The translations under genes were made by a program, and so were the position numbers. DNA of 64,000 nucleotides from a virus (taxonomy: Duplodnaviria > Heunggongvirae > Uroviricota > Caudoviricetes), in IMG/VR virus record IMGVR_UViG_3300032093_008018, positions 18,559 through 82,558 of that record; one strand, given 5' to 3'. Below are positions 1 through 64,000 of this stretch, one piece after another. The notes below the pieces were generated by a model. That model was given only the letters and a program-made list of their open reading frames with translations, was not told the DNA's origin and did not search any database. Position 1 is the stretch's first letter. Every line of letters starts with the position of its first letter.

Positions 1-95
1 AACTGTATGGGATGATTTTTGGTCTATCAATAAACTAGTGACTTGTGCTAGAACCTGTGGCACAAATACTGATTTTATAAAACCAAGAGACCAAA

Positions 96-1394
96 TTGTT
101 CAATAAAACATTTTGTCCATTACCATGGATCCATTTAGCTACTAGACCTAACGGCGATGTCCGTTTATGTTGCACTGCTAACGCATCTGGTGCGGGTACC
201 GCAGACAAAGAATCAGGCCTTGTTAAAGATAATGGCGTAAACATGAACTTACAATCACACTCAATTGAGCAAGTGTGGAACAGCAGTTTTATGAAGCAGA
301 CACGGCTACAAATGCTTAATGGAGAACAACCATACAGTTGTACCAAATGTTATCAAGAAGAACTCAACGGTATTGTTAGTAAACGCCAATGGGAAACTGT
401 TGTGTGGAAAGAACGATTAAACCTTGATGCCGTTGTGTCTAGAACAACCCTCGACGGAACTTTGCCTGTAGACATTCCTTACTTTGATTTACGCCTGGGG
501 AATATGTGCCAGTTAAAGTGTATTATGTGTAGTCCACACGATTCAAGTAGTTGGATTAAAGAATGGAAAGCACAGTATCCAAAATACAAAACAATAGAAC
601 TTAAACAAGATCAAGGATGGAACATTGACTTTGACTACACTTGGTATCAAAAAGGTGAATTCTTATCAAGTTTAAGAACGCAATCACACAATATCAAAGA
701 GTTGTACTTTGCAGGTGGTGAACCGTTGCTTATACCAGAACACTATAAAATATTAGAGTTTATGGTTGAAACAGGTAATGCTAAGAACTGTGTACTACGT
801 TATAACAGCAACGGCATGGAACTGCCGGAGAAGTTATTTGAGTTGTGGAATTATTTTAAGCAGGTTAAATTTAACTTTAGTGTAGATGCTTTTGGCCAAC
901 GTAACGATTATATTCGTTATCCTAGTAAATGGAATAATGTTGTTACTAACTTAGAAAGATTAGACGACACACCCGATAACATTATTATTAATATTGCTTG
1001 TGCTGTACAGTTGCTTAACGTATCAAGCATACCAGAATTAGCCAATTGGAAGATTAGCAAGAACTTTAAAAAGATTAATTTGCCACCGCATGGCGCTGGC
1101 ATTATTGGAACACACTTAGTCTACTTGCCCGATTACTTAAATGTACGTGTTCTACCAAAAGAAATTAAAGATCAAGTAGCAAAACGCATTGAATATTTTT
1201 GTGCTAAACATATGGGCTACAAAGACTTTGCTACAGACCCATATGGTGCTCAACGTTGGATGGGATTAATCAAATACATGAATTCAGCAGACTGGACTGA
1301 TAAAATTCCTACACTACTAGATTATTTAGAAACCACAGATACACAGCGTGGAACTAATTATCGAGATGTATTTCCAGAGTTGAGCGTTTTGTAA
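96..1394 (+). CDS. Radical SAM enzyme with N-terminal Cys-rich SPASM/twitch-like module (TTG start; true start may differ)
   Basis: CxxxCxxC motif 'CQLKCIMC'. N-terminal 'FCPLPW...NGDVRLCC...NGEQPYSCTKC' resembles a SPASM-domain opening. Paralog of 3794..5056. Confidence 0.7.
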   Translation: MFNKTFCPLPWIHLATRPNGDVRLCCTANASGAGTADKESGLVKDNGVNMNLQSHSIEQVWNSSFMKQTRLQMLNGEQPYSCTKCYQEELNGIVSKRQWETVVWKERLNLDAVVSRTTLDGTLPVDIPYFDLRLGNMCQLKCIMCSPHDSSSWIKEWKAQYPKYKTIELKQDQGWNIDFDYTWYQKGEFLSSLRTQSHNIKELYFAGGEPLLIPEHYKILEFMVETGNAKNCVLRYNSNGMELPEKLFELWNYFKQVKFNFSVDAFGQRNDYIRYPSKWNNVVTNLERLDDTPDNIIINIACAVQLLNVSSIPELANWKISKNFKKINLPPHGAGIIGTHLVYLPDYLNVRVLPKEIKDQVAKRIEYFCAKHMGYKDFATDPYGAQRWMGLIKYMNSADWTDKIPTLLDYLETTDTQRGTNYRDVFPELSVL

Positions 1395-2221
1395 TAACGG
1401 CTGTTTCTAAAACGTTCAAACCAAGATGGTTTAAATCTTACAACAGGTGTTTTAAATCCTAGTTGGTTAAGCCAAACATTAATAGCCGCAAGTTGTTCGT
1501 CAGTTGCGGCATAGCGTACATATCTGTGGAACCCCATAACTTTAACGTAATCTGTATTATAGGTATCTTGTAAAACAGTTTCGTTAACTGTTTCTCCCCT
1601 CCAAAATATTCTAGCAAATTTACGAGGAACAAATGACTCGTCAACTAGATGATTAGCAAGATATGAATACAATACTAGTTCACCACACTTACCTTTTAAA
1701 TACCAGCTACAAAACTTTTCAATATCACCTAAACTTTTAACTAGTTCAGTACGCCATACAAACGGACATTCTGACGCAAACTGTTTTTCTCTTACAGGGT
1801 CTACATTAAAGTATTCAGCAAATCGTTTAATAACTGGTTCCCAGTTAGAATCATAAGCGATCCAACCGCAACCTAGTACACCTGCCCAGTCAGTCGTACT
1901 GCAAGGTTTAACAAAAAAGTCTTTAGGGTCTAAACATAAAAACTCTTCGTCTTTTATATAGTTGACCATTTTAAGTTTATAAACTTGGTGGCGCTCAAAT
2001 CCATCAGGGACATGCAAGTATTCGTACCATTTAGGAAATAATAAAACAAGTTTATGTTTTGTGTAGTATGGCTCTAACATGTCCTTCCAGCGTTGCTTAT
2101 CTGGAAAACGTTCGTTAATAGTAACCCAATGTGTACATGGCTGTAGAAACTTACTGATGCTTTCGGCCTGTAGTCGCATTACATCAAAATCTTGCTCACA
2201 CGCAATAGTTACTAAATCCAT
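1358..2221 (-). CDS. Hypothetical protein (start moved to internal Met 'MDLVTIACEQ' to remove a 150-nt overlap)
   Basis: Long ORF. The internal ATG at 2221 lies 1 nt from the upstream gene's stop. No recognisable motif. Confidence 0.45.
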   Translation of the reverse strand: MDLVTIACEQDFDVMRLQAESISKFLQPCTHWVTINERFPDKQRWKDMLEPYYTKHKLVLLFPKWYEYLHVPDGFERHQVYKLKMVNYIKDEEFLCLDPKDFFVKPCSTTDWAGVLGCGWIAYDSNWEPVIKRFAEYFNVDPVREKQFASECPFVWRTELVKSLGDIEKFCSWYLKGKCGELVLYSYLANHLVDESFVPRKFARIFWRGETVNETVLQDTYNTDYVKVMGFHRYVRYAATDEQLAAINVWLNQLGFKTPVVRFKPSWFERFRNSRYYKTLNSGNTSR

Positions 2222-2222
2222 C

Positions 2223-2909
2223 TTATATCCTATGGTAGTATTGGTAAAATGCTTCTGCGTATTCACAACGTGCTTCGATACCCCGGTATTTTGCCCAATC
2301 AAGCATGCCTTTACTAGACAAGTAGTTGTCTTGTGGACGCACTTGCGATTTAAAAATTTTAGCAAATGAATCAATTTTTTCTTGTACTACTTGCTCAGTT
2401 AATTCTACATATACATTCGGAGTGTCATAATCTGTTTTATATAACTTATGCACATACGTTGGGTTTTCCAGTATGTACATAGTCTTAGGACAGTAGTTAA
2501 ACGTTGGACGAGTTGCCGCTATCACTGCTTCATAGACAGTAGTGTGATCAATGTGAAAACTAGGACCCATGGTCATAATGATATCTGGCGTAATTTCCAT
2601 AATGGCATTTTCTACTAATTTGACTAGTTTAGAACGAGGAAACAAATCTAACTTGGAATCAAAGTCTAATGGCAATTGAAACTCGCCAGTTGTGGGACGT
2701 ACCCATGTACCATTAGCCCATTTAACAAATTGTTGATACTCTGCTAGACGTTCTTCTCTAGTTACAGTTTTGTGATGTAGTTCTATATCCGAAGCCGCAA
2801 CTAAACAAAAGTAAAAATCATACTGATCTCGATTCTTTAAAAAGAATCCACCGGCACCTATATAACTGTCATCACTATGCGGCTCAATTATTAGAACTTT
2901 TTGTTTCAT
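2223..2909 (-). CDS. PIG-L/LmbE family N-deacetylase
   Basis: N-terminal 'EPHSDDSYIGAGG' matches the (A)HPDDE..G.GG motif. A later 'HIDH' HxDH motif is also present. Confidence 0.65.
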   Translation of the reverse strand: MKQKVLIIEPHSDDSYIGAGGFFLKNRDQYDFYFCLVAASDIELHHKTVTREERLAEYQQFVKWANGTWVRPTTGEFQLPLDFDSKLDLFPRSKLVKLVENAIMEITPDIIMTMGPSFHIDHTTVYEAVIAATRPTFNYCPKTMYILENPTYVHKLYKTDYDTPNVYVELTEQVVQEKIDSFAKIFKSQVRPQDNYLSSKGMLDWAKYRGIEARCEYAEAFYQYYHRI

Positions 2910-3801
2910 TTTTATTCTCTTTAGTTAGCGGAATGTCTGCGGCACATGTACACCAGTCTCTAGTGCAATCAACAGGTTGATTGGGTACAGTAAAGGTGTC
3001 TTGATAGATATTACCTAAACTTCCACCAACACGGCAGGTAGCACGATGTACTTCTCCATCCCAATTGATCATGAGACTTTCGAGACCTGCATTACATTGC
3101 CATCCTTTGAATTGATTTAGATGTTGTTTGATTACATCGTTGGCATGAATGATCTGTTCATCGTCTATGCGGCAATTGGGTTTAGCTGTGGCATTCTTGT
3201 TTAATATCCACTCAAGATCTTGACCTTCGTATCTAAGATCATCAAACACATTGTGATCTCCTTCTGTCCAACGGATACGCCGTACAGCATATCTAATACC
3301 TAGTTCATCAAACTTTTTAACCACTGTACGAACACCGTGCATGTGTTTATAGTGTGCCATTACATTAACATGAAAGTCACGCTCAGTACTGTCATAAAAT
3401 TTCATTATATTATCAAATATTCTCATCCATTCCTGTTCAAAGTGCAGACTGAACACGATGTGATTATAAAACATTTCATGATTTAAATACCATTGATATC
3501 CTCTAGTTCCATTGGTAGTTAAGTTTACCCAAAAAATATCTTTACGTTTGAAATATTCTAATAAGTCTTCTATATCTGGATGCACACAGGGTTCCCCTCC
3601 CGTGAGGCTAATACGCAAAGGTTTACCTATTTCGCAGAGTCTATCTACGGCTCGTTCTAATAAATTTATATCCGTATGCGGACTAAAGTTATCATGTATC
3701 TCTGCAGGGCAATATGAGCAATCGTAGTTACAGCGTTTACCAAGATTCCACTCGATCTTGATTTGATCTTGATGTGGCCATACTGAGGTTATTTTATACA
3801 T
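2884..3801 (-). CDS. Radical SAM enzyme with C-terminal Cys-rich auxiliary (twitch/SPASM-like) region
   Basis: 'CNYDCSYC' CxxxCxxC near the N-terminus. C-terminal 'CTRDWCTC' cysteines. Confidence 0.75.
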   Translation of the reverse strand: MYKITSVWPHQDQIKIEWNLGKRCNYDCSYCPAEIHDNFSPHTDINLLERAVDRLCEIGKPLRISLTGGEPCVHPDIEDLLEYFKRKDIFWVNLTTNGTRGYQWYLNHEMFYNHIVFSLHFEQEWMRIFDNIMKFYDSTERDFHVNVMAHYKHMHGVRTVVKKFDELGIRYAVRRIRWTEGDHNVFDDLRYEGQDLEWILNKNATAKPNCRIDDEQIIHANDVIKQHLNQFKGWQCNAGLESLMINWDGEVHRATCRVGGSLGNIYQDTFTVPNQPVDCTRDWCTCAADIPLTKENKNETKSSNN

Positions 3802-5056
3802 AGGCAGTAAATTCCGGAGTCACTTCTTCAAATCGTTGTTCTCTTGTGACATCAAGTCTATGATTAAATTCTACGCAGTCTTTCCACAGATGGCTTTCGT
3901 CTTTAGAATTAAGAAAATTGATAACACCTTGTATTTGTCCCATAGTTAAATTATAAAGCATTGGATGTTCTTTTATTAATTTAAATTTTTCAATCCGAGG
4001 TTTAACATTTTCTAATCTTTCTATAGCTTGAGTTTTTAGTTCTGGAGGAAGTGTTTGAATAGATAGAACTTTAGGATACTTTACCATATTGGTATAGAAT
4101 ACGATTCCTAAATCATTTAAAAAGTATTCTATCATTTCATCCAGTATTAATACATTACTAATCTGTACAGCTACAGCGCCTACTATTCTACTGACATTAG
4201 GAATAGTCTGTATCTGTTTAATATTGTTAATTAATTCTGACCAACTTGCGTTTCCACGAATGTACTCATAACTTGAACCAATACCATCAATAGAAACATT
4301 TACAGCTACACTTTTAAATTTAGGCCAATATTCCCAAATAGTGCGATTGCTTTTACCTAAAATATTCAGGTTAGTGGCATACTTAATTTCTATTTGATTT
4401 CCGTAAGGAGCTAGCATATCTAGTATGCGATAATGCTGTGGATCCATTAGTGGTTCACCACCAGCAAATTCTACTCGTCTAAAGTAAGGAAGTAATTTTT
4501 TAAAAGAATTCCACCAGTTAGGATTATCCTCAAATTTATCCAAGTAGGGTTTGTTTATAAGATTAAGTTTTCTTACATTTTTAGAAATAAAATTTCCTTC
4601 TTTGTCGTAAAATTCCTCAACCTGTTTCCAATCATTCCAACTAGTGCTATCTGTAGGGTTGCACATTCGACATTTTAAATTGCAAAGATTATTCAATTTA
4701 ATCTCTATTGTTGGAATTTCGAAAGGCATTGTAAAATCTTGATCCATTTTCTTTAATGAATTAGGATAAAGATTAATACGTGCTTCTGGAATTTCTCCTT
4801 TAATGTGTCGCTGTCTTAAACTTTCAACCCCTTGATCTTCTAAACTAAAACAAGGTTCACACTCCGGAGGACGTTCTCCGTTTAAAACTTGTTTACGAAT
4901 GCGTCTCATAGTATCATTATTCCAATGATCTTCTAAAGAAGCATCTTGTATAAATCCAATAGGATAACTGCGACAACAAACTTTAATTGCGCCGTCTTCA
5001 CGTGTTGCTAATCCTGTAAAAGGATGCATACAAAATGTATTATGATTATAGTTCAT
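3794..5056 (-). CDS. Radical SAM enzyme, paralog of 96..1394
   Basis: 'CNLKCRMC' CxxxCxxC. Shares the N-terminal 'FCMHPF...GAIKVCC...NGERPPECEPC' module with ORF 96..1394. Confidence 0.75.
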   Translation of the reverse strand: MNYNHNTFCMHPFTGLATREDGAIKVCCRSYPIGFIQDASLEDHWNNDTMRRIRKQVLNGERPPECEPCFSLEDQGVESLRQRHIKGEIPEARINLYPNSLKKMDQDFTMPFEIPTIEIKLNNLCNLKCRMCNPTDSTSWNDWKQVEEFYDKEGNFISKNVRKLNLINKPYLDKFEDNPNWWNSFKKLLPYFRRVEFAGGEPLMDPQHYRILDMLAPYGNQIEIKYATNLNILGKSNRTIWEYWPKFKSVAVNVSIDGIGSSYEYIRGNASWSELINNIKQIQTIPNVSRIVGAVAVQISNVLILDEMIEYFLNDLGIVFYTNMVKYPKVLSIQTLPPELKTQAIERLENVKPRIEKFKLIKEHPMLYNLTMGQIQGVINFLNSKDESHLWKDCVEFNHRLDVTREQRFEEVTPEFTAYV

Positions 5057-5095
5057 GAACTATTTAACTGGGTTATAGTAGCATATAAATATTTC

Positions 5096-5761
5096 ATGTT
5101 AACAAAAACTAACTATCAAGTTTCTTTAGATTTAATCGAAATTGCATTGAAAGAAATTCCCAGTGATAACTTTAGATATACAATCAATCAACCAACAGAT
5201 TCTTTCTTTTATGATCCTTGGAAAATTAAAGAGGAATTTAAAAATACTATTTGGGAATCTATTTTAAAAACAATCAATGAACCGATCGGTGAAGCTAGGA
5301 TAATAATTTTAGAACCTGGTAAATGTTACCAGGGACACGCTGATATAGATGATCGGTATCATCTAAATTTATGTTCTGATGAATCGTTTTTGATAGATTT
5401 AGAAAACAACGTGTTGTATAAGTTAACAACAGACGGATTTTGGTACAACATGAATGCCGGGATTAGGCATACAGCGATGAATGTTGGACGAGTCACAAGA
5501 ATACAATTAGTTGTTAGACAGTTATTAAAAAACAATATTCTTAAAAACAGCGTTCCGGTATGCATTAAGTTTAATGATATTACTGACGAACATGCGAGGT
5601 TTATTTTTGATGAGAAATTAAGTCCGTTATTAAATCATTTTGATAAGAGTGGGCTTATAAATAAGTTTGAGTATGGGAAAACATTTGTTAAATTTAATAT
5701 CGAAAAAGAATCTAAAGACACACTTAATAAAATGCTTCCAGAAAACTTTGAATTATTATGA
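5096..5761 (+). CDS. Asp/Asn beta-hydroxylase-like Fe(II)/2OG cupin (start moved to 'MLTKTNYQ')
   Basis: HxD...H pattern 'GHADIDDRYHLNL...RHTAMNVGRVTRIQL' resembles the Asp_Arg_Hydrox family. Confidence 0.45.
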   Translation: MLTKTNYQVSLDLIEIALKEIPSDNFRYTINQPTDSFFYDPWKIKEEFKNTIWESILKTINEPIGEARIIILEPGKCYQGHADIDDRYHLNLCSDESFLIDLENNVLYKLTTDGFWYNMNAGIRHTAMNVGRVTRIQLVVRQLLKNNILKNSVPVCIKFNDITDEHARFIFDEKLSPLLNHFDKSGLINKFEYGKTFVKFNIEKESKDTLNKMLPENFELL

Positions 5762-6402
5762 TAATATACACTCCCATTGATATTAAATGTAAAATTCCTG
5801 ATCAAGATTTACTCATAGAATATGTTAAGAAGAATTATTTGGATAAAAATATTATACCTAATGCTTTATTATGTCCATTAGTTGTTAGAAAGGCAGTGAC
5901 CGATTGGAGAGATGCTTCTCAAATTTTTACAGAAGATAAACTTCAAGATCTCACCGATAACGATCCAACTTACTATCGACCCGGAATCAAAGAATTAATG
6001 CCAGAATTAATAGAAATTTTAGAATCTTTGCCATTTAAACAAATTATCGGGGGAGGCCTATATCTTCAAACAGGTCCGGTCGATGCTCATCATGATATAA
6101 CTATTGACTTCACATATCCTAAAAGTCCGGAAAGATATAATGTTTTATTAACTCCTCATTACGATCAAGATTCTTTTTATATTGCAAAAGAGATAACTGG
6201 GGAAAAAATATATCCTAAGATATTAAAAGATTACCCAATTTATGCATTTAATGATCAGAAGATGTTTCATGGAGCAGATCCTGTTTTAGAAAATAGAGTC
6301 ATTATGATCTGTGCAGGATTGATAGATCATGAAAAACATGAAAATCTTATAGAAAGAAGTGCAAATAAATTTAAAGAATATGTAATAAGATATGAGGATT
6401 AA
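5758..6402 (+). CDS. Putative cupin/2OG-oxygenase-like protein
   Basis: 'VDAHHDITI' and 'KMFHGADPVLENRVIM' resemble the facial-triad and Arg motifs of its neighbours. 4-nt overlap with the upstream gene. Confidence 0.35.
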   Translation: MIIYTPIDIKCKIPDQDLLIEYVKKNYLDKNIIPNALLCPLVVRKAVTDWRDASQIFTEDKLQDLTDNDPTYYRPGIKELMPELIEILESLPFKQIIGGGLYLQTGPVDAHHDITIDFTYPKSPERYNVLLTPHYDQDSFYIAKEITGEKIYPKILKDYPIYAFNDQKMFHGADPVLENRVIMICAGLIDHEKHENLIERSANKFKEYVIRYED

Positions 6403-6948
6403 ATGTCAATTAAGTTTATAGGTAATTTTTTTGCAGGAAAATGGGATAGTATAATTGACTCTTTATGTATTGAAGAAGGCGATCGGAGAGCGTTTGGTGT
6501 AGACTTTTATAAGAACTTTGATGGTCGATTTGACAATAACATCCAAATGTTGATTGATGCGGGCTATAATAAAGTTGACACTGTTGAGTGGTTTAATTAT
6601 TATCCTATAAAACATTTTGATAATTCGTGTGTTATAGAATTTGAAAAATTTGTTGGAATGAAATGTGCTAGAGCATGGATTAGTAAAATACGTCCAGGAA
6701 AATATGCTCCAATACATCAAGACATCGATGATAACATTGAAGAATATCTATCTCAGGGAGAAGTAATTCGGTTCAGTACTTTTATCAGTCACCCTTATCC
6801 GGGAGGAGTTTTTGTTTGTAAAAATCAATGTTTTCATTGCGAACTTTCTGGTAATACATATCAGTGGGATCATTACTTAGATTATCATGCAGGTGGTAAC
6901 TGCGGGCTCCATGATCAATTTATGTTTCATTTTTTAGGAATAAAGTGA
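6403..6948 (+). CDS. Cupin-like protein ('W..HxGG' family), paralog of 6945..7508 and 22703..23506
   Basis: 'PIHQDIDD' HxD. C-terminal 'YQWDHYLDYHAGGNCGLHDQFMFHFLG' is shared with its paralogs. Confidence 0.4.
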   Translation: MSIKFIGNFFAGKWDSIIDSLCIEEGDRRAFGVDFYKNFDGRFDNNIQMLIDAGYNKVDTVEWFNYYPIKHFDNSCVIEFEKFVGMKCARAWISKIRPGKYAPIHQDIDDNIEEYLSQGEVIRFSTFISHPYPGGVFVCKNQCFHCELSGNTYQWDHYLDYHAGGNCGLHDQFMFHFLGIK

Positions 6949-7508
6949 TGGCCACATACATTGGAAATTCAAATAAAACAATGAAATGGGAAGATTTAAT
7001 AAATCATCTTAAATTAATACCTCCTAGATTAAGAGGAAACGATCAGGAAGATGATATACATTTAGGAAATCCCAAAGTAGAAAAACTAATTAAGATTTGG
7101 GAAAATGCAGGTTATGATAAAAATAATGCCGCAGCAAAATGGATTGATTATTTGCCTTATGAGCATTTTTCTAATGTATGGGTTGAAAATTTTTCTAAAT
7201 GGATAAATTGTGAACCTGCAGGCTGTTGGGTTAGTGCCGTTCCTCCAGGGTATATAGTTCCTTGGCATCCCGATTATAAGATGCCCAACCAGGAAAAAGA
7301 ATGGTTATCAAAAGGACCAATTGTTCATTATACTTGCTATATATGCGAGCCTAGCTTTGGTCAGGTATCAATAATTGAAAATCATGCTATATACGATCCT
7401 AAACAAGGAGATGTTTATCGTTGGGATGATTGGCAAAATTGGCATGGCGGACTGAATATGGGACTTGAAACAAAATATATGTTTAATTTCTTTGGATGGC
7501 AAAAGTGA
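6945..7508 (+). CDS. Cupin-like protein, tandem paralog of 6403..6948
   Basis: Alignable with 6403 ORF: 'AGYDKNNAAAKWIDYLPYEHF' vs 'AGYNKVDTVEWFNYYPIKHF'. C-terminal 'YRWDDWQNWHGGLNMG'. Confidence 0.4.
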   Translation: MMATYIGNSNKTMKWEDLINHLKLIPPRLRGNDQEDDIHLGNPKVEKLIKIWENAGYDKNNAAAKWIDYLPYEHFSNVWVENFSKWINCEPAGCWVSAVPPGYIVPWHPDYKMPNQEKEWLSKGPIVHYTCYICEPSFGQVSIIENHAIYDPKQGDVYRWDDWQNWHGGLNMGLETKYMFNFFGWQK

Positions 7509-8074
7509 ACACTAATTATGCTATCGATTTATCTATACCGATATCTCATCCGTTAGTAAACCCTGCTATATTAAATCAAACAGGCGACCAAACAGAAATA
7601 TGGTTTGCTAATCATAGTGACGTATCTGATGAGTTTCGATCCTGGCTTGATAGTTTAGGATTAGTAATAACTTATCCTCCTCTTATTTTTTACACACCTA
7701 AAGGCAAGCAATGCGGTATACACATTGACGGACATTCTCCTGACGCAGACCGTGCTGTTATGAATTGGTGTGTACAGGGTGCTGGTAGTATGATGCATTG
7801 GTACAAACTTAAAGAGGGCGAGCAACCATTTGAAACTACGGATACCCAAGCAGGTACACCTTACATACAATACCACCCTAACCAAGTTAATCATTTATAT
7901 TCTCACGTGGTTAAATGGCCTACAATCGTGCAAACTGGCATTCCACATAACATTCACAATAATGTTTGGGAACCGCGTTGGTTAATTAGTTGTGACATTA
8001 GTAGGAAAGAGAATCCAGAAGCGGGACTAACAATAGCAGAATCTTTAGAAATTTTTAAATCATGGATAGCATAG
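7496..8074 (+). CDS. Asp/Asn beta-hydroxylase-like cupin
   Basis: 'CGIHIDGHSPD' HxD. 'IPHNIHNNVWEPRWLIS' matches the family's distal His/Arg motif. Confidence 0.4.
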   Translation: MAKVNTNYAIDLSIPISHPLVNPAILNQTGDQTEIWFANHSDVSDEFRSWLDSLGLVITYPPLIFYTPKGKQCGIHIDGHSPDADRAVMNWCVQGAGSMMHWYKLKEGEQPFETTDTQAGTPYIQYHPNQVNHLYSHVVKWPTIVQTGIPHNIHNNVWEPRWLISCDISRKENPEAGLTIAESLEIFKSWIA

Positions 8075-8235
8075 AACAAGCACGTAAAATATTAAGATCA
8101 GATATACCTTGGTTAGAATTAGATATTTCTTTTAATGCAGATATCTGGAAACAACAGGCATTAGAAGCAGAGCCTCATTATCAAGAATATAGAGAAGGAT
8201 ATAGCTAAGGATGGGGCGGTTGTTGTTTACACGGA

Positions 8236-8709
8236 TTGGGTATTGATAAAACATACACTGCCGACAGGTATGGTTATAATGAATATCATGCTCCTTATCA
8301 ATATACTGATCTAGCATACAAGTGTCCTGTAATTACAGATTTTTGGAAGAATCAATTTCCTGCAGAAAGATATACAAGAATACGTTTTATGAAATTGGCA
8401 CCGTGGAGTAATATAAACTGGCACACCGACGGCGAGATTCCACTGGATATGGATCCATTATTATCTATTCTACCAATTAATATTGCTATAGCTCATCCAA
8501 ATAATTGCGAGATGTTTATAGAAGATAAGAAAGTTCCTTGGAAAGAAGGAAAGATAATTATGATCAATATAAGCAAAAAACATGCCGTTTTTAATCGTAG
8601 CAGTAAACCAAGAGTGCATATGATTGCTAACATTATATTGGGACATAGAACTGCCGAGTTTTGTGAAATGTTAGTAAGATGTTATAATAATCAATATGGT
8701 AAAATTTAA
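8236..8709 (+). CDS. Asp/Asn beta-hydroxylase-like Fe(II)/2OG oxygenase (TTG start; in frame after a 48-aa upstream ORF)
   Basis: 'NWHTDGE...W.EGK...KKHAVFNRSSKPRVHMI' matches the Asp_Arg_Hydrox pattern. Confidence 0.55.
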   Translation: MGIDKTYTADRYGYNEYHAPYQYTDLAYKCPVITDFWKNQFPAERYTRIRFMKLAPWSNINWHTDGEIPLDMDPLLSILPINIAIAHPNNCEMFIEDKKVPWKEGKIIMINISKKHAVFNRSSKPRVHMIANIILGHRTAEFCEMLVRCYNNQYGKI

Positions 8710-9805
8710 TACACCCGAAGGATCTTCAGATATAGTCTATATATTTTTGGACAGAATTAGTCAGTGCCAAACTAAATGGACTGCCGAATTGATGAGGAAC
8801 ATGTCGGATTATGTTCTTAGTAAGATTCTTGGTCACGGATTTAATATTATTCAAGGATTAGATGAAGATGCTATGTTACAAGAAGCCGCCAAAGAATATA
8901 CACATGCAGTTGTATTAAGTACAGGCACAGAGTTCATCAACGGTGATGAATTTTTCCATGAAGTCGAAAAGGAAGTCTACAGCGGCAAAGAATTTTTTAT
9001 CTGGGGTCATATACCAGATAGGGATGATGGTTATTATGAATTACACGAACAATGCTACATAATCAATCTAAAAACTTACAAAGAATTAGGTTGTCCTGTT
9101 ATAGGAAAATTTGAATATTATTCAGCTCATACACAGATAGCACCCAGACGCAGTGAAGAAAATATTCACGACGATTATACTCCTATCTGGGTAACCGGTG
9201 GCGATACCGAACGTCAATATAAACACAAATGGCACGGCTGGAACATTCTTAGTGTTGCGTTTGCTAATAATAAATTTGTGAAACCATTTGCAGATCGTTT
9301 CAGAAAAAACAAAAGATACTATTATCCTAATTATGAACCTGCGTTTATAAAATCGTGCGATTATCTATACGGCAAAAACGAGGTTGCCTCACAAACATTA
9401 TTCTATCCTTACAATACAGAAGAAGTTATAAAAATTAATTGTAGTACACCAATACAACAATTAGTAATTCAAGCAAGTGGATTGCAGTTTATAGAATATC
9501 TTTTAGAATATGGATATGATAAAAATACCGTTGTTCGTTTTGTAGATTATAATTTGTTTGCTTTAGAGTGTATGGAATATATTATAAAGAATTGGGACGG
9601 GTTGAATTATTTAGAATTTGTAAAAACGTATGTTAATAAAAGATCAAGTTTTTTAAAAAATAAAAAACAAGAGTGGATAACGTTAACTGGTGTTGAACAA
9701 CGGATTGATCCTGTAATTTGGAGTGACATTAGTAAAGTCGTTAAATTCGAATTTTCTCATCAAGATTTAGTTCTTAACAAAAATCTCGAAGTAAGCGATT
9801 GCTAG
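8696..9805 (+). CDS. Hypothetical protein
   Basis: 369-aa ORF with tight junctions to its neighbours. No motif recognised. Confidence 0.45.
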   Translation: MVKFNTPEGSSDIVYIFLDRISQCQTKWTAELMRNMSDYVLSKILGHGFNIIQGLDEDAMLQEAAKEYTHAVVLSTGTEFINGDEFFHEVEKEVYSGKEFFIWGHIPDRDDGYYELHEQCYIINLKTYKELGCPVIGKFEYYSAHTQIAPRRSEENIHDDYTPIWVTGGDTERQYKHKWHGWNILSVAFANNKFVKPFADRFRKNKRYYYPNYEPAFIKSCDYLYGKNEVASQTLFYPYNTEEVIKINCSTPIQQLVIQASGLQFIEYLLEYGYDKNTVVRFVDYNLFALECMEYIIKNWDGLNYLEFVKTYVNKRSSFLKNKKQEWITLTGVEQRIDPVIWSDISKVVKFEFSHQDLVLNKNLEVSDC

Positions 9806-10029
9806 ATGCAGTGCCTTCTACTATTGTGCATCTTAGTCATATTTTTAATTACGATCCCGTAGCACCTTTTGTTCCATTAAGACACAGAATATATAATGAG
9901 AATCTATTGTTCAAAAAAATTAAAGAATATAATCCCAATGCCATTATTGTTACTGTAAATAAGGCATCGGAGATTTATAAAGATTCACTTCCTTCGTGGC
10001 ACATGGATGGAGAGTGGAATGATCTATGA
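9799..10029 (+). pseudogene. Truncated fragment of an AspH-like cupin (N-terminal half only)
   Basis: 'LPSWHMDGEWNDL*' matches 'WSNINWHTDGE' of 8236 ORF, then stops. Overlaps the start of the next complete AspH-like gene in another frame. Confidence 0.35.
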
Positions 10030-10552
10030 CATAAACAAATTTATTTTTAAAGATAAAATTAATAAATTTATACCAAAATTAAAAAATGAATTTGTGACTG
10101 TTCACGGTTACGATACTGGTAACATTCCCCTCTACAGCGAATATATTGGAAACAGTTTAGATCCTCAAAATAAATGGAAAATGCTTGTAATTAAAATTAT
10201 GGGCAAATGGGAAGATAAAAATTTATCTCGATACCCAATATTAACTGAACTAGTTAAAAGTTTTGGTGATACTTGTCGTAGTGCAGGTTACAGTGTTTTA
10301 GACGCAGGCGGAGTTGTTCCGATGCACACTGATACAGAAGAAGGTCACGAAAATTATGTTATTTGTCACGTTCCTCTAATTATTCCTCTCGGAGATGTCG
10401 GATTCTCAGAAGGAGATTATCGAGGAAGATGGTTCGAGGGGGAATGTTTTTTATTAGATGTAGAAACTCCTCATTCGGTTTGGAATCACACATCATCTCC
10501 TAGAGTTGTTGTGTTATTAGAACTTCTTAAGGAAGATGTTTATGAAATTTAA
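10007..10552 (+). CDS. Aspartyl/asparaginyl beta-hydroxylase family Fe(II)/2OG oxygenase
   Basis: 'VVPMHTDTEEGHENYVICHVPLIIPL...RWFEGECFLLDVETPHSVWNHTSSPRVVVLLEL' matches the AspH domain. Confidence 0.7.
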   Translation: MESGMIYDINKFIFKDKINKFIPKLKNEFVTVHGYDTGNIPLYSEYIGNSLDPQNKWKMLVIKIMGKWEDKNLSRYPILTELVKSFGDTCRSAGYSVLDAGGVVPMHTDTEEGHENYVICHVPLIIPLGDVGFSEGDYRGRWFEGECFLLDVETPHSVWNHTSSPRVVVLLELLKEDVYEI

Positions 10553-11153
10553 TAATATAGCAATTACTGGTCATACCAGCGGGATTGGCAAAGGATTATA
10601 TGATTATTTTCTTAATTTAAATTGTAGAGTTAAAGGATTTAGCAAAGACAACGGTTTCGATATCGGTGATAGATCTAATCAAGATATTATTATTTCTTAT
10701 ACAAAAGATTGTGATTTGTTTATCAATAATGCCTATCATTATTATTCTCAAGTAGAACTAATGAAATTATGGCACCAACAACATTGGAATGATCCTCATT
10801 TTATTATAAGTACAAGTTCTATAGCTGCAGAACCATTAGCAGATATACCTAAAAATTTTCCATGGCTTAAAAACTACGGAGAAGAAAAATATGCTATTAA
10901 TAAAGTCAGCTGGGATATAAATCATAGCGGTAGTAAATGTAAAAGCATAGTTATTATGCCAGGTGTTTGTCAAACTAATTTTTATAATCCCTATGACACA
11001 GAAAATCAGAATGGTATAGAATTATATAATAAGGTAATGGATACCAATAGCATAATTACAATTGAAGATCTTACAAAGACTGTTGATTTAATTTTACAGA
11101 GTATCAATGGTAGAAACTTTATTTCAAGTATAACGGTACAAAATGGATATTGA
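10536..11153 (+). CDS. Short-chain dehydrogenase/reductase (SDR) family protein
   Basis: 'ITGHTSGIGKGL' TGxxxGxG Rossmann motif. 'NNAY'. 'YGEEKYAINK' YxxxK. Confidence 0.65.
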   Translation: MFMKFNNIAITGHTSGIGKGLYDYFLNLNCRVKGFSKDNGFDIGDRSNQDIIISYTKDCDLFINNAYHYYSQVELMKLWHQQHWNDPHFIISTSSIAAEPLADIPKNFPWLKNYGEEKYAINKVSWDINHSGSKCKSIVIMPGVCQTNFYNPYDTENQNGIELYNKVMDTNSIITIEDLTKTVDLILQSINGRNFISSITVQNGY

Positions 11154-11562
11154 CAATTGGATTGATCGTATTACCCAACCTAGAGATGAACTTGGTGGAT
11201 TTAGCATTTGTCCGTATGCTAAAGGTTCTAAGTATGAAATTATTGAAACTGATGGATCAGATATCGATCCACCTCCTTGGAATTTTGAGCTCATCATTTA
11301 TAAATTACCGAATGACTATTCCGAAGAAGAAATATTTAAAATTGCGAAAGAATATAACAGCATTTATCCAGAGATGGTTTTCTTACCAGATCCTAAAAAT
11401 AGAATAACCTACATTAATGGTATACAAACTAATAATGGAGAACACAATTTAATTCTGTGCCAGTGGAGAGACGAACTGAATAAAGCGAGAGATAAATTAT
11501 CTAAATCTAGTTATTATACGCACTGGAGTGAAGAATATTTAAAAGAGATTTTAGAAACATGA
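11143..11562 (+). CDS. Hypothetical protein
   Basis: 139-aa ORF with a 4-nt overlap to the downstream radical SAM gene. Confidence 0.4.
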   Translation: MDIDNWIDRITQPRDELGGFSICPYAKGSKYEIIETDGSDIDPPPWNFELIIYKLPNDYSEEEIFKIAKEYNSIYPEMVFLPDPKNRITYINGIQTNNGEHNLILCQWRDELNKARDKLSKSSYYTHWSEEYLKEILET

Positions 11563-13046
11563 ATCACGCATTAATTTTTTGTGTTCACGACTTGGCATTA
11601 AGGAGATTGGCAGGCCCATATAGGATAGCCACATTTCTTCGCGAACACGAATGGGATGTAGAGGTAATAGATTACGTTAAATCATTCACGCTAGAAGAAT
11701 TAAAAGAAGTAGCTAAAATGCGTATAAGTTCTAAAACTATTTTTATTGGTTTCAGTTCTTTTTTTAATGCATGGAGCGACGACGTTGATATTTTTATTGA
11801 CTGGATTAAATCTTCTTATCCTTACATTAGAATAATTGTAGGAGGACAAAGTAAACCTCTAATTAATACTAAAAAAGTCGATTACTATATTCACGGCTAC
11901 GGAGAATTAGCAGTATTAGAACTTGCCAGATCTTTTGTAGGAAATTCGAATAATAAAATAACCCTTGATCCGTTATATCTTGGAAAGAAAAAAGTTATTA
12001 GCGCAAATAAACATTATCCTGCTTTTCCTATGAATCGCCTCACAATAAAATATCAAGATCGAGATGATCTACAACCCTGGGAATGGTTGACGATAGAGTG
12101 CTCTAGAGGTTGTAAATTTCAATGTCCATATTGTAATCATCCGGTTCTTGGTGTTAAGGGAGATTATACTCGATCGGCAGAAGATTTTAAGGAAGATATG
12201 AAAGAAAATTGGGAAAGGTGGGGAATCAAAAATTACTACATGGCCGATGAAACTTTTAATGATCATAGTGAAAAAATAGAAAAATATTCAGATGCTATAC
12301 AACAATTAAATCTTGATACTATTTTTGCAGGATTTATTCGTGCAGACCTTTTAGTTTCTAGAAGAAGAGATTGGGAACCTTTATTAAAGATGGGATTTGT
12401 TGGACATTTTTATGGTATAGAAACTATGAATTATGAAACAGCAAAATTTATTGGAAAGGGAATGAGACCGGAAAAACTCGGAGATGGATTAATCGAAGTA
12501 AAAAATTATTTTTTAAGCAATGGTCCTTACAGAGGGGCACTCGGAATAGTAGTAGGACTTCCGCACGAAACATTAGAAAGTCAGATAAAAACTTTTAATT
12601 GGATTGAAAAAAATTGGCAAGGTGAATGTGTCCATGCATTTCCTTTAGAAATACACGGATCAGAAACTAATGATGTGCAATCTACTATATCAAAAGATAT
12701 GGGAAAATATGGGTATCGACATTCAGATATACCCGAGCCAGAACCTCCAGAGGAAGTCAAATTTTTTGGATCGGCCGAAACACGAGTGAAGCAAGCTAAC
12801 GATAAAGTTATATGGGAAAATGATAACATGACTTATGCAGATGCGTGTAAAATAGTCGATGACTTTTATGTTAAAATTGTAAGAGATGAGATTATAATGA
12901 AATCTAGCATCTGGACTTTTGCTGATTATACCTATCCCGATATTCCTCTTCAAGAAGTATTAGATAAAGTAAAATATTTTGATGCTCCTAAAAATCGAAC
13001 AGGTCCGAGAGAGCGAGAATATGTAGAAAAAAAGTTAAACAAATGA
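11559..13046 (+). CDS. B12-binding (class B) radical SAM enzyme
   Basis: 'SRGCKFQCPYC' CxxxCxxC after a ~180-aa N-terminal domain. Paralog of 20119, 26879 and 28482 ORFs (shared 'YYMADETFNDHSEK'). Confidence 0.75.
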   Translation: MNHALIFCVHDLALRRLAGPYRIATFLREHEWDVEVIDYVKSFTLEELKEVAKMRISSKTIFIGFSSFFNAWSDDVDIFIDWIKSSYPYIRIIVGGQSKPLINTKKVDYYIHGYGELAVLELARSFVGNSNNKITLDPLYLGKKKVISANKHYPAFPMNRLTIKYQDRDDLQPWEWLTIECSRGCKFQCPYCNHPVLGVKGDYTRSAEDFKEDMKENWERWGIKNYYMADETFNDHSEKIEKYSDAIQQLNLDTIFAGFIRADLLVSRRRDWEPLLKMGFVGHFYGIETMNYETAKFIGKGMRPEKLGDGLIEVKNYFLSNGPYRGALGIVVGLPHETLESQIKTFNWIEKNWQGECVHAFPLEIHGSETNDVQSTISKDMGKYGYRHSDIPEPEPPEEVKFFGSAETRVKQANDKVIWENDNMTYADACKIVDDFYVKIVRDEIIMKSSIWTFADYTYPDIPLQEVLDKVKYFDAPKNRTGPREREYVEKKLNK

Positions 13047-14083
13047 TTTATACTAATTGGGATCCGCTTAAAGAAATTATAGTAGGTAACTGTTTTGTTG
13101 ATCATAGTCGAAATAAATTATCTCAAATTTTTATCGAAACTAAAGAAGATTTAGATAATCTAGCAGACTATTTGATTAAAATGGGAATTAAAGTATATCG
13201 TCCCGATGTAACCTATTTTAAAGAAGATATTGATCTAAGCAATTTTAAAATTAAATATGCAACTGCTCCTATTGTTCCCCGAGATCAATATCTAGTTTAT
13301 GGAAATACCATCTATCAAACATATACTAGTATGCCTGATAGATATTTAGACAGCATAAATTACACACATATTTTTAAGGAATTTTTTGATAGAGGTTATA
13401 ATTGGATAAGCATGCCTCCACCAAAATTAGATACACTAGTAGATAGATGGTGGGCAAACGGTGAATATGTCTATCACGAGCAATTAAAGAATCAAGTTCT
13501 ATGGCATACAGCTACAATGTTTAAGTGCGGAGACAAATTAATTACTAATATCAAAGGACCGGGAAATACTCTTGGACTCGAATGGATGAAACGTAATCTT
13601 CCAGAAAATACTATTATTGATGCAGGCAATACACATCAGAAAGGTTTTGGACACATAGATCACGGATGGTTTATGACTAACGATGATCTAATTTTTTGCG
13701 TAAACAAAACTTGGGTACCAGAACCGTTGCATAATAAGCAGATAGTAGAGCTACAAGATCATTTTGAGAAATTCGACGATACAAAATTTATCAATGACTA
13801 TCGAAACACAACAGGCAAATTTAGTGATGCTTGGATCGATAAGTGGCTAACCGAATGGAAAGGGTATGCACAAGAAGTGTTTTTTGATAGTAATGTTTTA
13901 GTTATTGACAGCAACAATATTTTATTCAGCAATCATCAGCCCGGTATTTTTAAAGTCATGGAACGTTACAGCATTAACTGTCATGTAGTACCACAACGCC
14001 ACGGATTATTCTGGGAAGCAGGAATCCACTGTTTAACTTTGGATCTATCTCGTGAGGGTAGAAATCGATCTGTAATCAGTTAA
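13043..14083 (+). CDS. Amidinotransferase superfamily enzyme (AGAT/StrB1-like)
   Basis: C-terminal 'FWEAGIHCLTLDLSREGR' resembles the catalytic-Cys segment recalled for glycine amidinotransferases ('GGFHCWTCDVRRRG'). Confidence 0.55.
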   Translation: MIYTNWDPLKEIIVGNCFVDHSRNKLSQIFIETKEDLDNLADYLIKMGIKVYRPDVTYFKEDIDLSNFKIKYATAPIVPRDQYLVYGNTIYQTYTSMPDRYLDSINYTHIFKEFFDRGYNWISMPPPKLDTLVDRWWANGEYVYHEQLKNQVLWHTATMFKCGDKLITNIKGPGNTLGLEWMKRNLPENTIIDAGNTHQKGFGHIDHGWFMTNDDLIFCVNKTWVPEPLHNKQIVELQDHFEKFDDTKFINDYRNTTGKFSDAWIDKWLTEWKGYAQEVFFDSNVLVIDSNNILFSNHQPGIFKVMERYSINCHVVPQRHGLFWEAGIHCLTLDLSREGRNRSVIS

Positions 14084-15229
14084 GGCTTGTAAAAATCGAT
14101 ATTCAATGTCTTCAAACCAATCGGAAGGTGCATCGAGAGGAATAACAAACAAAACTCCAGTTCCACCTTCGTTCCACATTCCGGCATTAATCCCATATTG
14201 ATATAAAAATCTTTCAAATGTACTGTCCATGGGCTTTTCGTTTAGTAATACTAGATTAAATAAAAGTCCATAATTATTATAATCCTTAATTAATTCTTTG
14301 TCTTTAAATCGCTGACACATTAATTTCCCCCATCTTTCTAATTTAGGTTGATTAATTAATAACTGTTCTCGATCTAATATATTCATATATTCTAATGCAG
14401 AATAAATCCCACTTAGATTGAAACTGTAACTAAAGCCATGCACAAAAACATCATATTTAATTTTATCAAATATTTTTTGATTAGCACAAACGGCACTGAG
14501 AGGAAAATAACCTCCGGTTAATGCTTTACCCATTGTAAAAATATCTGGAATTATTCTTCCAGTCCAACCAAAAAAAGAACCAGTCTTTCCTCCGCACACG
14601 GCGATGTCATCAACAATAAGAACTATATTTTTGCGAGTGCATTCTTCTCTAAGCCCGTTCCAAAAGTTTTCACCAGGATCGTATAATCCGTTTTGCCAAC
14701 TGGCAGTTTCTACAACTACGGCACATAAATCTTCAGTAATCATCTCTAAGTTGTAATCGCTGATGACACATCTTGAATCTTTTCCGAATACATCTGTCAT
14801 ATAAGTAGCATCACTGACACTGCTACTTAAAAATGTACTTCCATGATAAGATTTTCGAAATCCCAAAAATTTATTTTTTTTGTTATACATTTGAGCTAAC
14901 CTTAGTGCTCCTTCGATCGCATCGCTTCCACTCAATGCAAATGCACTTTTGTATCCTCCGCTCATTTTACTAATTCGATCGGTTAATTCTAACACAGCAT
15001 CATTTGTTGTGTAGAATTCTCCGCCGCAAAATGGATTATTGATCATTCTAAGAGATACGAAATCAATAATGTCTTTTCTTTTAAATCCTAGGGGAAAACA
15101 ACCGCAGGCACCCAAACTTAGATCTAAATACTGATTACCATTTTCGATAAACCCATAGTCAGTATATTCTTCTATTTTACGAATCGGTTGTTGATTATTT
15201 TTTGAATAGGGAAATATAATATTGGTCAT
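14045..15229 (-). CDS. Class III PLP-dependent aminotransferase
   Basis: 'VDDIAVCGGKTGSFFGW' matches 'DEVxTGxGRTG'. 'MGKALTGGYFPLSAV' carries the PLP Lys. 'GSDAIEGALRLA'. Confidence 0.8.
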   Translation of the reverse strand: MTNIIFPYSKNNQQPIRKIEEYTDYGFIENGNQYLDLSLGACGCFPLGFKRKDIIDFVSLRMINNPFCGGEFYTTNDAVLELTDRISKMSGGYKSAFALSGSDAIEGALRLAQMYNKKNKFLGFRKSYHGSTFLSSSVSDATYMTDVFGKDSRCVISDYNLEMITEDLCAVVVETASWQNGLYDPGENFWNGLREECTRKNIVLIVDDIAVCGGKTGSFFGWTGRIIPDIFTMGKALTGGYFPLSAVCANQKIFDKIKYDVFVHGFSYSFNLSGIYSALEYMNILDREQLLINQPKLERWGKLMCQRFKDKELIKDYNNYGLLFNLVLLNEKPMDSTFERFLYQYGINAGMWNEGGTGVLFVIPLDAPSDWFEDIEYRFLQALTDYRSISTLTR

Positions 15230-15858
15230 AAAAAACTCAGTGACAACGAAATTCTTTTTTTATGTGGATCTAAATTTTCTACACTATGAATAGTTTTAGT
15301 ATCTAGTTTGTGCCAGGCGCATTCTTTTATTTTAATTTTTTCTACTAAATCTAATCTGTCATATGGAAATACTGTTTGAGCATATGTTTTTAAATGACTG
15401 TATTCTACCTTTGGAGTCCAAAAACATGTGGAGGTTTTATCTCCTCCTGTTTCTATGATATAATTGTAAGCGTAATTTCTCATTTCATCAATGTGTGGGG
15501 TGATTGTTTTTCCACTATGCATTGATTGTATGCTAATGTGTATTACATCAAGATCGATATTCTCTCTAACCCATTTTTTAATTTCATCGTTAACTTCTAA
15601 AAAATCAAAATTTGCTAGATCATCAAAATATTTGAAAGCATCAGATAAATGATAACCCAAAGAATCCTGCGAATTATATTCTATACCAACAATAGCATCA
15701 ATAATTTCTTGGCTTGCTTCTATGTTTAGATTTTTTCTAGCATATTCGACGAATGATGCCGAGTTTTGAAAATTATGAATAGGGTGTTCTACTATGTGAA
15801 TTATTTGATCTCTAATATATTTTGGTACGGGCGGTAAGTCAACATAAGTAAGATACAT
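15226..15858 (-). CDS. Putative cupin/2OG-oxygenase-like protein
   Basis: 'HIDE' HxD. C-terminal 'HSVENLDPHKKRISLSLSFL' resembles the His...Arg-ISxSF ending of TIGR02466/AspH-like proteins. Confidence 0.4.
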   Translation of the reverse strand: MYLTYVDLPPVPKYIRDQIIHIVEHPIHNFQNSASFVEYARKNLNIEASQEIIDAIVGIEYNSQDSLGYHLSDAFKYFDDLANFDFLEVNDEIKKWVRENIDLDVIHISIQSMHSGKTITPHIDEMRNYAYNYIIETGGDKTSTCFWTPKVEYSHLKTYAQTVFPYDRLDLVEKIKIKECAWHKLDTKTIHSVENLDPHKKRISLSLSFL

Positions 15859-15875
15859 GCGGTATTTATAGACTT

Positions 15876-16478
15876 ATGCCAACTAAAGAAATTTTTCCCA
15901 TACTGATTCATACAGCAGAGTATTCTGGAGATATTAAACAACTTCAGAATATGTTATTCCCTAAGATACAACCGTGGTTTGAAGAAACCAAAAAGAATAA
16001 TCAATCGAGCATACGCGGAAAAGGTATATGTTCATATAACATAAAACGAGATTTAAATTTAGATCCATCCTTTATTGAATTAACTGAATTTATAAACAAA
16101 GAAGCAGGAACATATTGGAACAGATTAGGATATAGTAAATCAGGTAAACCAGGTGTTTATGAAATGTGGGTGAATCGATACGAACAAGAATCATTTATTG
16201 ATATGCATAATCATAGTCCTATACACATGACTGCTAGTTTTTATCTTCAGCATCCTACAAATGGTGGAAATATTATATTCGAACATCCCAATGCTATCTT
16301 GCTAAAACACCAGCCATATGATTTTGATCAAATGCGTTACAAATCATTTGAGCAAGAAATTACCGTGAAAACAGGAATGTTAATAATATTTCCCGGGTAT
16401 ATAAATCATAAAACTCAACCCAATCTTTCGAATGAAGATAGAATTATTATAGGATCCAATATATGCAACGTCATTTAG
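15876..16478 (+). CDS. 2OG-Fe(II) oxygenase superfamily protein (TIGR02466-like)
   Basis: 'HNHSPIHMTASFYLQHP' and 'INHKTQPNLSNEDRIIIGSNI' match the pattern of a family common in marine phages. Confidence 0.55.
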   Translation: MPTKEIFPILIHTAEYSGDIKQLQNMLFPKIQPWFEETKKNNQSSIRGKGICSYNIKRDLNLDPSFIELTEFINKEAGTYWNRLGYSKSGKPGVYEMWVNRYEQESFIDMHNHSPIHMTASFYLQHPTNGGNIIFEHPNAILLKHQPYDFDQMRYKSFEQEITVKTGMLIIFPGYINHKTQPNLSNEDRIIIGSNICNVI

Positions 16479-17101
16479 AACCAGAAATAATGAATGAAAA
16501 AAATCAAGTATTGGCGTTTCATCACGGTAGTAGAGATTATGGAATCAAGGGATTTCTTGACTTTTATAAAAAATATGTCAATCTCAAAAAAGGTAAAGTA
16601 GTCGATTTGGGATGTGGTACTGGATCGTATCTATTTGCATTAGAGACGCAATATCCAGACCTATTAATAACCGGCTATGACGCGAGTGAGTATATGATAG
16701 AACTTGGACAAACTATTGTAGAAAATATCAGTAGTGGAGTACGATTAAGATGCGAATATTTTAAAAATGTTAAAGATTCTGCTGATTGCGTAATATCAAC
16801 TAATACACTTCATCACATACATGATTCTAATATTTTTTGGAACTGTGTAAAGAATATTTCAAACAATGTATTCATTATGGATTTGGTTCGTCCTAAAAAC
16901 AAAGATATTGCAAAAAAAATTGTTGGTCAATTGGCTGAAAAAGATAGCGAATTATTTAAAAACGATTATTACAATTCGCTCTTAGCAGCATTCAATGCCG
17001 ACGAATTAAGACAGCAGATTTTAGATACAAAATTAAATCTAATTATCGAGGGAAATACTGATTTTCTACAAGTAGCAATTATATATGGCCAAATACAATA
17101 A
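16463..17101 (+). CDS. Class I SAM-dependent methyltransferase
   Basis: Motif I 'VVDLGCGTGSY'. Acidic residue 'GYDASEYM'. 'ISTNTLHH'. Confidence 0.7.
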   Translation: MQRHLEPEIMNEKNQVLAFHHGSRDYGIKGFLDFYKKYVNLKKGKVVDLGCGTGSYLFALETQYPDLLITGYDASEYMIELGQTIVENISSGVRLRCEYFKNVKDSADCVISTNTLHHIHDSNIFWNCVKNISNNVFIMDLVRPKNKDIAKKIVGQLAEKDSELFKNDYYNSLLAAFNADELRQQILDTKLNLIIEGNTDFLQVAIIYGQIQ

Positions 17102-18146
17102 AATTAAAAATATACAAATTGAAACTAGCACGATTTGTAATGCTGCCTGTCCACAATGTCTCAGAGAATGGTACGAAGGAGATCATAGCTTTTTTAAACA
17201 AACTTATATCCCAACAGAATTCTATGAAGAAAGAATACCAGATCAAATTTATAATGATTTAGAAAGAATAAATTTTTGTGGAACAATGGGAGATCCGTGT
17301 GCGGCACCTAATTTTATAGATGTTTGCAGAATAATAAAAAAGAAAAATCCGAATATAAAATTAACTATAGCAACAAACGGAGGATTGAGATCCGTCGAAT
17401 GGTGGAAAGAATTAGCATCTGTATTAGATCGGACTGATATAGTTATTTTTGGCATTGACGGGCTAGAAAATACAAATTGGATTTATCGAGTAAATGTGAA
17501 GTGGAATAAATTAATGGAGAATGTGAAAGCATTTATTGATGCAGGCGGACATGCCTGGTGGCAATTTATTGTTTTTAAACATAACGAAAAACAAATTGAA
17601 GAAGCTAGAAATTTTTCTCAACAAATGGGATTTAAGAATTTCTTTACTATCTATAATAATAGATTCTTTGTTGAAGAACTTTTTGGAAGAGAAACGTTTG
17701 GTGCCGACGGAAAAAGATTAGAACCTCCAACCATAGAAGAAGAAAAATCAATACTGCTAAAACTTGATAAAAAATCAACTGAAGAGTGGGGAGAGAATTC
17801 CGAGAAGTCTTGTATAAAATGTCAGTCATTAGAAAAGGACGAATTATACATTGATGCCGACACACATCTATTACCGTGTTGTTTTATAGCAGGCGCAAAA
17901 TTTACATTGAACCCGACAGATCCGGACGGGTACTATAAATTATGGACAACCTACGGAGGAGATAAGTTAAAATTATCTTCGCACAACTGGAATGATATTT
18001 TAAACAGTGAATTTTATCTAGAACTAGAAAGGAGTTGGACTAAGAAATTTTCAGAAGGAAGATTGCTTGTTTGCTCCGGAGCATGTTCAGTTGACTTGGA
18101 TGCAAAATTTACCTTATATGTAAACACAAAAGATGCAAAAATATAA
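17085..18146 (+). CDS. Radical SAM/SPASM-domain enzyme (anSME/PqqE-like architecture)
   Basis: N-terminal 'CNAACPQC' CxxxCxxC. C-terminal 'CIKCQS...LLPCCFIAG...CSGACS' SPASM-like cysteines. Confidence 0.75.
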   Translation: MAKYNKIKNIQIETSTICNAACPQCLREWYEGDHSFFKQTYIPTEFYEERIPDQIYNDLERINFCGTMGDPCAAPNFIDVCRIIKKKNPNIKLTIATNGGLRSVEWWKELASVLDRTDIVIFGIDGLENTNWIYRVNVKWNKLMENVKAFIDAGGHAWWQFIVFKHNEKQIEEARNFSQQMGFKNFFTIYNNRFFVEELFGRETFGADGKRLEPPTIEEEKSILLKLDKKSTEEWGENSEKSCIKCQSLEKDELYIDADTHLLPCCFIAGAKFTLNPTDPDGYYKLWTTYGGDKLKLSSHNWNDILNSEFYLELERSWTKKFSEGRLLVCSGACSVDLDAKFTLYVNTKDAKI

Positions 18147-18885
18147 TACTATAGGATTCTTTGGAGATAGCTTTTGCGCAGAGATAGAAAATCATCATAG
18201 CTTATGGTTTAGGTATGACACCTATATAAAAAAATTAAAAAAACATTATTCTTGTGATATAGTAAATCTTGGATATGGAGGGTCGGGCATATGGGATTGT
18301 TATCTAACACAGCTAAAACCATTAATAGACCAAAATAAAGTTCCCGATATATCTGTATTTGTATGGAGTTTACCGGGTCGATTATATCATAAAAAAGTAA
18401 GAAGACTAAATAGTGCAGATGCAATTAATCCAAAATTTCATACATTTAATCCATTATATTGGAAAGTATGGAAAGCTGCTCAATTATATTATAATGAATT
18501 GTTTAATTGGGAAAAAGAGGAACTTGAATATATTTCTGCATTAAGATATTTCGACGACGAAATTTTATCAAAATTACCTACAAAAATTATTCATCTATGG
18601 ACTGCCGGTAAAACAAGTGATTGGTCTACTGACAGTACAAAACCAAATAATGTTACGTATCATCATACATGGAAGCACGGAGTTGAGATTCGTCCCCCAT
18701 TATTAAGTTTAAGTTTAACTGATCATGATATAAAAATTTTACAAACAGATCAAAGAGCTAATCACCTCGATGGGGAAATAAAAAATACCTTAGTTTTTAA
18801 TTGGATAAAACATAGCATTGAAAATTATCAAAATGGATTGTGTTTAGATTTTACAGATAAAGTGGAAACTTTTTGGAACCAATGA
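18133..18885 (+). CDS. Putative SGNH/GDSL-like hydrolase
   Basis: N-terminal 'IGFFGDSFCA' GDS motif and 'GYGGSG'. Weak evidence. Confidence 0.35.
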   Translation: MQKYNTIGFFGDSFCAEIENHHSLWFRYDTYIKKLKKHYSCDIVNLGYGGSGIWDCYLTQLKPLIDQNKVPDISVFVWSLPGRLYHKKVRRLNSADAINPKFHTFNPLYWKVWKAAQLYYNELFNWEKEELEYISALRYFDDEILSKLPTKIIHLWTAGKTSDWSTDSTKPNNVTYHHTWKHGVEIRPPLLSLSLTDHDIKILQTDQRANHLDGEIKNTLVFNWIKHSIENYQNGLCLDFTDKVETFWNQ

Positions 18886-20126
18886 CTCCAGCATATATTT
18901 TTTATTCTCTAAACATCAACGGAAAATTAATTGTTTCGGCAAAAGACATTGACGGAAATGATATTTTTACAGATAACATAATAAGTGAAAAAATAAAACA
19001 ATTATCCACTAACGTATCTGTTATTGTTTTTAATATGTTTAGCGGATTTTCTATTGACATCCCATCGACTATCCTTAGAGATTTAGAATTTATTAAATCA
19101 TTTAAACATCATATATTTTTTCATGGAATGGAACCCGCGGTTAAACTTATTGAAGATAGAATTATTGAATCTCCAGAATATCAGCCAGTATATGAATTTT
19201 TAACTGTTTATCATAATCTTGTTACTCCAAATACATTAGAGTATATTGACAATGATTTTTCAATTAAATCAAGTTTTAGAAAATGGGCTAGAGCTTTAAA
19301 GACTAAACCTAAATTTGCAGTATCTTGTGTTGACAACCTATTGTACGGAAAAGTTCTATTAAATTTTACAATGTTATTTTTTAAATCTTCTTCTGATCCA
19401 GAAATGTTTTTTAGAACAACATTCCAAGAAATTAGGAAACAATACCGCCACACACATTTATTCAACTCTTTTAATAGACAGCGTCGCTGGAATAGAGAAT
19501 TAATATTTTACCTACTGTGGAAAAATAATCTATTAGACGATGGAATTTTATCCATGCATCAAAAAAATTATAATTTAAGATTTTTAAAAATATGTGAAAA
19601 ATTTAATTTAAATGTCTCTGAGGAAGAATTAAATCAAATTAATAAACTTCTTCCTATTAAGATAGACAATTTAGAAATACCAAATTTTAAATTAACCCAC
19701 GGTACGCACGAATATTTTGTTTCAAATTTTTACAATGATCAAATGTTTATGGCGCCGATTAATGTTGTCACTGAGACCTTTTTTGTTCAAAATATCATAA
19801 CACACAGTGAAAAAATTTTAAGACCTATTTTACTAGGGCAAATTATCTTACCTTTAGCTACATATAATCTATGCCATGCTTTGGAAGAAAAATTTAATTT
19901 TAAATTTTCAAAATCAACATTAGAAATTGATAAAATTAAAGATCCAGTTGAAAGAGCAAATGCAGTTATTAAAAAATTAATTTTTTTTAAAAATGATCAA
20001 AAATCACTATATCAGGAATTAGATTATGTTAATGATAACTATAATCATAACCTTGATATGATTCTGCTAAATTCTTCAGATAACATATTATTAAATATTA
20101 AAAAGTTAGTGAAAAAATATGTTTAA
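18873..20126 (+). CDS. Hypothetical protein
   Basis: 417-aa ORF. No motif recognised. Confidence 0.45.
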   Translation: MEPMTPAYIFYSLNINGKLIVSAKDIDGNDIFTDNIISEKIKQLSTNVSVIVFNMFSGFSIDIPSTILRDLEFIKSFKHHIFFHGMEPAVKLIEDRIIESPEYQPVYEFLTVYHNLVTPNTLEYIDNDFSIKSSFRKWARALKTKPKFAVSCVDNLLYGKVLLNFTMLFFKSSSDPEMFFRTTFQEIRKQYRHTHLFNSFNRQRRWNRELIFYLLWKNNLLDDGILSMHQKNYNLRFLKICEKFNLNVSEEELNQINKLLPIKIDNLEIPNFKLTHGTHEYFVSNFYNDQMFMAPINVVTETFFVQNIITHSEKILRPILLGQIILPLATYNLCHALEEKFNFKFSKSTLEIDKIKDPVERANAVIKKLIFFKNDQKSLYQELDYVNDNYNHNLDMILLNSSDNILLNIKKLVKKYV

Positions 20127-21912
20127 CGTTTATCTTTTACAACCACAATATACAGCAGTAATCAACGGACAAGCCAATCATTGGATACCTTATAGTGTTG
20201 GAACCATTTGGTGTTATGCTATTCAATATCCAGAAATTGCAGAAAATTTTACGCTGGCTGGTTTGATTTTTAAAAGAGAAAAAATAGAAGATGCCATATC
20301 TAAAATTGAAAATCCGTCATTATGTGGGTTTAGTTGTTATATGTGGAATCGCCTTTATTGTTTAGAATTTGCAAAACAAATTAAAGAAAAATGGCCTTCG
20401 TGTGTTATTGTTTTTGGGGGGCCGGAAGTTAATTCTGGGTTTTTAGAATACGATTTTATTGATTCAATAGTCCAGGCCGAAGGCGAAGAAACATTTGTTG
20501 AAATATTAAGAAGAATAAAAAATCAACAACCTATCGAAAAATTCATGCCAAAAAAACGCATGAAGGATTTATCAGTTATTCCAAGTCCATACACAACAGG
20601 AATATTTGATAAAATCATAGAAGAAAATCCGAATGCAGTTTGGGCTATGACATTAGAAACCAATCGGGGTTGTCCATATTCCTGCACATTTTGCGATTGG
20701 GGCAGTCTTACTTACAGTAAAGTTGCTAAATTTGAACTTGAAAAAATTTATAGCGAAATAGAGTGGATACGAGATCGACCAATTTCTTATGTATATCTCG
20801 CAGATGCAAACTTTGGAATATTCAAAGAAAGAGATTTAGAGATTGCTAAAAAATTAAGAGAAGTAACAGATAGTAACCCAAAAGTAGAAGTAATGAGTAT
20901 TATTACTGCAAAAAATAGTACGGAAAATATTTTTATGATTGGGCAGGTTTTGGGACCAAAATATTTAGGAGTTTCTATTGCATTGCAAAGTTTCAATGAA
21001 GATACTTTAGATGCCATAAAACGTAAAAATTTACCTACAAACAATTTAGAAGAATTGTTAGAAATGAGTACAAAATATAATGTTCCCACTTATACAGAAT
21101 TAATTCTGGGAATGCCTAATGAAACTTTAAAGAGCTGGAAAGAGGGATTTACTCGAGTAATTGAATTAGGACAACACAATGTAGTTGAAATGTATTGGAC
21201 TCAACTGTTGACAAATAGCGAACTTGCTTCTGCTACCAGCAGACTGATGCATGGAATAAAAGCAGTTAAGTGTCATGATTATATCGACATGCATAGCGAA
21301 ACGAACGACGGCATTTCAGAAACTATAGAAATAATTTGCGAAACTAAAACGATGTCCAGAGAAGAAATGGTCGATGGATATATGTACGGATGGATGATAA
21401 CAAAATTTCACTTTACTGGATACTCTCAAATTATTTCAAGATATTTAAGAGTTAATAATGATATTTCATATCAACAGTTTTATGATGATTTTTATGAATT
21501 TTTAAAAACTGATCCGTTAACAAAACAAGAATATGATAAAATGAAAAATCTTGTTCGACAGTTTTTAACTTTTGGAAAAATAGATGACGGACCGGGACAC
21601 ATATTACACAAACGAAGTAATGAATGGTTATACGATCATCGTCACGAATTGATAAGAAAAGTTATTGATTTTTCAAAAAAGTTTAATAATATACCACAAT
21701 GGGTGATTGATCTTCAATCAACTTTTATATTCGATATTGAGCATACATATCCTATTAGAATACAAGGCAGTTGCGATATAGTTAATAAGAAAAAAGAAAA
21801 TGTATTTTACGAGGTTGTTCCAAAAATTAAAGATATTAAAGGTTTAAGTTTAGTTTCTATGAGACGTAGAGGTTCTTTAAAAAATTTATTAATTGTTAAT
21901 TCTTATGAATAA
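20119..21912 (+). CDS. B12-binding (class B) radical SAM enzyme
   Basis: 'TNRGCPYSCTFC' CxxxCxxC after a ~185-aa N-terminal domain ('VIVFGGPEV'). Paralogous to 11559, 26879 and 28482 ORFs. Confidence 0.75.
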   Translation: MFNVYLLQPQYTAVINGQANHWIPYSVGTIWCYAIQYPEIAENFTLAGLIFKREKIEDAISKIENPSLCGFSCYMWNRLYCLEFAKQIKEKWPSCVIVFGGPEVNSGFLEYDFIDSIVQAEGEETFVEILRRIKNQQPIEKFMPKKRMKDLSVIPSPYTTGIFDKIIEENPNAVWAMTLETNRGCPYSCTFCDWGSLTYSKVAKFELEKIYSEIEWIRDRPISYVYLADANFGIFKERDLEIAKKLREVTDSNPKVEVMSIITAKNSTENIFMIGQVLGPKYLGVSIALQSFNEDTLDAIKRKNLPTNNLEELLEMSTKYNVPTYTELILGMPNETLKSWKEGFTRVIELGQHNVVEMYWTQLLTNSELASATSRLMHGIKAVKCHDYIDMHSETNDGISETIEIICETKTMSREEMVDGYMYGWMITKFHFTGYSQIISRYLRVNNDISYQQFYDDFYEFLKTDPLTKQEYDKMKNLVRQFLTFGKIDDGPGHILHKRSNEWLYDHRHELIRKVIDFSKKFNNIPQWVIDLQSTFIFDIEHTYPIRIQGSCDIVNKKKENVFYEVVPKIKDIKGLSLVSMRRRGSLKNLLIVNSYE

Positions 21913-22150
21913 TCTTCAAGAAGAAATTTATAACATAATTGCAATGACAAACGAAATGGATACTCCGGCTGATATTATGTATAGCATTAGCAAATTTATA
22001 AAAAACATTGACCATGTAGATTATAAAGATTATTTAGAAAGTGATGAATTTAAACAATGGTTAGATAATAACGAAGAATTTATTAAATCTTGGAAAAATA
22101 TTAATACCTTTGTGTTAATGATGATAGAAAAAGAAAAAGACTATCTATAA
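21893..22150 (+). CDS. Hypothetical small acidic protein
   Basis: 85-aa ORF packed between its neighbours. Confidence 0.35.
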   Translation: MLILMNNLQEEIYNIIAMTNEMDTPADIMYSISKFIKNIDHVDYKDYLESDEFKQWLDNNEEFIKSWKNINTFVLMMIEKEKDYL

Positions 22151-22716
22151 ACTTTATTATAAATTTCTTTTAATGCATCTTCTGGCCATTTAATATAGTC
22201 CGTAAACGCTCTTTCAACAAGTAAACCCATATCTAGTGTCTTGCTATCTCCTAGCAAGAAATTAACAAGCTCTTCACGTCTAGGATTCAATATAGGTTTA
22301 TAGAAGTCCATATGTATGGGCTGTTCGCTATAATCGCTAGAACTATAAAATGCATATGCATGTAGTTGTCCATTCTTATCTGAGTAGAAGTACTTGGGAT
22401 AAAAGCTAGGTTTATATATTTGTTCTTTATGCAAATCAGATACTATTTGCTCTAACTGTTCTTTATAATCCTTCGGTAACCAATCCTCACAGGTATTACC
22501 ATACCATTCAAAACATATTTGTCTGAATGGTTTTAATAGATGTATGTTCTGCGGTGCCCAAGAATACCTTGACAATCTTTCAAGATATCTACATTCTCTA
22601 GTATATACTTCATTAACTAGGTCATCGGGATATCTATCACCCTCCGGATTAAATTCCATTACTGCAAGATTATCTACAATGTCTAGTGAAAATATGCCGT
22701 GATCAATAGCTGTCAA
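22141..22716 (-). CDS. Hypothetical protein, paralog of 23515..24219 (possible kinase-like fold)
   Basis: 'KPSFYPKYFYSDKNGQLHAYAFY' aligns with 'HKYSMHPSSYFVVNGQLKSINYFF' of 23515 ORF. Confidence 0.4.
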   Translation of the reverse strand: MTAIDHGIFSLDIVDNLAVMEFNPEGDRYPDDLVNEVYTRECRYLERLSRYSWAPQNIHLLKPFRQICFEWYGNTCEDWLPKDYKEQLEQIVSDLHKEQIYKPSFYPKYFYSDKNGQLHAYAFYSSSDYSEQPIHMDFYKPILNPRREELVNFLLGDSKTLDMGLLVERAFTDYIKWPEDALKEIYNKVYR

Positions 22717-23506
22717 GGTGATCTACTCCTAGTTGTTTACGAAATGCTTCTGTAAATTTGCCGTCAATGCGTAGGCTATAGCTCTGTTCCATAATACGTT
22801 CTCCGCCATGCCAATCTACGTCATTCCACCAGGCGGCTCTAGTATTAAGATATGTTTTATTTTTTGTTTCTGGATCCCATAAGTACATGGCTTTTTTTGT
22901 ATTTGGTCGAACATGTATAAACTCGTTGCAATGTGGCTTAACAACATCGATACCATTCTTAGCATCTAAGTCTCTGTGTTCAAACGGAATGCCATCGGCT
23001 TCACAATGGAAGAATATAACACGGCCAATGTCTTTGAACACTGTGCCTACTAGGCTTTCAACCCACTTAACTACGTTAGGAAAATGTTCTGCTTCTGGAG
23101 TTAGTTTGCGTGGTGCTGTTCGATCATCCCATGAGCCTTCTTCCCACAAGTAATAGTAAATGTAAGGATCGTAGGCACCCATTGCCATTTTCAAATAACG
23201 AGTAAACTTATTACGCTGTTGGAAGTTTTTAAAATCTGTAGGCATTAGTTTTATGCCGGTTTGATATATAGGATCATCTTTAGGCAACTCCATAAATTCA
23301 TCCATGGCTTGATATATTGGTTTCCAGCTTAGTTTATAACTCATATTATCAAAATTAAAACCGGGCTTCATCCAAGTGCCTTCTTTAGCATTTTCTCGTG
23401 CTAGAGCAAAACCAGTTAAAATTTCAGGTTGTAGTTGCTCAAACTTGGCCATATCCAAATATGGTTCCATGTTAAAGTAGGGTTGTTCGTTTATACCTTT
23501 GATCAT
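22703..23506 (-). CDS. Cupin-like protein of the 'W..WHGG' family
   Basis: 'FHCEADGIPFEHRD' and C-terminal 'WWNDVDWHGGERIM' parallel the 6403 and 6945 ORFs. Confidence 0.4.
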   Translation of the reverse strand: MIKGINEQPYFNMEPYLDMAKFEQLQPEILTGFALARENAKEGTWMKPGFNFDNMSYKLSWKPIYQAMDEFMELPKDDPIYQTGIKLMPTDFKNFQQRNKFTRYLKMAMGAYDPYIYYYLWEEGSWDDRTAPRKLTPEAEHFPNVVKWVESLVGTVFKDIGRVIFFHCEADGIPFEHRDLDAKNGIDVVKPHCNEFIHVRPNTKKAMYLWDPETKNKTYLNTRAAWWNDVDWHGGERIMEQSYSLRIDGKFTEAFRKQLGVDHLDSY

Positions 23507-23514
23507 TATTTTTC

Positions 23515-24219
23515 TTGATAATTAAATGTATGGATTATGAATATTATTACAACAATGTTCCTGGAGTTGGTTTAACAAGGAACAACCTTATTTACACCAG
23601 CTTGATCAGTCGTGATAAAAAAACTTTTGTCCAATGGTATCATAATGATAGTGAATATCATAAAGGGAATAATGAAGTTGTTGATTCGAATCTGATGAAT
23701 GCTAAGTGGAATCGTGAAGTAAAATATCTTATAGAAATGGCCCGGAAGTATGAAGATAAAGTTCCAAAAATATTAGAAATAAATCATAAAGAACAAAAAA
23801 TTTATTTGTCTATAGATGGTTTAGACTTTTGGAATCGTGCAGGATGTGTTACTGAAAATTATGATAAAGTATTACCAGATTGGAAAGATCAGATGTGTAA
23901 AATTATCACAGCCCACAAAAGTTTAGGATTACACAAATATAGTATGCATCCCAGCAGTTATTTTGTTGTTAACGGTCAGCTTAAAAGCATTAATTATTTT
24001 TTTACATATCATGAAGAAGAACCTAATATTAGCATTAAAGATGTTGAAAGTCACATCCACTCTAATAGACAAGCAGAAATGCGTAAGCATTTAAAAACAC
24101 TGAACATCGAATGGCATACACCGCAACCTTGGAAAATAATGGACCAATTATGTTGGGAGAGTTTTAGAACAAACTATCCTCAAGATTTTATAGAAAGTGT
24201 AAAAGAATGTATAAAATAG
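23515..24219 (+). CDS. Hypothetical protein, paralog of 22141..22716
   Basis: Shared motif with 22141 ORF. Divergently arranged. Confidence 0.4.
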   Translation: MIIKCMDYEYYYNNVPGVGLTRNNLIYTSLISRDKKTFVQWYHNDSEYHKGNNEVVDSNLMNAKWNREVKYLIEMARKYEDKVPKILEINHKEQKIYLSIDGLDFWNRAGCVTENYDKVLPDWKDQMCKIITAHKSLGLHKYSMHPSSYFVVNGQLKSINYFFTYHEEEPNISIKDVESHIHSNRQAEMRKHLKTLNIEWHTPQPWKIMDQLCWESFRTNYPQDFIESVKECIK

Positions 24220-24752
24220 TTCCATGGTCGGAAGATTTAGATCTTACTGAATTTTATGCCGAGGCAAAATCTAGAGGTTTCGTAAATAACTCAAGTCAAG
24301 CAGCAATGATCGATTGTTTTAAAAATGAAGTACGTTGGAACATCTGGATATTATATTATAATGACCACCCTGTTGGATCTGTGGCGGCACATACTTTAGA
24401 CGATCTTGGATATAGGATTTGTGCTAGAACATGTGTATTAACCAATCACTTACCTAAAATAACTTTAAGAACAATTAATCAAATTAAAAATCATCAACAT
24501 ATTACTGCACAGTTTTTTATGCCCACTTGTATTGAATGGGTAGGCAATCATGATATGTATATTACTAGTCACGAAAGCGAAGTTGGCACACAAAGATTAG
24601 TTCATACAATATGGGGGCCCACATTAGAATCTACAGGAGTGCTGACCAGAGCGTTTGATCATAATTATAGAGGTCATAAACAAACGTTCTGGAAACTTAA
24701 TAAAAATATATTTTTAGATCAATTATCAAAGGTAGATAGATGGACACAATAA
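24207..24752 (+). CDS. Hypothetical protein
   Basis: 181-aa ORF. No motif recognised. Confidence 0.4.
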   Translation: MYKIVPWSEDLDLTEFYAEAKSRGFVNNSSQAAMIDCFKNEVRWNIWILYYNDHPVGSVAAHTLDDLGYRICARTCVLTNHLPKITLRTINQIKNHQHITAQFFMPTCIEWVGNHDMYITSHESEVGTQRLVHTIWGPTLESTGVLTRAFDHNYRGHKQTFWKLNKNIFLDQLSKVDRWTQ

Positions 24753-25819
24753 GTTTATGCGAACATTGTTATAGACACGTTTCTGCTAAAAAGTTTATAC
24801 GAGATGGTAGCGTGTGGATGAGTAAAGAGTGTCCGGAGCACGGTTATAGTGAATATATGATAGAACGCGATTCAGACTTTTATAAGAGTTTAGAATTTGA
24901 TCCGTACGGATACGATGTGCCCAGTGGTATTATGATTGAAGTTACAGATCGCTGTAATTTAAAATGCCCGCACTGTTATCATGAACCAGAAAATGCAACA
25001 ACAGACAAACCCTTAGGATTAATACTTCAACAAATTGAAAGTTGGCCTGAAGATGCTGGTAGCGTTATCCTTGCAGGTGCTGAACCTACACTACGTAAAG
25101 ACTTACCTGAACTAATTAGAAACATCAGACATGTACAAACTCGCCTAGGCAGAACACACCAGGATATTACAATTTTAACTAATGGTGTTAAGCTCGCTGA
25201 TAAGCAGTGGACTGAAGAAATAGCCAAGGCTGGATGTCGTGCTGTGATGGTAGGACTTAACCATCATTCGTACCAAGGTGATACTGTACATCAAAAACAG
25301 TTACAAGGTATTGAGAATTGTAAGGCTGCTGGCATTGTTGTTTACTACGTAGGTTATACATTAGAAAACTTAAATCACATTCCAGAAGTACTAGAAGAAA
25401 TACAAAAACTAGGAAATAATGCCTTACAGTATCGTGTACGTGCTGGCAGCGACATTGGTCGCAACCCGGATGAACCTCGTTATTATCTTAGTGACCATGT
25501 AAAAGCAATTAAGGACTATGTAGACAGCAAAGGATGGACATGGGAAAAGATACCTGCAGATGATAATCTGTATCATTATATGGTTAAGATTAACGGTATC
25601 ACACATAGATTAATACAATGGAGCGATCCTAAAACCATTGATATGGAAGAGCTACGATGTGGTCCGTGGTGTGACTTTGTACCTAATAAACCTATTAGTA
25701 ATTTTCTACATCAAATCATGCTACGTGACGCGGCTGTAAACAAGAATATGATATTATATGACACCGTTCCGGAACGTTATAGATTTCGTAGCAGAGAGGA
25801 TATGAGGATAGATCCCTAA
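24740..25819 (+). CDS. Radical SAM enzyme with N-terminal Cys/His zinc-ribbon-like segment
   Basis: 'TDRCNLKCPHC' CxxxCxxC. N-terminal 'CEHCYRH...ECPEHG'. Confidence 0.75.
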   Translation: MDTISLCEHCYRHVSAKKFIRDGSVWMSKECPEHGYSEYMIERDSDFYKSLEFDPYGYDVPSGIMIEVTDRCNLKCPHCYHEPENATTDKPLGLILQQIESWPEDAGSVILAGAEPTLRKDLPELIRNIRHVQTRLGRTHQDITILTNGVKLADKQWTEEIAKAGCRAVMVGLNHHSYQGDTVHQKQLQGIENCKAAGIVVYYVGYTLENLNHIPEVLEEIQKLGNNALQYRVRAGSDIGRNPDEPRYYLSDHVKAIKDYVDSKGWTWEKIPADDNLYHYMVKINGITHRLIQWSDPKTIDMEELRCGPWCDFVPNKPISNFLHQIMLRDAAVNKNMILYDTVPERYRFRSREDMRIDP

Positions 25820-26169
25820 GCCTGTCTTTCTACAAAGTTTAATTTGATGCTGGTTGGATTAAAAAATTCTTTAACAGTAGCAATAACTATTTCTGCTTTA
25901 AATTCTTTACAGCTAAACAAATCAATATAAGCATCAGCAGTCTTGTTTACAAAATGACAATTTATATTACTTGTAGTAATCATTTGTAATACACTATATC
26001 CTTCATTGTCTGTTCCTGGTAATAAATTTTCAATGATCATTTTTCCGTGCGCTTCCATTTCAACACGTTTTATTAATGTATATACAAATGCCCATATGTG
26101 ATCTTTATCTTTAATTTTTTTTAAATCACAACCGGCACAATCTAACATAATATGATAACCCCAAGACAT
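25816..26169 (-). CDS. S-adenosylmethionine decarboxylase (SpeH/class 1b) fold protein, divergent
   Basis: 'GYHIMLDCAGCD' matches 'HxxxDxYGCD'. 'ITTSNINCHF...YIDLFSCK' aligns with 'SESHISIHTWPE...AIDLFTCG' but has TSN in place of ESH. Confidence 0.45.
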   Translation of the reverse strand: MSWGYHIMLDCAGCDLKKIKDKDHIWAFVYTLIKRVEMEAHGKMIIENLLPGTDNEGYSVLQMITTSNINCHFVNKTADAYIDLFSCKEFKAEIVIATVKEFFNPTSIKLNFVERQA

Positions 26170-26855
26170 TATAACTCCTCAAGAATTAATCTAGCCAAAT
26201 TATTATGTGCTTCTTGATCGTAATGATAAAATGGTAATTTTTTATACATTTTGAATTCACACCAATTTACATAATTCTCACAACTTTCAAAATTAAAAAC
26301 ATTATCTACCTTTGGTATAATTTCTGGAAACAACGGTAAATGTAAAAAATCAGTAGCCCATCCTGTACATAAATTATCTACTATAAACATTAATTCATTT
26401 AAATTATTATAAGGACGAAGCATTTCATTAACAAACAGATCGTTAATTGGATGAATCATGGTTCCATCAACCTTACCTTTCCATTGCATACCAACTTGTA
26501 TGAATTTATCTTTATCTCTACCTAAGAAATTGCCAACGTCTGGATAGTAAAATTCTGTTCTATCTGTACATGTATACCCAAACAATACTAAACTATTTGG
26601 ATGTTCTTGTAATGCGTTGACTAATAATCTTAGACTACGAGCATTACTTCCGCCAGTCATTGCATAATTATAACAAGGAATATTTAATTTATCAGCAACC
26701 ACTTGAGGAAAGGCTAATTTTTTTCCAGAATCATCTGCTTGTTCTATTGTTATTTTACCTCTGGTATAATCTTCAAAAGTATATTGATTTGATAATTCAC
26801 ATCCAGCAACATGACTATCTCCAAATGCTAGAACTGAATTAAATTTTTTTACCAT
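26169..26855 (-). CDS. Putative SGNH/GDSL-like hydrolase
   Basis: N-terminal 'VLAFGDSHVAG'. Weak evidence. Confidence 0.35.
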   Translation of the reverse strand: MVKKFNSVLAFGDSHVAGCELSNQYTFEDYTRGKITIEQADDSGKKLAFPQVVADKLNIPCYNYAMTGGSNARSLRLLVNALQEHPNSLVLFGYTCTDRTEFYYPDVGNFLGRDKDKFIQVGMQWKGKVDGTMIHPINDLFVNEMLRPYNNLNELMFIVDNLCTGWATDFLHLPLFPEIIPKVDNVFNFESCENYVNWCEFKMYKKLPFYHYDQEAHNNLARLILEEL

Positions 26856-26878
26856 AGATATCTCACTTAAATAACTAG

Positions 26879-28489
26879 ATGTTTAATGTCATACTATTTA
26901 CCGATGCTCCCTATCCTCATCATAAAATTAGAGGTTATGGTGTGCATAGAATTGCTAGTCAAATTAGAACAAATGGTTACTCTTGTCTTGTCATTGATTT
27001 TAGTTCGGCACTAACATTTGATAGATATAAAGAAATTATTGATAATTCAGTGGGACCAGAAACTCTTATGGTTGGTTTTAGTACAACTTGGTTACCTTAT
27101 AGATGGCCGGAAAAACCAGGAGAATTTACCAATCAGATTCCCGGACACCATATTGGGGAACAACATGAATTAAGTCATTTAAAGTCAGAGATGCACGATT
27201 GGAGAAAAGATAATTTAGTGGTTAAATTTGGAAAGAATGAAGTTGAAGAATGGTTGTTATATCCTAAAACAATTAATTCAAAATTAAAAATTGTATTAGG
27301 TGGTGCAAAAGCAGATTTTTATATGGATCTAAAAAATATAGATCATGTTATTTTTGGAATTGCCGAAACTGAAACTATTGATTTATTAGATCGACTATCG
27401 GGAAAAACAAAACGCATATTTGGAAAATATATCGATCACGATAGAAAAGCTCATGCTCCTACATGGGATTTTAGAGAAAGTAGCACACAATACACAGAAT
27501 ATGATTTTATACAACCTCAAGAAACTCTTAACTTAGAAGTAGGTCGCGGATGTAGATTTAAATGTTCGTTCTGCAACTTTCCTCTTATTGGTCAAAAAAA
27601 TGTCAATGATTATTTAAAATATCCAACTATTATTCGTGACGAGTTGTTAAAAAATTACGAACTTTGGGGTACTACTAAGTATTTTATTGTGGATGATACA
27701 TTTAATGACAGCACTGAAAAATTAGAAATGTTGGCCAAGGTAATGAGCGACTTGCCTTTTAAAATTAAATTTTGGTGTTATACCCGAGTTGATCTATTAG
27801 CCGCACATCCCGAACAGATGGAACTGTTAAAAGAAATAGGCATAGCAGAAACATTTTTTGGTCTTGAAACTTTTAATGACAAGAGCTCAAAAACTATTGG
27901 TAAGGGAATGCCATCAAGTCGCCGTAAGGATACTTTATATAGAGCAAAAGAAGTGTGGGGTGATCGAGTATGGTTAGAAGGGGGTTTTATGATTGGCCTT
28001 CCTCACGAAACCCAGGCTAGTTGGAGAGAAACCGTTGATTGGTTAAAGCGTAGAGATTGTCCGCTAGATATTTCGACAGTATATCCTCTCAATATAATTA
28101 AAAAAACCGATAGAAATAAATGGTTCCCTACTAGTTGGTTTGACGAAAACTACGAAAAGTTTGGATATCAATTTCCTAAGGACGGAGTAGACGGAATGTT
28201 ATATTGGGAGAAAGATGATACCGATATTAAAAATTTTTATCAAGCACAAGAAATAGCCGACATTACCACTAAAGAATTAGCATCATATCAAAGAATACGT
28301 CAGGGAGATTTTTATGTTAGTTCTTTCAATCATCCAATACTTGGAAATAGAGAGTTTACTATCGATATGCCAAAGATAGAATATAATAATTTAATAAATT
28401 CTATAGACTTTAATCAACTGTTTTATGATCATACCAATAAAGAATATTTTCAACCGTTGTTAAACTATCTTAAAAATAAAAATGTTTGA
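26879..28489 (+). CDS. B12-binding (class B) radical SAM enzyme, tandem duplicate 1
   Basis: 'VGRGCRFKCSFC'. N-terminus near-identical in pattern to 28482 ORF ('MFNVILFTDAPY...GYGVHRIASQIR'). Confidence 0.8.
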   Translation: MFNVILFTDAPYPHHKIRGYGVHRIASQIRTNGYSCLVIDFSSALTFDRYKEIIDNSVGPETLMVGFSTTWLPYRWPEKPGEFTNQIPGHHIGEQHELSHLKSEMHDWRKDNLVVKFGKNEVEEWLLYPKTINSKLKIVLGGAKADFYMDLKNIDHVIFGIAETETIDLLDRLSGKTKRIFGKYIDHDRKAHAPTWDFRESSTQYTEYDFIQPQETLNLEVGRGCRFKCSFCNFPLIGQKNVNDYLKYPTIIRDELLKNYELWGTTKYFIVDDTFNDSTEKLEMLAKVMSDLPFKIKFWCYTRVDLLAAHPEQMELLKEIGIAETFFGLETFNDKSSKTIGKGMPSSRRKDTLYRAKEVWGDRVWLEGGFMIGLPHETQASWRETVDWLKRRDCPLDISTVYPLNIIKKTDRNKWFPTSWFDENYEKFGYQFPKDGVDGMLYWEKDDTDIKNFYQAQEIADITTKELASYQRIRQGDFYVSSFNHPILGNREFTIDMPKIEYNNLINSIDFNQLFYDHTNKEYFQPLLNYLKNKNV

Positions 28490-30038
28490 TGTTATTCTTT
28501 TTACTGACACTGTAGAATTTAATATTAAATCTAGAGGTTATGGTGTACACAGATTAGCCAGTCATATACGCAATTATGGTTATAGCTGTTTAGTAATTAA
28601 TTTTAGCTCTCTTGTTACTTGGGAAATATACACTGAAATATTAGATAAAGCAATTGGACCAAACACATTACTAGTTGGCTATAGTACAACATGGATGCCT
28701 TTTAAGTTTCCTGATATTGGTGTTAGAACCAGTAATCCGGGAGAAGGAACAGGAACAGATAAAGAACGATTTGAGATTCCAAGTTTAGTTACTGAGTTTG
28801 CTCGAGATAATTATAAACCCTGGATCGATTATGTCAAACAATGTAATTTAAAAACAAAAACAATGTTGGGTGGTGCAAGGATTGATTTTTATCTTAATGC
28901 TCCTACAGATTATGTTATAGTCGGATTAGGAGAAACTGAAACTATTGATTTGTTAGATTCTCTGTCGGGAAAAACAAAAAGGATATTTAATAGAATTATA
29001 GATCATGATCGTAAGGCGCACAATCCAACATGGGATTTTAAATTAAGTACTACTTCATATACGTCCTGGGATTTAATACAACCTCAAGAAACTTTAAATT
29101 TAGAAGTCAGCAGAGGTTGTAAATTTAAATGTGCCTATTGCTCGTATCCTTTGATAGGACAGAAAACAGTCAACTATCTTAAACAAGCTGATGTTATACG
29201 TAGAGAACTCTTAGAAAATTATGAACAATGGGGAACAACAAAATATTTTATTGTTGATGATACGTTTAATGATAGTACAGAAAAGATGCAGATGTTTGCA
29301 GATGTTAGTCAGAGTTTGCCTTTTGAATTAAAATTTTGGTGTTATCTAAGAGCAGATTTATTAGCGGCACACCCAGAGCAAATACAATTACTAAAAGATG
29401 CCGGTATAGCAGAAACTTACTTTGGTCTAGAAACATTTAATCCAAAAACTGCAAAGTTTATTGGTAAGGGGATGGCTAGTGAAAGATTAATAGATACTAT
29501 CTATCAGTGTAAAGAAATTTGGGGAGATCGAAGTTACATTGCTTCGGGGATTATTATAGGTTTACCTTACGAAAGTACAGATACAATTTATAAGGCTGTT
29601 GAATTTTTTAAAAGAAAAGATTGCCCAATAGATTTAGCTAACACATTTCCTTTAAGTATTATTGGTAATCACAATATTATGAAATACATGTATATGAGTG
29701 AAATTGATCGCAATTATTCAAAGTATGGTTATTATTTTCCTAATCCCGATATAAATTTCTTTAGTTGGAGAAAAGATGATGATACTGATATAAACAGCTA
29801 CGAACAGGCCGAATTACTTTCGCAAGAATTAAATTCTACATTGAAGAATAAGCCGTATCGAGGAGATTTTTATATTAGTAGTTTTAATGATAGTAGACTA
29901 AGCAATAGAGAAAAAAATTTAGATTTAACAGATAAAGAATATCAAAATTTAATTAAGTCTATTAATTTTACAGAAATGTTTAAAGAAACAATAATAAGAG
30001 ATTATTTTAAACCTCTTATCCTAAAGTTATCCAACTAG
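28482..30038 (+). CDS. B12-binding (class B) radical SAM enzyme, tandem duplicate 2
   Basis: 'VSRGCKFKCAYC'. N-terminus 'MFDVILFTDTVE...GYGVHRLASHIR'. 8-nt overlap with copy 1. Confidence 0.8.
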   Translation: MFDVILFTDTVEFNIKSRGYGVHRLASHIRNYGYSCLVINFSSLVTWEIYTEILDKAIGPNTLLVGYSTTWMPFKFPDIGVRTSNPGEGTGTDKERFEIPSLVTEFARDNYKPWIDYVKQCNLKTKTMLGGARIDFYLNAPTDYVIVGLGETETIDLLDSLSGKTKRIFNRIIDHDRKAHNPTWDFKLSTTSYTSWDLIQPQETLNLEVSRGCKFKCAYCSYPLIGQKTVNYLKQADVIRRELLENYEQWGTTKYFIVDDTFNDSTEKMQMFADVSQSLPFELKFWCYLRADLLAAHPEQIQLLKDAGIAETYFGLETFNPKTAKFIGKGMASERLIDTIYQCKEIWGDRSYIASGIIIGLPYESTDTIYKAVEFFKRKDCPIDLANTFPLSIIGNHNIMKYMYMSEIDRNYSKYGYYFPNPDINFFSWRKDDDTDINSYEQAELLSQELNSTLKNKPYRGDFYISSFNDSRLSNREKNLDLTDKEYQNLIKSINFTEMFKETIIRDYFKPLILKLSN

Positions 30039-30945
30039 TTCCGTTCCACCCTTTAAATTGTTTGTTGTTGCCATCAAATACTATCCAACCTTCTTTGGGA
30101 TTATCTGGCAAACTTGTATAGCTTTTTGTTTTTAAAATTGGTGCTTCAAATACTCCGTCGCCACCAAAGTTAAACTTTGTTGGATTTTCAAAAATATCAT
30201 CTTTCCCATTTGAAGTAATAACGCAAATTCCTGTCGGTGAAGATCCATCATTATTAAAATTTTTGATAGCAATTAATCCTGCACCATATCCCATTTCAAT
30301 TCCGCCATCTTGAAAAGAAATAATTCCCAAAGCATGGCCATCTGGAAAACTTAAAGCAGAATTAGGAAGTTCAATTTGACTGGTGAATTTTAACCAAGAA
30401 GATGTAATATCAACATTAAAATTTGCTGTTTCAGTATTAGTATTTTTTGAAATTCCATCGATTTGAAAAACTTTAGAATCAAGAACATCAAAGTCTGTAA
30501 AATCTACATGGAACCCTTTTGTTTGAAATCTAGTATATACACCATCTATTAATATTTCTTTTGTAGTAACTGAATCAAATATTCCTTCTTGAGAATAAAT
30601 TAACGGAGATCTTATAGATCCTAAAAATTGATGAGATGTTTCTGATTTTCTAACAAAGTCACTAGTATCGGGAATTATTGATCTATCAAAATCAATATTA
30701 ATTCCGTCTGGTGCCGGTGTTATATTGATTCCATGTCCACTTCTAAAATTGAATGAATCATTACTTAAATTAACGGTTTCAATTCTATCGTCATCATTAA
30801 CCTTAAATTTAAATGTTGATTGAATATCAACATTTGCAGCCCATACTAGTCTACCTCTAGCATCAACTGTGAAAGAAGGAATCTGGGTGTTGTTTCCATA
30901 AGTTCCGGGAGTAACTCCCGACATAGCTATTTGTACTGGTTGCAT
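30016..30945 (-). CDS. Hypothetical protein (possible virion/carbohydrate-binding protein)
   Basis: 309 aa, Gly/Asn/Thr-rich beta-like sequence. C-terminal 'GWIVFDGNNKQFKGWNGTSWITLG'. Converges on and overlaps the 3' end of the radical SAM gene. Confidence 0.35.
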   Translation of the reverse strand: MQPVQIAMSGVTPGTYGNNTQIPSFTVDARGRLVWAANVDIQSTFKFKVNDDDRIETVNLSNDSFNFRSGHGINITPAPDGINIDFDRSIIPDTSDFVRKSETSHQFLGSIRSPLIYSQEGIFDSVTTKEILIDGVYTRFQTKGFHVDFTDFDVLDSKVFQIDGISKNTNTETANFNVDITSSWLKFTSQIELPNSALSFPDGHALGIISFQDGGIEMGYGAGLIAIKNFNNDGSSPTGICVITSNGKDDIFENPTKFNFGGDGVFEAPILKTKSYTSLPDNPKEGWIVFDGNNKQFKGWNGTSWITLG

Positions 30946-30982
30946 ATTTAAAAATCCGTTTTGATGTAATATTTATCGCAAT

Positions 30983-31651
30983 TCAAATTAAAGAGCGATG
31001 GCAAACTTCACCCTGATTTATAGCTTCTAAATTTTGTGCTATCATTTTTAATAAGCGTTTAAACGGATAATCGTTATAAAACCAGTAATAATAATCCGCT
31101 AGATAACAGTCATCTTTAACTGCGCTGTTTATATCGCAAAGATGTTTTAGTGCATCAACTCCATATTTACGGTGAAGATTATGTGCTATGTTTACTGAAT
31201 AAGCAAACATTTCATCTGGATCTAGATAATAATCTCTTTGACGATCCCCAGTTTCGTCAATGCTTGCACAATCTCCTCGAAGATAAAATTGACGTCTGTG
31301 TATAGTTTCGTGACAGAGCGTATCAGCAACATCGTAAATTAACTGTTGCTTTAGATCTTCTGTAATGGGGAATTTCTTTTTAAAGCTAGAGCAGCAGATC
31401 TGTAACTCTATATCTCTAACATAATCAGAATCAAAAAAACCATTTATTCCAAAACAGTCTTTGGTAATTTTTGATCTTTGATAAGTTACCTTAATTTTAG
31501 TTTTAGAAGGTAACATTTTTTTGAGGATTTTGATCAGTTCCTCAGAACTTATTTTTTCAGTAGTTAACAGTCTATCCGTGAGATATACTATTACCCTATT
31601 CGGATCAATTATTTTATTTTCGGTAAACAATCCTTCCTTTGGAAAGGTCAT
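30983..31651 (-). CDS. Putative HExxH zinc metallopeptidase-like protein
   Basis: '[11 protein letters not shown]' HExxH motif. Confidence 0.4.
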
Positions 31652-31832
31652 AGGGGCTAAACTCCAAAGTTACTGTATCACCTAACAGAATTTTAATGTT
31701 GTTCTTCCTAATTTTACCGCTAGAATAAGCATATACTACTGTTTGGGTATCTGCTAATTTTACACGATAAGTTGTGTTGGGCAGAACTTCTACAATAGTT
31801 CCGTCGAACTTAATAATATCTTCTTTAGACAT
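31614..31832 (-). CDS. infA: Translation initiation factor IF-1
   Basis: 72 aa: '[62 protein letters not shown]' closely matches bacterial IF-1. Confidence 0.85.
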
Positions 31833-31834
31833 AT

Positions 31835-32392
31835 TTATAACAGATGATCTGCAACGTTGAGATCTATGACTTCCTGGGATGATAGATAAACATCACTGGC
31901 GGGCAGTAATTTCTTTTTGACTACGCTAGGAGCAAGTCCTGTAGCGTCTTTTAATATTTGTACCATTTTTTCATTACATAAATCATTTTCTCGCATAGTA
32001 GCTTTAAGGTCATGATATTTGTTATCCATACTTTCTGAAAACTGATGACACATAAAACTAGTATTACGAGCTGCGTATCTTTCACCTTGATCACCGCTGG
32101 CAAAAATTAAAAATGCTGCACTCATTACAGCACCGATACCAACAGTTCTAATTGTGTGATTACTGCTACGCATTACATCAATTAAGGCAAATGCTTGATA
32201 AAGATCACCGCCTGTTGAATTAACGTATAAAGTTAATGTTTTTTCCTTTGACTCTAGGTTTTCGTAAACAATCCATTTTATAGCACTTTTGATCGTGTCC
32301 TCATTTATTTCTCCCACTAAGAAATGTATACTGTTTCCGAGTAGTTCGATATCAATACGATCTTCGGCATTGAAGTCCTCGATTTTTTTCAC
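31835..32392 (-). CDS. clpP: ATP-dependent Clp protease proteolytic subunit ClpP-like (GTG start)
   Basis: '[17 protein letters not shown]', '[14 protein letters not shown]' (Ser) and 'FMCHQF' (His) match ClpP motifs. RBS GGAG upstream of the GTG. Confidence 0.8.
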
Positions 32393-32463
32393 AAATGCTC
32401 CATTTGATTAACTATGTACTTATCTAGAGTTTAGATTTCATACATATTTAATTAACTGCGCAC

Positions 32464-32736
32464 TTAATCTTTTGCCCAATTATTGGTTTCATGATCCCAG
32501 TGCCTGCTATCGTAAAAATTAAAAATTACTTCATAGCCCAAAAATGCCAGGCACAGGAATATTCCTGCATGATCTTGTCGAACACTGTATTGTATATCAA
32601 CACCTATAACATCATGAGTTTTATCAATCTGCGCTTCCCAAAACTTGTGTTTAAAAGGAGTAGTTCCAGACCACTGTTTGATGTTCTCCCAACGATCGCT
32701 CCAGGGATTGCTGATATTAAAAAATAATCTAAACAT
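32464..32736 (-). CDS. Hypothetical protein
   Basis: 90-aa ORF. Confidence 0.3.
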   Translation of the reverse strand: MFRLFFNISNPWSDRWENIKQWSGTTPFKHKFWEAQIDKTHDVIGVDIQYSVRQDHAGIFLCLAFLGYEVIFNFYDSRHWDHETNNWAKD

Positions 32737-32738
32737 TG

Positions 32739-33149
32739 TTAATAAGGTTCTTTAAAAACATCGATAGCTTCAGTGTCTACATTTTCAACCATATGTAACA
32801 TAAAGCGATATTGATCCCAAGCAGTTTTTACTGCTTCGCTGTCGGAATGAGATGTAGGAAAGATATCAACCCAAACTGCATTTTCTGGTTGGGCATGTCT
32901 TGGTATTCCCTGTTTGCGAGGTTGTAGAACTTTGTTTTGATTCCAAAGTGCAAGACCTACTTCCATGCAATCTTTTTCATTGTAGCCAAGGAGATAACTA
33001 GGTTCTGTTAGATAGTTAAGAATAACATTACGTACATGCTTCTCGTCATGCATACAAGTTGCTGCAATAATAAATGCAACATCTTCGAGTTCAACATCAC
33101 CGTTAACGATGTCACGAATACAGCGTCCAAAACTAAAACCAATTTTCAT
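32739..33149 (-). CDS. Hypothetical protein
   Basis: 136-aa ORF. Confidence 0.4.
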   Translation of the reverse strand: MKIGFSFGRCIRDIVNGDVELEDVAFIIAATCMHDEKHVRNVILNYLTEPSYLLGYNEKDCMEVGLALWNQNKVLQPRKQGIPRHAQPENAVWVDIFPTSHSDSEAVKTAWDQYRFMLHMVENVDTEAIDVFKEPY

Positions 33150-33205
33150 TTAAGTTACCTATATATTATTAAACAAGTTAATTATATACTCATTAACTTC
33201 AAAAG

Positions 33206-33427
33206 TCAATTGGTTTTCCATTTTAATTGAAACATTAAAACATCTTTAGAATCTTTAAATCGATATTCTGCCACGTGATCGAACATCATTGATACATCTG
33301 AAACATCTTGAACATGATAGTCAACAAAACTTTGACATTGAGCTTTGGCCCAATCTGCCGCTGTTTGAAAATATTCTAAGGATCTATCGTAGACTATTTT
33401 TGAATCATCGAGATATACTACTAACAT
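33206..33427 (-). CDS. Small protein with conserved C-terminal 'F-LKW' module (family member 1)
   Basis: C-terminal 'WAKAQCQSF...DVLMFQLKWKTN'. Confidence 0.5.
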   Translation of the reverse strand: MLVVYLDDSKIVYDRSLEYFQTAADWAKAQCQSFVDYHVQDVSDVSMMFDHVAEYRFKDSKDVLMFQLKWKTN

Positions 33428-33688
33428 TTAAGACCATTTCATGGCAAACATACTGGCGTCCTGTTCATTTTGAAAATACCAAGCACGGCAGTTAGATTCT
33501 CTTATATCTCGAAATTTACTTTGACAGTGTTCCATACACCACGTGAGTTTTTCATTAAAGTCGTCGTCACCTTCTAATCGTACAATATGATAACCATTTA
33601 AGATAGACATCAGTTTATCATCTTCTAATAATACCGAACCCACTTTTTTGTGAGCCATAGTAATAAATTGTTTTGGATTATCTTTCAC
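33428..33688 (-). CDS. Small protein, 'F-NE-DA-MF-LKW' family member 2
   Basis: C-terminal 'WCMEHCQSKF...WYFQNEQDASMFAMKWS'. Confidence 0.5.
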   Translation of the reverse strand: MKDNPKQFITMAHKKVGSVLLEDDKLMSILNGYHIVRLEGDDDFNEKLTWCMEHCQSKFRDIRESNCRAWYFQNEQDASMFAMKWS

Positions 33689-34080
33689 TCACCAAACCTC
33701 AACAACCATTCTGTTAATGCCGGACCCATTAGCTTGGCTCTAATTTGATATTTGTAACCAAATATACTGGTATCAGCCATTCGATACCACGTTGGGGTAT
33801 CCACGGCATTTTTCATTACCCACTGTCCTTGTTCACTTTTCTCCCACTCCCATAGAGGAGTAGCAGCGTAAAGATCTGGATCTTCAACATCCCCCATCGA
33901 GAATTGATGAACTATTATCTCTTTAACTTCTTCCACGCGATCTCCTTCGGGGGTGTTTATTATAACATACTTATTTGTTACCGGCCAACGAATCTTGTCT
34001 TTATGATTTGAAGAATATCGATCAGAAAGATATTCATTAATTTGAAAAGTTCTGTCGATATCCTTATACCATCTTGCCAT
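33685..34080 (-). CDS. Hypothetical protein
   Basis: 131-aa ORF inside the small-gene array. Lacks the family motif. Confidence 0.4.
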   Translation of the reverse strand: MARWYKDIDRTFQINEYLSDRYSSNHKDKIRWPVTNKYVIINTPEGDRVEEVKEIIVHQFSMGDVEDPDLYAATPLWEWEKSEQGQWVMKNAVDTPTWYRMADTSIFGYKYQIRAKLMGPALTEWLLRFGE

Positions 34081-34083
34081 GTA

Positions 34084-34395
34084 TTACATCCATTTTAATT
34101 GAAACAGTGTCGCTTCTTTATCTTCTTTAATAAAAACGGTGTACATGGGATCGCCACCGTTAAATCGGTGTGTGCAATCTGTCGTAGGACACATCTTAGC
34201 CATCCATTCTTCAAACTCATGATCGTCTTCGGGATATACCCAACAGTACCAACCACGAGGAGGAGGTCCTAAAGGGAAATGGCTACTGGGGTTAGGCACT
34301 GTCTTGCCGTCCTCAAAACGCCAATGGTGTACAGAAGTTTTTATAACCATTTTAAAGTAAACATCAAATAATCTTGTTCGTTGAGAAAGAACCAT
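34084..34395 (-). CDS. Small protein, family member 3
   Basis: C-terminal 'WMAKMCPTTDC...FIKEDKEATLFQLKWM'. Confidence 0.5.
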   Translation of the reverse strand: MVLSQRTRLFDVYFKMVIKTSVHHWRFEDGKTVPNPSSHFPLGPPPRGWYCWVYPEDDHEFEEWMAKMCPTTDCTHRFNGGDPMYTVFIKEDKEATLFQLKWM

Positions 34396-34571
34396 TCATA
34401 GCTTCCCGGTACGCCTCGACCTTGCCAAAATGTACACCATGTACCTTCTCTATATCCTATAGCTTCCCATCTAGGACCAAACTTTTCCTTGCACCATTCT
34501 GCAGCTTTTCCATGATTGGTTCTATCAGTAACTGTTTGGTAAGGAAAATCTCTAGCAGTTTTCATAACCAT
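34341..34571 (-). CDS. Small protein, family member 4
   Basis: C-terminal 'WCKEKFGPRW...WFFLNEQDYLMFTLKWL'. Confidence 0.5.
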   Translation of the reverse strand: MVMKTARDFPYQTVTDRTNHGKAAEWCKEKFGPRWEAIGYREGTWCTFWQGRGVPGSYEWFFLNEQDYLMFTLKWL

Positions 34572-34825
34572 TTTAGTGTAAAGTTAACAGCATCACCTTC
34601 ATTCTCAAATACAAAAGTGCTTCCTCTATGTTCAAAAGGATTTTTAATATTTTCTTCGCACCACATTAAAATATTCACAGAATGTTTACGACTAAAGAAT
34701 CTGGTTAATGTGACTTTCTTCCATCCGCAGGATTTGACCAACATATCAGAAAGAATATGAAAGTCCATTTCACTTTGCATCTGTGTAGCTAGTTCTTGAG
34801 TTATTTCTTCTTCTAAATTATTCAT
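34562..34825 (-). CDS. Small protein, family member 5
   Basis: C-terminal 'WCEENIKNPF...FVFENEGDAVNFTLKWL'. Confidence 0.5.
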   Translation of the reverse strand: MNNLEEEITQELATQMQSEMDFHILSDMLVKSCGWKKVTLTRFFSRKHSVNILMWCEENIKNPFEHRGSTFVFENEGDAVNFTLKWL

Positions 34826-35195
34826 AATGTCTTTCTATATCTTTTTCAAAGATACCCCACCCTAATCTAGTTCTAGGTGTATTCTTTCTAGACTGTACAC
34901 AGAGGTAACCTTCTTCATCAATGGATACAGTCCATTGATGATATTTTTTGTCGTAGAGAAAGTCTTGTAACTGTGCCACTAGAACTGCAGGCATTTTAAG
35001 ATCAGTATCAATAGCTGCTAAAGGCCCAGTCTTACCTCTTAAAATTTCTTGTAGTTTTAATTTTTCTAAACTATCTTGATTAAGAGGAGTAAATGACATC
35101 CTGTCATATAATGACAGGTGCCGAGATTTAGCTTCAACTTTATTAAAGTCGTGCTCTCTTATAATAACTTTTCGTCTTAAAAGTTTTATCGCCAT
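34818..35195 (-). CDS. Hypothetical protein
   Basis: 125-aa ORF in the array. No family motif. Confidence 0.4.
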   Translation of the reverse strand: MAIKLLRRKVIIREHDFNKVEAKSRHLSLYDRMSFTPLNQDSLEKLKLQEILRGKTGPLAAIDTDLKMPAVLVAQLQDFLYDKKYHQWTVSIDEEGYLCVQSRKNTPRTRLGWGIFEKDIERHYE

Positions 35196-35578
35196 TTTAA
35201 TACAAACACCATTCTATCTACTTCATTGTGGAACCAGAACTTGCGATTGTTCATGTACCAACGCTGTGCAGGATCTGGTGCTTTCTCGTTACCCCACATG
35301 TGTTCCCCAACTGAACCAAATGTTTCTACGCACCACGCTTCCATTTCTCGCCATACTCCACCAACTGGTTCTACACAATAATATCTAGCACCGTAGACTG
35401 TGCCTTCTGTGAGCTTAAGATCTTCTACAGGACGAGCATGAATATCTTCCCACAATCTTTGAAAAGCCTGAGTTGAAAAGGCACTCTTGCCTAAATTGCG
35501 TCCAGTAATTGTTGTCATACCTTTACCTTTATACTGTGTCATTTTATCTAAAAGGTTTAGTTGCCACGGTTGTATCAT
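35186..35578 (-). CDS. Small protein, family member 6
   Basis: C-terminal 'WCVETFGSVG...FWFHNEVDRMVFVLKWR'. Confidence 0.5.
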   Translation of the reverse strand: MIQPWQLNLLDKMTQYKGKGMTTITGRNLGKSAFSTQAFQRLWEDIHARPVEDLKLTEGTVYGARYYCVEPVGGVWREMEAWCVETFGSVGEHMWGNEKAPDPAQRWYMNNRKFWFHNEVDRMVFVLKWR

Positions 35579-35877
35579 TTCAATCTATTTCCTTCTGCGG
35601 TGCCCCAACGTAGCATAAACATTGTAGCATCTCTGTCGTTTTCAAATTGAAAATATAGTGCGTGGACATGCTCTAATCGCCAAAGTCCAGAACAATTATC
35701 TTCACACCACTTTCTCATGAGATCTAAAGATTCATATCCTATTGTGTCAAAGTTTATACGATAACTAAAGACAGCTCGAGATCTTGTAGCTAAAACTTGT
35801 TTAAGTTTAGTCCCAAGTTCTATGTCGTTCGGCAATCCATTCTCTTCCATCGTATTCCTCAACAATCCAATCAACAT
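35575..35877 (-). CDS. Small protein, family member 7
   Basis: C-terminal 'WCEDNCSGLW...YFQFENDRDATMFMLRWG'. Confidence 0.5.
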   Translation of the reverse strand: MLIGLLRNTMEENGLPNDIELGTKLKQVLATRSRAVFSYRINFDTIGYESLDLMRKWCEDNCSGLWRLEHVHALYFQFENDRDATMFMLRWGTAEGNRLK

Positions 35878-36133
35878 CTGCAGGAATCTCTACGATTTTT
35901 AATTCGGCGTAAGAACCGTTGGCTTTTTCGCCCATTTCATTGATTATTTGAATTAGATAGGGATCGTCTCTTGATATATCTCGATCCCAAAATTTTTCAT
36001 CAGTTATACCGGTGAGCTCTCGATATTTTTCAATTGCTTGATCACTAAGGCTAAATCCGCCGTGGCAAATGTTAATCACCACTCGGCGGATTCCTTTTAT
36101 TTCTTCAATAAGTCTTTGATTAGTTAAAGTCAT
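35807..36133 (-). CDS. Hypothetical protein
   Basis: 108-aa ORF. Confidence 0.4.
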   Translation of the reverse strand: MTLTNQRLIEEIKGIRRVVINICHGGFSLSDQAIEKYRELTGITDEKFWDRDISRDDPYLIQIINEMGEKANGSYAELKIVEIPADVDWIVEEYDGREWIAERHRTWD

Positions 36134-36390
36134 TGATAAACAGCAGGTTTAAATCCAGTATTAGGTTGTTTGTTTCCTTTTGTGGATTCTTCAACAAACA
36201 CAATGTTATATCCGTCAAACACAGTGTCAATTGATTCATTGGGACCTATGCCTTTTTGTACTCGGCGTAGTTTAACTTCTATAGAGGAAATTTTTTTACC
36301 TGTTTGTTCTTCTACTATTTTTTTTATTATTTCCTCTACAATAGTTGAAGATATATCAGTTGTCATAGTGATATTGAAATTATAATTCAT
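36130..36390 (-). CDS. Hypothetical protein
   Basis: 86-aa ORF. Confidence 0.35.
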   Translation of the reverse strand: MNYNFNITMTTDISSTIVEEIIKKIVEEQTGKKISSIEVKLRRVQKGIGPNESIDTVFDGYNIVFVEESTKGNKQPNTGFKPAVYQ

Positions 36391-36558
36391 AATTATTAAT
36401 CTTTCTTTTCTTGTTTCTGTTGCTTATCCTGCTCAACAGTTTCTGGTTTCCAGATTTGATCTTTAATATAACTGGCTCCAAACCACCCCCAGGCGGAGAA
36501 AAAACCCCACATCATAATTTCTAATATCACTAATTAACCTCTAAGAAATAATCCTACA

Positions 36559-37356
36559 TTATTGTTTGGGTAACATCAAAGCGTTAAAGTTTGAAGGCAC
36601 TACAATAGTCTGCACTTGACCGTTCTTAATACCTTCGGAGATATTTAACATGGCTTGGGCCTGCATGAATGCAATTGATGCACCTGAGTTGTTAGCCAAT
36701 GCTGCCATACGACGGCTTTCGGCTTCAGCAGTCTTAACTTCAACTTCCTTCTGCTTCAACTCGTTCTTTGAACGAACTAATGCGTTAGCTGATTCAACCA
36801 CACTGTCTGCTGGCACAACATTACGAATCAGCACTTGACTAATCATAATAGTACCGTCCAACTTTTCTTCTGACAAGTTGCGAACGATCTCGTCTTGGAT
36901 GAACTTCTCCATTTCGCCACGATTGTCTGCCATGTCCAAGGCTTCGTACTTACGTGCGGCTTTGTAGATAGCATTACGAGCATTCTGAACAATGTAGTTA
37001 TACATCACATAAGTGTCGCCTTTGAAGTCAGCGTGGAAAGCCTTGTTCTTGGTAGCATACAGTTCTGATACTTGTTGTGGGTTGATGTTGTAAACAACCA
37101 CAGCATCAAAGTCTTTCATTGTGCTATTATCTTTGGCCACAGGAGTCATGTTCTCTAGTGTGACGTTGACATCCTTGATAGGGAATGTAAGCACGTCGCC
37201 AATCAATACCTGATTAAACGAACCAGGCAATAGTTCACCAGGTTGAACCTGTTTGTCAAAACCAACTCGTACACCAACCTCACCGGTTTCAATACGAGTA
37301 CAGCCAGTTGCCAACACAGCGGCAGCGATAAGGCCAAGAGTTGCGATACGTTTCAT
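36559..37356 (-). CDS. SPFH/band-7 (prohibitin-like) lipoprotein
   Basis: Lipobox 'LATGC'. SPFH-like core. C-terminal coiled-coil 'KQKEVEVKTAEAESRRMAA'. Confidence 0.7.
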   Translation of the reverse strand: MKRIATLGLIAAAVLATGCTRIETGEVGVRVGFDKQVQPGELLPGSFNQVLIGDVLTFPIKDVNVTLENMTPVAKDNSTMKDFDAVVVYNINPQQVSELYATKNKAFHADFKGDTYVMYNYIVQNARNAIYKAARKYEALDMADNRGEMEKFIQDEIVRNLSEEKLDGTIMISQVLIRNVVPADSVVESANALVRSKNELKQKEVEVKTAEAESRRMAALANNSGASIAFMQAQAMLNISEGIKNGQVQTIVVPSNFNALMLPKQ

Positions 37357-37368
37357 GTGTGTAAATCC

Positions 37369-37545
37369 TTAAAATAAAAAAACAAATAGCGATAATGCTA
37401 TGAAAGTTAGTGTAGCAAGACCTAGACTGTATGTCAAGGTTTTTATACTATTCCAACGTTCTTTTCCTGAAGTATATCTCCAAGATTCGATTACAAAATG
37501 AAATACAACAGCAACAACTAAGAACGACAGTACAACTTTAATCAT
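37369..37545 (-). CDS. Small two-TM membrane protein (58 aa, not in the ORF track)
   Basis: 'MIKVVLSFLVVAVVFHFVIESWRYTSGKERWNSIKTLTYSLGLATLTFIALSLFVFLF'. ATGA start/stop overlap with the upstream gene. Confidence 0.4.
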   Translation of the reverse strand: MIKVVLSFLVVAVVFHFVIESWRYTSGKERWNSIKTLTYSLGLATLTFIALSLFVFLF

Positions 37546-38051
37546 GCTTGGTGTTCCTTGATTGCTGATTTTACAGCTTCCTCAACTAATTGATTAAATG
37601 TTATATCTTTATCATGTGCAAATTTCATGTAACGAAATAGTTCGTCATCCGTAAATTCTACTTGAACTTGAACCCGAGTGTCGTAATCTTCCTCATTTAC
37701 AATTGCCTGTGCTTTTTCTAAAAAGTCTTCATCGACATCTAGATCAACATAATTAACATCATCCCATGCTTGATTACCTAACACACCACGATCCTCAGAT
37801 TCGTCATCGTGATCCGTCTTATAATCAGTATTAATCAATCTATAGGCACGTTGATTTTTATAATCATATGCGCTGGCTTCGTAGACTTCTTGAGTTTTAG
37901 TATCGAATACAATACTAACAGAATGCCCGTCTTGATCGCCAGACCATGAATCTAATCTATAAGCATTAGGACCGTAGCATTGCCACATATACTCACTACC
38001 TTCAGTGATACGGTAGTCAACGGTTTCCATGAACTGTTTTAAGGTAATCAT
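37542..38051 (-). CDS. Hypothetical acidic protein
   Basis: 169-aa Asp/Glu-rich ORF. Confidence 0.45.
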   Translation of the reverse strand: MITLKQFMETVDYRITEGSEYMWQCYGPNAYRLDSWSGDQDGHSVSIVFDTKTQEVYEASAYDYKNQRAYRLINTDYKTDHDDESEDRGVLGNQAWDDVNYVDLDVDEDFLEKAQAIVNEEDYDTRVQVQVEFTDDELFRYMKFAHDKDITFNQLVEEAVKSAIKEHQA

Positions 38052-38260
38052 TTCTTAAGTTCCTTTTCTTTAGGTTGATCCATTAAAGGTTCTTGATGCA
38101 TGAACTGCGGAGGATATACATCAAATTTCCACATCTTAACAGGTTTCCAATACCTATGAAGAATATTGTTAATAATAACTAATCCCACAACTATAACTAT
38201 AAAACCAATCATAGTTAAAACACTACCTGCTAAAAATACTGCTGCTTGATTCATATCCAT
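38048..38260 (-). CDS. Small membrane protein
   Basis: One hydrophobic helix 'AAVFLAGSVLTMIGFIVIVVGLVIIN'. Confidence 0.4.
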   Translation of the reverse strand: MDMNQAAVFLAGSVLTMIGFIVIVVGLVIINNILHRYWKPVKMWKFDVYPPQFMHQEPLMDQPKEKELKK

Positions 38261-38652
38261 TACTTCTCTTCCTTTGGTTGATAATTTTCTGTTCTGGCTC
38301 GTTTATAATCAAACCAGGATAATATTTCTTGTGGTTCTTTACCTTCACATGTTTTAGTAATATGATATGACATTATATTTTTTAGATATGAATAAACATC
38401 ATGATCCATTATCTTACTGTCCCAAGCTCGAGTTTCAAATGCGTTAGTATAATATAATTTCTTATAATTTGTCAACCTTGCATTTTTCATTTCTGGAGTA
38501 GCATAAATTCCAAACTGTTCTACTGCCATAGCAAGTGCATAGCTGTGTGGCATAACAACACCATTCCAATAGACGATATAATCATCGTGATGTTCTAGAT
38601 ACATTAAAACTGGTCTTGGATCTAATAAACTCCAACTGTGTTCTGCTCTCAT
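38260..38652 (-). CDS. Hypothetical protein
   Basis: 130-aa ORF. Confidence 0.4.
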   Translation of the reverse strand: MRAEHSWSLLDPRPVLMYLEHHDDYIVYWNGVVMPHSYALAMAVEQFGIYATPEMKNARLTNYKKLYYTNAFETRAWDSKIMDHDVYSYLKNIMSYHITKTCEGKEPQEILSWFDYKRARTENYQPKEEK

Positions 38653-39284
38653 AGATAATCCTCTGCAGGGTTAAATTCCCAACGACCTACTGGATTGTGT
38701 TGAATTGCTTCTAATAATCCGTCTACTGGACGATACCCGTAGGTCCAATATTTGATAAGGCGCTTGAGTGCATCTGCTTGTAAAGGCATACGCATTCTTA
38801 AGTTGCGTTCACGAATATCCTTGGCTGTATGATTGCCTAACAAGTAGGTATTTCCATCAGTAGCAACTTGACAAACTGATAGATCAAAACTATCAATGAC
38901 TTTTTGCATATCAGTAAAATAGTTTTTCTTAATTATTTGTACAGTCCATGTCTGATCATCTTTTGAAACTTCTAATGTAACAGCGTTATCTGATTTGTAT
39001 TTTTCTGTACAGGCCATTGAAGCAAAAATTTTCTGTTGTAACTGCTCTGCCTGCATGGGAGAAGAACAATATACATCTATGTCGCTTTCCCCTACAGGAA
39101 TTCCTTGATACCAACGTAAACCAGCACCGCCAGCAATCCAAGGACCTTTTTCAAAATTAGGATTGATTACAGATACTGGAAACCAATCTTGATAATGGAT
39201 AGTTGGATATCGTACTACTTGAATACTAGGAAGATTCCTAGTTTTATCTTCATATGACCAAATATCACCTAAATTAAAACTCAT
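38649..39284 (-). CDS. Hypothetical protein (start moved to 'MSFNLGDIW', coupled by an ATGA overlap to the upstream small ORF)
   Basis: ORF. A nucleotidyltransferase-like 'GESDIDVYC' segment is possible. Confidence 0.4.
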   Translation of the reverse strand: MSFNLGDIWSYEDKTRNLPSIQVVRYPTIHYQDWFPVSVINPNFEKGPWIAGGAGLRWYQGIPVGESDIDVYCSSPMQAEQLQQKIFASMACTEKYKSDNAVTLEVSKDDQTWTVQIIKKNYFTDMQKVIDSFDLSVCQVATDGNTYLLGNHTAKDIRERNLRMRMPLQADALKRLIKYWTYGYRPVDGLLEAIQHNPVGRWEFNPAEDYL

Positions 39285-39460
39285 GAGCAATGCCTTACTA
39301 ACTGTCCAATAACAGCAACTACCATATACATACCAATAATAGCCAGACCAACAGTCCAAACAATTTTAGATGTTTCTTCTCGATGACTGCGCCAGTCCAT
39401 AAAGGTACAACCACTGCCAAACAAAGAAGCAAATCCAATTATTAATAATGGTAGTGCCAT
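39281..39460 (-). CDS. Small membrane protein (59 aa, not in the ORF track)
   Basis: 'MALPLLIIGFASLFGSGCTF...VWTVGLAIIGMYMVVAVIGQLVRHCS'. RBS GGAGATTAAA-ATG. Confidence 0.4.
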   Translation of the reverse strand: MALPLLIIGFASLFGSGCTFMDWRSHREETSKIVWTVGLAIIGMYMVVAVIGQLVRHCS

Positions 39461-39461
39461 T

Positions 39462-39935
39462 TTAATCTCCTGTATTTTCTTTTGTAAGTTCGCACATTAA
39501 CATAAAATGATCATACGCCTTTCGAACACTTTCATGTTTTAAAAGTTTATCTGCTTCTTCCTGCATAGCTTTAATACCTGCTTCTGCACAATCATGAATG
39601 CTCAATCCTTGTAAGGTACAAAGTTCATCGCCAAATGCTTTGGCCAATGCTTCCCAGGCTTTCTTCTGCTGAGGAGTAATTGGAGAACGAGGAGGACGTA
39701 GTTCAGCGGCTTTGGCGATAGCCCTACAGATTTTGTCTTCGGCAACACGACCCGCAGCAATCATAGGAGCATAAGCTGGATCAATCTTAAAGCGACGACT
39801 AGTGCCGCCGGGGTATACAGACACAAGATGATCCCCTTTGGGGAAACTATCTAATAGTTCGTTGTCATATTCTGCTACCGGAATATAACGGCGACCTTCT
39901 TTTCTATAAAATAGGATGGGGGATTTGGAAATCAT
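39462..39935 (-). CDS. Hypothetical protein
   Basis: 157-aa ORF downstream of a consensus sigma70 promoter. Confidence 0.45.
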   Translation of the reverse strand: MISKSPILFYRKEGRRYIPVAEYDNELLDSFPKGDHLVSVYPGGTSRRFKIDPAYAPMIAAGRVAEDKICRAIAKAAELRPPRSPITPQQKKAWEALAKAFGDELCTLQGLSIHDCAEAGIKAMQEEADKLLKHESVRKAYDHFMLMCELTKENTGD

Positions 39936-40713
39936 AGTCTATGTCTTTATCAAAAACTCTTTCATCAACAATATGATTATACATGATTTCCTTAACTTTG
40001 TCAATACGATGCGCTTTGTTTTTAGCACCCAAGACAATTACAACATAAGTGTTATTGAACTTTTCAACTACCATTGCCACACACCATCCAGCTGGGTTGG
40101 TATACCCTGTTTTAGACACCACTACAGTATCAAATTCAAAAAGTATTGGTGTATTAGTATTATGCAAATGAATAGTTCTAATTTTCTTTTTATATTTGGT
40201 TTCAAATAATGCCTGTTTCTTAATGCTAATTTCTCTAATTTTAGAATATTTTTGAGCCGTTGTCATCATTAAACTAAGATCGTGAATAGAAGATACGTTT
40301 TTTCTACTCAATCCTGTTGGATCATCAAAGTTGGTATTATACATTTTAAGTTGATTGGCTTTGCGATTCATCTGGATTAGAAACTCCTTCCTACCTCCGG
40401 GAAAATTTCTAGCCAATGTTTCTGCAGCGCCATTATCACTTCGTACCAACATAGCAGTTAGTATTTGTTCGAGAGTATACTCTTTACGAGGTAGCATTCC
40501 GGTGCCAGTTTTAATTTTATCAGATAACGATTTATAGTAGTCTAATACAATCATAGCAGTCATAATTTTTGTTATGCTGGCAATTGGTCGTACTTCATCT
40601 AATCTATCGCCCATGACAATTTTATCATTGGTGATATTATAAAGATAAGAGTTGGATTCGGCCCAACTCTTAATAGGGAACAACAGGATTAATAAGATTA
40701 AATTTCTATACAT
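39904..40713 (-). CDS. Secreted D-alanyl-D-alanine carboxypeptidase (PBP-type serine peptidase)
   Basis: Signal peptide. SxxK 'SITK', SxN 'SDN' and KTG 'SKTGYT' motifs are all present. Confidence 0.8.
   Translation of the reverse strand: MYRNLILLILLFPIKSWAESNSYLYNITNDKIVMGDRLDEVRPIASITKIMTAMIVLDYYKSLSDKIKTGTGMLPRKEYTLEQILTAMLVRSDNGAAETLARNFPGGRKEFLIQMNRKANQLKMYNTNFDDPTGLSRKNVSSIHDLSLMMTTAQKYSKIREISIKKQALFETKYKKKIRTIHLHNTNTPILFEFDTVVVSKTGYTNPAGWCVAMVVEKFNNTYVVIVLGAKNKAHRIDKVKEIMYNHIVDERVFDKDIDYDFQIPHPIL
39976..40004 (-). promoter_or_regulatory. Perfect sigma70-consensus promoter TTGACA-N17-TATAAT inside the 3' end of the DD-carboxypeptidase gene, facing gene 39462..39935
   Basis: Minus-strand read: TTGACAAAGTTAAGGAAATCATGTATAAT. 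Confidence 0.45.
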
Positions 40714-41507
40714 AATGAAGGGTTCCAGTTAGTGTCTTCACTCCACCCACTTGCCTGATGATAACCTCTAGGATTACAAACTATCCTAGTTTCTCCAATC
40801 ATATAGTCAAAGCAATGATGTGTATGGCCATGCGTCCACAATTTAATATTAGGATTATCTAACATGATATTAGAGAGATCACTGTGATATGCACCGTTCA
40901 TTATGTAATCATTCTTATATTGTTCATGCACACTTAACCAACTTGGAGAATGATGTCCAACTACTACGCACTGTTTATCTTTGTGTTCTTTAACAACATG
41001 TTTAATATAATCTACTGTTTGACGATGACGTTCGGCAGTGTCGGCAGGTTTAAGATTTCGATATCCAGCCTGATCATTACGAATAGCACGATAATCGTTC
41101 ATCATGTCTCGGACGGCATGCATAGTTAATGGATCGTACTTATTCATGTCTGTCCATAATGTTCCACCAACAAAAACTACATCGTCGATAATTTTAGTAT
41201 CTCTCTCCAACATGTAGATATTATCATGTACACCGCAAGCCATGCGCATTTGTTCAACACTACCTACCCAATGACCATCACTATAAAATTCATGATTGCC
41301 CATTATGTAGATAACATGAGGAAACTGAAAGCTCATTCGTTTTAGAAAGTCACGAAAACGAATACCGTATTCACTTTGAGGTTTTAGAACTTTACTGGCG
41401 ATCATAATGTCACCGCCAAGAATTAAGACATCGATATTATCATCATTCTTAATATCGAAGCAATCTGAAAATTCTAAATGGAGATCTGATACTAATCTAA
41501 TTTTCAT
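40698..41507 (-). CDS. Calcineurin-like metallophosphoesterase
   Basis: 'SDLHLE', 'LGGDIM', 'GNHEF', 'VVGHH' and 'HGHTHH' motifs. Confidence 0.8.
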   Translation of the reverse strand: MKIRLVSDLHLEFSDCFDIKNDDNIDVLILGGDIMIASKVLKPQSEYGIRFRDFLKRMSFQFPHVIYIMGNHEFYSDGHWVGSVEQMRMACGVHDNIYMLERDTKIIDDVVFVGGTLWTDMNKYDPLTMHAVRDMMNDYRAIRNDQAGYRNLKPADTAERHRQTVDYIKHVVKEHKDKQCVVVGHHSPSWLSVHEQYKNDYIMNGAYHSDLSNIMLDNPNIKLWTHGHTHHCFDYMIGETRIVCNPRGYHQASGWSEDTNWNPSLCIEI

Positions 41508-41578
41508 CGTCTATTTACCAACTGAATAATATGTAGATTATAGCAGATAGTTTGGACAAAGTCAATAATAAATAAAGG

Positions 41579-41788
41579 ATGAAAAATTTTGAATACGAGT
41601 GGGTGGTTAATAAAAAAGGAATTCTGTTAGATCCAGAATTTGATTCAGATGGATTAGGCTGGAAGGGCGGAGACTATTTTAAATTAGTCAATGTAAATGG
41701 ACGGCAGTATTTGGTCAAACAAGACGATTTGATTAAATTTTTAAAAGACGGAGAATTATTTGGTCAAAAATCTGTCGACAAACTCTAA
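41579..41788 (+). CDS. Hypothetical small protein
   Basis: 69-aa ORF. The only plus-strand ORF in this stretch. Confidence 0.3.
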   Translation: MKNFEYEWVVNKKGILLDPEFDSDGLGWKGGDYFKLVNVNGRQYLVKQDDLIKFLKDGELFGQKSVDKL

Positions 41789-42457
41789 AAGTAATTTGTG
41801 ATGAGAACCTTTATGCCAGTGACGTGGCATCCAACTATAACTGTTGTACCAATGCCGTTCGCTTTCCAAATGGCAACCAATTAGTGCAATGTTATTTTTA
41901 ATAATAGCCATTGGATCACCATTAGCATACGTTGACACTGTTTCAAACTTTGAACGATCCCCAACAAAAGTACAACCATCATAAAAATACATTTTTTCTG
42001 ATCTATTAAACCATTTAACATCTATGGCTTTAGCATGTGGTCTTTTTGTATCTGTGTTAGGACGTTTGATATATTGTTCTACTCTAATATCTTCTAATAT
42101 ATCAAAGTAATCTTTATCTGCCCAATATGCTCCCATGCAGATACCAAGATACTTTCCGCCACGATTTATAAATTTTTTTATACTTTTAATATGGTTTGGT
42201 AAAAGATAGTCAAAAGCATCACTGTCCCCAAACCCACCGGGAAAGCAGACCATATCAAGATTGTTGAAAAAATCGTCTTCTATCTCATGCTTAGTGAAAA
42301 TTTTAAAAGAATAGTGCGGATACAGTGCTTGCATGATTCCGTTCCCGCTCTGAACGGAACATTTTGGCTGGTGTAAAAATAAACCTATTTTACCATTCAT
42401 TGAACACCTATAAGGAATTGATTCATATTTTATCGCCCGATATCGCTGGCTCGGCAT
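41756..42457 (-). CDS. Class I glutamine amidotransferase-like domain protein
   Basis: 'FPGGFGDSDA' and 'GKYLGICMGAYWA' resemble the GATase1 nucleophile elbow. Confidence 0.35.
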   Translation of the reverse strand: MPSQRYRAIKYESIPYRCSMNGKIGLFLHQPKCSVQSGNGIMQALYPHYSFKIFTKHEIEDDFFNNLDMVCFPGGFGDSDAFDYLLPNHIKSIKKFINRGGKYLGICMGAYWADKDYFDILEDIRVEQYIKRPNTDTKRPHAKAIDVKWFNRSEKMYFYDGCTFVGDRSKFETVSTYANGDPMAIIKNNIALIGCHLESERHWYNSYSWMPRHWHKGSHHKLLLEFVDRFLTK

Positions 42458-42755
42458 CGACTCCTATGGAAACAATACAGTATAAATTTTCATCCCATTG
42501 TTCAACCAATGTCCATGTTTTAGTAGTAGGATTCATATACAGGACTGATTGCAAATAACCCTGACTATTTCCTATAACTCGCATAGAGGAAAACTTTAGT
42601 ACGGGTTGTTCTTGATATTTTGTTAAAACAGGGGTTAATTCCTGTTCAGTAACACATACTAGTTTTGTTGGATAGACTACTTCTGCTTGAGCAAATAACG
42701 GTGAAAAGAAAGCCGCTACTAGCGACAATCTTAGTATATCTAGTAACGGCTTCAT
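42423..42755 (-). CDS. Small secreted protein
   Basis: Signal peptide 'LSLVAAFFSPLFAQA'. Confidence 0.4.
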   Translation of the reverse strand: MKPLLDILRLSLVAAFFSPLFAQAEVVYPTKLVCVTEQELTPVLTKYQEQPVLKFSSMRVIGNSQGYLQSVLYMNPTTKTWTLVEQWDENLYCIVSIGVDAEPAISGDKI

Positions 42756-42777
42756 AATTTAGCTCCTGAATATATAG

Positions 42778-43242
42778 TTATTTATTGGCTAACGGGTTAT
42801 CCATGGCTTTCTGTATCTTAGTGTCTACTTCTTTGCGCAACTGCCTAATATCCTGATCAACTTCTCTCTGTTGTTGTTTAGAACTACGTTCTACTGTCTC
42901 TACGACTTGTTCAAGTTTACGCAAATCCTGCTTTAAATCATTTTTAATATCACGTGTGTAGTCTGTGGTTTTTTGACTGTTTTCTTCAATTACTGACAGA
43001 CGCTTGTCAAACTCGCTTAAATCTGGTGCTACATATTTGGCTATTTTTTCCTTCATATCTATATAGCCCTTATATACTTCAAATGCTCCATAGAGTCCTC
43101 CAATTACAGATGATATAATACCCGCGGCAATCATAAGTTTGGCCGGAGTAAAACTATACCCACCTATGCTTATTACTGTGTCCTTGCTGGTAATCTCCTG
43201 TAATTTATCTACTGCTTTGTTTAGATCTTTATCTTCTGCCAC
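42778..43242 (-). CDS. Single-TM coiled-coil membrane protein (paralog A)
   Basis: 'KDTVISIGGYSFTPAKLMIAAGIISSVIGGLYGAFEVYKGY' followed by a coiled coil. Confidence 0.45.
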   Translation of the reverse strand: MAEDKDLNKAVDKLQEITSKDTVISIGGYSFTPAKLMIAAGIISSVIGGLYGAFEVYKGYIDMKEKIAKYVAPDLSEFDKRLSVIEENSQKTTDYTRDIKNDLKQDLRKLEQVVETVERSSKQQQREVDQDIRQLRKEVDTKIQKAMDNPLANK

Positions 43243-43254
43243 TTGCTCCTCTCC

Positions 43255-43908
43255 TTATTGAGACAATGGATTGTCCAATGCTTTCTTAATTTTGTCATCT
43301 ACTTCTTTTCTTAACGCACGTATTTCAGCTTGCGTTTCTTTTTGATTTCTAGCCATCTCTTGATTATTACGAGCTATTTCTTGATTAATTTCTTTAACAG
43401 TCTGATCGCTATATCTTCTAACTTCTTTAAGAGTACCGTCAACATCTCTCTTTATCTCCTTGACCGTTTGGTCAGTATCTCTTGCAGTTTGTTTAGAACT
43501 ACGTTCAACATTTTCAACTACATTTTCTAGTCTACGGACATCATTCTTTAAATCAATCTTGATGTTGTCAGTGTATTCGACCATCTTGCTGGTGTTGGCA
43601 TCTAACACTTCCATCTTCTTATAGATTTCAGTTAAGTCGGGTGTGACATACTCGGCAATCTTTTTCTTCATGCCCATGTAATCCTTGTACACTTCAAAAC
43701 ATCCATATAACCCACCCAGTGTTGATGAAATCAGCGTAGCTGCTACCATAAGTTTAGCAGGAGTAAATTCATAGCCGCCGATACTGATAACAGTGTCTTT
43801 GCTGGCATATTTTTTCATTGCTGCATCTGCTTCGTCAATTTTTTTGTTTACGTCTACTTTTTCTTCGCTCATTTTATTTTGTTCCTCTAAAAAAACCCCA
43901 AGGGTCAT
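43255..43908 (-). CDS. Single-TM coiled-coil membrane protein (paralog B; likely true start 'MSEEKV' at 43872)
   Basis: 'KDTVISIGGYEFTPAKLMVAATLISSTLGGLYGCFEVYKDY' followed by an extended coiled coil. Confidence 0.45.
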   Translation of the reverse strand: MTLGVFLEEQNKMSEEKVDVNKKIDEADAAMKKYASKDTVISIGGYEFTPAKLMVAATLISSTLGGLYGCFEVYKDYMGMKKKIAEYVTPDLTEIYKKMEVLDANTSKMVEYTDNIKIDLKNDVRRLENVVENVERSSKQTARDTDQTVKEIKRDVDGTLKEVRRYSDQTVKEINQEIARNNQEMARNQKETQAEIRALRKEVDDKIKKALDNPLSQ

Positions 43909-44012
43909 GTAATTTTTTTTCTACCTTTTTAGGTTCTTTATAATACCAAACGGCCACTGACACTAGCACTAACACTTCTAATAGATAAAAAATCATAAAT
44001 GCTTCAAACATT

Positions 44013-45848
44013 TTATTGTCCTGAAATATTATATTGTTGTTCTATCATTCTTTGGTGTAGTGCATCACTACCTCCAGACAAACCTCTTAACAACCTTTGA
44101 TTATCAACAGTTCGCTGTCCTCGATAAATTTCTTTACTTTGATAAAACTGTGCATCTTTTAATTGTGAATTAAGATATTGATTAAAATCCATCGGTGCTT
44201 TTGCTAATGTGGTAGGATCTGGTCCTCCCTCCATACCTTCTACTGCTCCACCTCTTCTTACACTAGGTCCTGCCTTTTGATTAGTATCTGGAACTGTTTG
44301 AATTGGTGTTATCAGTAAATTAATATTATCAGTTGGTCCGGAAGATTTTTGTGCAGTATTATTTTTGCCTTCATCCTTTTTATCTTCAAACTTGTCATCA
44401 TTAAATGATTGAGATCTATTATTTTGTAAAGTTAATCCAGAACCTAATGCTATACTAGTTCCGTCATTAGGACCTATACTAGCTTGACTCATTACTATTG
44501 CTTGTTCTGATGTAGCCAATGCTGTACGTTCTGTAGCTGCCACTGCTGCCATGGCTACAGCAAGAGCTCTAGGATCTACACGTTTTCTGTCAGATTCTCT
44601 ATTGGCGGTTTCTCTATTGGCGGATTCTGTTTTATTTTCTTCTCTTGTCGATTCTTTTATTGCTTCTTTAGTAGAAGCAGTTTGACCAGTGGGTATGCTA
44701 ATTTGACCGCTGGTAGTTAATTCAACTCCGCCCACATCTGTAGTCACAAGTGTTTCAGTTCTAGTAGGATCGGCCAATGATACTGTTGGTGACGATGCTT
44801 GTGCAGTTGAGGTTGAAGATGTAGGGATTGGCGAACTGGTCGTTGTTGCAGTTTCCGTTGATTCGGTTTGTTTATCCTGCAGATCTTTAAGAACTTTTGC
44901 CTGTGCATAACCAGGGCATTGTGTATTATAAAGTGCATTCAACGAACATTGATTATTAAAGAAAGCCTGTGCGTAACCTGGACATCCTGGATCGTATAAT
45001 GCATTTATTGAACACTGCTGTGAATAATAAGCCTGCGCATAACCAGGGCAAGTGGGATCATACAAAGCATTGATTGAACATTGTTGTGTATAATAAGCCT
45101 GTGCGTAACCCGGACATGTACTATCATATAAGGGATTTATTGAACATTGATAATTTTTAAATGCTTCTGCATATCCAGTACAGGATACACTACTAAGAGG
45201 ATTTATCACGCATTGATCAACTGAATATCTTAGACTAAAATTAACATTATTAATTTCTGGACCGTAAGGTCCTGCCCACCCATTATTATCACGACCAACA
45301 AATCCATAAGTAACATTTCCTAATGTACTAGCAGAGTATGGTGTTGTAAAATTTCTTGAAAAATTAAAGTTAGTCCAATTAAATTTGTAGTTTAGATCAT
45401 ATGAATCATACTCTACTACGCTACCATTAGAGTTTTTAAAATGCACATAAGCGTTTAGATAATCTACGCGACCATCGTCCCACCCATTACCATTCTTAGC
45501 CATAAAACTAAAAGTATATCCGTTAACTTGTAATCCAGTACCGGAATTAGGTAACACATTTGCTATGGCCTGGCTCTGATATAAGTCTGTCGTACCAAAT
45601 GAGAAGTTTATACTTCCACCCGGACGAACAATTGCGTTTGGTCCACAATATCCTGGATTGCCCCAACTCCAGCAGGTGAGATTGTCTTGATACACTCCCC
45701 CAACCCAAGGAGTCGTTCCGGAACCAGCAACAGTAGGAAGAACTATGTTGCCGGTGGTATACTCAACGCCAGGTTCTTGAGCGTTAGAATAGTGCGAAAA
45801 GCAGAGCGCCAAGCAAAGCGCCGAAGCCAGTTTTCTTATAGAAATCAT
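44013..45848 (-). CDS. Secreted protein with 5 tandem ~20-aa Cys repeats and a Ser/Thr-rich linker (start at the internal Met preceding the signal peptide)
   Basis: Signal peptide 'MISIRKLASALCLALCFSHYSNAQE'. Repeats 'QCSINALYDPTCPGYAQAYY' x5. Confidence 0.5.
   Translation of the reverse strand: MISIRKLASALCLALCFSHYSNAQEPGVEYTTGNIVLPTVAGSGTTPWVGGVYQDNLTCWSWGNPGYCGPNAIVRPGGSINFSFGTTDLYQSQAIANVLPNSGTGLQVNGYTFSFMAKNGNGWDDGRVDYLNAYVHFKNSNGSVVEYDSYDLNYKFNWTNFNFSRNFTTPYSASTLGNVTYGFVGRDNNGWAGPYGPEINNVNFSLRYSVDQCVINPLSSVSCTGYAEAFKNYQCSINPLYDSTCPGYAQAYYTQQCSINALYDPTCPGYAQAYYSQQCSINALYDPGCPGYAQAFFNNQCSLNALYNTQCPGYAQAKVLKDLQDKQTESTETATTTSSPIPTSSTSTAQASSPTVSLADPTRTETLVTTDVGGVELTTSGQISIPTGQTASTKEAIKESTREENKTESANRETANRESDRKRVDPRALAVAMAAVAATERTALATSEQAIVMSQASIGPNDGTSIALGSGLTLQNNRSQSFNDDKFEDKKDEGKNNTAQKSSGPTDNINLLITPIQTVPDTNQKAGPSVRRGGAVEGMEGGPDPTTLAKAPMDFNQYLNSQLKDAQFYQSKEIYRGQRTVDNQRLLRGLSGGSDALHQRMIEQQYNISGQ
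44898..45215 (-). repeat. Five imperfect 60-bp tandem coding repeats
   Basis: Encodes the C-x-xN(P/A)LYD-x-xCPGYAQA units. The nucleotide periodicity is visible. Confidence 0.6.
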
Positions 45849-46614
45849 CACTCTTTGGTTCCTCAGTTTTTGGCCACTTGTTAGGATTTTCATTCCATGC
45901 TACACGAGCCTGTTCACCAATCACACCTTCATAAGGACAAGGTGTGCCAGCATTCCACATAGCATCAAAAACTCTACGATCCTGACACATTGTAGCTACC
46001 GCAGCAACTTTCATTCCCATATCATAAAGTGTCTTGGCGTTTTTTAATCTTTCGCAATTCATATCTCTTACTGTACCACCACTACTGACACCTAATATTT
46101 GTGTTTGAACAGCACCACTGGTTCCTGTAGTACATAAATCATTATTGCCACCGCTCATCATTGCAGGTGCAATGGCAGTTGGTGGAGGTTGAATTACTTT
46201 TTGTGTAATATTACTGTCATTAATATTACGATTGGTCATATCACCACTGTTGATATTTTGATTTACATTATTGTTTTGATTGGTACTGGTTGCTGTACTG
46301 GTACTAGTGTTTACATTAGTATTATTATTTGTATTAGTGTTAGCACTGGTTGTATGACCGGTATTAATATTGTTGTTGGTATTAACACTCGTACTAGTAC
46401 TGGTATTTTGGTTTACATTGGTATTGACACTATTACTGTTAACTGTACTGGTGTTTATATTATTATTAGTGTTGGTACTGGTGCTGTTAACCGTGCTAGT
46501 ACTTGTTGAGTTATTATTGGTATCTACTAAACTTTTACTATCATACGTTGTTTGCGAAAATGCAGGGGTGGTTAAAGATCCCAGCAATACGCCCGTTATT
46601 ATTATTTTTTTCAT
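45784..46614 (-). CDS. Secreted Asn/Ser/Thr-rich low-complexity protein with Cys-containing C-terminal domain
   Basis: Signal peptide 'LLGSLTTPAFSQ'. ~120 aa of N/S/T repeats. C-terminal hydrophobic tail. Confidence 0.45.
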   Translation of the reverse strand: MKKIIITGVLLGSLTTPAFSQTTYDSKSLVDTNNNSTSTSTVNSTSTNTNNNINTSTVNSNSVNTNVNQNTSTSTSVNTNNNINTGHTTSANTNTNNNTNVNTSTSTATSTNQNNNVNQNINSGDMTNRNINDSNITQKVIQPPPTAIAPAMMSGGNNDLCTTGTSGAVQTQILGVSSGGTVRDMNCERLKNAKTLYDMGMKVAAVATMCQDRRVFDAMWNAGTPCPYEGVIGEQARVAWNENPNKWPKTEEPKSDDFYKKTGFGALLGALLFALF

Positions 46615-46703
46615 TTTTTCTCGCTCCCGGGATATTGGGTTATTATTATTTAAGGAGAAGAGGAGAGATATTAAAACACTAGATTATGGTGTCTTAATTA
46701 AAT

Positions 46704-46922
46704 TTAATTTTTTAATGTAATTGTACGAGGTGTACCAAATAACCTCATAGCCGATGACACTTTACGATCAAATCCGCCACCACTTTTATTGTATTGTGGA
46801 AGAAACCATTGGCCATTACGATCTTGACGCATACCAATATCCCGAGCGGCCTGCGTGTCATCTACTTGAAAGTAGTGAAGTTTGATAAGCTGTGGTTTTG
46901 ATTCTATTTCTGTAAAACGCAT
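46704..46922 (-). CDS. Hypothetical small protein
   Basis: 72-aa ORF. Confidence 0.3.
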   Translation of the reverse strand: MRFTEIESKPQLIKLHYFQVDDTQAARDIGMRQDRNGQWFLPQYNKSGGGFDRKVSSAMRLFGTPRTITLKN

Positions 46923-46929
46923 TGAATAT

Positions 46930-47610
46930 TTAGTTTATTTCTGGAAATAAACAATCTTGAATAAAATGCTTAACATCTTCTTCACTAAGCCCCAAACTAA
47001 CCATAACTCTAGGGGTGTGCGGATTTTGTTTTTGATTCTGTGCGTAATAATTTTGCTCAAACGTTGTATCTGCAACTTTGTGATTTGTTTCGCCTACTGT
47101 TTCTAAATAATGATTTACTAGAATGTTCGCTAGACCGCTAATTTGAGATAATTCTGATTCTTCTTGCACATTGCCAGCGGCCACCATGTGTGAACTGAAT
47201 ATACGTTGCGCCCATTCAGGTAGTTCACGTTTGCGGATCCATTCGTATCTACTGACTTCTTCAGCAAAATATTCGATCATAGGATGCTGTTTATCAGCTG
47301 TTGGGCTGTAGTCTATAAAACAACCTGTGATTTTATTTTTTCCTGCAATTACATCAAATCCAAAAATAGGAGCAGGATTGTGTATGTGAGGAAAGATGCA
47401 GCAATGCATCATCCAAAGGCCCTTTGAGGATCGGGCGTCAACTACGTCGACATGAGCTCTGCGATAATGATCGCTGCACCAAACTCTATTTACCCAACCC
47501 GGTTGATTAAATCTTTCCATTCCGGGCTCAAAAGTTTCAATGCCTGTCTCTGAAAATCTTTTTTCTAACAGTTTTTGTATTTCAATTAGACTGTTCCAGA
47601 CCTGACTCAT
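46930..47610 (-). CDS. Ferredoxin-dependent bilin reductase (PebS/PcyA/PcyX family)
   Basis: 'RRAHVDVVDARS...HCCIFPHIHNPAPIFGFDVIAG...GCFIDYSP' FDBR signature. Confidence 0.75.
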   Translation of the reverse strand: MSQVWNSLIEIQKLLEKRFSETGIETFEPGMERFNQPGWVNRVWCSDHYRRAHVDVVDARSSKGLWMMHCCIFPHIHNPAPIFGFDVIAGKNKITGCFIDYSPTADKQHPMIEYFAEEVSRYEWIRKRELPEWAQRIFSSHMVAAGNVQEESELSQISGLANILVNHYLETVGETNHKVADTTFEQNYYAQNQKQNPHTPRVMVSLGLSEEDVKHFIQDCLFPEIN

Positions 47611-48148
47611 TATACAATTCTCTCATCATTTTAATGGCCCATTCAAACGCAACTCTTGCTTCGTCTCCTAGGTCATCAGTTAGTTCTGCACGTATGGACA
47701 TTTTTAATGCATCTGCATCTTTAAAATCATAAAAACGACCTTTGCTAATATGTGCTACTTGTTTTTTAATTATTTGACCACCATACAGATCTCCCATATG
47801 TCGACAATATAGATGAGCTTTGATTTTAGGACGATGCGCAGGATCACGAACTAAATTTAAGAGATAGTTGTAATAGTCTATAGTTCCAGGTAACCATTTG
47901 TAATTGTGATCAACACCTGCGATCTCAATAAAGTCTTGATAGATTGCGTGTGTTCTTTCTAAACCAGGAAGATTTTTAAAATTGCCTTCTACTCGATTAC
48001 CTAACTCTATAGCATTATAAATTAATACTAACTGATAAAGGTAGTTGGCATAATCTTCTTTAGTAATTTTTCCGCTAAGTAACATCTTAGCAAATTGGGT
48101 TGTTTCTGCTTCGTGATGAAGATCTTTGGTAATTTCTTTTAAACTCAT
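47582..48148 (-). CDS. Heme oxygenase
   Basis: 'LKEITKDLHHEAETTQFAKMLLSGKITKEDYANYLYQ' matches the HO proximal-helix signature. Confidence 0.75.
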   Translation of the reverse strand: MSLKEITKDLHHEAETTQFAKMLLSGKITKEDYANYLYQLVLIYNAIELGNRVEGNFKNLPGLERTHAIYQDFIEIAGVDHNYKWLPGTIDYYNYLLNLVRDPAHRPKIKAHLYCRHMGDLYGGQIIKKQVAHISKGRFYDFKDADALKMSIRAELTDDLGDEARVAFEWAIKMMRELYNESGLEQSN

Positions 48149-48158
48149 AGTTTTTTAT

Positions 48159-48416
48159 TTACTTAGGCCCGTATCTCAGTATCATCATTGTGGCATCTAT
48201 TTCTTTATCTAATTTTATACAAAATGTATGAATTGTTTTTTCATATTGCCAACGCTCACCTACTGGCCCTAGAATTTCTGTAAAGAAGCTTATAAAATTC
48301 TTTCTTCCTTTTTTACCCAAATTATATCTTCTAAGGTCGTGAAAAATTATCCAAAAAGAAAACCGACTAGTTTCAGCGTTCATATATCGTATGAACTTAA
48401 ACTCGTCGGCTGTCAT
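48159..48416 (-). CDS. Small protein, distant member of the 'DATMF-L-W' family
   Basis: C-terminal 'FCIKLDKEIDATMMILRYGPK' resembles 'FENDRDATMFMLRWG'. Confidence 0.35.
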   Translation of the reverse strand: MTADEFKFIRYMNAETSRFSFWIIFHDLRRYNLGKKGRKNFISFFTEILGPVGERWQYEKTIHTFCIKLDKEIDATMMILRYGPK

Positions 48417-48725
48417 TTATTTGTCTTCTTCGATTGTAATTTGTAAAGGATGACCGTGTTGTCTGCAAACGGTTGTTGCATCAATAGACTTTTGTTCTGC
48501 AATTTCGTGTGTGTATAAACCAACAACAGCACTGCCCGTGTTGTGTATTTCTATTGTGATCTGCTCGGCAGATTGTTCACTGTGCCTAAAAATAGTAACC
48601 AAAAGAGCAACAACAAATTCCATGGGAGTATAATCATCGTTTAAGAATACTACCTTCCAATGATTGGGTGGTTGAGTTTCAACTGTCTTTGTTACTTCTT
48701 TGATTTTAGTTTCTACGTCTGCCAT
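48417..48725 (-). CDS. clpS: ATP-dependent Clp protease adaptor ClpS
   Basis: 'WKVVFLNDDYTPMEFVVALLVTIF...GLYTHEIAEQK...HGHPLQITIEE' matches ClpS. Confidence 0.8.
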   Translation of the reverse strand: MADVETKIKEVTKTVETQPPNHWKVVFLNDDYTPMEFVVALLVTIFRHSEQSAEQITIEIHNTGSAVVGLYTHEIAEQKSIDATTVCRQHGHPLQITIEEDK

Positions 48726-48739
48726 ATTTCCTCTGTAGG

Positions 48740-48773
48740 TTAATTAAGGGGAAGTTTCCTTCCCCTTAATTAT
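48740..48773 (-). terminator. Perfect 14-bp stem-loop between hsp20 and clpS (attenuator or stability hairpin; weak U-tract)
   Basis: TTAATTAAGGGGAAG-TTTC-CTTCCCCTTAATTA. Confidence 0.4.
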
Positions 48774-48774
48774 A

Positions 48775-49212
48775 TTACTTAATGTCTACAATGTCAATGA
48801 CTTTCGGTTTCGCAGACTCTGGAACATTACGGACCAACTTAATGGTTAACATACCATTTTTGGTTTCCGCTCCAGTAACTTCAATATGTTCTGCTAGAGG
48901 AAATTCTTTAACAAAATCGCGAGTAGCAAGACCGCGATGAATGTATTGTTCTGGCGCATGATCTGTAGCCATGCTTTCACCTTTAACAATAAGAATTCCG
49001 TCCTCTACAGTAACAGAAATTTCTGTTTTATCAAATCCAGTAACTGCTAATTGAATCTCATACTGATTTTCACCAGTTTTAAGAATGTTGTGAGGTGGAT
49101 AGTTATTAGATACACTATTAGAAAAACGTCTTTCCATTTGATCAAACAGTGTGTCAAATCCAATAAGAGCTCTGTTAAGAGCTGTAATTTGTGCTAACTG
49201 ATTATTATTCAT
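48775..49212 (-). CDS. Small heat-shock protein (Hsp20/alpha-crystallin)
   Basis: Alpha-crystallin domain. C-terminal 'NGMLTIKLVRNVPESAKPKVIDIVDIK' matches the IbpA/B pattern. Confidence 0.85.
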   Translation of the reverse strand: MNNNQLAQITALNRALIGFDTLFDQMERRFSNSVSNNYPPHNILKTGENQYEIQLAVTGFDKTEISVTVEDGILIVKGESMATDHAPEQYIHRGLATRDFVKEFPLAEHIEVTGAETKNGMLTIKLVRNVPESAKPKVIDIVDIK

Positions 49213-49303
49213 ATTAATCTCCTTTTAAAGTAAGAATATGAGCTTTATGCTCAATGTTGCGGCCCATTAGGTACCGCAACATTATACACACATATGTGTA
49301 TTC

Positions 49304-51217
49304 TTAAGATGCCTTGCCTTCAGTTGCTGTAAAGGAAGCATCGATCACTTCACCATCAGTTGGCTGCGGTGCAGATTGTTCTGCTTTGGCAGCTTCGCGT
49401 TTGGCTTTAATTTTTTCAAACAAAGGTTTTGCAGCATCGGCTACATTGAAAGGACCTTTCTTAATTTCTTCAATGTCACTATTATCATTGACTAATTTTT
49501 CAGCAGCCTCTAGTGCATCTTCAATTATTTTCCATTCTTCTTCTGTAGCAAGATCTTTTTCTGCTTCTAATTCTCTGCGAATTGTATACAGTTCAGATAA
49601 TGCACCATTACGTGTTTCAATAACTTCACGTGCTTTTTTATCTTCTTCTGCATATTGTTCTGCTTCAGCGATCATACGTTTGATTTCATCTTCAGTAATG
49701 CCGCTATTAGCTTTAATGGTAATTTTATTTTCTTTACCAGTATTTTTGTCTTTGGCACTTACGCTTAAAATACCATTAGCATCAATATCAAATGTAACTT
49801 CAATTTGAGGCATACCACGTGGTGCTGGATCAATACCTTCAAGATTAAATTCGCCTAACAATTTGTTATGATGTGCCAATTCGCGTTCTCCTTGGAACAC
49901 ACGAATAGTAACAGCAGGTTGATTGTCATCAGCTGTACTGAAAATTTGATTTGCCTTAGTTGGAATAGTAGTATTCTTAGCAACCAGTTTGGCCATTACA
50001 CCGCCTACTGTTTCAATACCCAAAGTTAATGGAGTAACATCTAACAATAGGACATCTTTACGATCACCACCCAACACAGCACCTTGGATAGCAGCACCAA
50101 CTGCTACTGCTTCGTCTGGGTTAACATCTTTACGTGGCGCTTTTCCAAATAAACGTTCTACTTCTTCTTGTACCTTTGGCATGCGAGTTTGGCCGCCAAC
50201 TAGAATAACTTCGTCGATCTGATCTGCGGTAACTCCGGCATCTTTCATAGCAATACGACAAGGTTCTAATGAACGTTGAATTAAATCGTCAACTAACTGT
50301 TCCAATTTTGCCTTGGTAATTTTTACCACTAGATGTTTAGGACCACTAGCATCGGCAGTAATGTATGGAAGATTAACTTCAGTTTGTGTAGAATTAGATA
50401 ATTCAATCTTAGCTTTTTCAGCAGAGTCCTTAAGACGTTGTAGTGCCAACATATCTTTAGTTAGATCAATGCCTTGCTCTTTCTTAAATTCCTCAACCAG
50501 ATAATCCATAATGCGCTGGTCAAAGTCTTCACCGCCTAAGAATGTATCGCCGTTTGTTGACAATACTTCAATTTGTTTGTCGCCTTCGACGTTGGCAATC
50601 TCAATGATACTGATATCAAATGTGCCACCACCTAAGTCATACACCGCAATCTTACGATCAGCTTTGTCTGTCTTGTCAACACCGTAGCTTAATGCAGCCG
50701 CAGTAGGTTCGTTAATAATACGTAGAACTTCTAAGCCAGCGATTTGACCGGCATCTTTAGTTGCCTGTCTTTGACTATCATTGAAGTAAGCAGGCACTGT
50801 AATAACAGCCTGTGTAACTTCATGCCCTAAATAGTCCTCTGCAGTCTTTTTCATCTTGCGAAGAACTTCTGCAGACACCTGTGGAGGTGCCATTTCTTTT
50901 CCTTGTGCGCGAATCCAAGCATCACCATTTGTTGCCTTGACAATTTCATAAGGCATTAGGTCAATGTCCTTCTGAACAGCCTGTTCATTGAACTTACGTC
51001 CAATTAACCGCTTAGATGCATAAATTGTGTTTTTGGGATTAGTTACCGCCTGACGCTTTGCTGAAGCACCTACTAAAATATCGCTGTCTGTATAAGCAAC
51101 AATACTCGGAGTTGTTCTTGCGCCTTCTGAGTTTTCAATTACTTTGGATTTGCCGTTTTCAATAACAGCTACACATGAGTTTGTGGTACCCAAATCGATA
51201 CCGATGATTTTTGACAT
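49304..51217 (-). CDS. dnaK: Hsp70 chaperone DnaK (start at '[18 protein letters not shown]' with RBS AAGGAG)
   Basis: Canonical Hsp70 motifs throughout: 'IDLGTTNS', 'DLGGGTFD', '[11 protein letters not shown]'. Confidence 0.95.
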
Positions 51218-51298
51218 ATTTTTCTCCTTAAAAAGTAAGAATTTAATGAGCACTGAGCTCGTTACAATTAGCCCATTGGGTGCTAATTGCGTTTTTAT

Positions 51299-52378
51299 TT
51301 ATCTCGTAAAGACATCATTAAATTGCATATTGACCCTAATAAATGTAGTACATTTAGATAATTGTTTAAGACTTGCAGCACCTACATATGTGCAAGAACT
51401 ACGCAGTCCGCCCAACATATCCAAAATTGTACTTTGGACCGGGCCCTTATACGGTACTCTTACCGTACGTCCTTCTGATGAACGATATTCAGCTATGCCA
51501 CCATGATGCTTGTTCATAGCAGTATTTGAACTCATTCCATAGAATTCTACATATTTTTTAATTTCATAATCATTTGAAAACATATCTTTTTGAAGTTTTG
51601 AAAGTTCGTGCATTTCTTCAATAACTTCACCGCCGCCCTCATCATGACCGGCTAACATGCCTCCTAACATTACAAAGTCTGCTCCGGCGCCAAACGCCTT
51701 AGCAATGTCACCGGGACACACACAACCACCATCAGCAATAATATGGCCGCCGAGACCATGAGCAGCGTCAGCACACTCAATAATAGCACTGAGCTGAGGA
51801 TAACCGACGCCAGTTTGTATCCTAGTTGTACAAACACTGCCTGGACCAATGCCCACTTTGATAATATCTGCTCCACGTAAAATTAACTCCTGTGTCATGT
51901 CTGCGGTAACAACGTTACCTGCGATAATTGTGTGATTAGGAAATGCCTCACGCACTTCTTCTACATAGTCCCCGAAGTGTTCGCTATATCCATTTGCTAC
52001 ATCTATACAGATAAATTTTATTTCGGAATAAGAATTAAGTATGTTACTTAATCTTTCAAAGTCCTTTTCGGAAGTCCCTGTGCTTACTGCGAAATGATTG
52101 CCTCCTATATCTTGTACGGTTGTTTCAAAGTATACCGTACTGATATTCTTAACTAGGCAAGTGAACATTTTGTGTTGATATAGAGCATGAGCCATTTCTA
52201 GTGTACCAACACCGTCCATGTTACTGGCCATAATCGGAACTCCTGTCCACTCGGCGCGACTGTGTTTAAATTTGTAAGTCCTTGTTAAGTCAACTTCTTT
52301 GCGACTTGATAAAGTACTGCGCTTAGGACGAATAAGAACATCTTTGAAATCTAATTTGATTTCATCTTCGATTCTCAT
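51299..52378 (-). CDS. guaC: GMP reductase (IMPDH/GuaC family, no CBS insert)
   Basis: '[23 protein letters not shown]' matches the GuaC N-terminus. Catalytic loop '[11 protein letters not shown]'. Confidence 0.9.
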
Positions 52379-52956
52379 CTTGAATCCTTTAATGGAGAAA
52401 GCAATTGGCCGTCTAATGTCGACGATGTTCGCAATCTACGGAAAACATTTTGCACACCAATTGCTTGATTATAAGAATCGTGTAACGCATGGTGAGCTAA
52501 TACTTCAGGGCGGTCTGGATTGATACCAAGATCAAAAATTGTTCTAGTATCTCTTACTTGCCAGAAACTCCAAGGGTAACCTTTTCCCATTTTGCGAAAT
52601 ACTGTTTCTAAAATAACAACGTCAAAGCCAGCACCGTGACTCCATACACGTTTAGCACCCCAACAGAATTTATAAAGTTGATTCATAGCACTAACAATAT
52701 CAACTCTACCTTCGGTTCCAAATGCTTCGTCTTGAGCTGCTTGACTTTGTTTTGCCCACCATTCAAGAGTATCTTGTGATGTAGCTAATCCTAACCGATC
52801 ACAACTGTCAATATCTACACGTAGATAAAAACTTTCCATTGCTGGTTCTTTTAATTCTTGCCCAAACGGATCAAATTTCACTGCGCCAATACTTAAAATT
52901 GCAGCATCAGGAGTGGTGGCAAGGGTTTCGAGGTCTATCATTATATCTGAGTTCAT
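52375..52956 (-). CDS. DEDDh-family 3'-5' exonuclease
   Basis: Exo I 'MIDLETL'. Exo III '[10 protein letters not shown]'. 4-nt overlap with guaC. Confidence 0.65.
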
Positions 52957-52962
52957 AGTACT

Positions 52963-52991
52963 ATTATAAACTACTTTCTTTCAGATGTCAA
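52963..52991 (-). promoter_or_regulatory. Perfect sigma70-consensus promoter TTGACA-N17-TATAAT, 6 nt upstream of the exonuclease ATG (leaderless mRNA predicted)
   Basis: Minus-strand read: TTGACATCTGAAAGAAAGTAGTTTATAATAGTACT-ATG. The -35 element overlaps the S21 stop codon. Confidence 0.5.
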
Positions 52992-53227
52992 TAGAGTTTA
53001 GGTGGTAATTCTTGTGAACGTAATTGTTTGCGCCAACGTGCCTTAGCCGCTGATTTTTTACGCTTACGTTCTGTAGTAGGTTTTTCGTAAAATTCTTTTT
53101 TACGGAGGGTGTCAAGTGTGCCGGATTCTTCTATTTTTTTCTTAAAACGTCTAAGAGCACGATTAATATCTTCGCCATCTTTAACTGTAACTACACTACC
53201 AGAAGGTTTATTCGTAAATTTGTTCAT
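52988..53227 (-). CDS. rpsU: Ribosomal protein S21
   Basis: 'INRALRRFKKKIEESGTLDTLRKKEFYEKPTTERKRKKSAAKARWRK' matches bacterial S21. Confidence 0.85.
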   Translation of the reverse strand: MNKFTNKPSGSVVTVKDGEDINRALRRFKKKIEESGTLDTLRKKEFYEKPTTERKRKKSAAKARWRKQLRSQELPPKLY

Positions 53228-53600
53228 ATTTCCTGATATATTCTAATAAAGTATCTTTAAAATCTGTTGCATCATATATATCTCTAATATTTACGAGAGA
53301 TAAATTTCTGAGAGGACCAAAATAAAACGAATTTGGTTGTGCAGCTAGATATCCATTTATCTCTCCACATTCTGTACTTGCATTAAAGACAATTAGATTA
53401 CTTTTTGTCTTTTTATCAAATAACCATTTTTCGTCATCTCCATCGTTCCAAACATATACAACAGTGTCAACTATATATTCCATATCATTTACGATGTCAG
53501 AAAGAAACTGTGTTTGATCTACGGTTAGATTTACGCACAATATTCTAAAAGCATCTACCAGTATATCATCTGGCTCAGTAACCAAAGTAATTTTATTCAT
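53208..53600 (-). CDS. Hypothetical protein
   Basis: 130-aa ORF. Confidence 0.4.
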   Translation of the reverse strand: MNKITLVTEPDDILVDAFRILCVNLTVDQTQFLSDIVNDMEYIVDTVVYVWNDGDDEKWLFDKKTKSNLIVFNASTECGEINGYLAAQPNSFYFGPLRNLSLVNIRDIYDATDFKDTLLEYIRKYEQIYE

Positions 53601-53971
53601 TAGATTTTAGATAATACTTCTGCAACGATTTCAGCATCTTCGACTGACAAGTCTTCCGGTTTTATTTCACGAGACCGCAATTTTTTAATAAACGTCATAA
53701 TTCTAATTAGCTCGGGATCTTCTTCATTATAAATTTCTAGATCCAAAGAACTTAAATTGTCTTTGTTTAGATTTCTATATATTCTATCGCGTGGGGTAAA
53801 GTTATCTTCTACTGGTTGTCTTTCTTTAATTTTTTTCCAAACTGTAGAATTGCTTTGTTCGCTGTTCTGTTGATAGCCTTCTATTCTAAGCGGCTCTTTT
53901 TGACCTGTTCCTTGCCTTCCTTCTCGAACCAAGTCAACTCTTTTTTTTTGGTCTCTTCTTCGTCCGCCCAC
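53600..53971 (-). CDS. Hypothetical basic/acidic protein
   Basis: 123-aa ORF. Overlaps the upstream gene's end, so the start is uncertain. Confidence 0.3.
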   Translation of the reverse strand: MGGRRRDQKKRVDLVREGRQGTGQKEPLRIEGYQQNSEQSNSTVWKKIKERQPVEDNFTPRDRIYRNLNKDNLSSLDLEIYNEEDPELIRIMTFIKKLRSREIKPEDLSVEDAEIVAEVLSKI

Positions 53972-55200
53972 TCTTTAGCTTTTTCGGCTTCTTCAGTTTG
54001 AGGATTTTCCTCAGCCCATTTCTTAGCTTCTTCAGTTGCAATTAGTTCTTCTTTAAGCCTGTTGGCTTCTTCCTCTGCAGCTTTCTCTGCCTCCTCAATC
54101 ATTTTATTCCATTGATCAATAGGCATTGGAGTTTCTTCCAATTCTTCTACTTTTTCTTTAACACGATTTTCAGCTTTTTTCAAAAAATCTGGAGTATCTA
54201 AAGGATTAACTGTTGCATCCGGAAATGGATCTACATTGTTAGGTTTTTCTGTCGCAACTTTTTCTAGATCAATAGATTCATTATGACGATCTTCGGCTTC
54301 AACAAGAGTATCTATCTTAGCAGGAAATGGCCAAGGTGCTGGAGGTACTTCAGGTGGAAGTACCGGACCTTTTACTCCATTAGAAAAGTCATACTCATCG
54401 TGCATTTCATCGTTGACTTTTTTCTGTTCGCGATTCCACTGGAATGTCATTTGTGCTGCCAACAACATGATAACTGCCAATGGATCAAACACAATAACAA
54501 TAAGGATAATTACCCAGGTAACAGCTTTCTCTAGCATGTTTACATCGGCACCTTTATCACCGTAGATAAACTTAGCAATATATTTTAGAGGGCCAACTTC
54601 TGCTTCTACTTTACGAACTTCTGCTGCAATTGGAGAACGTTCTGCTTGTAACTGAGAAATATTTTTTTGAGCTTTGGCAATATCTGCTTGCAATGCTGCA
54701 CGTTCTTTTGCTTGATTACGACGAATTTGTACAGCACGTTCTGCTCCTCGATCAGTGTCTGTACGACCCAACATTTGATCAACTTGTGCATCCATTTGGC
54801 TCAAAGCTTTCTTGGCTGCGTCTATGTTATCTCGTTCTGTTTTAATTTTTTCGTCATACACAGCAATCTTACTTTGTACATCGCCGCTGACTAAATTTTG
54901 ATCGGTATGTGCCTTTGACAGAAATCCAAAGATACCCATAGAAGTAATAATCATCAATACTACTACAGAAATACTCATGTAGTATTTCATAAAACGTGGA
55001 GCACGTTCCCAGTTGGCTTTTAACCAGCTGGCGCAAACTAGTTTGGCAACCTCTAACGTTGTTCCCATAATATAGATAGGAATAACAGCCGCAGAGAAAA
55101 TAGCGGCCAAACCAACTACTGAGTAGTAGATTGCGACCGCTGAAATTGTTAAACCAGTTAGTAGTAGTAGATAGGCTAGTAGCATTAAGCTATTATGCAT
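53881..55200 (-). CDS. Membrane protein with N-terminal TM helices and long acidic coiled-coil tail
   Basis: 3-4 hydrophobic helices, then a Glu/Lys-rich coiled coil. Confidence 0.45.
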   Translation of the reverse strand: MHNSLMLLAYLLLLTGLTISAVAIYYSVVGLAAIFSAAVIPIYIMGTTLEVAKLVCASWLKANWERAPRFMKYYMSISVVVLMIITSMGIFGFLSKAHTDQNLVSGDVQSKIAVYDEKIKTERDNIDAAKKALSQMDAQVDQMLGRTDTDRGAERAVQIRRNQAKERAALQADIAKAQKNISQLQAERSPIAAEVRKVEAEVGPLKYIAKFIYGDKGADVNMLEKAVTWVIILIVIVFDPLAVIMLLAAQMTFQWNREQKKVNDEMHDEYDFSNGVKGPVLPPEVPPAPWPFPAKIDTLVEAEDRHNESIDLEKVATEKPNNVDPFPDATVNPLDTPDFLKKAENRVKEKVEELEETPMPIDQWNKMIEEAEKAAEEEANRLKEELIATEEAKKWAEENPQTEEAEKAKEWADEEETKKKELTWFEKEGKEQVKKSRLE

Positions 55201-55888
55201 TCACCAAGGTAACTGTGTCAACCAGTGTCACTGTCACATCAGTATGAGCAACCTTTGGAGTTACTGGGGATGCAACTGTAACCGTTTCTTGACCACCACC
55301 GATGCCGTCATAAACTCTAGCAGACTTTTGAAATACGTCTGTTGATGAATTAACAGCAGTAGAAACGTTAGTTAGATAATCGGCATATCCTTTAGTAATA
55401 CCACGAACTATCATTTCTTTAACAGCTAATGCAGTTGTGGTACAACTAGTTGCACTGCCAAGAGTTTCATGATCAGTCATTTTGGCTGCTCCACCGGAAA
55501 TTCTTCCCTCGGCAATTAACTGAGCTTGAACACCAGGCAATACAAATGCATCACGATCATATCTAACTGTGAAAGAAAGTGCAGTAGTAACATCATCTGC
55601 TACATCTAGAGTTGATGGGCCTGCTTCTGTAGCAGTAACATCTAAAATTTGGCAATCACTGTGCTTTGACAGGTTGCTGATAATTGCTTCCCAACGTAAG
55701 TTACCTCTAGCACGACGTCTTGAATTTGCTAAAGTTGTGTTCATTGTTGCGAAAGAATCGCCGCTATCAGGTTCAACACTACCCGAAGTCGTATTAGCGG
55801 CTGTGGAATCATAACCACTAAGATCAATAGTTACTCTATAAAAATTAGGACTTAGTTGGTTTGTGTCTTGTTGGAATCCTGAGGCCAT
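55193..55888 (-). CDS. Hypothetical protein (possibly structural; locally higher GC)
   Basis: 231 aa, Thr/Ser/Val-rich. No motif recognised. Confidence 0.4.
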   Translation of the reverse strand: MASGFQQDTNQLSPNFYRVTIDLSGYDSTAANTTSGSVEPDSGDSFATMNTTLANSRRRARGNLRWEAIISNLSKHSDCQILDVTATEAGPSTLDVADDVTTALSFTVRYDRDAFVLPGVQAQLIAEGRISGGAAKMTDHETLGSATSCTTTALAVKEMIVRGITKGYADYLTNVSTAVNSSTDVFQKSARVYDGIGGGQETVTVASPVTPKVAHTDVTVTLVDTVTLVNA

Positions 55889-55912
55889 AAAAATATCTCC
55901 TTAATGTTATAT

Positions 55913-56344
55913 TTATTCATTGACCCACATCCACCTGTCGTTTGTCTTATTATAACAGGCCGTATTTTTTAGGCGTTTTTCAGTTTCATGGGCAATTACT
56001 CTAATATATATCCTTCTGCAATAACCATTGCCTGAGGGATATGTCATAATTGGGGTAGATTCGCCGCTGGCATTTCCTCTAAACCAACGTACACTTTGCC
56101 CATTATCTGCGTACATTATCGCATGGGTTATGCTTTGGTGATAAGCTACACTTTCTTCAGTTGATAGTGTTTTAAACCATCCAAAACTAAGATCAGAAAG
56201 ACGATTTATAAAATCACCACCTGAATATTCAAAAAATTTAGGATTATTAAAATCAGATGCTAATGCATTACTGAACATTAATGATTTCCCAATTACGACC
56301 GTCAAAACAACTAATCGCACGATACGGAACATCTTTGCCTCCAA
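55913..56344 (-). CDS. Secreted hypothetical protein
   Basis: Signal peptide 'LVVLTVVIGKSLMFSNALA'. Confidence 0.4.
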   Translation of the reverse strand: MEAKMFRIVRLVVLTVVIGKSLMFSNALASDFNNPKFFEYSGGDFINRLSDLSFGWFKTLSTEESVAYHQSITHAIMYADNGQSVRWFRGNASGESTPIMTYPSGNGYCRRIYIRVIAHETEKRLKNTACYNKTNDRWMWVNE

Positions 56345-56582
56345 CTTTCATATAACTAGTAAAATAACCACAATTGTCCGCCATACCTAGACGTTTTGAA
56401 GTTACACGTTCAACCTGATCATCAGTACATTTGACAGTAGTCTCACTATTAACAGTATCACCGTTCTTAGATTTTATTGTTTGATAAGTGTGACAATACT
56501 GCGGCTTTTCGGCTGCAATTTTAGGGGCAGAACTACAGCCCGCTAAAATTACAGCGGTAGCAGCAATAATCAATAATTTCAT
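56268..56582 (-). CDS. Lipoprotein
   Basis: Lipobox 'AVILAGCSS'. Confidence 0.45.
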   Translation of the reverse strand: MKLLIIAATAVILAGCSSAPKIAAEKPQYCHTYQTIKSKNGDTVNSETTVKCTDDQVERVTSKRLGMADNCGYFTSYMKVGGKDVPYRAISCFDGRNWEIINVQ

Positions 56583-57058
56583 TATTGTGCTTTCTGTTTA
56601 GCTTCGTTCATCAATTGTTCAAATGTAGACTTTTTCATTTCAAGCCGTACATAAGTGTAGTGGCGTCCATTCATCGTAAAGTGGCCTTTTTCGGTCTTGA
56701 CGTGACGACGAATAGCAGTATCAGTAACTTTGTAAGAAATCAGTGTACGAGTAGTTTTCTTATCGTCTTTGATATCAATTACAGTTTCAGAGTTTACTGT
56801 ACCATTAATGCGTTTTGCAAAGTTATTCATTGCAATTGCATCCATTTGCTCTTCAGCAGCCTGTGCGTATGCTGATTCACCTGCACCGCAGGCATAGACA
56901 TAGTCTTCTTTCCACCAGAACCAGCCTTTGATGCCTTCTTGTGCGCAATCCTGATACCAACTAGGTTGAGCATAAGTTTTACGTTCTGGAATATCTTTCA
57001 TAGACGAACAGCCTGTAATAGCCGCTGCCATTAAGCCTACTAAAATTGCCTTTTTCAT
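56582..57058 (-). CDS. Lipoprotein (start moved to 'MKKAILVGLMAAAITGCSS' with RBS)
   Basis: Lipobox 'ITGCSS'. RBS AGAAAGAGG upstream of the internal ATG. Confidence 0.45.
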   Translation of the reverse strand: MKKAILVGLMAAAITGCSSMKDIPERKTYAQPSWYQDCAQEGIKGWFWWKEDYVYACGAGESAYAQAAEEQMDAIAMNNFAKRINGTVNSETVIDIKDDKKTTRTLISYKVTDTAIRRHVKTEKGHFTMNGRHYTYVRLEMKKSTFEQLMNEAKQKAQ

Positions 57059-57139
57059 AATGCCTCTTTCTGTGTGTGTTAAGACAGTTACTAATATAAC
57101 ACCGCAGTCGACCAAAGTCAACTACGGTGATTACCAAAA

Positions 57140-57451
57140 TTACTTAAAGAAAATCAGTGACATGAATACAGCTTGAAGAATAAAACCAAATCCAATTGTT
57201 GCTACATTGAGCATGTCTTTGATTAACACGGCTCTAAAGAACAACAAGGTTAGTCCACCCCAAACCATTAGAATGATATCAACGCCAGGTAGCTTGTCAG
57301 TTAATCCCATCATAACTGCAAGAAACGTTGGCAAGGTTGATGCATGAATCACAATAGTAGCTAACCAACCCAAAGCTTCGCTACTGATGTGACTTAATTT
57401 GGTAGATAAAAATTCTCTGCATTTATTAAACAACAACTCAAACTTTTCCAT
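57140..57451 (-). CDS. Small 3-TM membrane protein (holin-like candidate)
   Basis: Three hydrophobic helices. Located next to the SleB-type hydrolase. Confidence 0.4.
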   Translation of the reverse strand: MEKFELLFNKCREFLSTKLSHISSEALGWLATIVIHASTLPTFLAVMMGLTDKLPGVDIILMVWGGLTLLFFRAVLIKDMLNVATIGFGFILQAVFMSLIFFK

Positions 57452-57460
57452 TCTTAATCC

Positions 57461-58000
57461 TTATTTGTAAAATATATGACGACCAATTTTGCCAATCTTT
57501 TCTCTACCCCATTGAGGGTTCACGTAATCAGCATGATAATACATGGCTTCTTTCATAACGTCAAGTCTAAAGTTTTCTAACAATACTTTTTTAGCAACAC
57601 GATATGATTCGTCGTACATTTCTTTGCTACGAATTGGTTTGCTTTTACCGTGACCTTCGCAGTACCAACTAAATTGGCAAACTACTTTTTCATAGAAAAC
57701 ATTCTTTTGGTATATAACACCGCAAATATCATTTGGGAATTTGCCGCTGGATGCACGGTTCATTGTAACCTGTGCTACCGCAACTTTACCCTCAAATGGT
57801 TCGCTGGCCGCTTCGTGATAGATATTTCTAGCCAAGCAATCTAACTGACGCTCACGTTCACGAATTGTGACAACATCAGAATAAGAAACTCCTGCTGTCT
57901 GTTTTAATTGATTTAGTTTTACGGCTGTAACAGCTTTAATAGACATTACTGTTAGTACTAACCCAATAATCAAAATTATAGGTTTTATTACTTTTTCCAT
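57461..58000 (-). CDS. Cell-wall hydrolase, SleB family (candidate endolysin)
   Basis: 'LARNIYHEAASEPFEGKVAVAQVTMNRASSGKFPNDICGVIYQKN...FSW' matches the SleB catalytic domain. N-terminal TM/signal segment. Confidence 0.8.
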   Translation of the reverse strand: MEKVIKPIILIIGLVLTVMSIKAVTAVKLNQLKQTAGVSYSDVVTIRERERQLDCLARNIYHEAASEPFEGKVAVAQVTMNRASSGKFPNDICGVIYQKNVFYEKVVCQFSWYCEGHGKSKPIRSKEMYDESYRVAKKVLLENFRLDVMKEAMYYHADYVNPQWGREKIGKIGRHIFYK

Positions 58001-58300
58001 TTTGTATCTCCTTTCATTTGGTGTAATACGAACTTCATATTACATTACATTAAGGGAGTAAACTTCACGAGGCTCTAAATGAAGAACCCTGGGTTCGTGT
58101 AGTTGTCTCCATTGGACGCACAATCTCATAACTTGTGTGCCTTTGGAGCCTTGACCGCCCGAATCTCACGGGTTTCCAATTGGCCAAGACTCGCGGAACC
58201 GTTTCAGCTTTTGACATACTTTGGTTCTACTATCTTAGTTTCTTTGCGAAACGTATTTTTATATAGCATATATCACTCATTTTGGTACTAAAATGTGGTA

Positions 58301-58672
58301 TTATCGCCTCATTTTGGCAATTTCTACAGCTTCTTCGTCTGAAAAAATTGGAACAGCATTACTTTTATGCATAGTGCCAATACCTTTAACTTTTGTACCA
58401 GTATAAACTTTCTGCTCTGGTTTAGTACAAGGTCCAGCAGTAAAAGGAAGACTAGGAATCTTTGGAGTCTCTCTTATAGGTGCTGATTTGGCCTTTAATG
58501 GTTCAAATTTTTTCTGTTTACTAGTTTTTGGCACATCATACTTTTCTAACAACGACTGCCAAGAATCTTGTAACTCGCGAGACTTACGTGCTTCTTCAGC
58601 ATTACGAAATTTACGTTTGCTTTTTTTCTTGCCTGTGGTACTGAGCCACGGACCTTCCAAATGCATACTCAA
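58301..58672 (-). CDS. Hypothetical Lys-rich protein
   Basis: 123-aa ORF. Confidence 0.35.
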   Translation of the reverse strand: MSMHLEGPWLSTTGKKKSKRKFRNAEEARKSRELQDSWQSLLEKYDVPKTSKQKKFEPLKAKSAPIRETPKIPSLPFTAGPCTKPEQKVYTGTKVKGIGTMHKSNAVPIFSDEEAVEIAKMRR

Positions 58673-58732
58673 AGTATATCTCCAAAATTAGTTACTGAGC
58701 ATATAGTATAACATATTTGCAATAAAAGTCAA

Positions 58733-58761
58733 GAAAAAACCCGCCGGAGCGGGTTTTGATT
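58733..58761 (-). terminator. Bidirectional Rho-independent terminator immediately 3' of the pqqA-like gene
   Basis: AAAAAA-CCCGC-CGGA-GCGGG-TTTT(GATTTTTG). Confidence 0.65.
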
Positions 58762-58775
58762 TTTGATACTATGTA

Positions 58776-58847
58776 TTAGCGATTAGCGATGTACATAGTG
58801 ATCTCAAAACCATAACGCATCTCGGTTGCTTCTGGCTTGGTCCACAT
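58776..58847 (-). CDS. pqqA: PqqA-like precursor peptide (23 aa, not in the ORF track)
   Basis: '[23 protein letters not shown]' matches my recollection of PqqA ('MWTKPA.TDLRIGFEVTMYF..R'), including the conserved Glu and Tyr. RBS AAAGGAGAA lies 5 nt upstream. Confidence 0.7.
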
Positions 58848-58955
58848 AATGCTTCTCCTTTTTAACAACAATAAAAACATACTATTGCAACAGTATGTAT
58901 CTGCATTATATGATAAAAACTACCAGAAAACCATAGTGAAATTCATTAAAATAGG

Positions 58956-59135
58956 CTAATTGATCTGTTTACCCCACTCAATTTTTAGCCAAAATCGTTC
59001 ATGTATGTAGTGGGCAACAGTCATAAAAATATTAATAACGATAGCTCCTGCCAATCCTGTCCATGCCGCAGTTATAAGAGTTGCGGTAATTCTCCATGTA
59101 ATTGCTCGTGTTAGTGTTCGTTTGTGTGTTTCCAT
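58956..59135 (-). CDS. DUF2061-like small membrane protein (59 aa, not in the ORF track)
   Basis: 'METHKRTLTRAITWRITATLITAAWTGLAGAIVINIFMTVAHYIHERFW' resembles the 'METHKRS..KAI.WR' DUF2061 signature recalled from memory. Confidence 0.45.
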   Translation of the reverse strand: METHKRTLTRAITWRITATLITAAWTGLAGAIVINIFMTVAHYIHERFWLKIEWGKQIN

Positions 59136-59145
59136 TTAGTGTGTC

Positions 59146-59168
59146 CAAAAAAAAGCCCCATTAGATGG
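59146..59168 (-). terminator. Rho-independent terminator downstream of the porin gene
   Basis: Minus-strand read: GCCCCATCTAATGGGGC followed by TTTTTTTT. Confidence 0.6.
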
Positions 59169-59193
59169 GGCATTATAAATGCCAAGTTATTTA

Positions 59194-60606
59194 TTAAAAA
59201 CTTAGTTGGCTTCTAAACATAACAGCACGTTCGCCGTTTACACGACTACCTGAACTGCCTACTAGACTATCAAATTTTGTGTCTACATAATTTAACATAA
59301 AACGTAGGTTGTCTGTGCAGAACCAGGTAACACCATATGTCATAGCAGTAGCACGATTTGATTTGCCGGTAGCTACAGTAATGTCACTGGCATCAAACTC
59401 ACTCATACGTACACCAACTTGCCATGCACCACGACCACCTTTGTCCAAAGGATTAGCAGGTTTGATCCAACCAAATGCGCCATCTTTATATGAGTGTGAC
59501 TCACCTGTTAGATTATACACAGCTTGCACATAGTATCCATTTATTTTCTGATCGTTACCTGTTGCAGGATCATAATTAAATTGAAAATGTTCGCCTTGCA
59601 CCTTAAATGCATTATAAGCAAATGCAGCTTCGAGGCCTTGACGTGTTCTTGTAGTTGCACCGCTAAGAGCAGATCCTGTAAACCATCCTGATTGCATACG
59701 TGATTCTGTTCTACCACTTGCTGGAGCTACACCGCTTTTGATTTCACCTGTACTATAAGCGGCACCTAAATGTGCTGTATATGCTTTGCTTCCGGTTAGT
59801 TCAGCGATGTTTGTAGTTACACGACTAATGTAGTCAAAGCCATCAAACTCGGCACTCTTATTGCTCTTACCTCTGCTTAATGCTAGAGCGTATGTTAAGC
59901 CAGGCTTAGGAATACCATGTAACATAAATCCAGTTTCTTTAGCAGGTATAAACTCTGTATCATTTTGACCAATTAAACTGCGTTCCATAAAGTCAAGATT
60001 GTTTGAACTTGTTAACTGCTCAAGACTGAATGGCATCTTGAATAAACCAAATTGAAACTGTGCTTCTGGATTTGCAGCATAGTTGACCCACATTTCATCT
60101 GCTGTACTCGATGTTGAACTAAAACCATCACTGGCACCAAAGTTTGCTAATAATTGATATTTGAAATCTTTGGCAAACTGACCTCTTACTCCAAATCTGG
60201 CTCGTCGTGCTTCAGCAGTATTCTGGTACGAATCTGTGGTTTGACCTGTACCGTAATCCGGGGAGTACTGACGATAGTCCATATGTAGTCGACCTGTAAG
60301 CTGGACGGTGTTGCCGCCATCTTTGCTTTTGAGTCCAATTCCGTTTTCTGTGACTGATCCGTCATTAACTCTGGCCTGTCTGTATTTGACTGAGTCGCTG
60401 ACATCTCTGTCAATTCTCTGTTCAATAAACTTTTTGTTTTCTTCTTTTTCTTCATATTCTTTAAGTTTAATATCATATTCTTTCTGTGTAAGAATATTTT
60501 TATTTTTTAGAATTTCAAGTGTGTCTTTGTATTCGTCTGCGTGTGCAGGTGCAGGTATAAATGCTGTCACAGATGACGCCAGCATTACCTTAAGTAATGT
60601 TTTCAT
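59194..60606 (-). CDS. Phosphate-selective porin O/P family outer-membrane protein
   Basis: Signal peptide. N-terminal coiled segment then Gly/Tyr-rich beta-barrel. C-terminal 'FRSQLSF'. Adjacent to pstS. Confidence 0.55.
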   Translation of the reverse strand: MKTLLKVMLASSVTAFIPAPAHADEYKDTLEILKNKNILTQKEYDIKLKEYEEKEENKKFIEQRIDRDVSDSVKYRQARVNDGSVTENGIGLKSKDGGNTVQLTGRLHMDYRQYSPDYGTGQTTDSYQNTAEARRARFGVRGQFAKDFKYQLLANFGASDGFSSTSSTADEMWVNYAANPEAQFQFGLFKMPFSLEQLTSSNNLDFMERSLIGQNDTEFIPAKETGFMLHGIPKPGLTYALALSRGKSNKSAEFDGFDYISRVTTNIAELTGSKAYTAHLGAAYSTGEIKSGVAPASGRTESRMQSGWFTGSALSGATTRTRQGLEAAFAYNAFKVQGEHFQFNYDPATGNDQKINGYYVQAVYNLTGESHSYKDGAFGWIKPANPLDKGGRGAWQVGVRMSEFDASDITVATGKSNRATAMTYGVTWFCTDNLRFMLNYVDTKFDSLVGSSGSRVNGERAVMFRSQLSF

Positions 60607-60628
60607 TTTAAATCCTTATAAAATAGAT

Positions 60629-60648
60629 CCGCCAGTGATCACTGGCGG
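60629..60648 (-). terminator. Intrinsic terminator/attenuator hairpin between pstS and the porin gene
   Basis: CCGCCAGTGATCACTGGCGG palindrome followed by ATCTATTTTAT on the minus strand. Confidence 0.5.
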
Positions 60649-60658
60649 TGGGTACTGC

Positions 60659-61684
60659 TTACTTCCAAATAGCGTTGCTATCCTTATCTTTTAACTGAGT
60701 CTTCCAATGATTCTGTACTAATGTAATAACAGATTGTGGAAGATGTACATATTCTAAATCTGTAGCCATCTGCCCGCCGTTCTTGTAACTCCAATCAAAG
60801 AACTTAAGAACTGCACGACCTGTTAGTGCATCCTCTTGTTGCTTATGCATGAGAATGAAACTGGCACCTGTAATAGGCCAAGCGTCCTTGCCTTTTTGGT
60901 CTGTTAGCAATAGATAGAACCCTGGAGCATTTGCCCAGTCTGCACCTGCTGCCGCTGCCTTGAATGTATCATCGCTAGGCTGTACAAAGTTGCCATCACG
61001 ATTTTTGACTTGTGCGTGTGGAATCTTGTTGCGTTTAGCATAGGCATATTCTACATAACCAATACTATTTTTTAGTTGTTGGACCACAGCACTTACACCT
61101 TCATTGCCCTTACCACCTACACCCATTGGCCATTTGACTGCGGTGCCGTCTTTGACTTTATCTGCCCATTCTTTATTAGTCTTGCTTAACCAGTTAGTCC
61201 ATATAAAGGTTGTACCTGAACCATCACTGCGGTGAACCACAGAGATATTTGCATTAGGTAATTTTAATCCTGGATTGATTGCTGTGATGCTGGGATGATC
61301 CCACTTGACGATCTTACCCATATAGATGTCAGCAATAATGTCTGAGGTAAGTTTAAGTTGTCCTGCACCAATACCATCAATGTTTACAATCGGCACAACT
61401 CCGCCAATGATTGCAGGGAATTGCATTAGACCGTCTTTGTCTAATTCGTCTTGTTTTAGTGGCATGTCACTGGCGCCAAAATCTACAATCTTAGCTTTGA
61501 TTTGACGGATGCCGCCGCCTGAACCAATTGATTGATAGTTGAGTCCGATGCCTGTTGCTGCTTTATATGCTTCGGCCCATTTTGAATAGATAGGATAAGG
61601 AAATGTTGCCCCTGCTCCTGTTAGATCCGCTGCATGTGCTGAAACGGTCAATGCCGCCAGTAGTGTCAGTATGATTTTTTTCAC
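60659..61684 (-). CDS. pstS: Phosphate ABC transporter substrate-binding protein PstS (GTG start, RBS AAGGAG)
   Basis: 'GAGATFPYPIYSKWAEAYK...GSGGG...VVHRSDGSGTT' matches PstS. Confidence 0.9.
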   Translation of the reverse strand: MKKIILTLLAALTVSAHAADLTGAGATFPYPIYSKWAEAYKAATGIGLNYQSIGSGGGIRQIKAKIVDFGASDMPLKQDELDKDGLMQFPAIIGGVVPIVNIDGIGAGQLKLTSDIIADIYMGKIVKWDHPSITAINPGLKLPNANISVVHRSDGSGTTFIWTNWLSKTNKEWADKVKDGTAVKWPMGVGGKGNEGVSAVVQQLKNSIGYVEYAYAKRNKIPHAQVKNRDGNFVQPSDDTFKAAAAGADWANAPGFYLLLTDQKGKDAWPITGASFILMHKQQEDALTGRAVLKFFDWSYKNGGQMATDLEYVHLPQSVITLVQNHWKTQLKDKDSNAIWK

Positions 61685-61715
61685 TGTAATCTCCTTGTGT
61701 GAGTGAATAAAAAGA

Positions 61716-61740
61716 AAGGTACAACACTATGTTGTACCTT
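61716..61740 (-). terminator. Intrinsic terminator after ahpD, ~30 nt upstream of the pstS RBS
   Basis: AAGGTACAAC-ACTAT-GTTGTACCTT followed by TCTTTTTATT on the minus strand. Confidence 0.55.
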
Positions 61741-61780
61741 CTTATTTAAGAGACCTAAGATTACAGTTCTGTTACGGCGA

Positions 61781-62296
61781 TTAACTATTTAGTACTCTGG
61801 ATACACTGGTGATAACTGCCGCTATGCGCCCAATATCACGTAATTGTTCTACTGTATATCCTTCTTGCTTGAGTGTTTCATAATGTGCTTTCACACAAAA
61901 ATGACACTTGCCAACAATACTAGCAGATAAAGAATATGCTTCAAATCTTGCTTTAGTAGTGCCGCCATGTGTAGTAATTGCGTTCATACGCAACTGTGCC
62001 GGTAATCCTGTTAGATTAGGATCCTCAGCCATTTCAACGAATGGGTACCATACATTGTTCATGGCCATTAGACTAGCTGCGGTAACTGCTGCTTCAGCTT
62101 CTTTCTTATCTATTGCCTGACTCTGCATCCAAGTCCACAGTTTACTATTACCTGTGGCAAAAGCCGCTGCGATAGCAACAGCTTCTGCTTCTTCTTGGGG
62201 TAGAGTAGAACGCTTAACTACTGCATCAATGTTAAGACGAGTGTCTTTAGCATAGTCCGGAATAGTTTCTTTAATTTGATCTACCCAAGCAGTCAT
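61781..62296 (-). CDS. ahpD: AhpD-like alkylhydroperoxidase (carboxymuconolactone decarboxylase family; start at 'MTAWVDQIK')
   Basis: 'GKCHFCVKAHYE' CxxC...H core. The ATG overlaps the peroxiredoxin stop as TAATG. Confidence 0.7.
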   Translation of the reverse strand: MTAWVDQIKETIPDYAKDTRLNIDAVVKRSTLPQEEAEAVAIAAAFATGNSKLWTWMQSQAIDKKEAEAAVTAASLMAMNNVWYPFVEMAEDPNLTGLPAQLRMNAITTHGGTTKARFEAYSLSASIVGKCHFCVKAHYETLKQEGYTVEQLRDIGRIAAVITSVSRVLNS

Positions 62297-62829
62297 TACA
62301 GTGTCTCTCCGCCAACTGTACGGTTGCAAGCACAAAGTTCACCTGTTTGCAATGCGTCTAATACACGAAGTGTTTCTTCTGGTGAGCGACCAACATTCAA
62401 GTTGTTGACAGTAATGTGTTGGATAACATTCTCTGGATCAACAATGAATGTTGCACGAAGTGCAGCACCTGCTGGAGCATAGAATACGCCAAGCTGATCA
62501 ATAAGGCTCAATTCGTTACGCTGTGTATCAGCAAACTGAACATGTTTGATTTTTTTAAGATCTTCATGGGCTGCTTGCCATGCCAGTTTACAGAATTCGT
62601 TATCTGTTGAACCAGTTAGTAATACTGCGTCACGATCGGCAAAATCACTATTCAATTTATCGTATGCTACGATTTCTGTTGGGCATACAAATGTAAAGTC
62701 TTTTGGATAGTAAACAATTACTTTCCACTTACCTTCGTATGACTTTTCAGTAATGGTAAAGAAATCATCTTTACCAGGATTAACGCCGGTTACGGCAAAT
62801 GCTTCAATTTTATCACCAACTGTTTTCAT
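62296..62829 (-). CDS. ahpC: Peroxiredoxin (AhpC/TSA family)
   Basis: 'DFTFVCPTE' peroxidatic Cys motif. C-terminal 'CAC' resolving region. Confidence 0.9.
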   Translation of the reverse strand: MKTVGDKIEAFAVTGVNPGKDDFFTITEKSYEGKWKVIVYYPKDFTFVCPTEIVAYDKLNSDFADRDAVLLTGSTDNEFCKLAWQAAHEDLKKIKHVQFADTQRNELSLIDQLGVFYAPAGAALRATFIVDPENVIQHITVNNLNVGRSPEETLRVLDALQTGELCACNRTVGGETL

Positions 62830-62975
62830 TTTATCTCCTTAAGTGTGTGTTGAAAACGTAAAGAACAACAAGTTCTATGTATAACTATACATTTAGTTAT
62901 CCTATAAATCAAACAAAATCTATAGATTTTGTCTAATATTTTTCAATGACGATAATAGGATTTTTCAATATCAAA

Positions 62976-63866
62976 TTATCCGACAATCTGTTTAGACTTT
63001 AAACCATCTATAAATTTTTTATAAACTTCTATACCTTCGTCCCAAGAATCTACATTTACATAACTCTGTCTATCTTGCCACTTAGGTTCTAGATTAGTTT
63101 CGTTTTTAACAAATTCATTAAAACTATTTCTAAATTTATCATTATTCCATTTGCCTGCATGCCAAATGGTAACCATAAAGTAACCACTCTTACGTGGACT
63201 AATACCTACGTTGATCCCAGATCCTCCTACACCATTTGTACTGAGATATCTTGATCTTACATTCGTGAATAAACCAGGATGTTGGTCTGCTTTTTCTTGT
63301 AACATTTCTGAAAAGTCTACAGACGCTGATGTAGATCCGTTTGATGATACTCGACGAATCTTTTTATCTTTAAGCATACCTGGCCGAATCAAAGGAATGA
63401 AGTCTACATACTTTGAATTATTAACTTCAAAACATACAGCACTCATCAACCAAATCTGTACAGGTGTATTTTCATTGCACCAACGAACAAATCCTTTGAT
63501 ATGCTCATCTGCATCTTCGCAAAGTAAAATACCTTCTGAACATTCTTTTTCGTACATATAATAAAGAATCTTGCTGGCATGAATTGAATCAAGCCAGCCA
63601 GTACAATCTTGGCTTTCAATTACATACGCAACTACGTTTTCTGAATCGCGGATTACAAGATCAACACGTTTTGAATCAATCGTATGATCCTCTGGTTTGA
63701 CTGTATAATCATCGTCATAGTCTGCAGAAATAGCATTAATCAAACGTTTGGCAGTTTGAATATCTTGAGAGATGAACTTGGTGAAGGCAACTTCACCGCC
63801 AAAAAGTTCTTTAATAGAGGTACGTTTCATAAGAGTTATTATATAGTCTTTAGAATAAAAACTCAA
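62976..63866 (-). CDS. Hypothetical protein
   Basis: 296-aa ORF. No motif recognised. Confidence 0.45.
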   Translation of the reverse strand: MSFYSKDYIITLMKRTSIKELFGGEVAFTKFISQDIQTAKRLINAISADYDDDYTVKPEDHTIDSKRVDLVIRDSENVVAYVIESQDCTGWLDSIHASKILYYMYEKECSEGILLCEDADEHIKGFVRWCNENTPVQIWLMSAVCFEVNNSKYVDFIPLIRPGMLKDKKIRRVSSNGSTSASVDFSEMLQEKADQHPGLFTNVRSRYLSTNGVGGSGINVGISPRKSGYFMVTIWHAGKWNNDKFRNSFNEFVKNETNLEPKWQDRQSYVNVDSWDEGIEVYKKFIDGLKSKQIVG

Positions 63867-64000
63867 AAAAAAGTTACCGAAGTAGCCTTTGCTATATTAG
63901 GTTTAATATTCTAACTTAAATAAAAGGCATAAATATATTTGAGACTTCTTAAAGCAATTCTTTCGCTGTTAAGCCTTATATGCCAATATTATATTGGGAG

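Follow-up and report, generated by a model that had tools for sequence, protein, structure and literature searches.

Background

Methylotrophs abundant in aquatic habitats, among them OM43 and LD28, draw their energy from a methanol dehydrogenase whose cofactor, pyrroloquinoline quinone (PQQ), is made from a ribosomal precursor peptide, PqqA. PqqA peptides are about 20-40 amino acids long; PqqE cross-links the Glu-X-X-X-Tyr pair that they contain, and these two residues, Glu15 and Tyr19, become PQQ. One PqqA is consumed for every PQQ made, so precursor supply can limit PQQ output, which is why methylotrophs keep several copies of pqqA. Resupply of a rapidly consumed host component is also what characterizes the classical auxiliary metabolic gene of cyanophages, psbA.

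Genomes of the Methylophilaceae carry 3-12 copies of pqqA and a single pqqBCDEFG set (PMC4109929), the level of the pqqA transcript in a methylotroph tracks the rate of PQQ synthesis (PMC9851590), and OM43 expresses pqqF/G (PMC5120137). Viral PqqA has been reported from Lake Baikal in population VP_266, a predicted methylotroph phage; Coutinho et al. (2020, PMC7678222) put it forward as an auxiliary metabolic gene in support of the PQQ-dependent methanol dehydrogenase. That report mentions the gene briefly, without cassette anatomy, a distribution over cultured phages or an analysis of selection. A 2026 survey places viral pqqA among phosphorus-related genes (PMC13188868).

The DNA analyzed here, called the window throughout, is a 64-kb stretch (64,000 nucleotides) of an IMG/VR virus record. 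It carries a pqqA gene that, like the one from Lake Baikal, appears to be encoded by a phage; unlike the contig of VP_266, which also encoded a methanol dehydrogenase, the window contains none that we could find.

Results and Discussion

Identity of the peptide and selection on it

An open reading frame on the minus strand runs from 58847 to 58776 (ATG at 58847-58845, TAA at 58778-58776) and consists of 23 codons and a stop, at the position and with the length given by a previous sequence-only reading of the window, made without database searches. That reading also called the product PqqA-like, and comparison to curated models upholds the call: the peptide scores 35 bits (E = 1.3e-8) against PF08042, the Pfam model for PqqA (curated cutoff 21.1), and 38.2 bits (E = 8.8e-10) against the NCBIfam equivalog model TIGR02107 (cutoff 20). 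The Glu and Tyr expected for cross-linking by PqqE, likewise pointed out from the letters alone, are a Glu-X3-Tyr pair at E15 and Y19. As in bacterial members of the family defined by these models, the peptide has 23 residues, a W-T-K-P leader and a G-F-E-x-T-M-Y core around that pair. A degenerate PqqA codon pattern finds one match in the window vs. none in 100 shuffles, and a search of the six-frame translation of the window with a PqqA profile found no second copy. Judged by family models and motif, the coding sequence at 58776..58847 is a bona fide pqqA.

The peptide is under purifying selection. In 11 relatives that were found through the neighboring gene, and not through pqqA itself, pN/pS has a mean of 0.165 (pS 0.59, pN 0.10), and in the relatives sampled this way E15, Y19, G13 and R23 are invariant despite being written with two to four different codons. 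One relative (L137) encodes exactly the same peptide as the window, from a coding sequence with 6 synonymous and 0 non-synonymous differences. The reading frame is intact in every copy seen among the relatives.

Genome context

The gene that follows pqqA, at 58301..58672 on the minus strand, belongs to phrog_27048 (PHROG E = 7e-37, full length) and marks the start of a conserved backbone. Its relatives include genes of the myoviruses Delftia phage PhiW-14 and Acidovorax phage ACP17, and at least 592 IMG/VR stretches, on contigs of up to 364 kb, encode one. Past it lie genes for a SleB-type cell-wall hydrolase, a small membrane protein and lipoproteins, and farther downstream come an exonuclease PHROG, an IMPDH/GMP reductase, DnaK and Hsp20, of which the Hsp20 and exonuclease PHROGs are typical of phages. 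Also downstream is the gene for a backbone protein of 439 amino acids, with relatives in the jumbo phages XacN1, Xoo-sp13, RsoM2USA and SCTP-2; further relatives come from Pelagibacter phage Mosig and from uncultured phages of 484-735 kb. Gene order is syntenic with IMG/VR contigs L068/L144 (96 kb), L094 and L137 (76 kb).

Upstream of pqqA the content changes from genome to genome. Pfam matches in the stretch at 58956..62829 (minus strand) identify a DUF2061-like ORF of 59 amino acids, a phosphate porin O/P, a PstS-like binding protein, AhpD and AhpC. An AhpC-AhpD pair is found upstream of pqqA in seven of 12 pqqA-positive relatives (directly so in L068/L144). Homologs of PstS and of the porin occur in none of the 12, and for this reason both look inserted in the genome of the window. 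Because its upstream genes vary, pqqA can be placed at the variable junction of a stretch of accessory genes. The window, with a GC content of 0.28-0.41, resembles a jumbo-phage accessory region, and the whole phage genome is probably much larger than 64 kb.

The same stretch might be read as bacterial, either chromosomal DNA or a genomic island from a low-GC methylotroph resembling the Methylophilaceae, its pqqA being simply an orphan copy of the host. Members of that family do scatter 3-12 pqqA genes away from pqqBCDEFG (PMC4109929), and the window includes cellular-looking DnaK, IMPDH/GMP reductase, PstS, porin O/P, AhpC/AhpD and ClpP. Furthermore, no gene for a capsid, portal or terminase came to light in the 64 kb when 40 of its ORFs were scanned against PHROG and Pfam, and the exact sequence of the window pqqA was not found in IMG/VR. 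We nevertheless hold a chromosomal origin to be unlikely. The gene order of the block recurs on IMG/VR viral contigs as long as 364 kb, the PHROG next to pqqA is found in cultured myoviruses, and the backbone protein is common to cultured jumbo phages. The DnaK gene comes without its usual companions grpE and dnaJ, no tRNA genes were found in the window, and many of its ORFs have no family match. Synteny and shared backbone genes make it very probable that the window is phage genome, as the impression of a virus-like genome in the sequence-only reading had it.

Like the orphan pqqA genes of Methylophilaceae chromosomes (PMC4109929), the window copy stands alone, far from pqqBCDEFG, with the N-terminal motif TEMR[FY]GFE and an upstream box of the same class; unlike them, it sits on a phage backbone. 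Its C-terminus, ITMYIANR, also differs from theirs and is a variant of other Burkholderiales. A GTDB scan for this C-terminal subtype gave 12 matches, all in other Burkholderiales, in 24-residue forms with pqqBCDE adjacent, and no GTDB species representative encodes the subtype together with the EMRY N-terminal half. The common PqqA type is found at no fewer than 120 loci in a metagenome scan; among the matches listed, 11 have pqqB(CDE) directly downstream. Peptides from such operon-linked loci are identical to peptides on IMG/VR contigs, and in these operons a strong hairpin lies between pqqA and pqqB. A close host homolog, as expected for an auxiliary metabolic gene, thus exists for the family, while the window subtype has no exact match among GTDB representatives. 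The host of the phage is probably a betaproteobacterium resembling the Methylophilaceae.

Distribution among phages

The sequence-only reading expected a precursor of this kind to be unusual in a virus-like genome, which the distribution of the family contradicts. A tblastn search with the peptide against 50,697 GenBank phage records produced 12 matches. Two of these, both from "Acinetobacter phage MD-2021a", were discarded as bacterial chromosome with fur, ppk and pqqBCDE. The remaining ten are Venkman, MEP301, MEP401, MEP402, P19250A, four variants of Melnitz, and an uncultured freshwater podovirus; wherever a host is assigned it belongs to the Methylophilales (9/9), and every cultured carrier infects a PQQ-dependent methylotroph. 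The complete genomes of Venkman, P19250A, MEP301, MEP401/402 and Melnitz place the family in bona fide phages. A pattern scan of IMG/VR adds at least 120 contigs that have a ribosome-binding site (RBS) followed by a 23-24-residue PqqA ORF, and the report from Lake Baikal (PMC7678222) is a further instance. Pattern-based scans of this type are not a census. Some PqqA variants of the relatives were seen to fall outside the search pattern used.

Annotation of these genes is poor. In six of the ten GenBank records nothing is annotated under the pqqA match. The sole feature called there in the podovirus record and the four of Melnitz is a "hypothetical protein", and inspection of two of these records (Melnitz EXVC044M and the podovirus) showed it to lie opposite pqqA, on the other strand. 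In Venkman and MEP301 the gene occupies an intergenic gap, on the strand opposite its neighbors, and in P19250A it fills a gap between converging genes. The papers describing Melnitz, MEP301 and MEP401/402 do not mention pqqA.

An unbiased sample was obtained by collecting 80 loci through the neighboring phrog_27048 gene. In 12 of the 80, pqqA is found just upstream of that gene; its distribution in the jumbo-phage group is patchy, and the gene is therefore dispensable. Among Methylophilales phages, pqqA is nonetheless carried by five or more unrelated lineages: siphoviruses, a Zobellviridae podovirus, MEP301, a T4-like myovirus and jumbo phages. Some of the genomes concerned, at just 35-44 kb, are too small to hold their own maturation pathway.

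Partner enzymes and radical SAM proteins

The canonical pqqABCDE operon of Pollutimonas (L126) served as reference in the search for partner enzymes; its proteins score 421 (PqqB), 336 (PqqC), 102-106 (PqqD) and 533 bits (PqqE), all above cutoff. Neither tblastn with these four proteins nor profile HMMs, each based on 13-21 operon sequences, detected PqqB, PqqC, PqqD or PqqE in the window, at 204 viral loci or along 24 kb of the Melnitz genome, with the sole exception of a generic match to the radical SAM core at about 20 bits. No PqqD-like sequence or recognition domain was found in the window. These results bear out the statement of the sequence-only reading that pqqB, pqqC and pqqD are missing from the window. 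The phage genome is probably far longer than the 64 kb covered, and pqqBCDE could be encoded in another part of it.

Linkage to pqqBCDE, which is typical for pqqA rather than universal, is thus absent from the window. Orphan copies are the rule in the Methylophilaceae, and so the missing linkage does not exclude membership in the PqqA family. The same fact qualifies the remark that the gene is far from any pqqBCDE: none is indeed present in the window, but such a distance is no anomaly where orphan pqqA is normal (PMC4109929).

The window is unusually rich in radical SAM genes, with at least nine at 96-30038, SPASM/twitch types among them; their products are twitch-domain (N_Twi_rSAM) or B12-binding class-B proteins. 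This richness invites the reading that the peptide is a substrate of phage radical SAM enzymes, from which a PQQ-like or other new peptide-derived product would arise independently of the host. If true, it would mean a virus-encoded pathway for a modified peptide or cofactor. The placement, in contig L068, of a class-B radical SAM gene directly downstream of pqqA is in its favor. A PqqE, however, is expected to reach 381 bits against TIGR02109, to combine an N-terminal radical SAM domain with a C-terminal SPASM domain, and to have a PqqD partner, and the window has no protein of that description: the best PqqE score is 35.1 bits (ORF 24740-25819), and the ORF at 17085-18146, to which PqqE-like architecture had been ascribed, shows a generic Radical_SAM domain only and does not match the PqqE model. 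The 35-44 kb phages with pqqA have no PqqE homolog in the few kb examined around the gene. Several phage peptides equal operon-linked host PqqA, which suggests a fit to host enzymes. We therefore consider it very unlikely that phage radical SAM enzymes act on the peptide, and the proposal that those of the window are its PqqE/PqqD-type partners is not supported. An association between pqqA and the L068-type enzyme was looked for and not found: three of four anchored loci that have the enzyme lack pqqA (it is present in one), and the adjacency seen in L068 is not repeated in other lineages.

Anatomy of the cassette

The gene is part of a cassette of about 220 nt, which comprises a palindromic box, the hexamer TATAAT, a possible 5' stem-loop, the RBS, 23 codons and an intrinsic terminator, all read from the minus strand. 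Conservation across all 12 syntenic relatives begins abruptly at the 19-mer TTTAATGAATTTCACTATG (58932-58950), and sequence farther upstream is not conserved in them. From this border the conserved block runs, 5' to 3', through the 19-mer, TATAAT, the stem-loop and a U-rich stretch to the RBS.

The hexamer TATAAT at 58905..58910, the -10 element of the pqqA promoter, is invariant at five of six positions in the alignment of the 12 relatives (one has TATACT instead). There is no consensus -35 element at 16-18 nt from it, and because the -35 is poor, a scan for consensus promoters called no pqqA promoter. A sigma-54 reading of the spacer was rejected by eye. From the position of the hexamer, transcription would start near 58898. 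At that end of the transcript we tentatively place a stem-loop, ACAUACUGU...AUAGUAUGU, at 58877..58898. A hairpin can be folded here in 12 of 12 relatives, with loops of 4-10 nt, and in two of these (L197 and L160) the stem, read by eye, is kept despite changes on both arms. The hairpin of the window copy alone is thermodynamically unremarkable (z = -1.4). RNAalifold counted 0 compensatory pairs in a MAFFT alignment of the 5' leader, a result of two rows of the alignment being out of register.

The RBS that had been noted ahead of the ATG is AAAGGAGAA (58861-58853), whose GGAG is separated from the start codon by 7 nt. Its AAGGAG is invariant in the 12 relatives, and among the matches listed an AGGAG-like motif precedes nearly all of the IMG/VR pqqA copies (at least 120).

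Downstream of the stop codon, at 58734..58757, lies an intrinsic terminator. Its 9-bp stem, AAAACCCGC/GCGGGUUUU, closes a 4-nt loop, UCCG (58757-58736), and a U-tract follows directly; the predicted folding energy is -16 kcal/mol (z = -4.8), equaled in 0 of 200 shuffles. A G+C-rich stem-loop with a U-tract in this position is what defines a Rho-independent terminator. Hairpins with a perfect stem and a T-tail occur no more than 90 nt past the stop in 41 of the 120 viral pqqA loci listed, vs. 8 of 605 random positions. The sequence-only reading was right to see a hairpin and T-tract here and wrong to put them within 15 nt, as the stem is 18 nt and its G+C core 22 nt past the stop. Nor is "attenuator" the right term. 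No pqqB lies downstream, and directly after the hairpin comes the conserved promoter of the next gene, a sigma-70-type TTGACT-16-TATACT (with TG) at 58705..58732 on the minus strand, with 10/12 consensus matches; TTGAC...TAnAnT (N16/17) is found right after the pqqA terminator in L137, L146, L153, L162, L166 and L193 as well. Because of this promoter the hairpin is a terminator: it ends a monocistronic pqqA unit and does not attenuate. If the 5'-end hairpin is real, it and the terminator together would give a short, stable mRNA, which suits a peptide needed in bulk.

A bacterial pqqABCDE(F/G) operon has the same strong RBS and a hairpin immediately 3' of the pqqA stop, and differs from the window in having pqqB behind pqqA and in not being phage-borne. 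The hairpin between pqqA and pqqB in host operons is analogous to the one in the window, except that the latter terminates transcription rather than attenuating read-through. The cassette also resembles the morons of phages in having its own promoter and terminator, in occupying intergenic gaps and, in Venkman and MEP301, in being on the opposite strand; it departs from them in that its promoter region seems to carry a regulatory palindrome of host type instead of being simply constitutive.

A gene so short, present in so few of the sampled loci (12/80) and located in a hypervariable region could be a non-functional passenger that entered with host DNA and has yet to decay. To this explanation we give next to no weight. 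Purifying selection is evident from the many synonymous changes, the ORF is intact in every copy seen, the RBS, -10 element and terminator are conserved along with it, and at least five unrelated lineages have kept the gene, including phages with genomes of 35-44 kb.

The upstream palindrome

At the core of the conserved 19-mer lies an imperfect palindrome, TAATGA-ATT-TCACTA, at 58934..58948 on the minus strand, conserved in 12/12 relatives. It agrees at 14 of 15 positions with the motif TMATGAWWWTCATKA (TMATGA-WWW-TCATKA), is located at -101, and is centered some 43 nt ahead of the inferred start of transcription. Counting the box as present when at least 13 of 15 positions match upstream of pqqA, we find it at 8/9 operon-linked host pqqA genes (at -121 to -136), at 51% of the IMG/VR pqqA loci listed (with a peak near -90) and, among the matches listed, at 57% of metagenome orphan pqqA loci; the figure is 1/12 for operons of other Burkholderiales and 3.2% for random windows used as a control. 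The motif was defined post hoc, after inspection of the host and phage sets, and a weight matrix derived from the 12 phage boxes alone does not raise the boxes of host operons above control. For these reasons the link between host and phage is suggestive rather than proven, and the similarity suggests that the phage box is the same as that before chromosomal pqqABCDE operons.

Such a box would be a putative binding site for a regulator of the host. Since it is shared with host pqqA operons, host PQQ regulation probably governs the phage copy too. A box some 43 nt upstream of the start, combined with a poor -35 element, would be the layout expected of an activator-dependent promoter.

Sharing of the box can also be turned into an argument that the cassette harms the host, either because the box titrates the host regulator or because the peptide acts as a decoy for PqqD/PqqE; the window peptide does differ from the common host form at several positions. 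Many phage peptides, however, are identical to operon-linked host PqqA, and E15, Y19 and the whole core are conserved, as in a productive substrate. Nor would a phage obviously gain from depriving an obligate methylotroph host of energy. Harm of either kind seems to us extremely improbable.

Proposed role

The explanation we favor, and regard as likely, is that phage pqqA is a self-contained auxiliary metabolic cassette that supplies precursor to the PqqBCDE of the host. The phage would transcribe the cassette, probably under control of the host's PQQ regulator. Host PqqD/PqqE, PqqB and PqqC, with peptidases, would then mature the phage peptide to PQQ, a task that would have to fall to the host because the phage sequence examined has no PqqB, C, D or E. 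The added precursor may keep the PQQ-dependent methanol dehydrogenase running, and so provide energy while the phage replicates. A cost of only about 220 nt would explain retention of the cassette even in phages of 35 kb.

The arrangement proposed for the cassette parallels cyanophage psbA, in which the phage likewise resupplies a single used-up component of the host's energy system and leaves the rest to the host. The difference is in the product, which for phage pqqA is a 23-residue peptide, a sacrificial precursor of a cofactor, and no enzyme or structural subunit.

Conclusions

A phage copy of this host gene is of a kind already proposed in 2020 (PMC7678222). What appears under-appreciated in the papers searched is its presence in Methylophilales phages, which account for 9/9 of the host-assigned GenBank matches, together with its missing or wrong annotation, its organization as a cassette with a host-type box, and its occurrence in a jumbo-phage lineage. 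At 23 codons, pqqA may be among the smallest auxiliary metabolic genes known. It offers a cheap marker by which methylotroph hosts of uncultured phages can be predicted, and the cultured systems OM43-Venkman and OM43-Melnitz make the hypothesis of precursor supply testable. The box shared by phage cassettes and host operons, in turn, offers a way to approach the regulator that controls PQQ synthesis in the Methylophilaceae.

Annotation and copy number of pqqA

In two phage genomes the locus that encodes the PQQ precursor peptide is occupied in GenBank by a "hypothetical protein" CDS on the strand opposite to pqqA: gp152 of Melnitz (QZI94879.1, positions 11961-12056 of locus L133) and UOF77531.1 of the uncultured freshwater podovirus MW202481 (2067-2195 of locus L339). 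The pqqA reading frame beneath each is intact and has its own ribosome-binding site, and the opposite-strand CDSs are probably mis-calls. The gene carries no annotation at all in the Methylophilales phages Venkman, MEP301, MEP401/402 and P19250A. Two further records titled "Acinetobacter phage MD-2021a" (CAKLQF020000010.1, locus L338, and CAKLQH020000055.1) were rejected as phage, as they look like mislabelled bacterial chromosome, with fur, ppk and a complete pqqBCDE set adjoining pqqA.

Some metagenome contigs carry pqqA twice. L299, L315, L320 and L323 (GC 0.34-0.37) have two differing copies in tandem, about 200 nt apart, an MWTQP...VCN[KR] peptide preceding an MWT[KT]... peptide; in L243 (GC 0.43) the two copies are spaced 1.7 kb apart.

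Accessory genes of the window

Radical-SAM genes are present at unusually high density, with at least nine ORFs between 96 and 30038. Two are twitch-domain proteins of the N_Twi_rSAM type (96-1394 and 3794-5056), four are class-B, B12-binding enzymes (11559-13046; 20119-21912, KedN5-like; 26879-28489; 28482-30038), and the remainder lie at 2884-3801, 17085-18146 and 24740-25819. Among them are a class-III aminotransferase (14045-15229) and several interspersed ORFs without any family match. The set looks like a phage-encoded modification cluster for a small molecule, lipid or glycan.

The phage also carries ClpP, Hsp20, DnaK and IMPDH/GMP reductase (31835-32392 and 48775-52378). Its DnaK is full-length (838 bits against the HSP70 model), DnaK and IMPDH are 75-87% identical to their counterparts on related IMG/VR contigs, and uncultured phages of 484-735 kb likewise encode DnaK homologues.

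Upstream of pqqA (59194-61684), a phosphate-selective porin O/P is encoded right next to a PstS-like binding protein; neither gene occurs at the corresponding position in the viral relatives L068 and L137. PstS is a well-known accessory gene of phages, a phosphate porin a far less familiar one.

Putative transcription signals flanking pqqA

Directly 3' of the pqqA terminator stands a near-consensus sigma-70 promoter, TTGAC-N16/17-TAnAnT (58705-58732). Its retention in six syntenic relatives (L137, L146, L153, L162, L166 and L193) suggests that host sigma-70 serves the gene block following pqqA in this jumbo-phage group.

The palindrome that marks a putative regulator site upstream of phage and host pqqA is missing from 11 of the 12 Burkholderiales pqq operons. 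The twelfth, in a Casimicrobiaceae MAG (L125), has a 15/15 match, TCATGAAAATCATGA, about 121 nt upstream of pqqA. Because this perfect match precedes a pqqABCDE operon that falls outside the Methylophilaceae-type group, the putative regulator may have an earlier origin or a broader distribution than the phage-host set implies.
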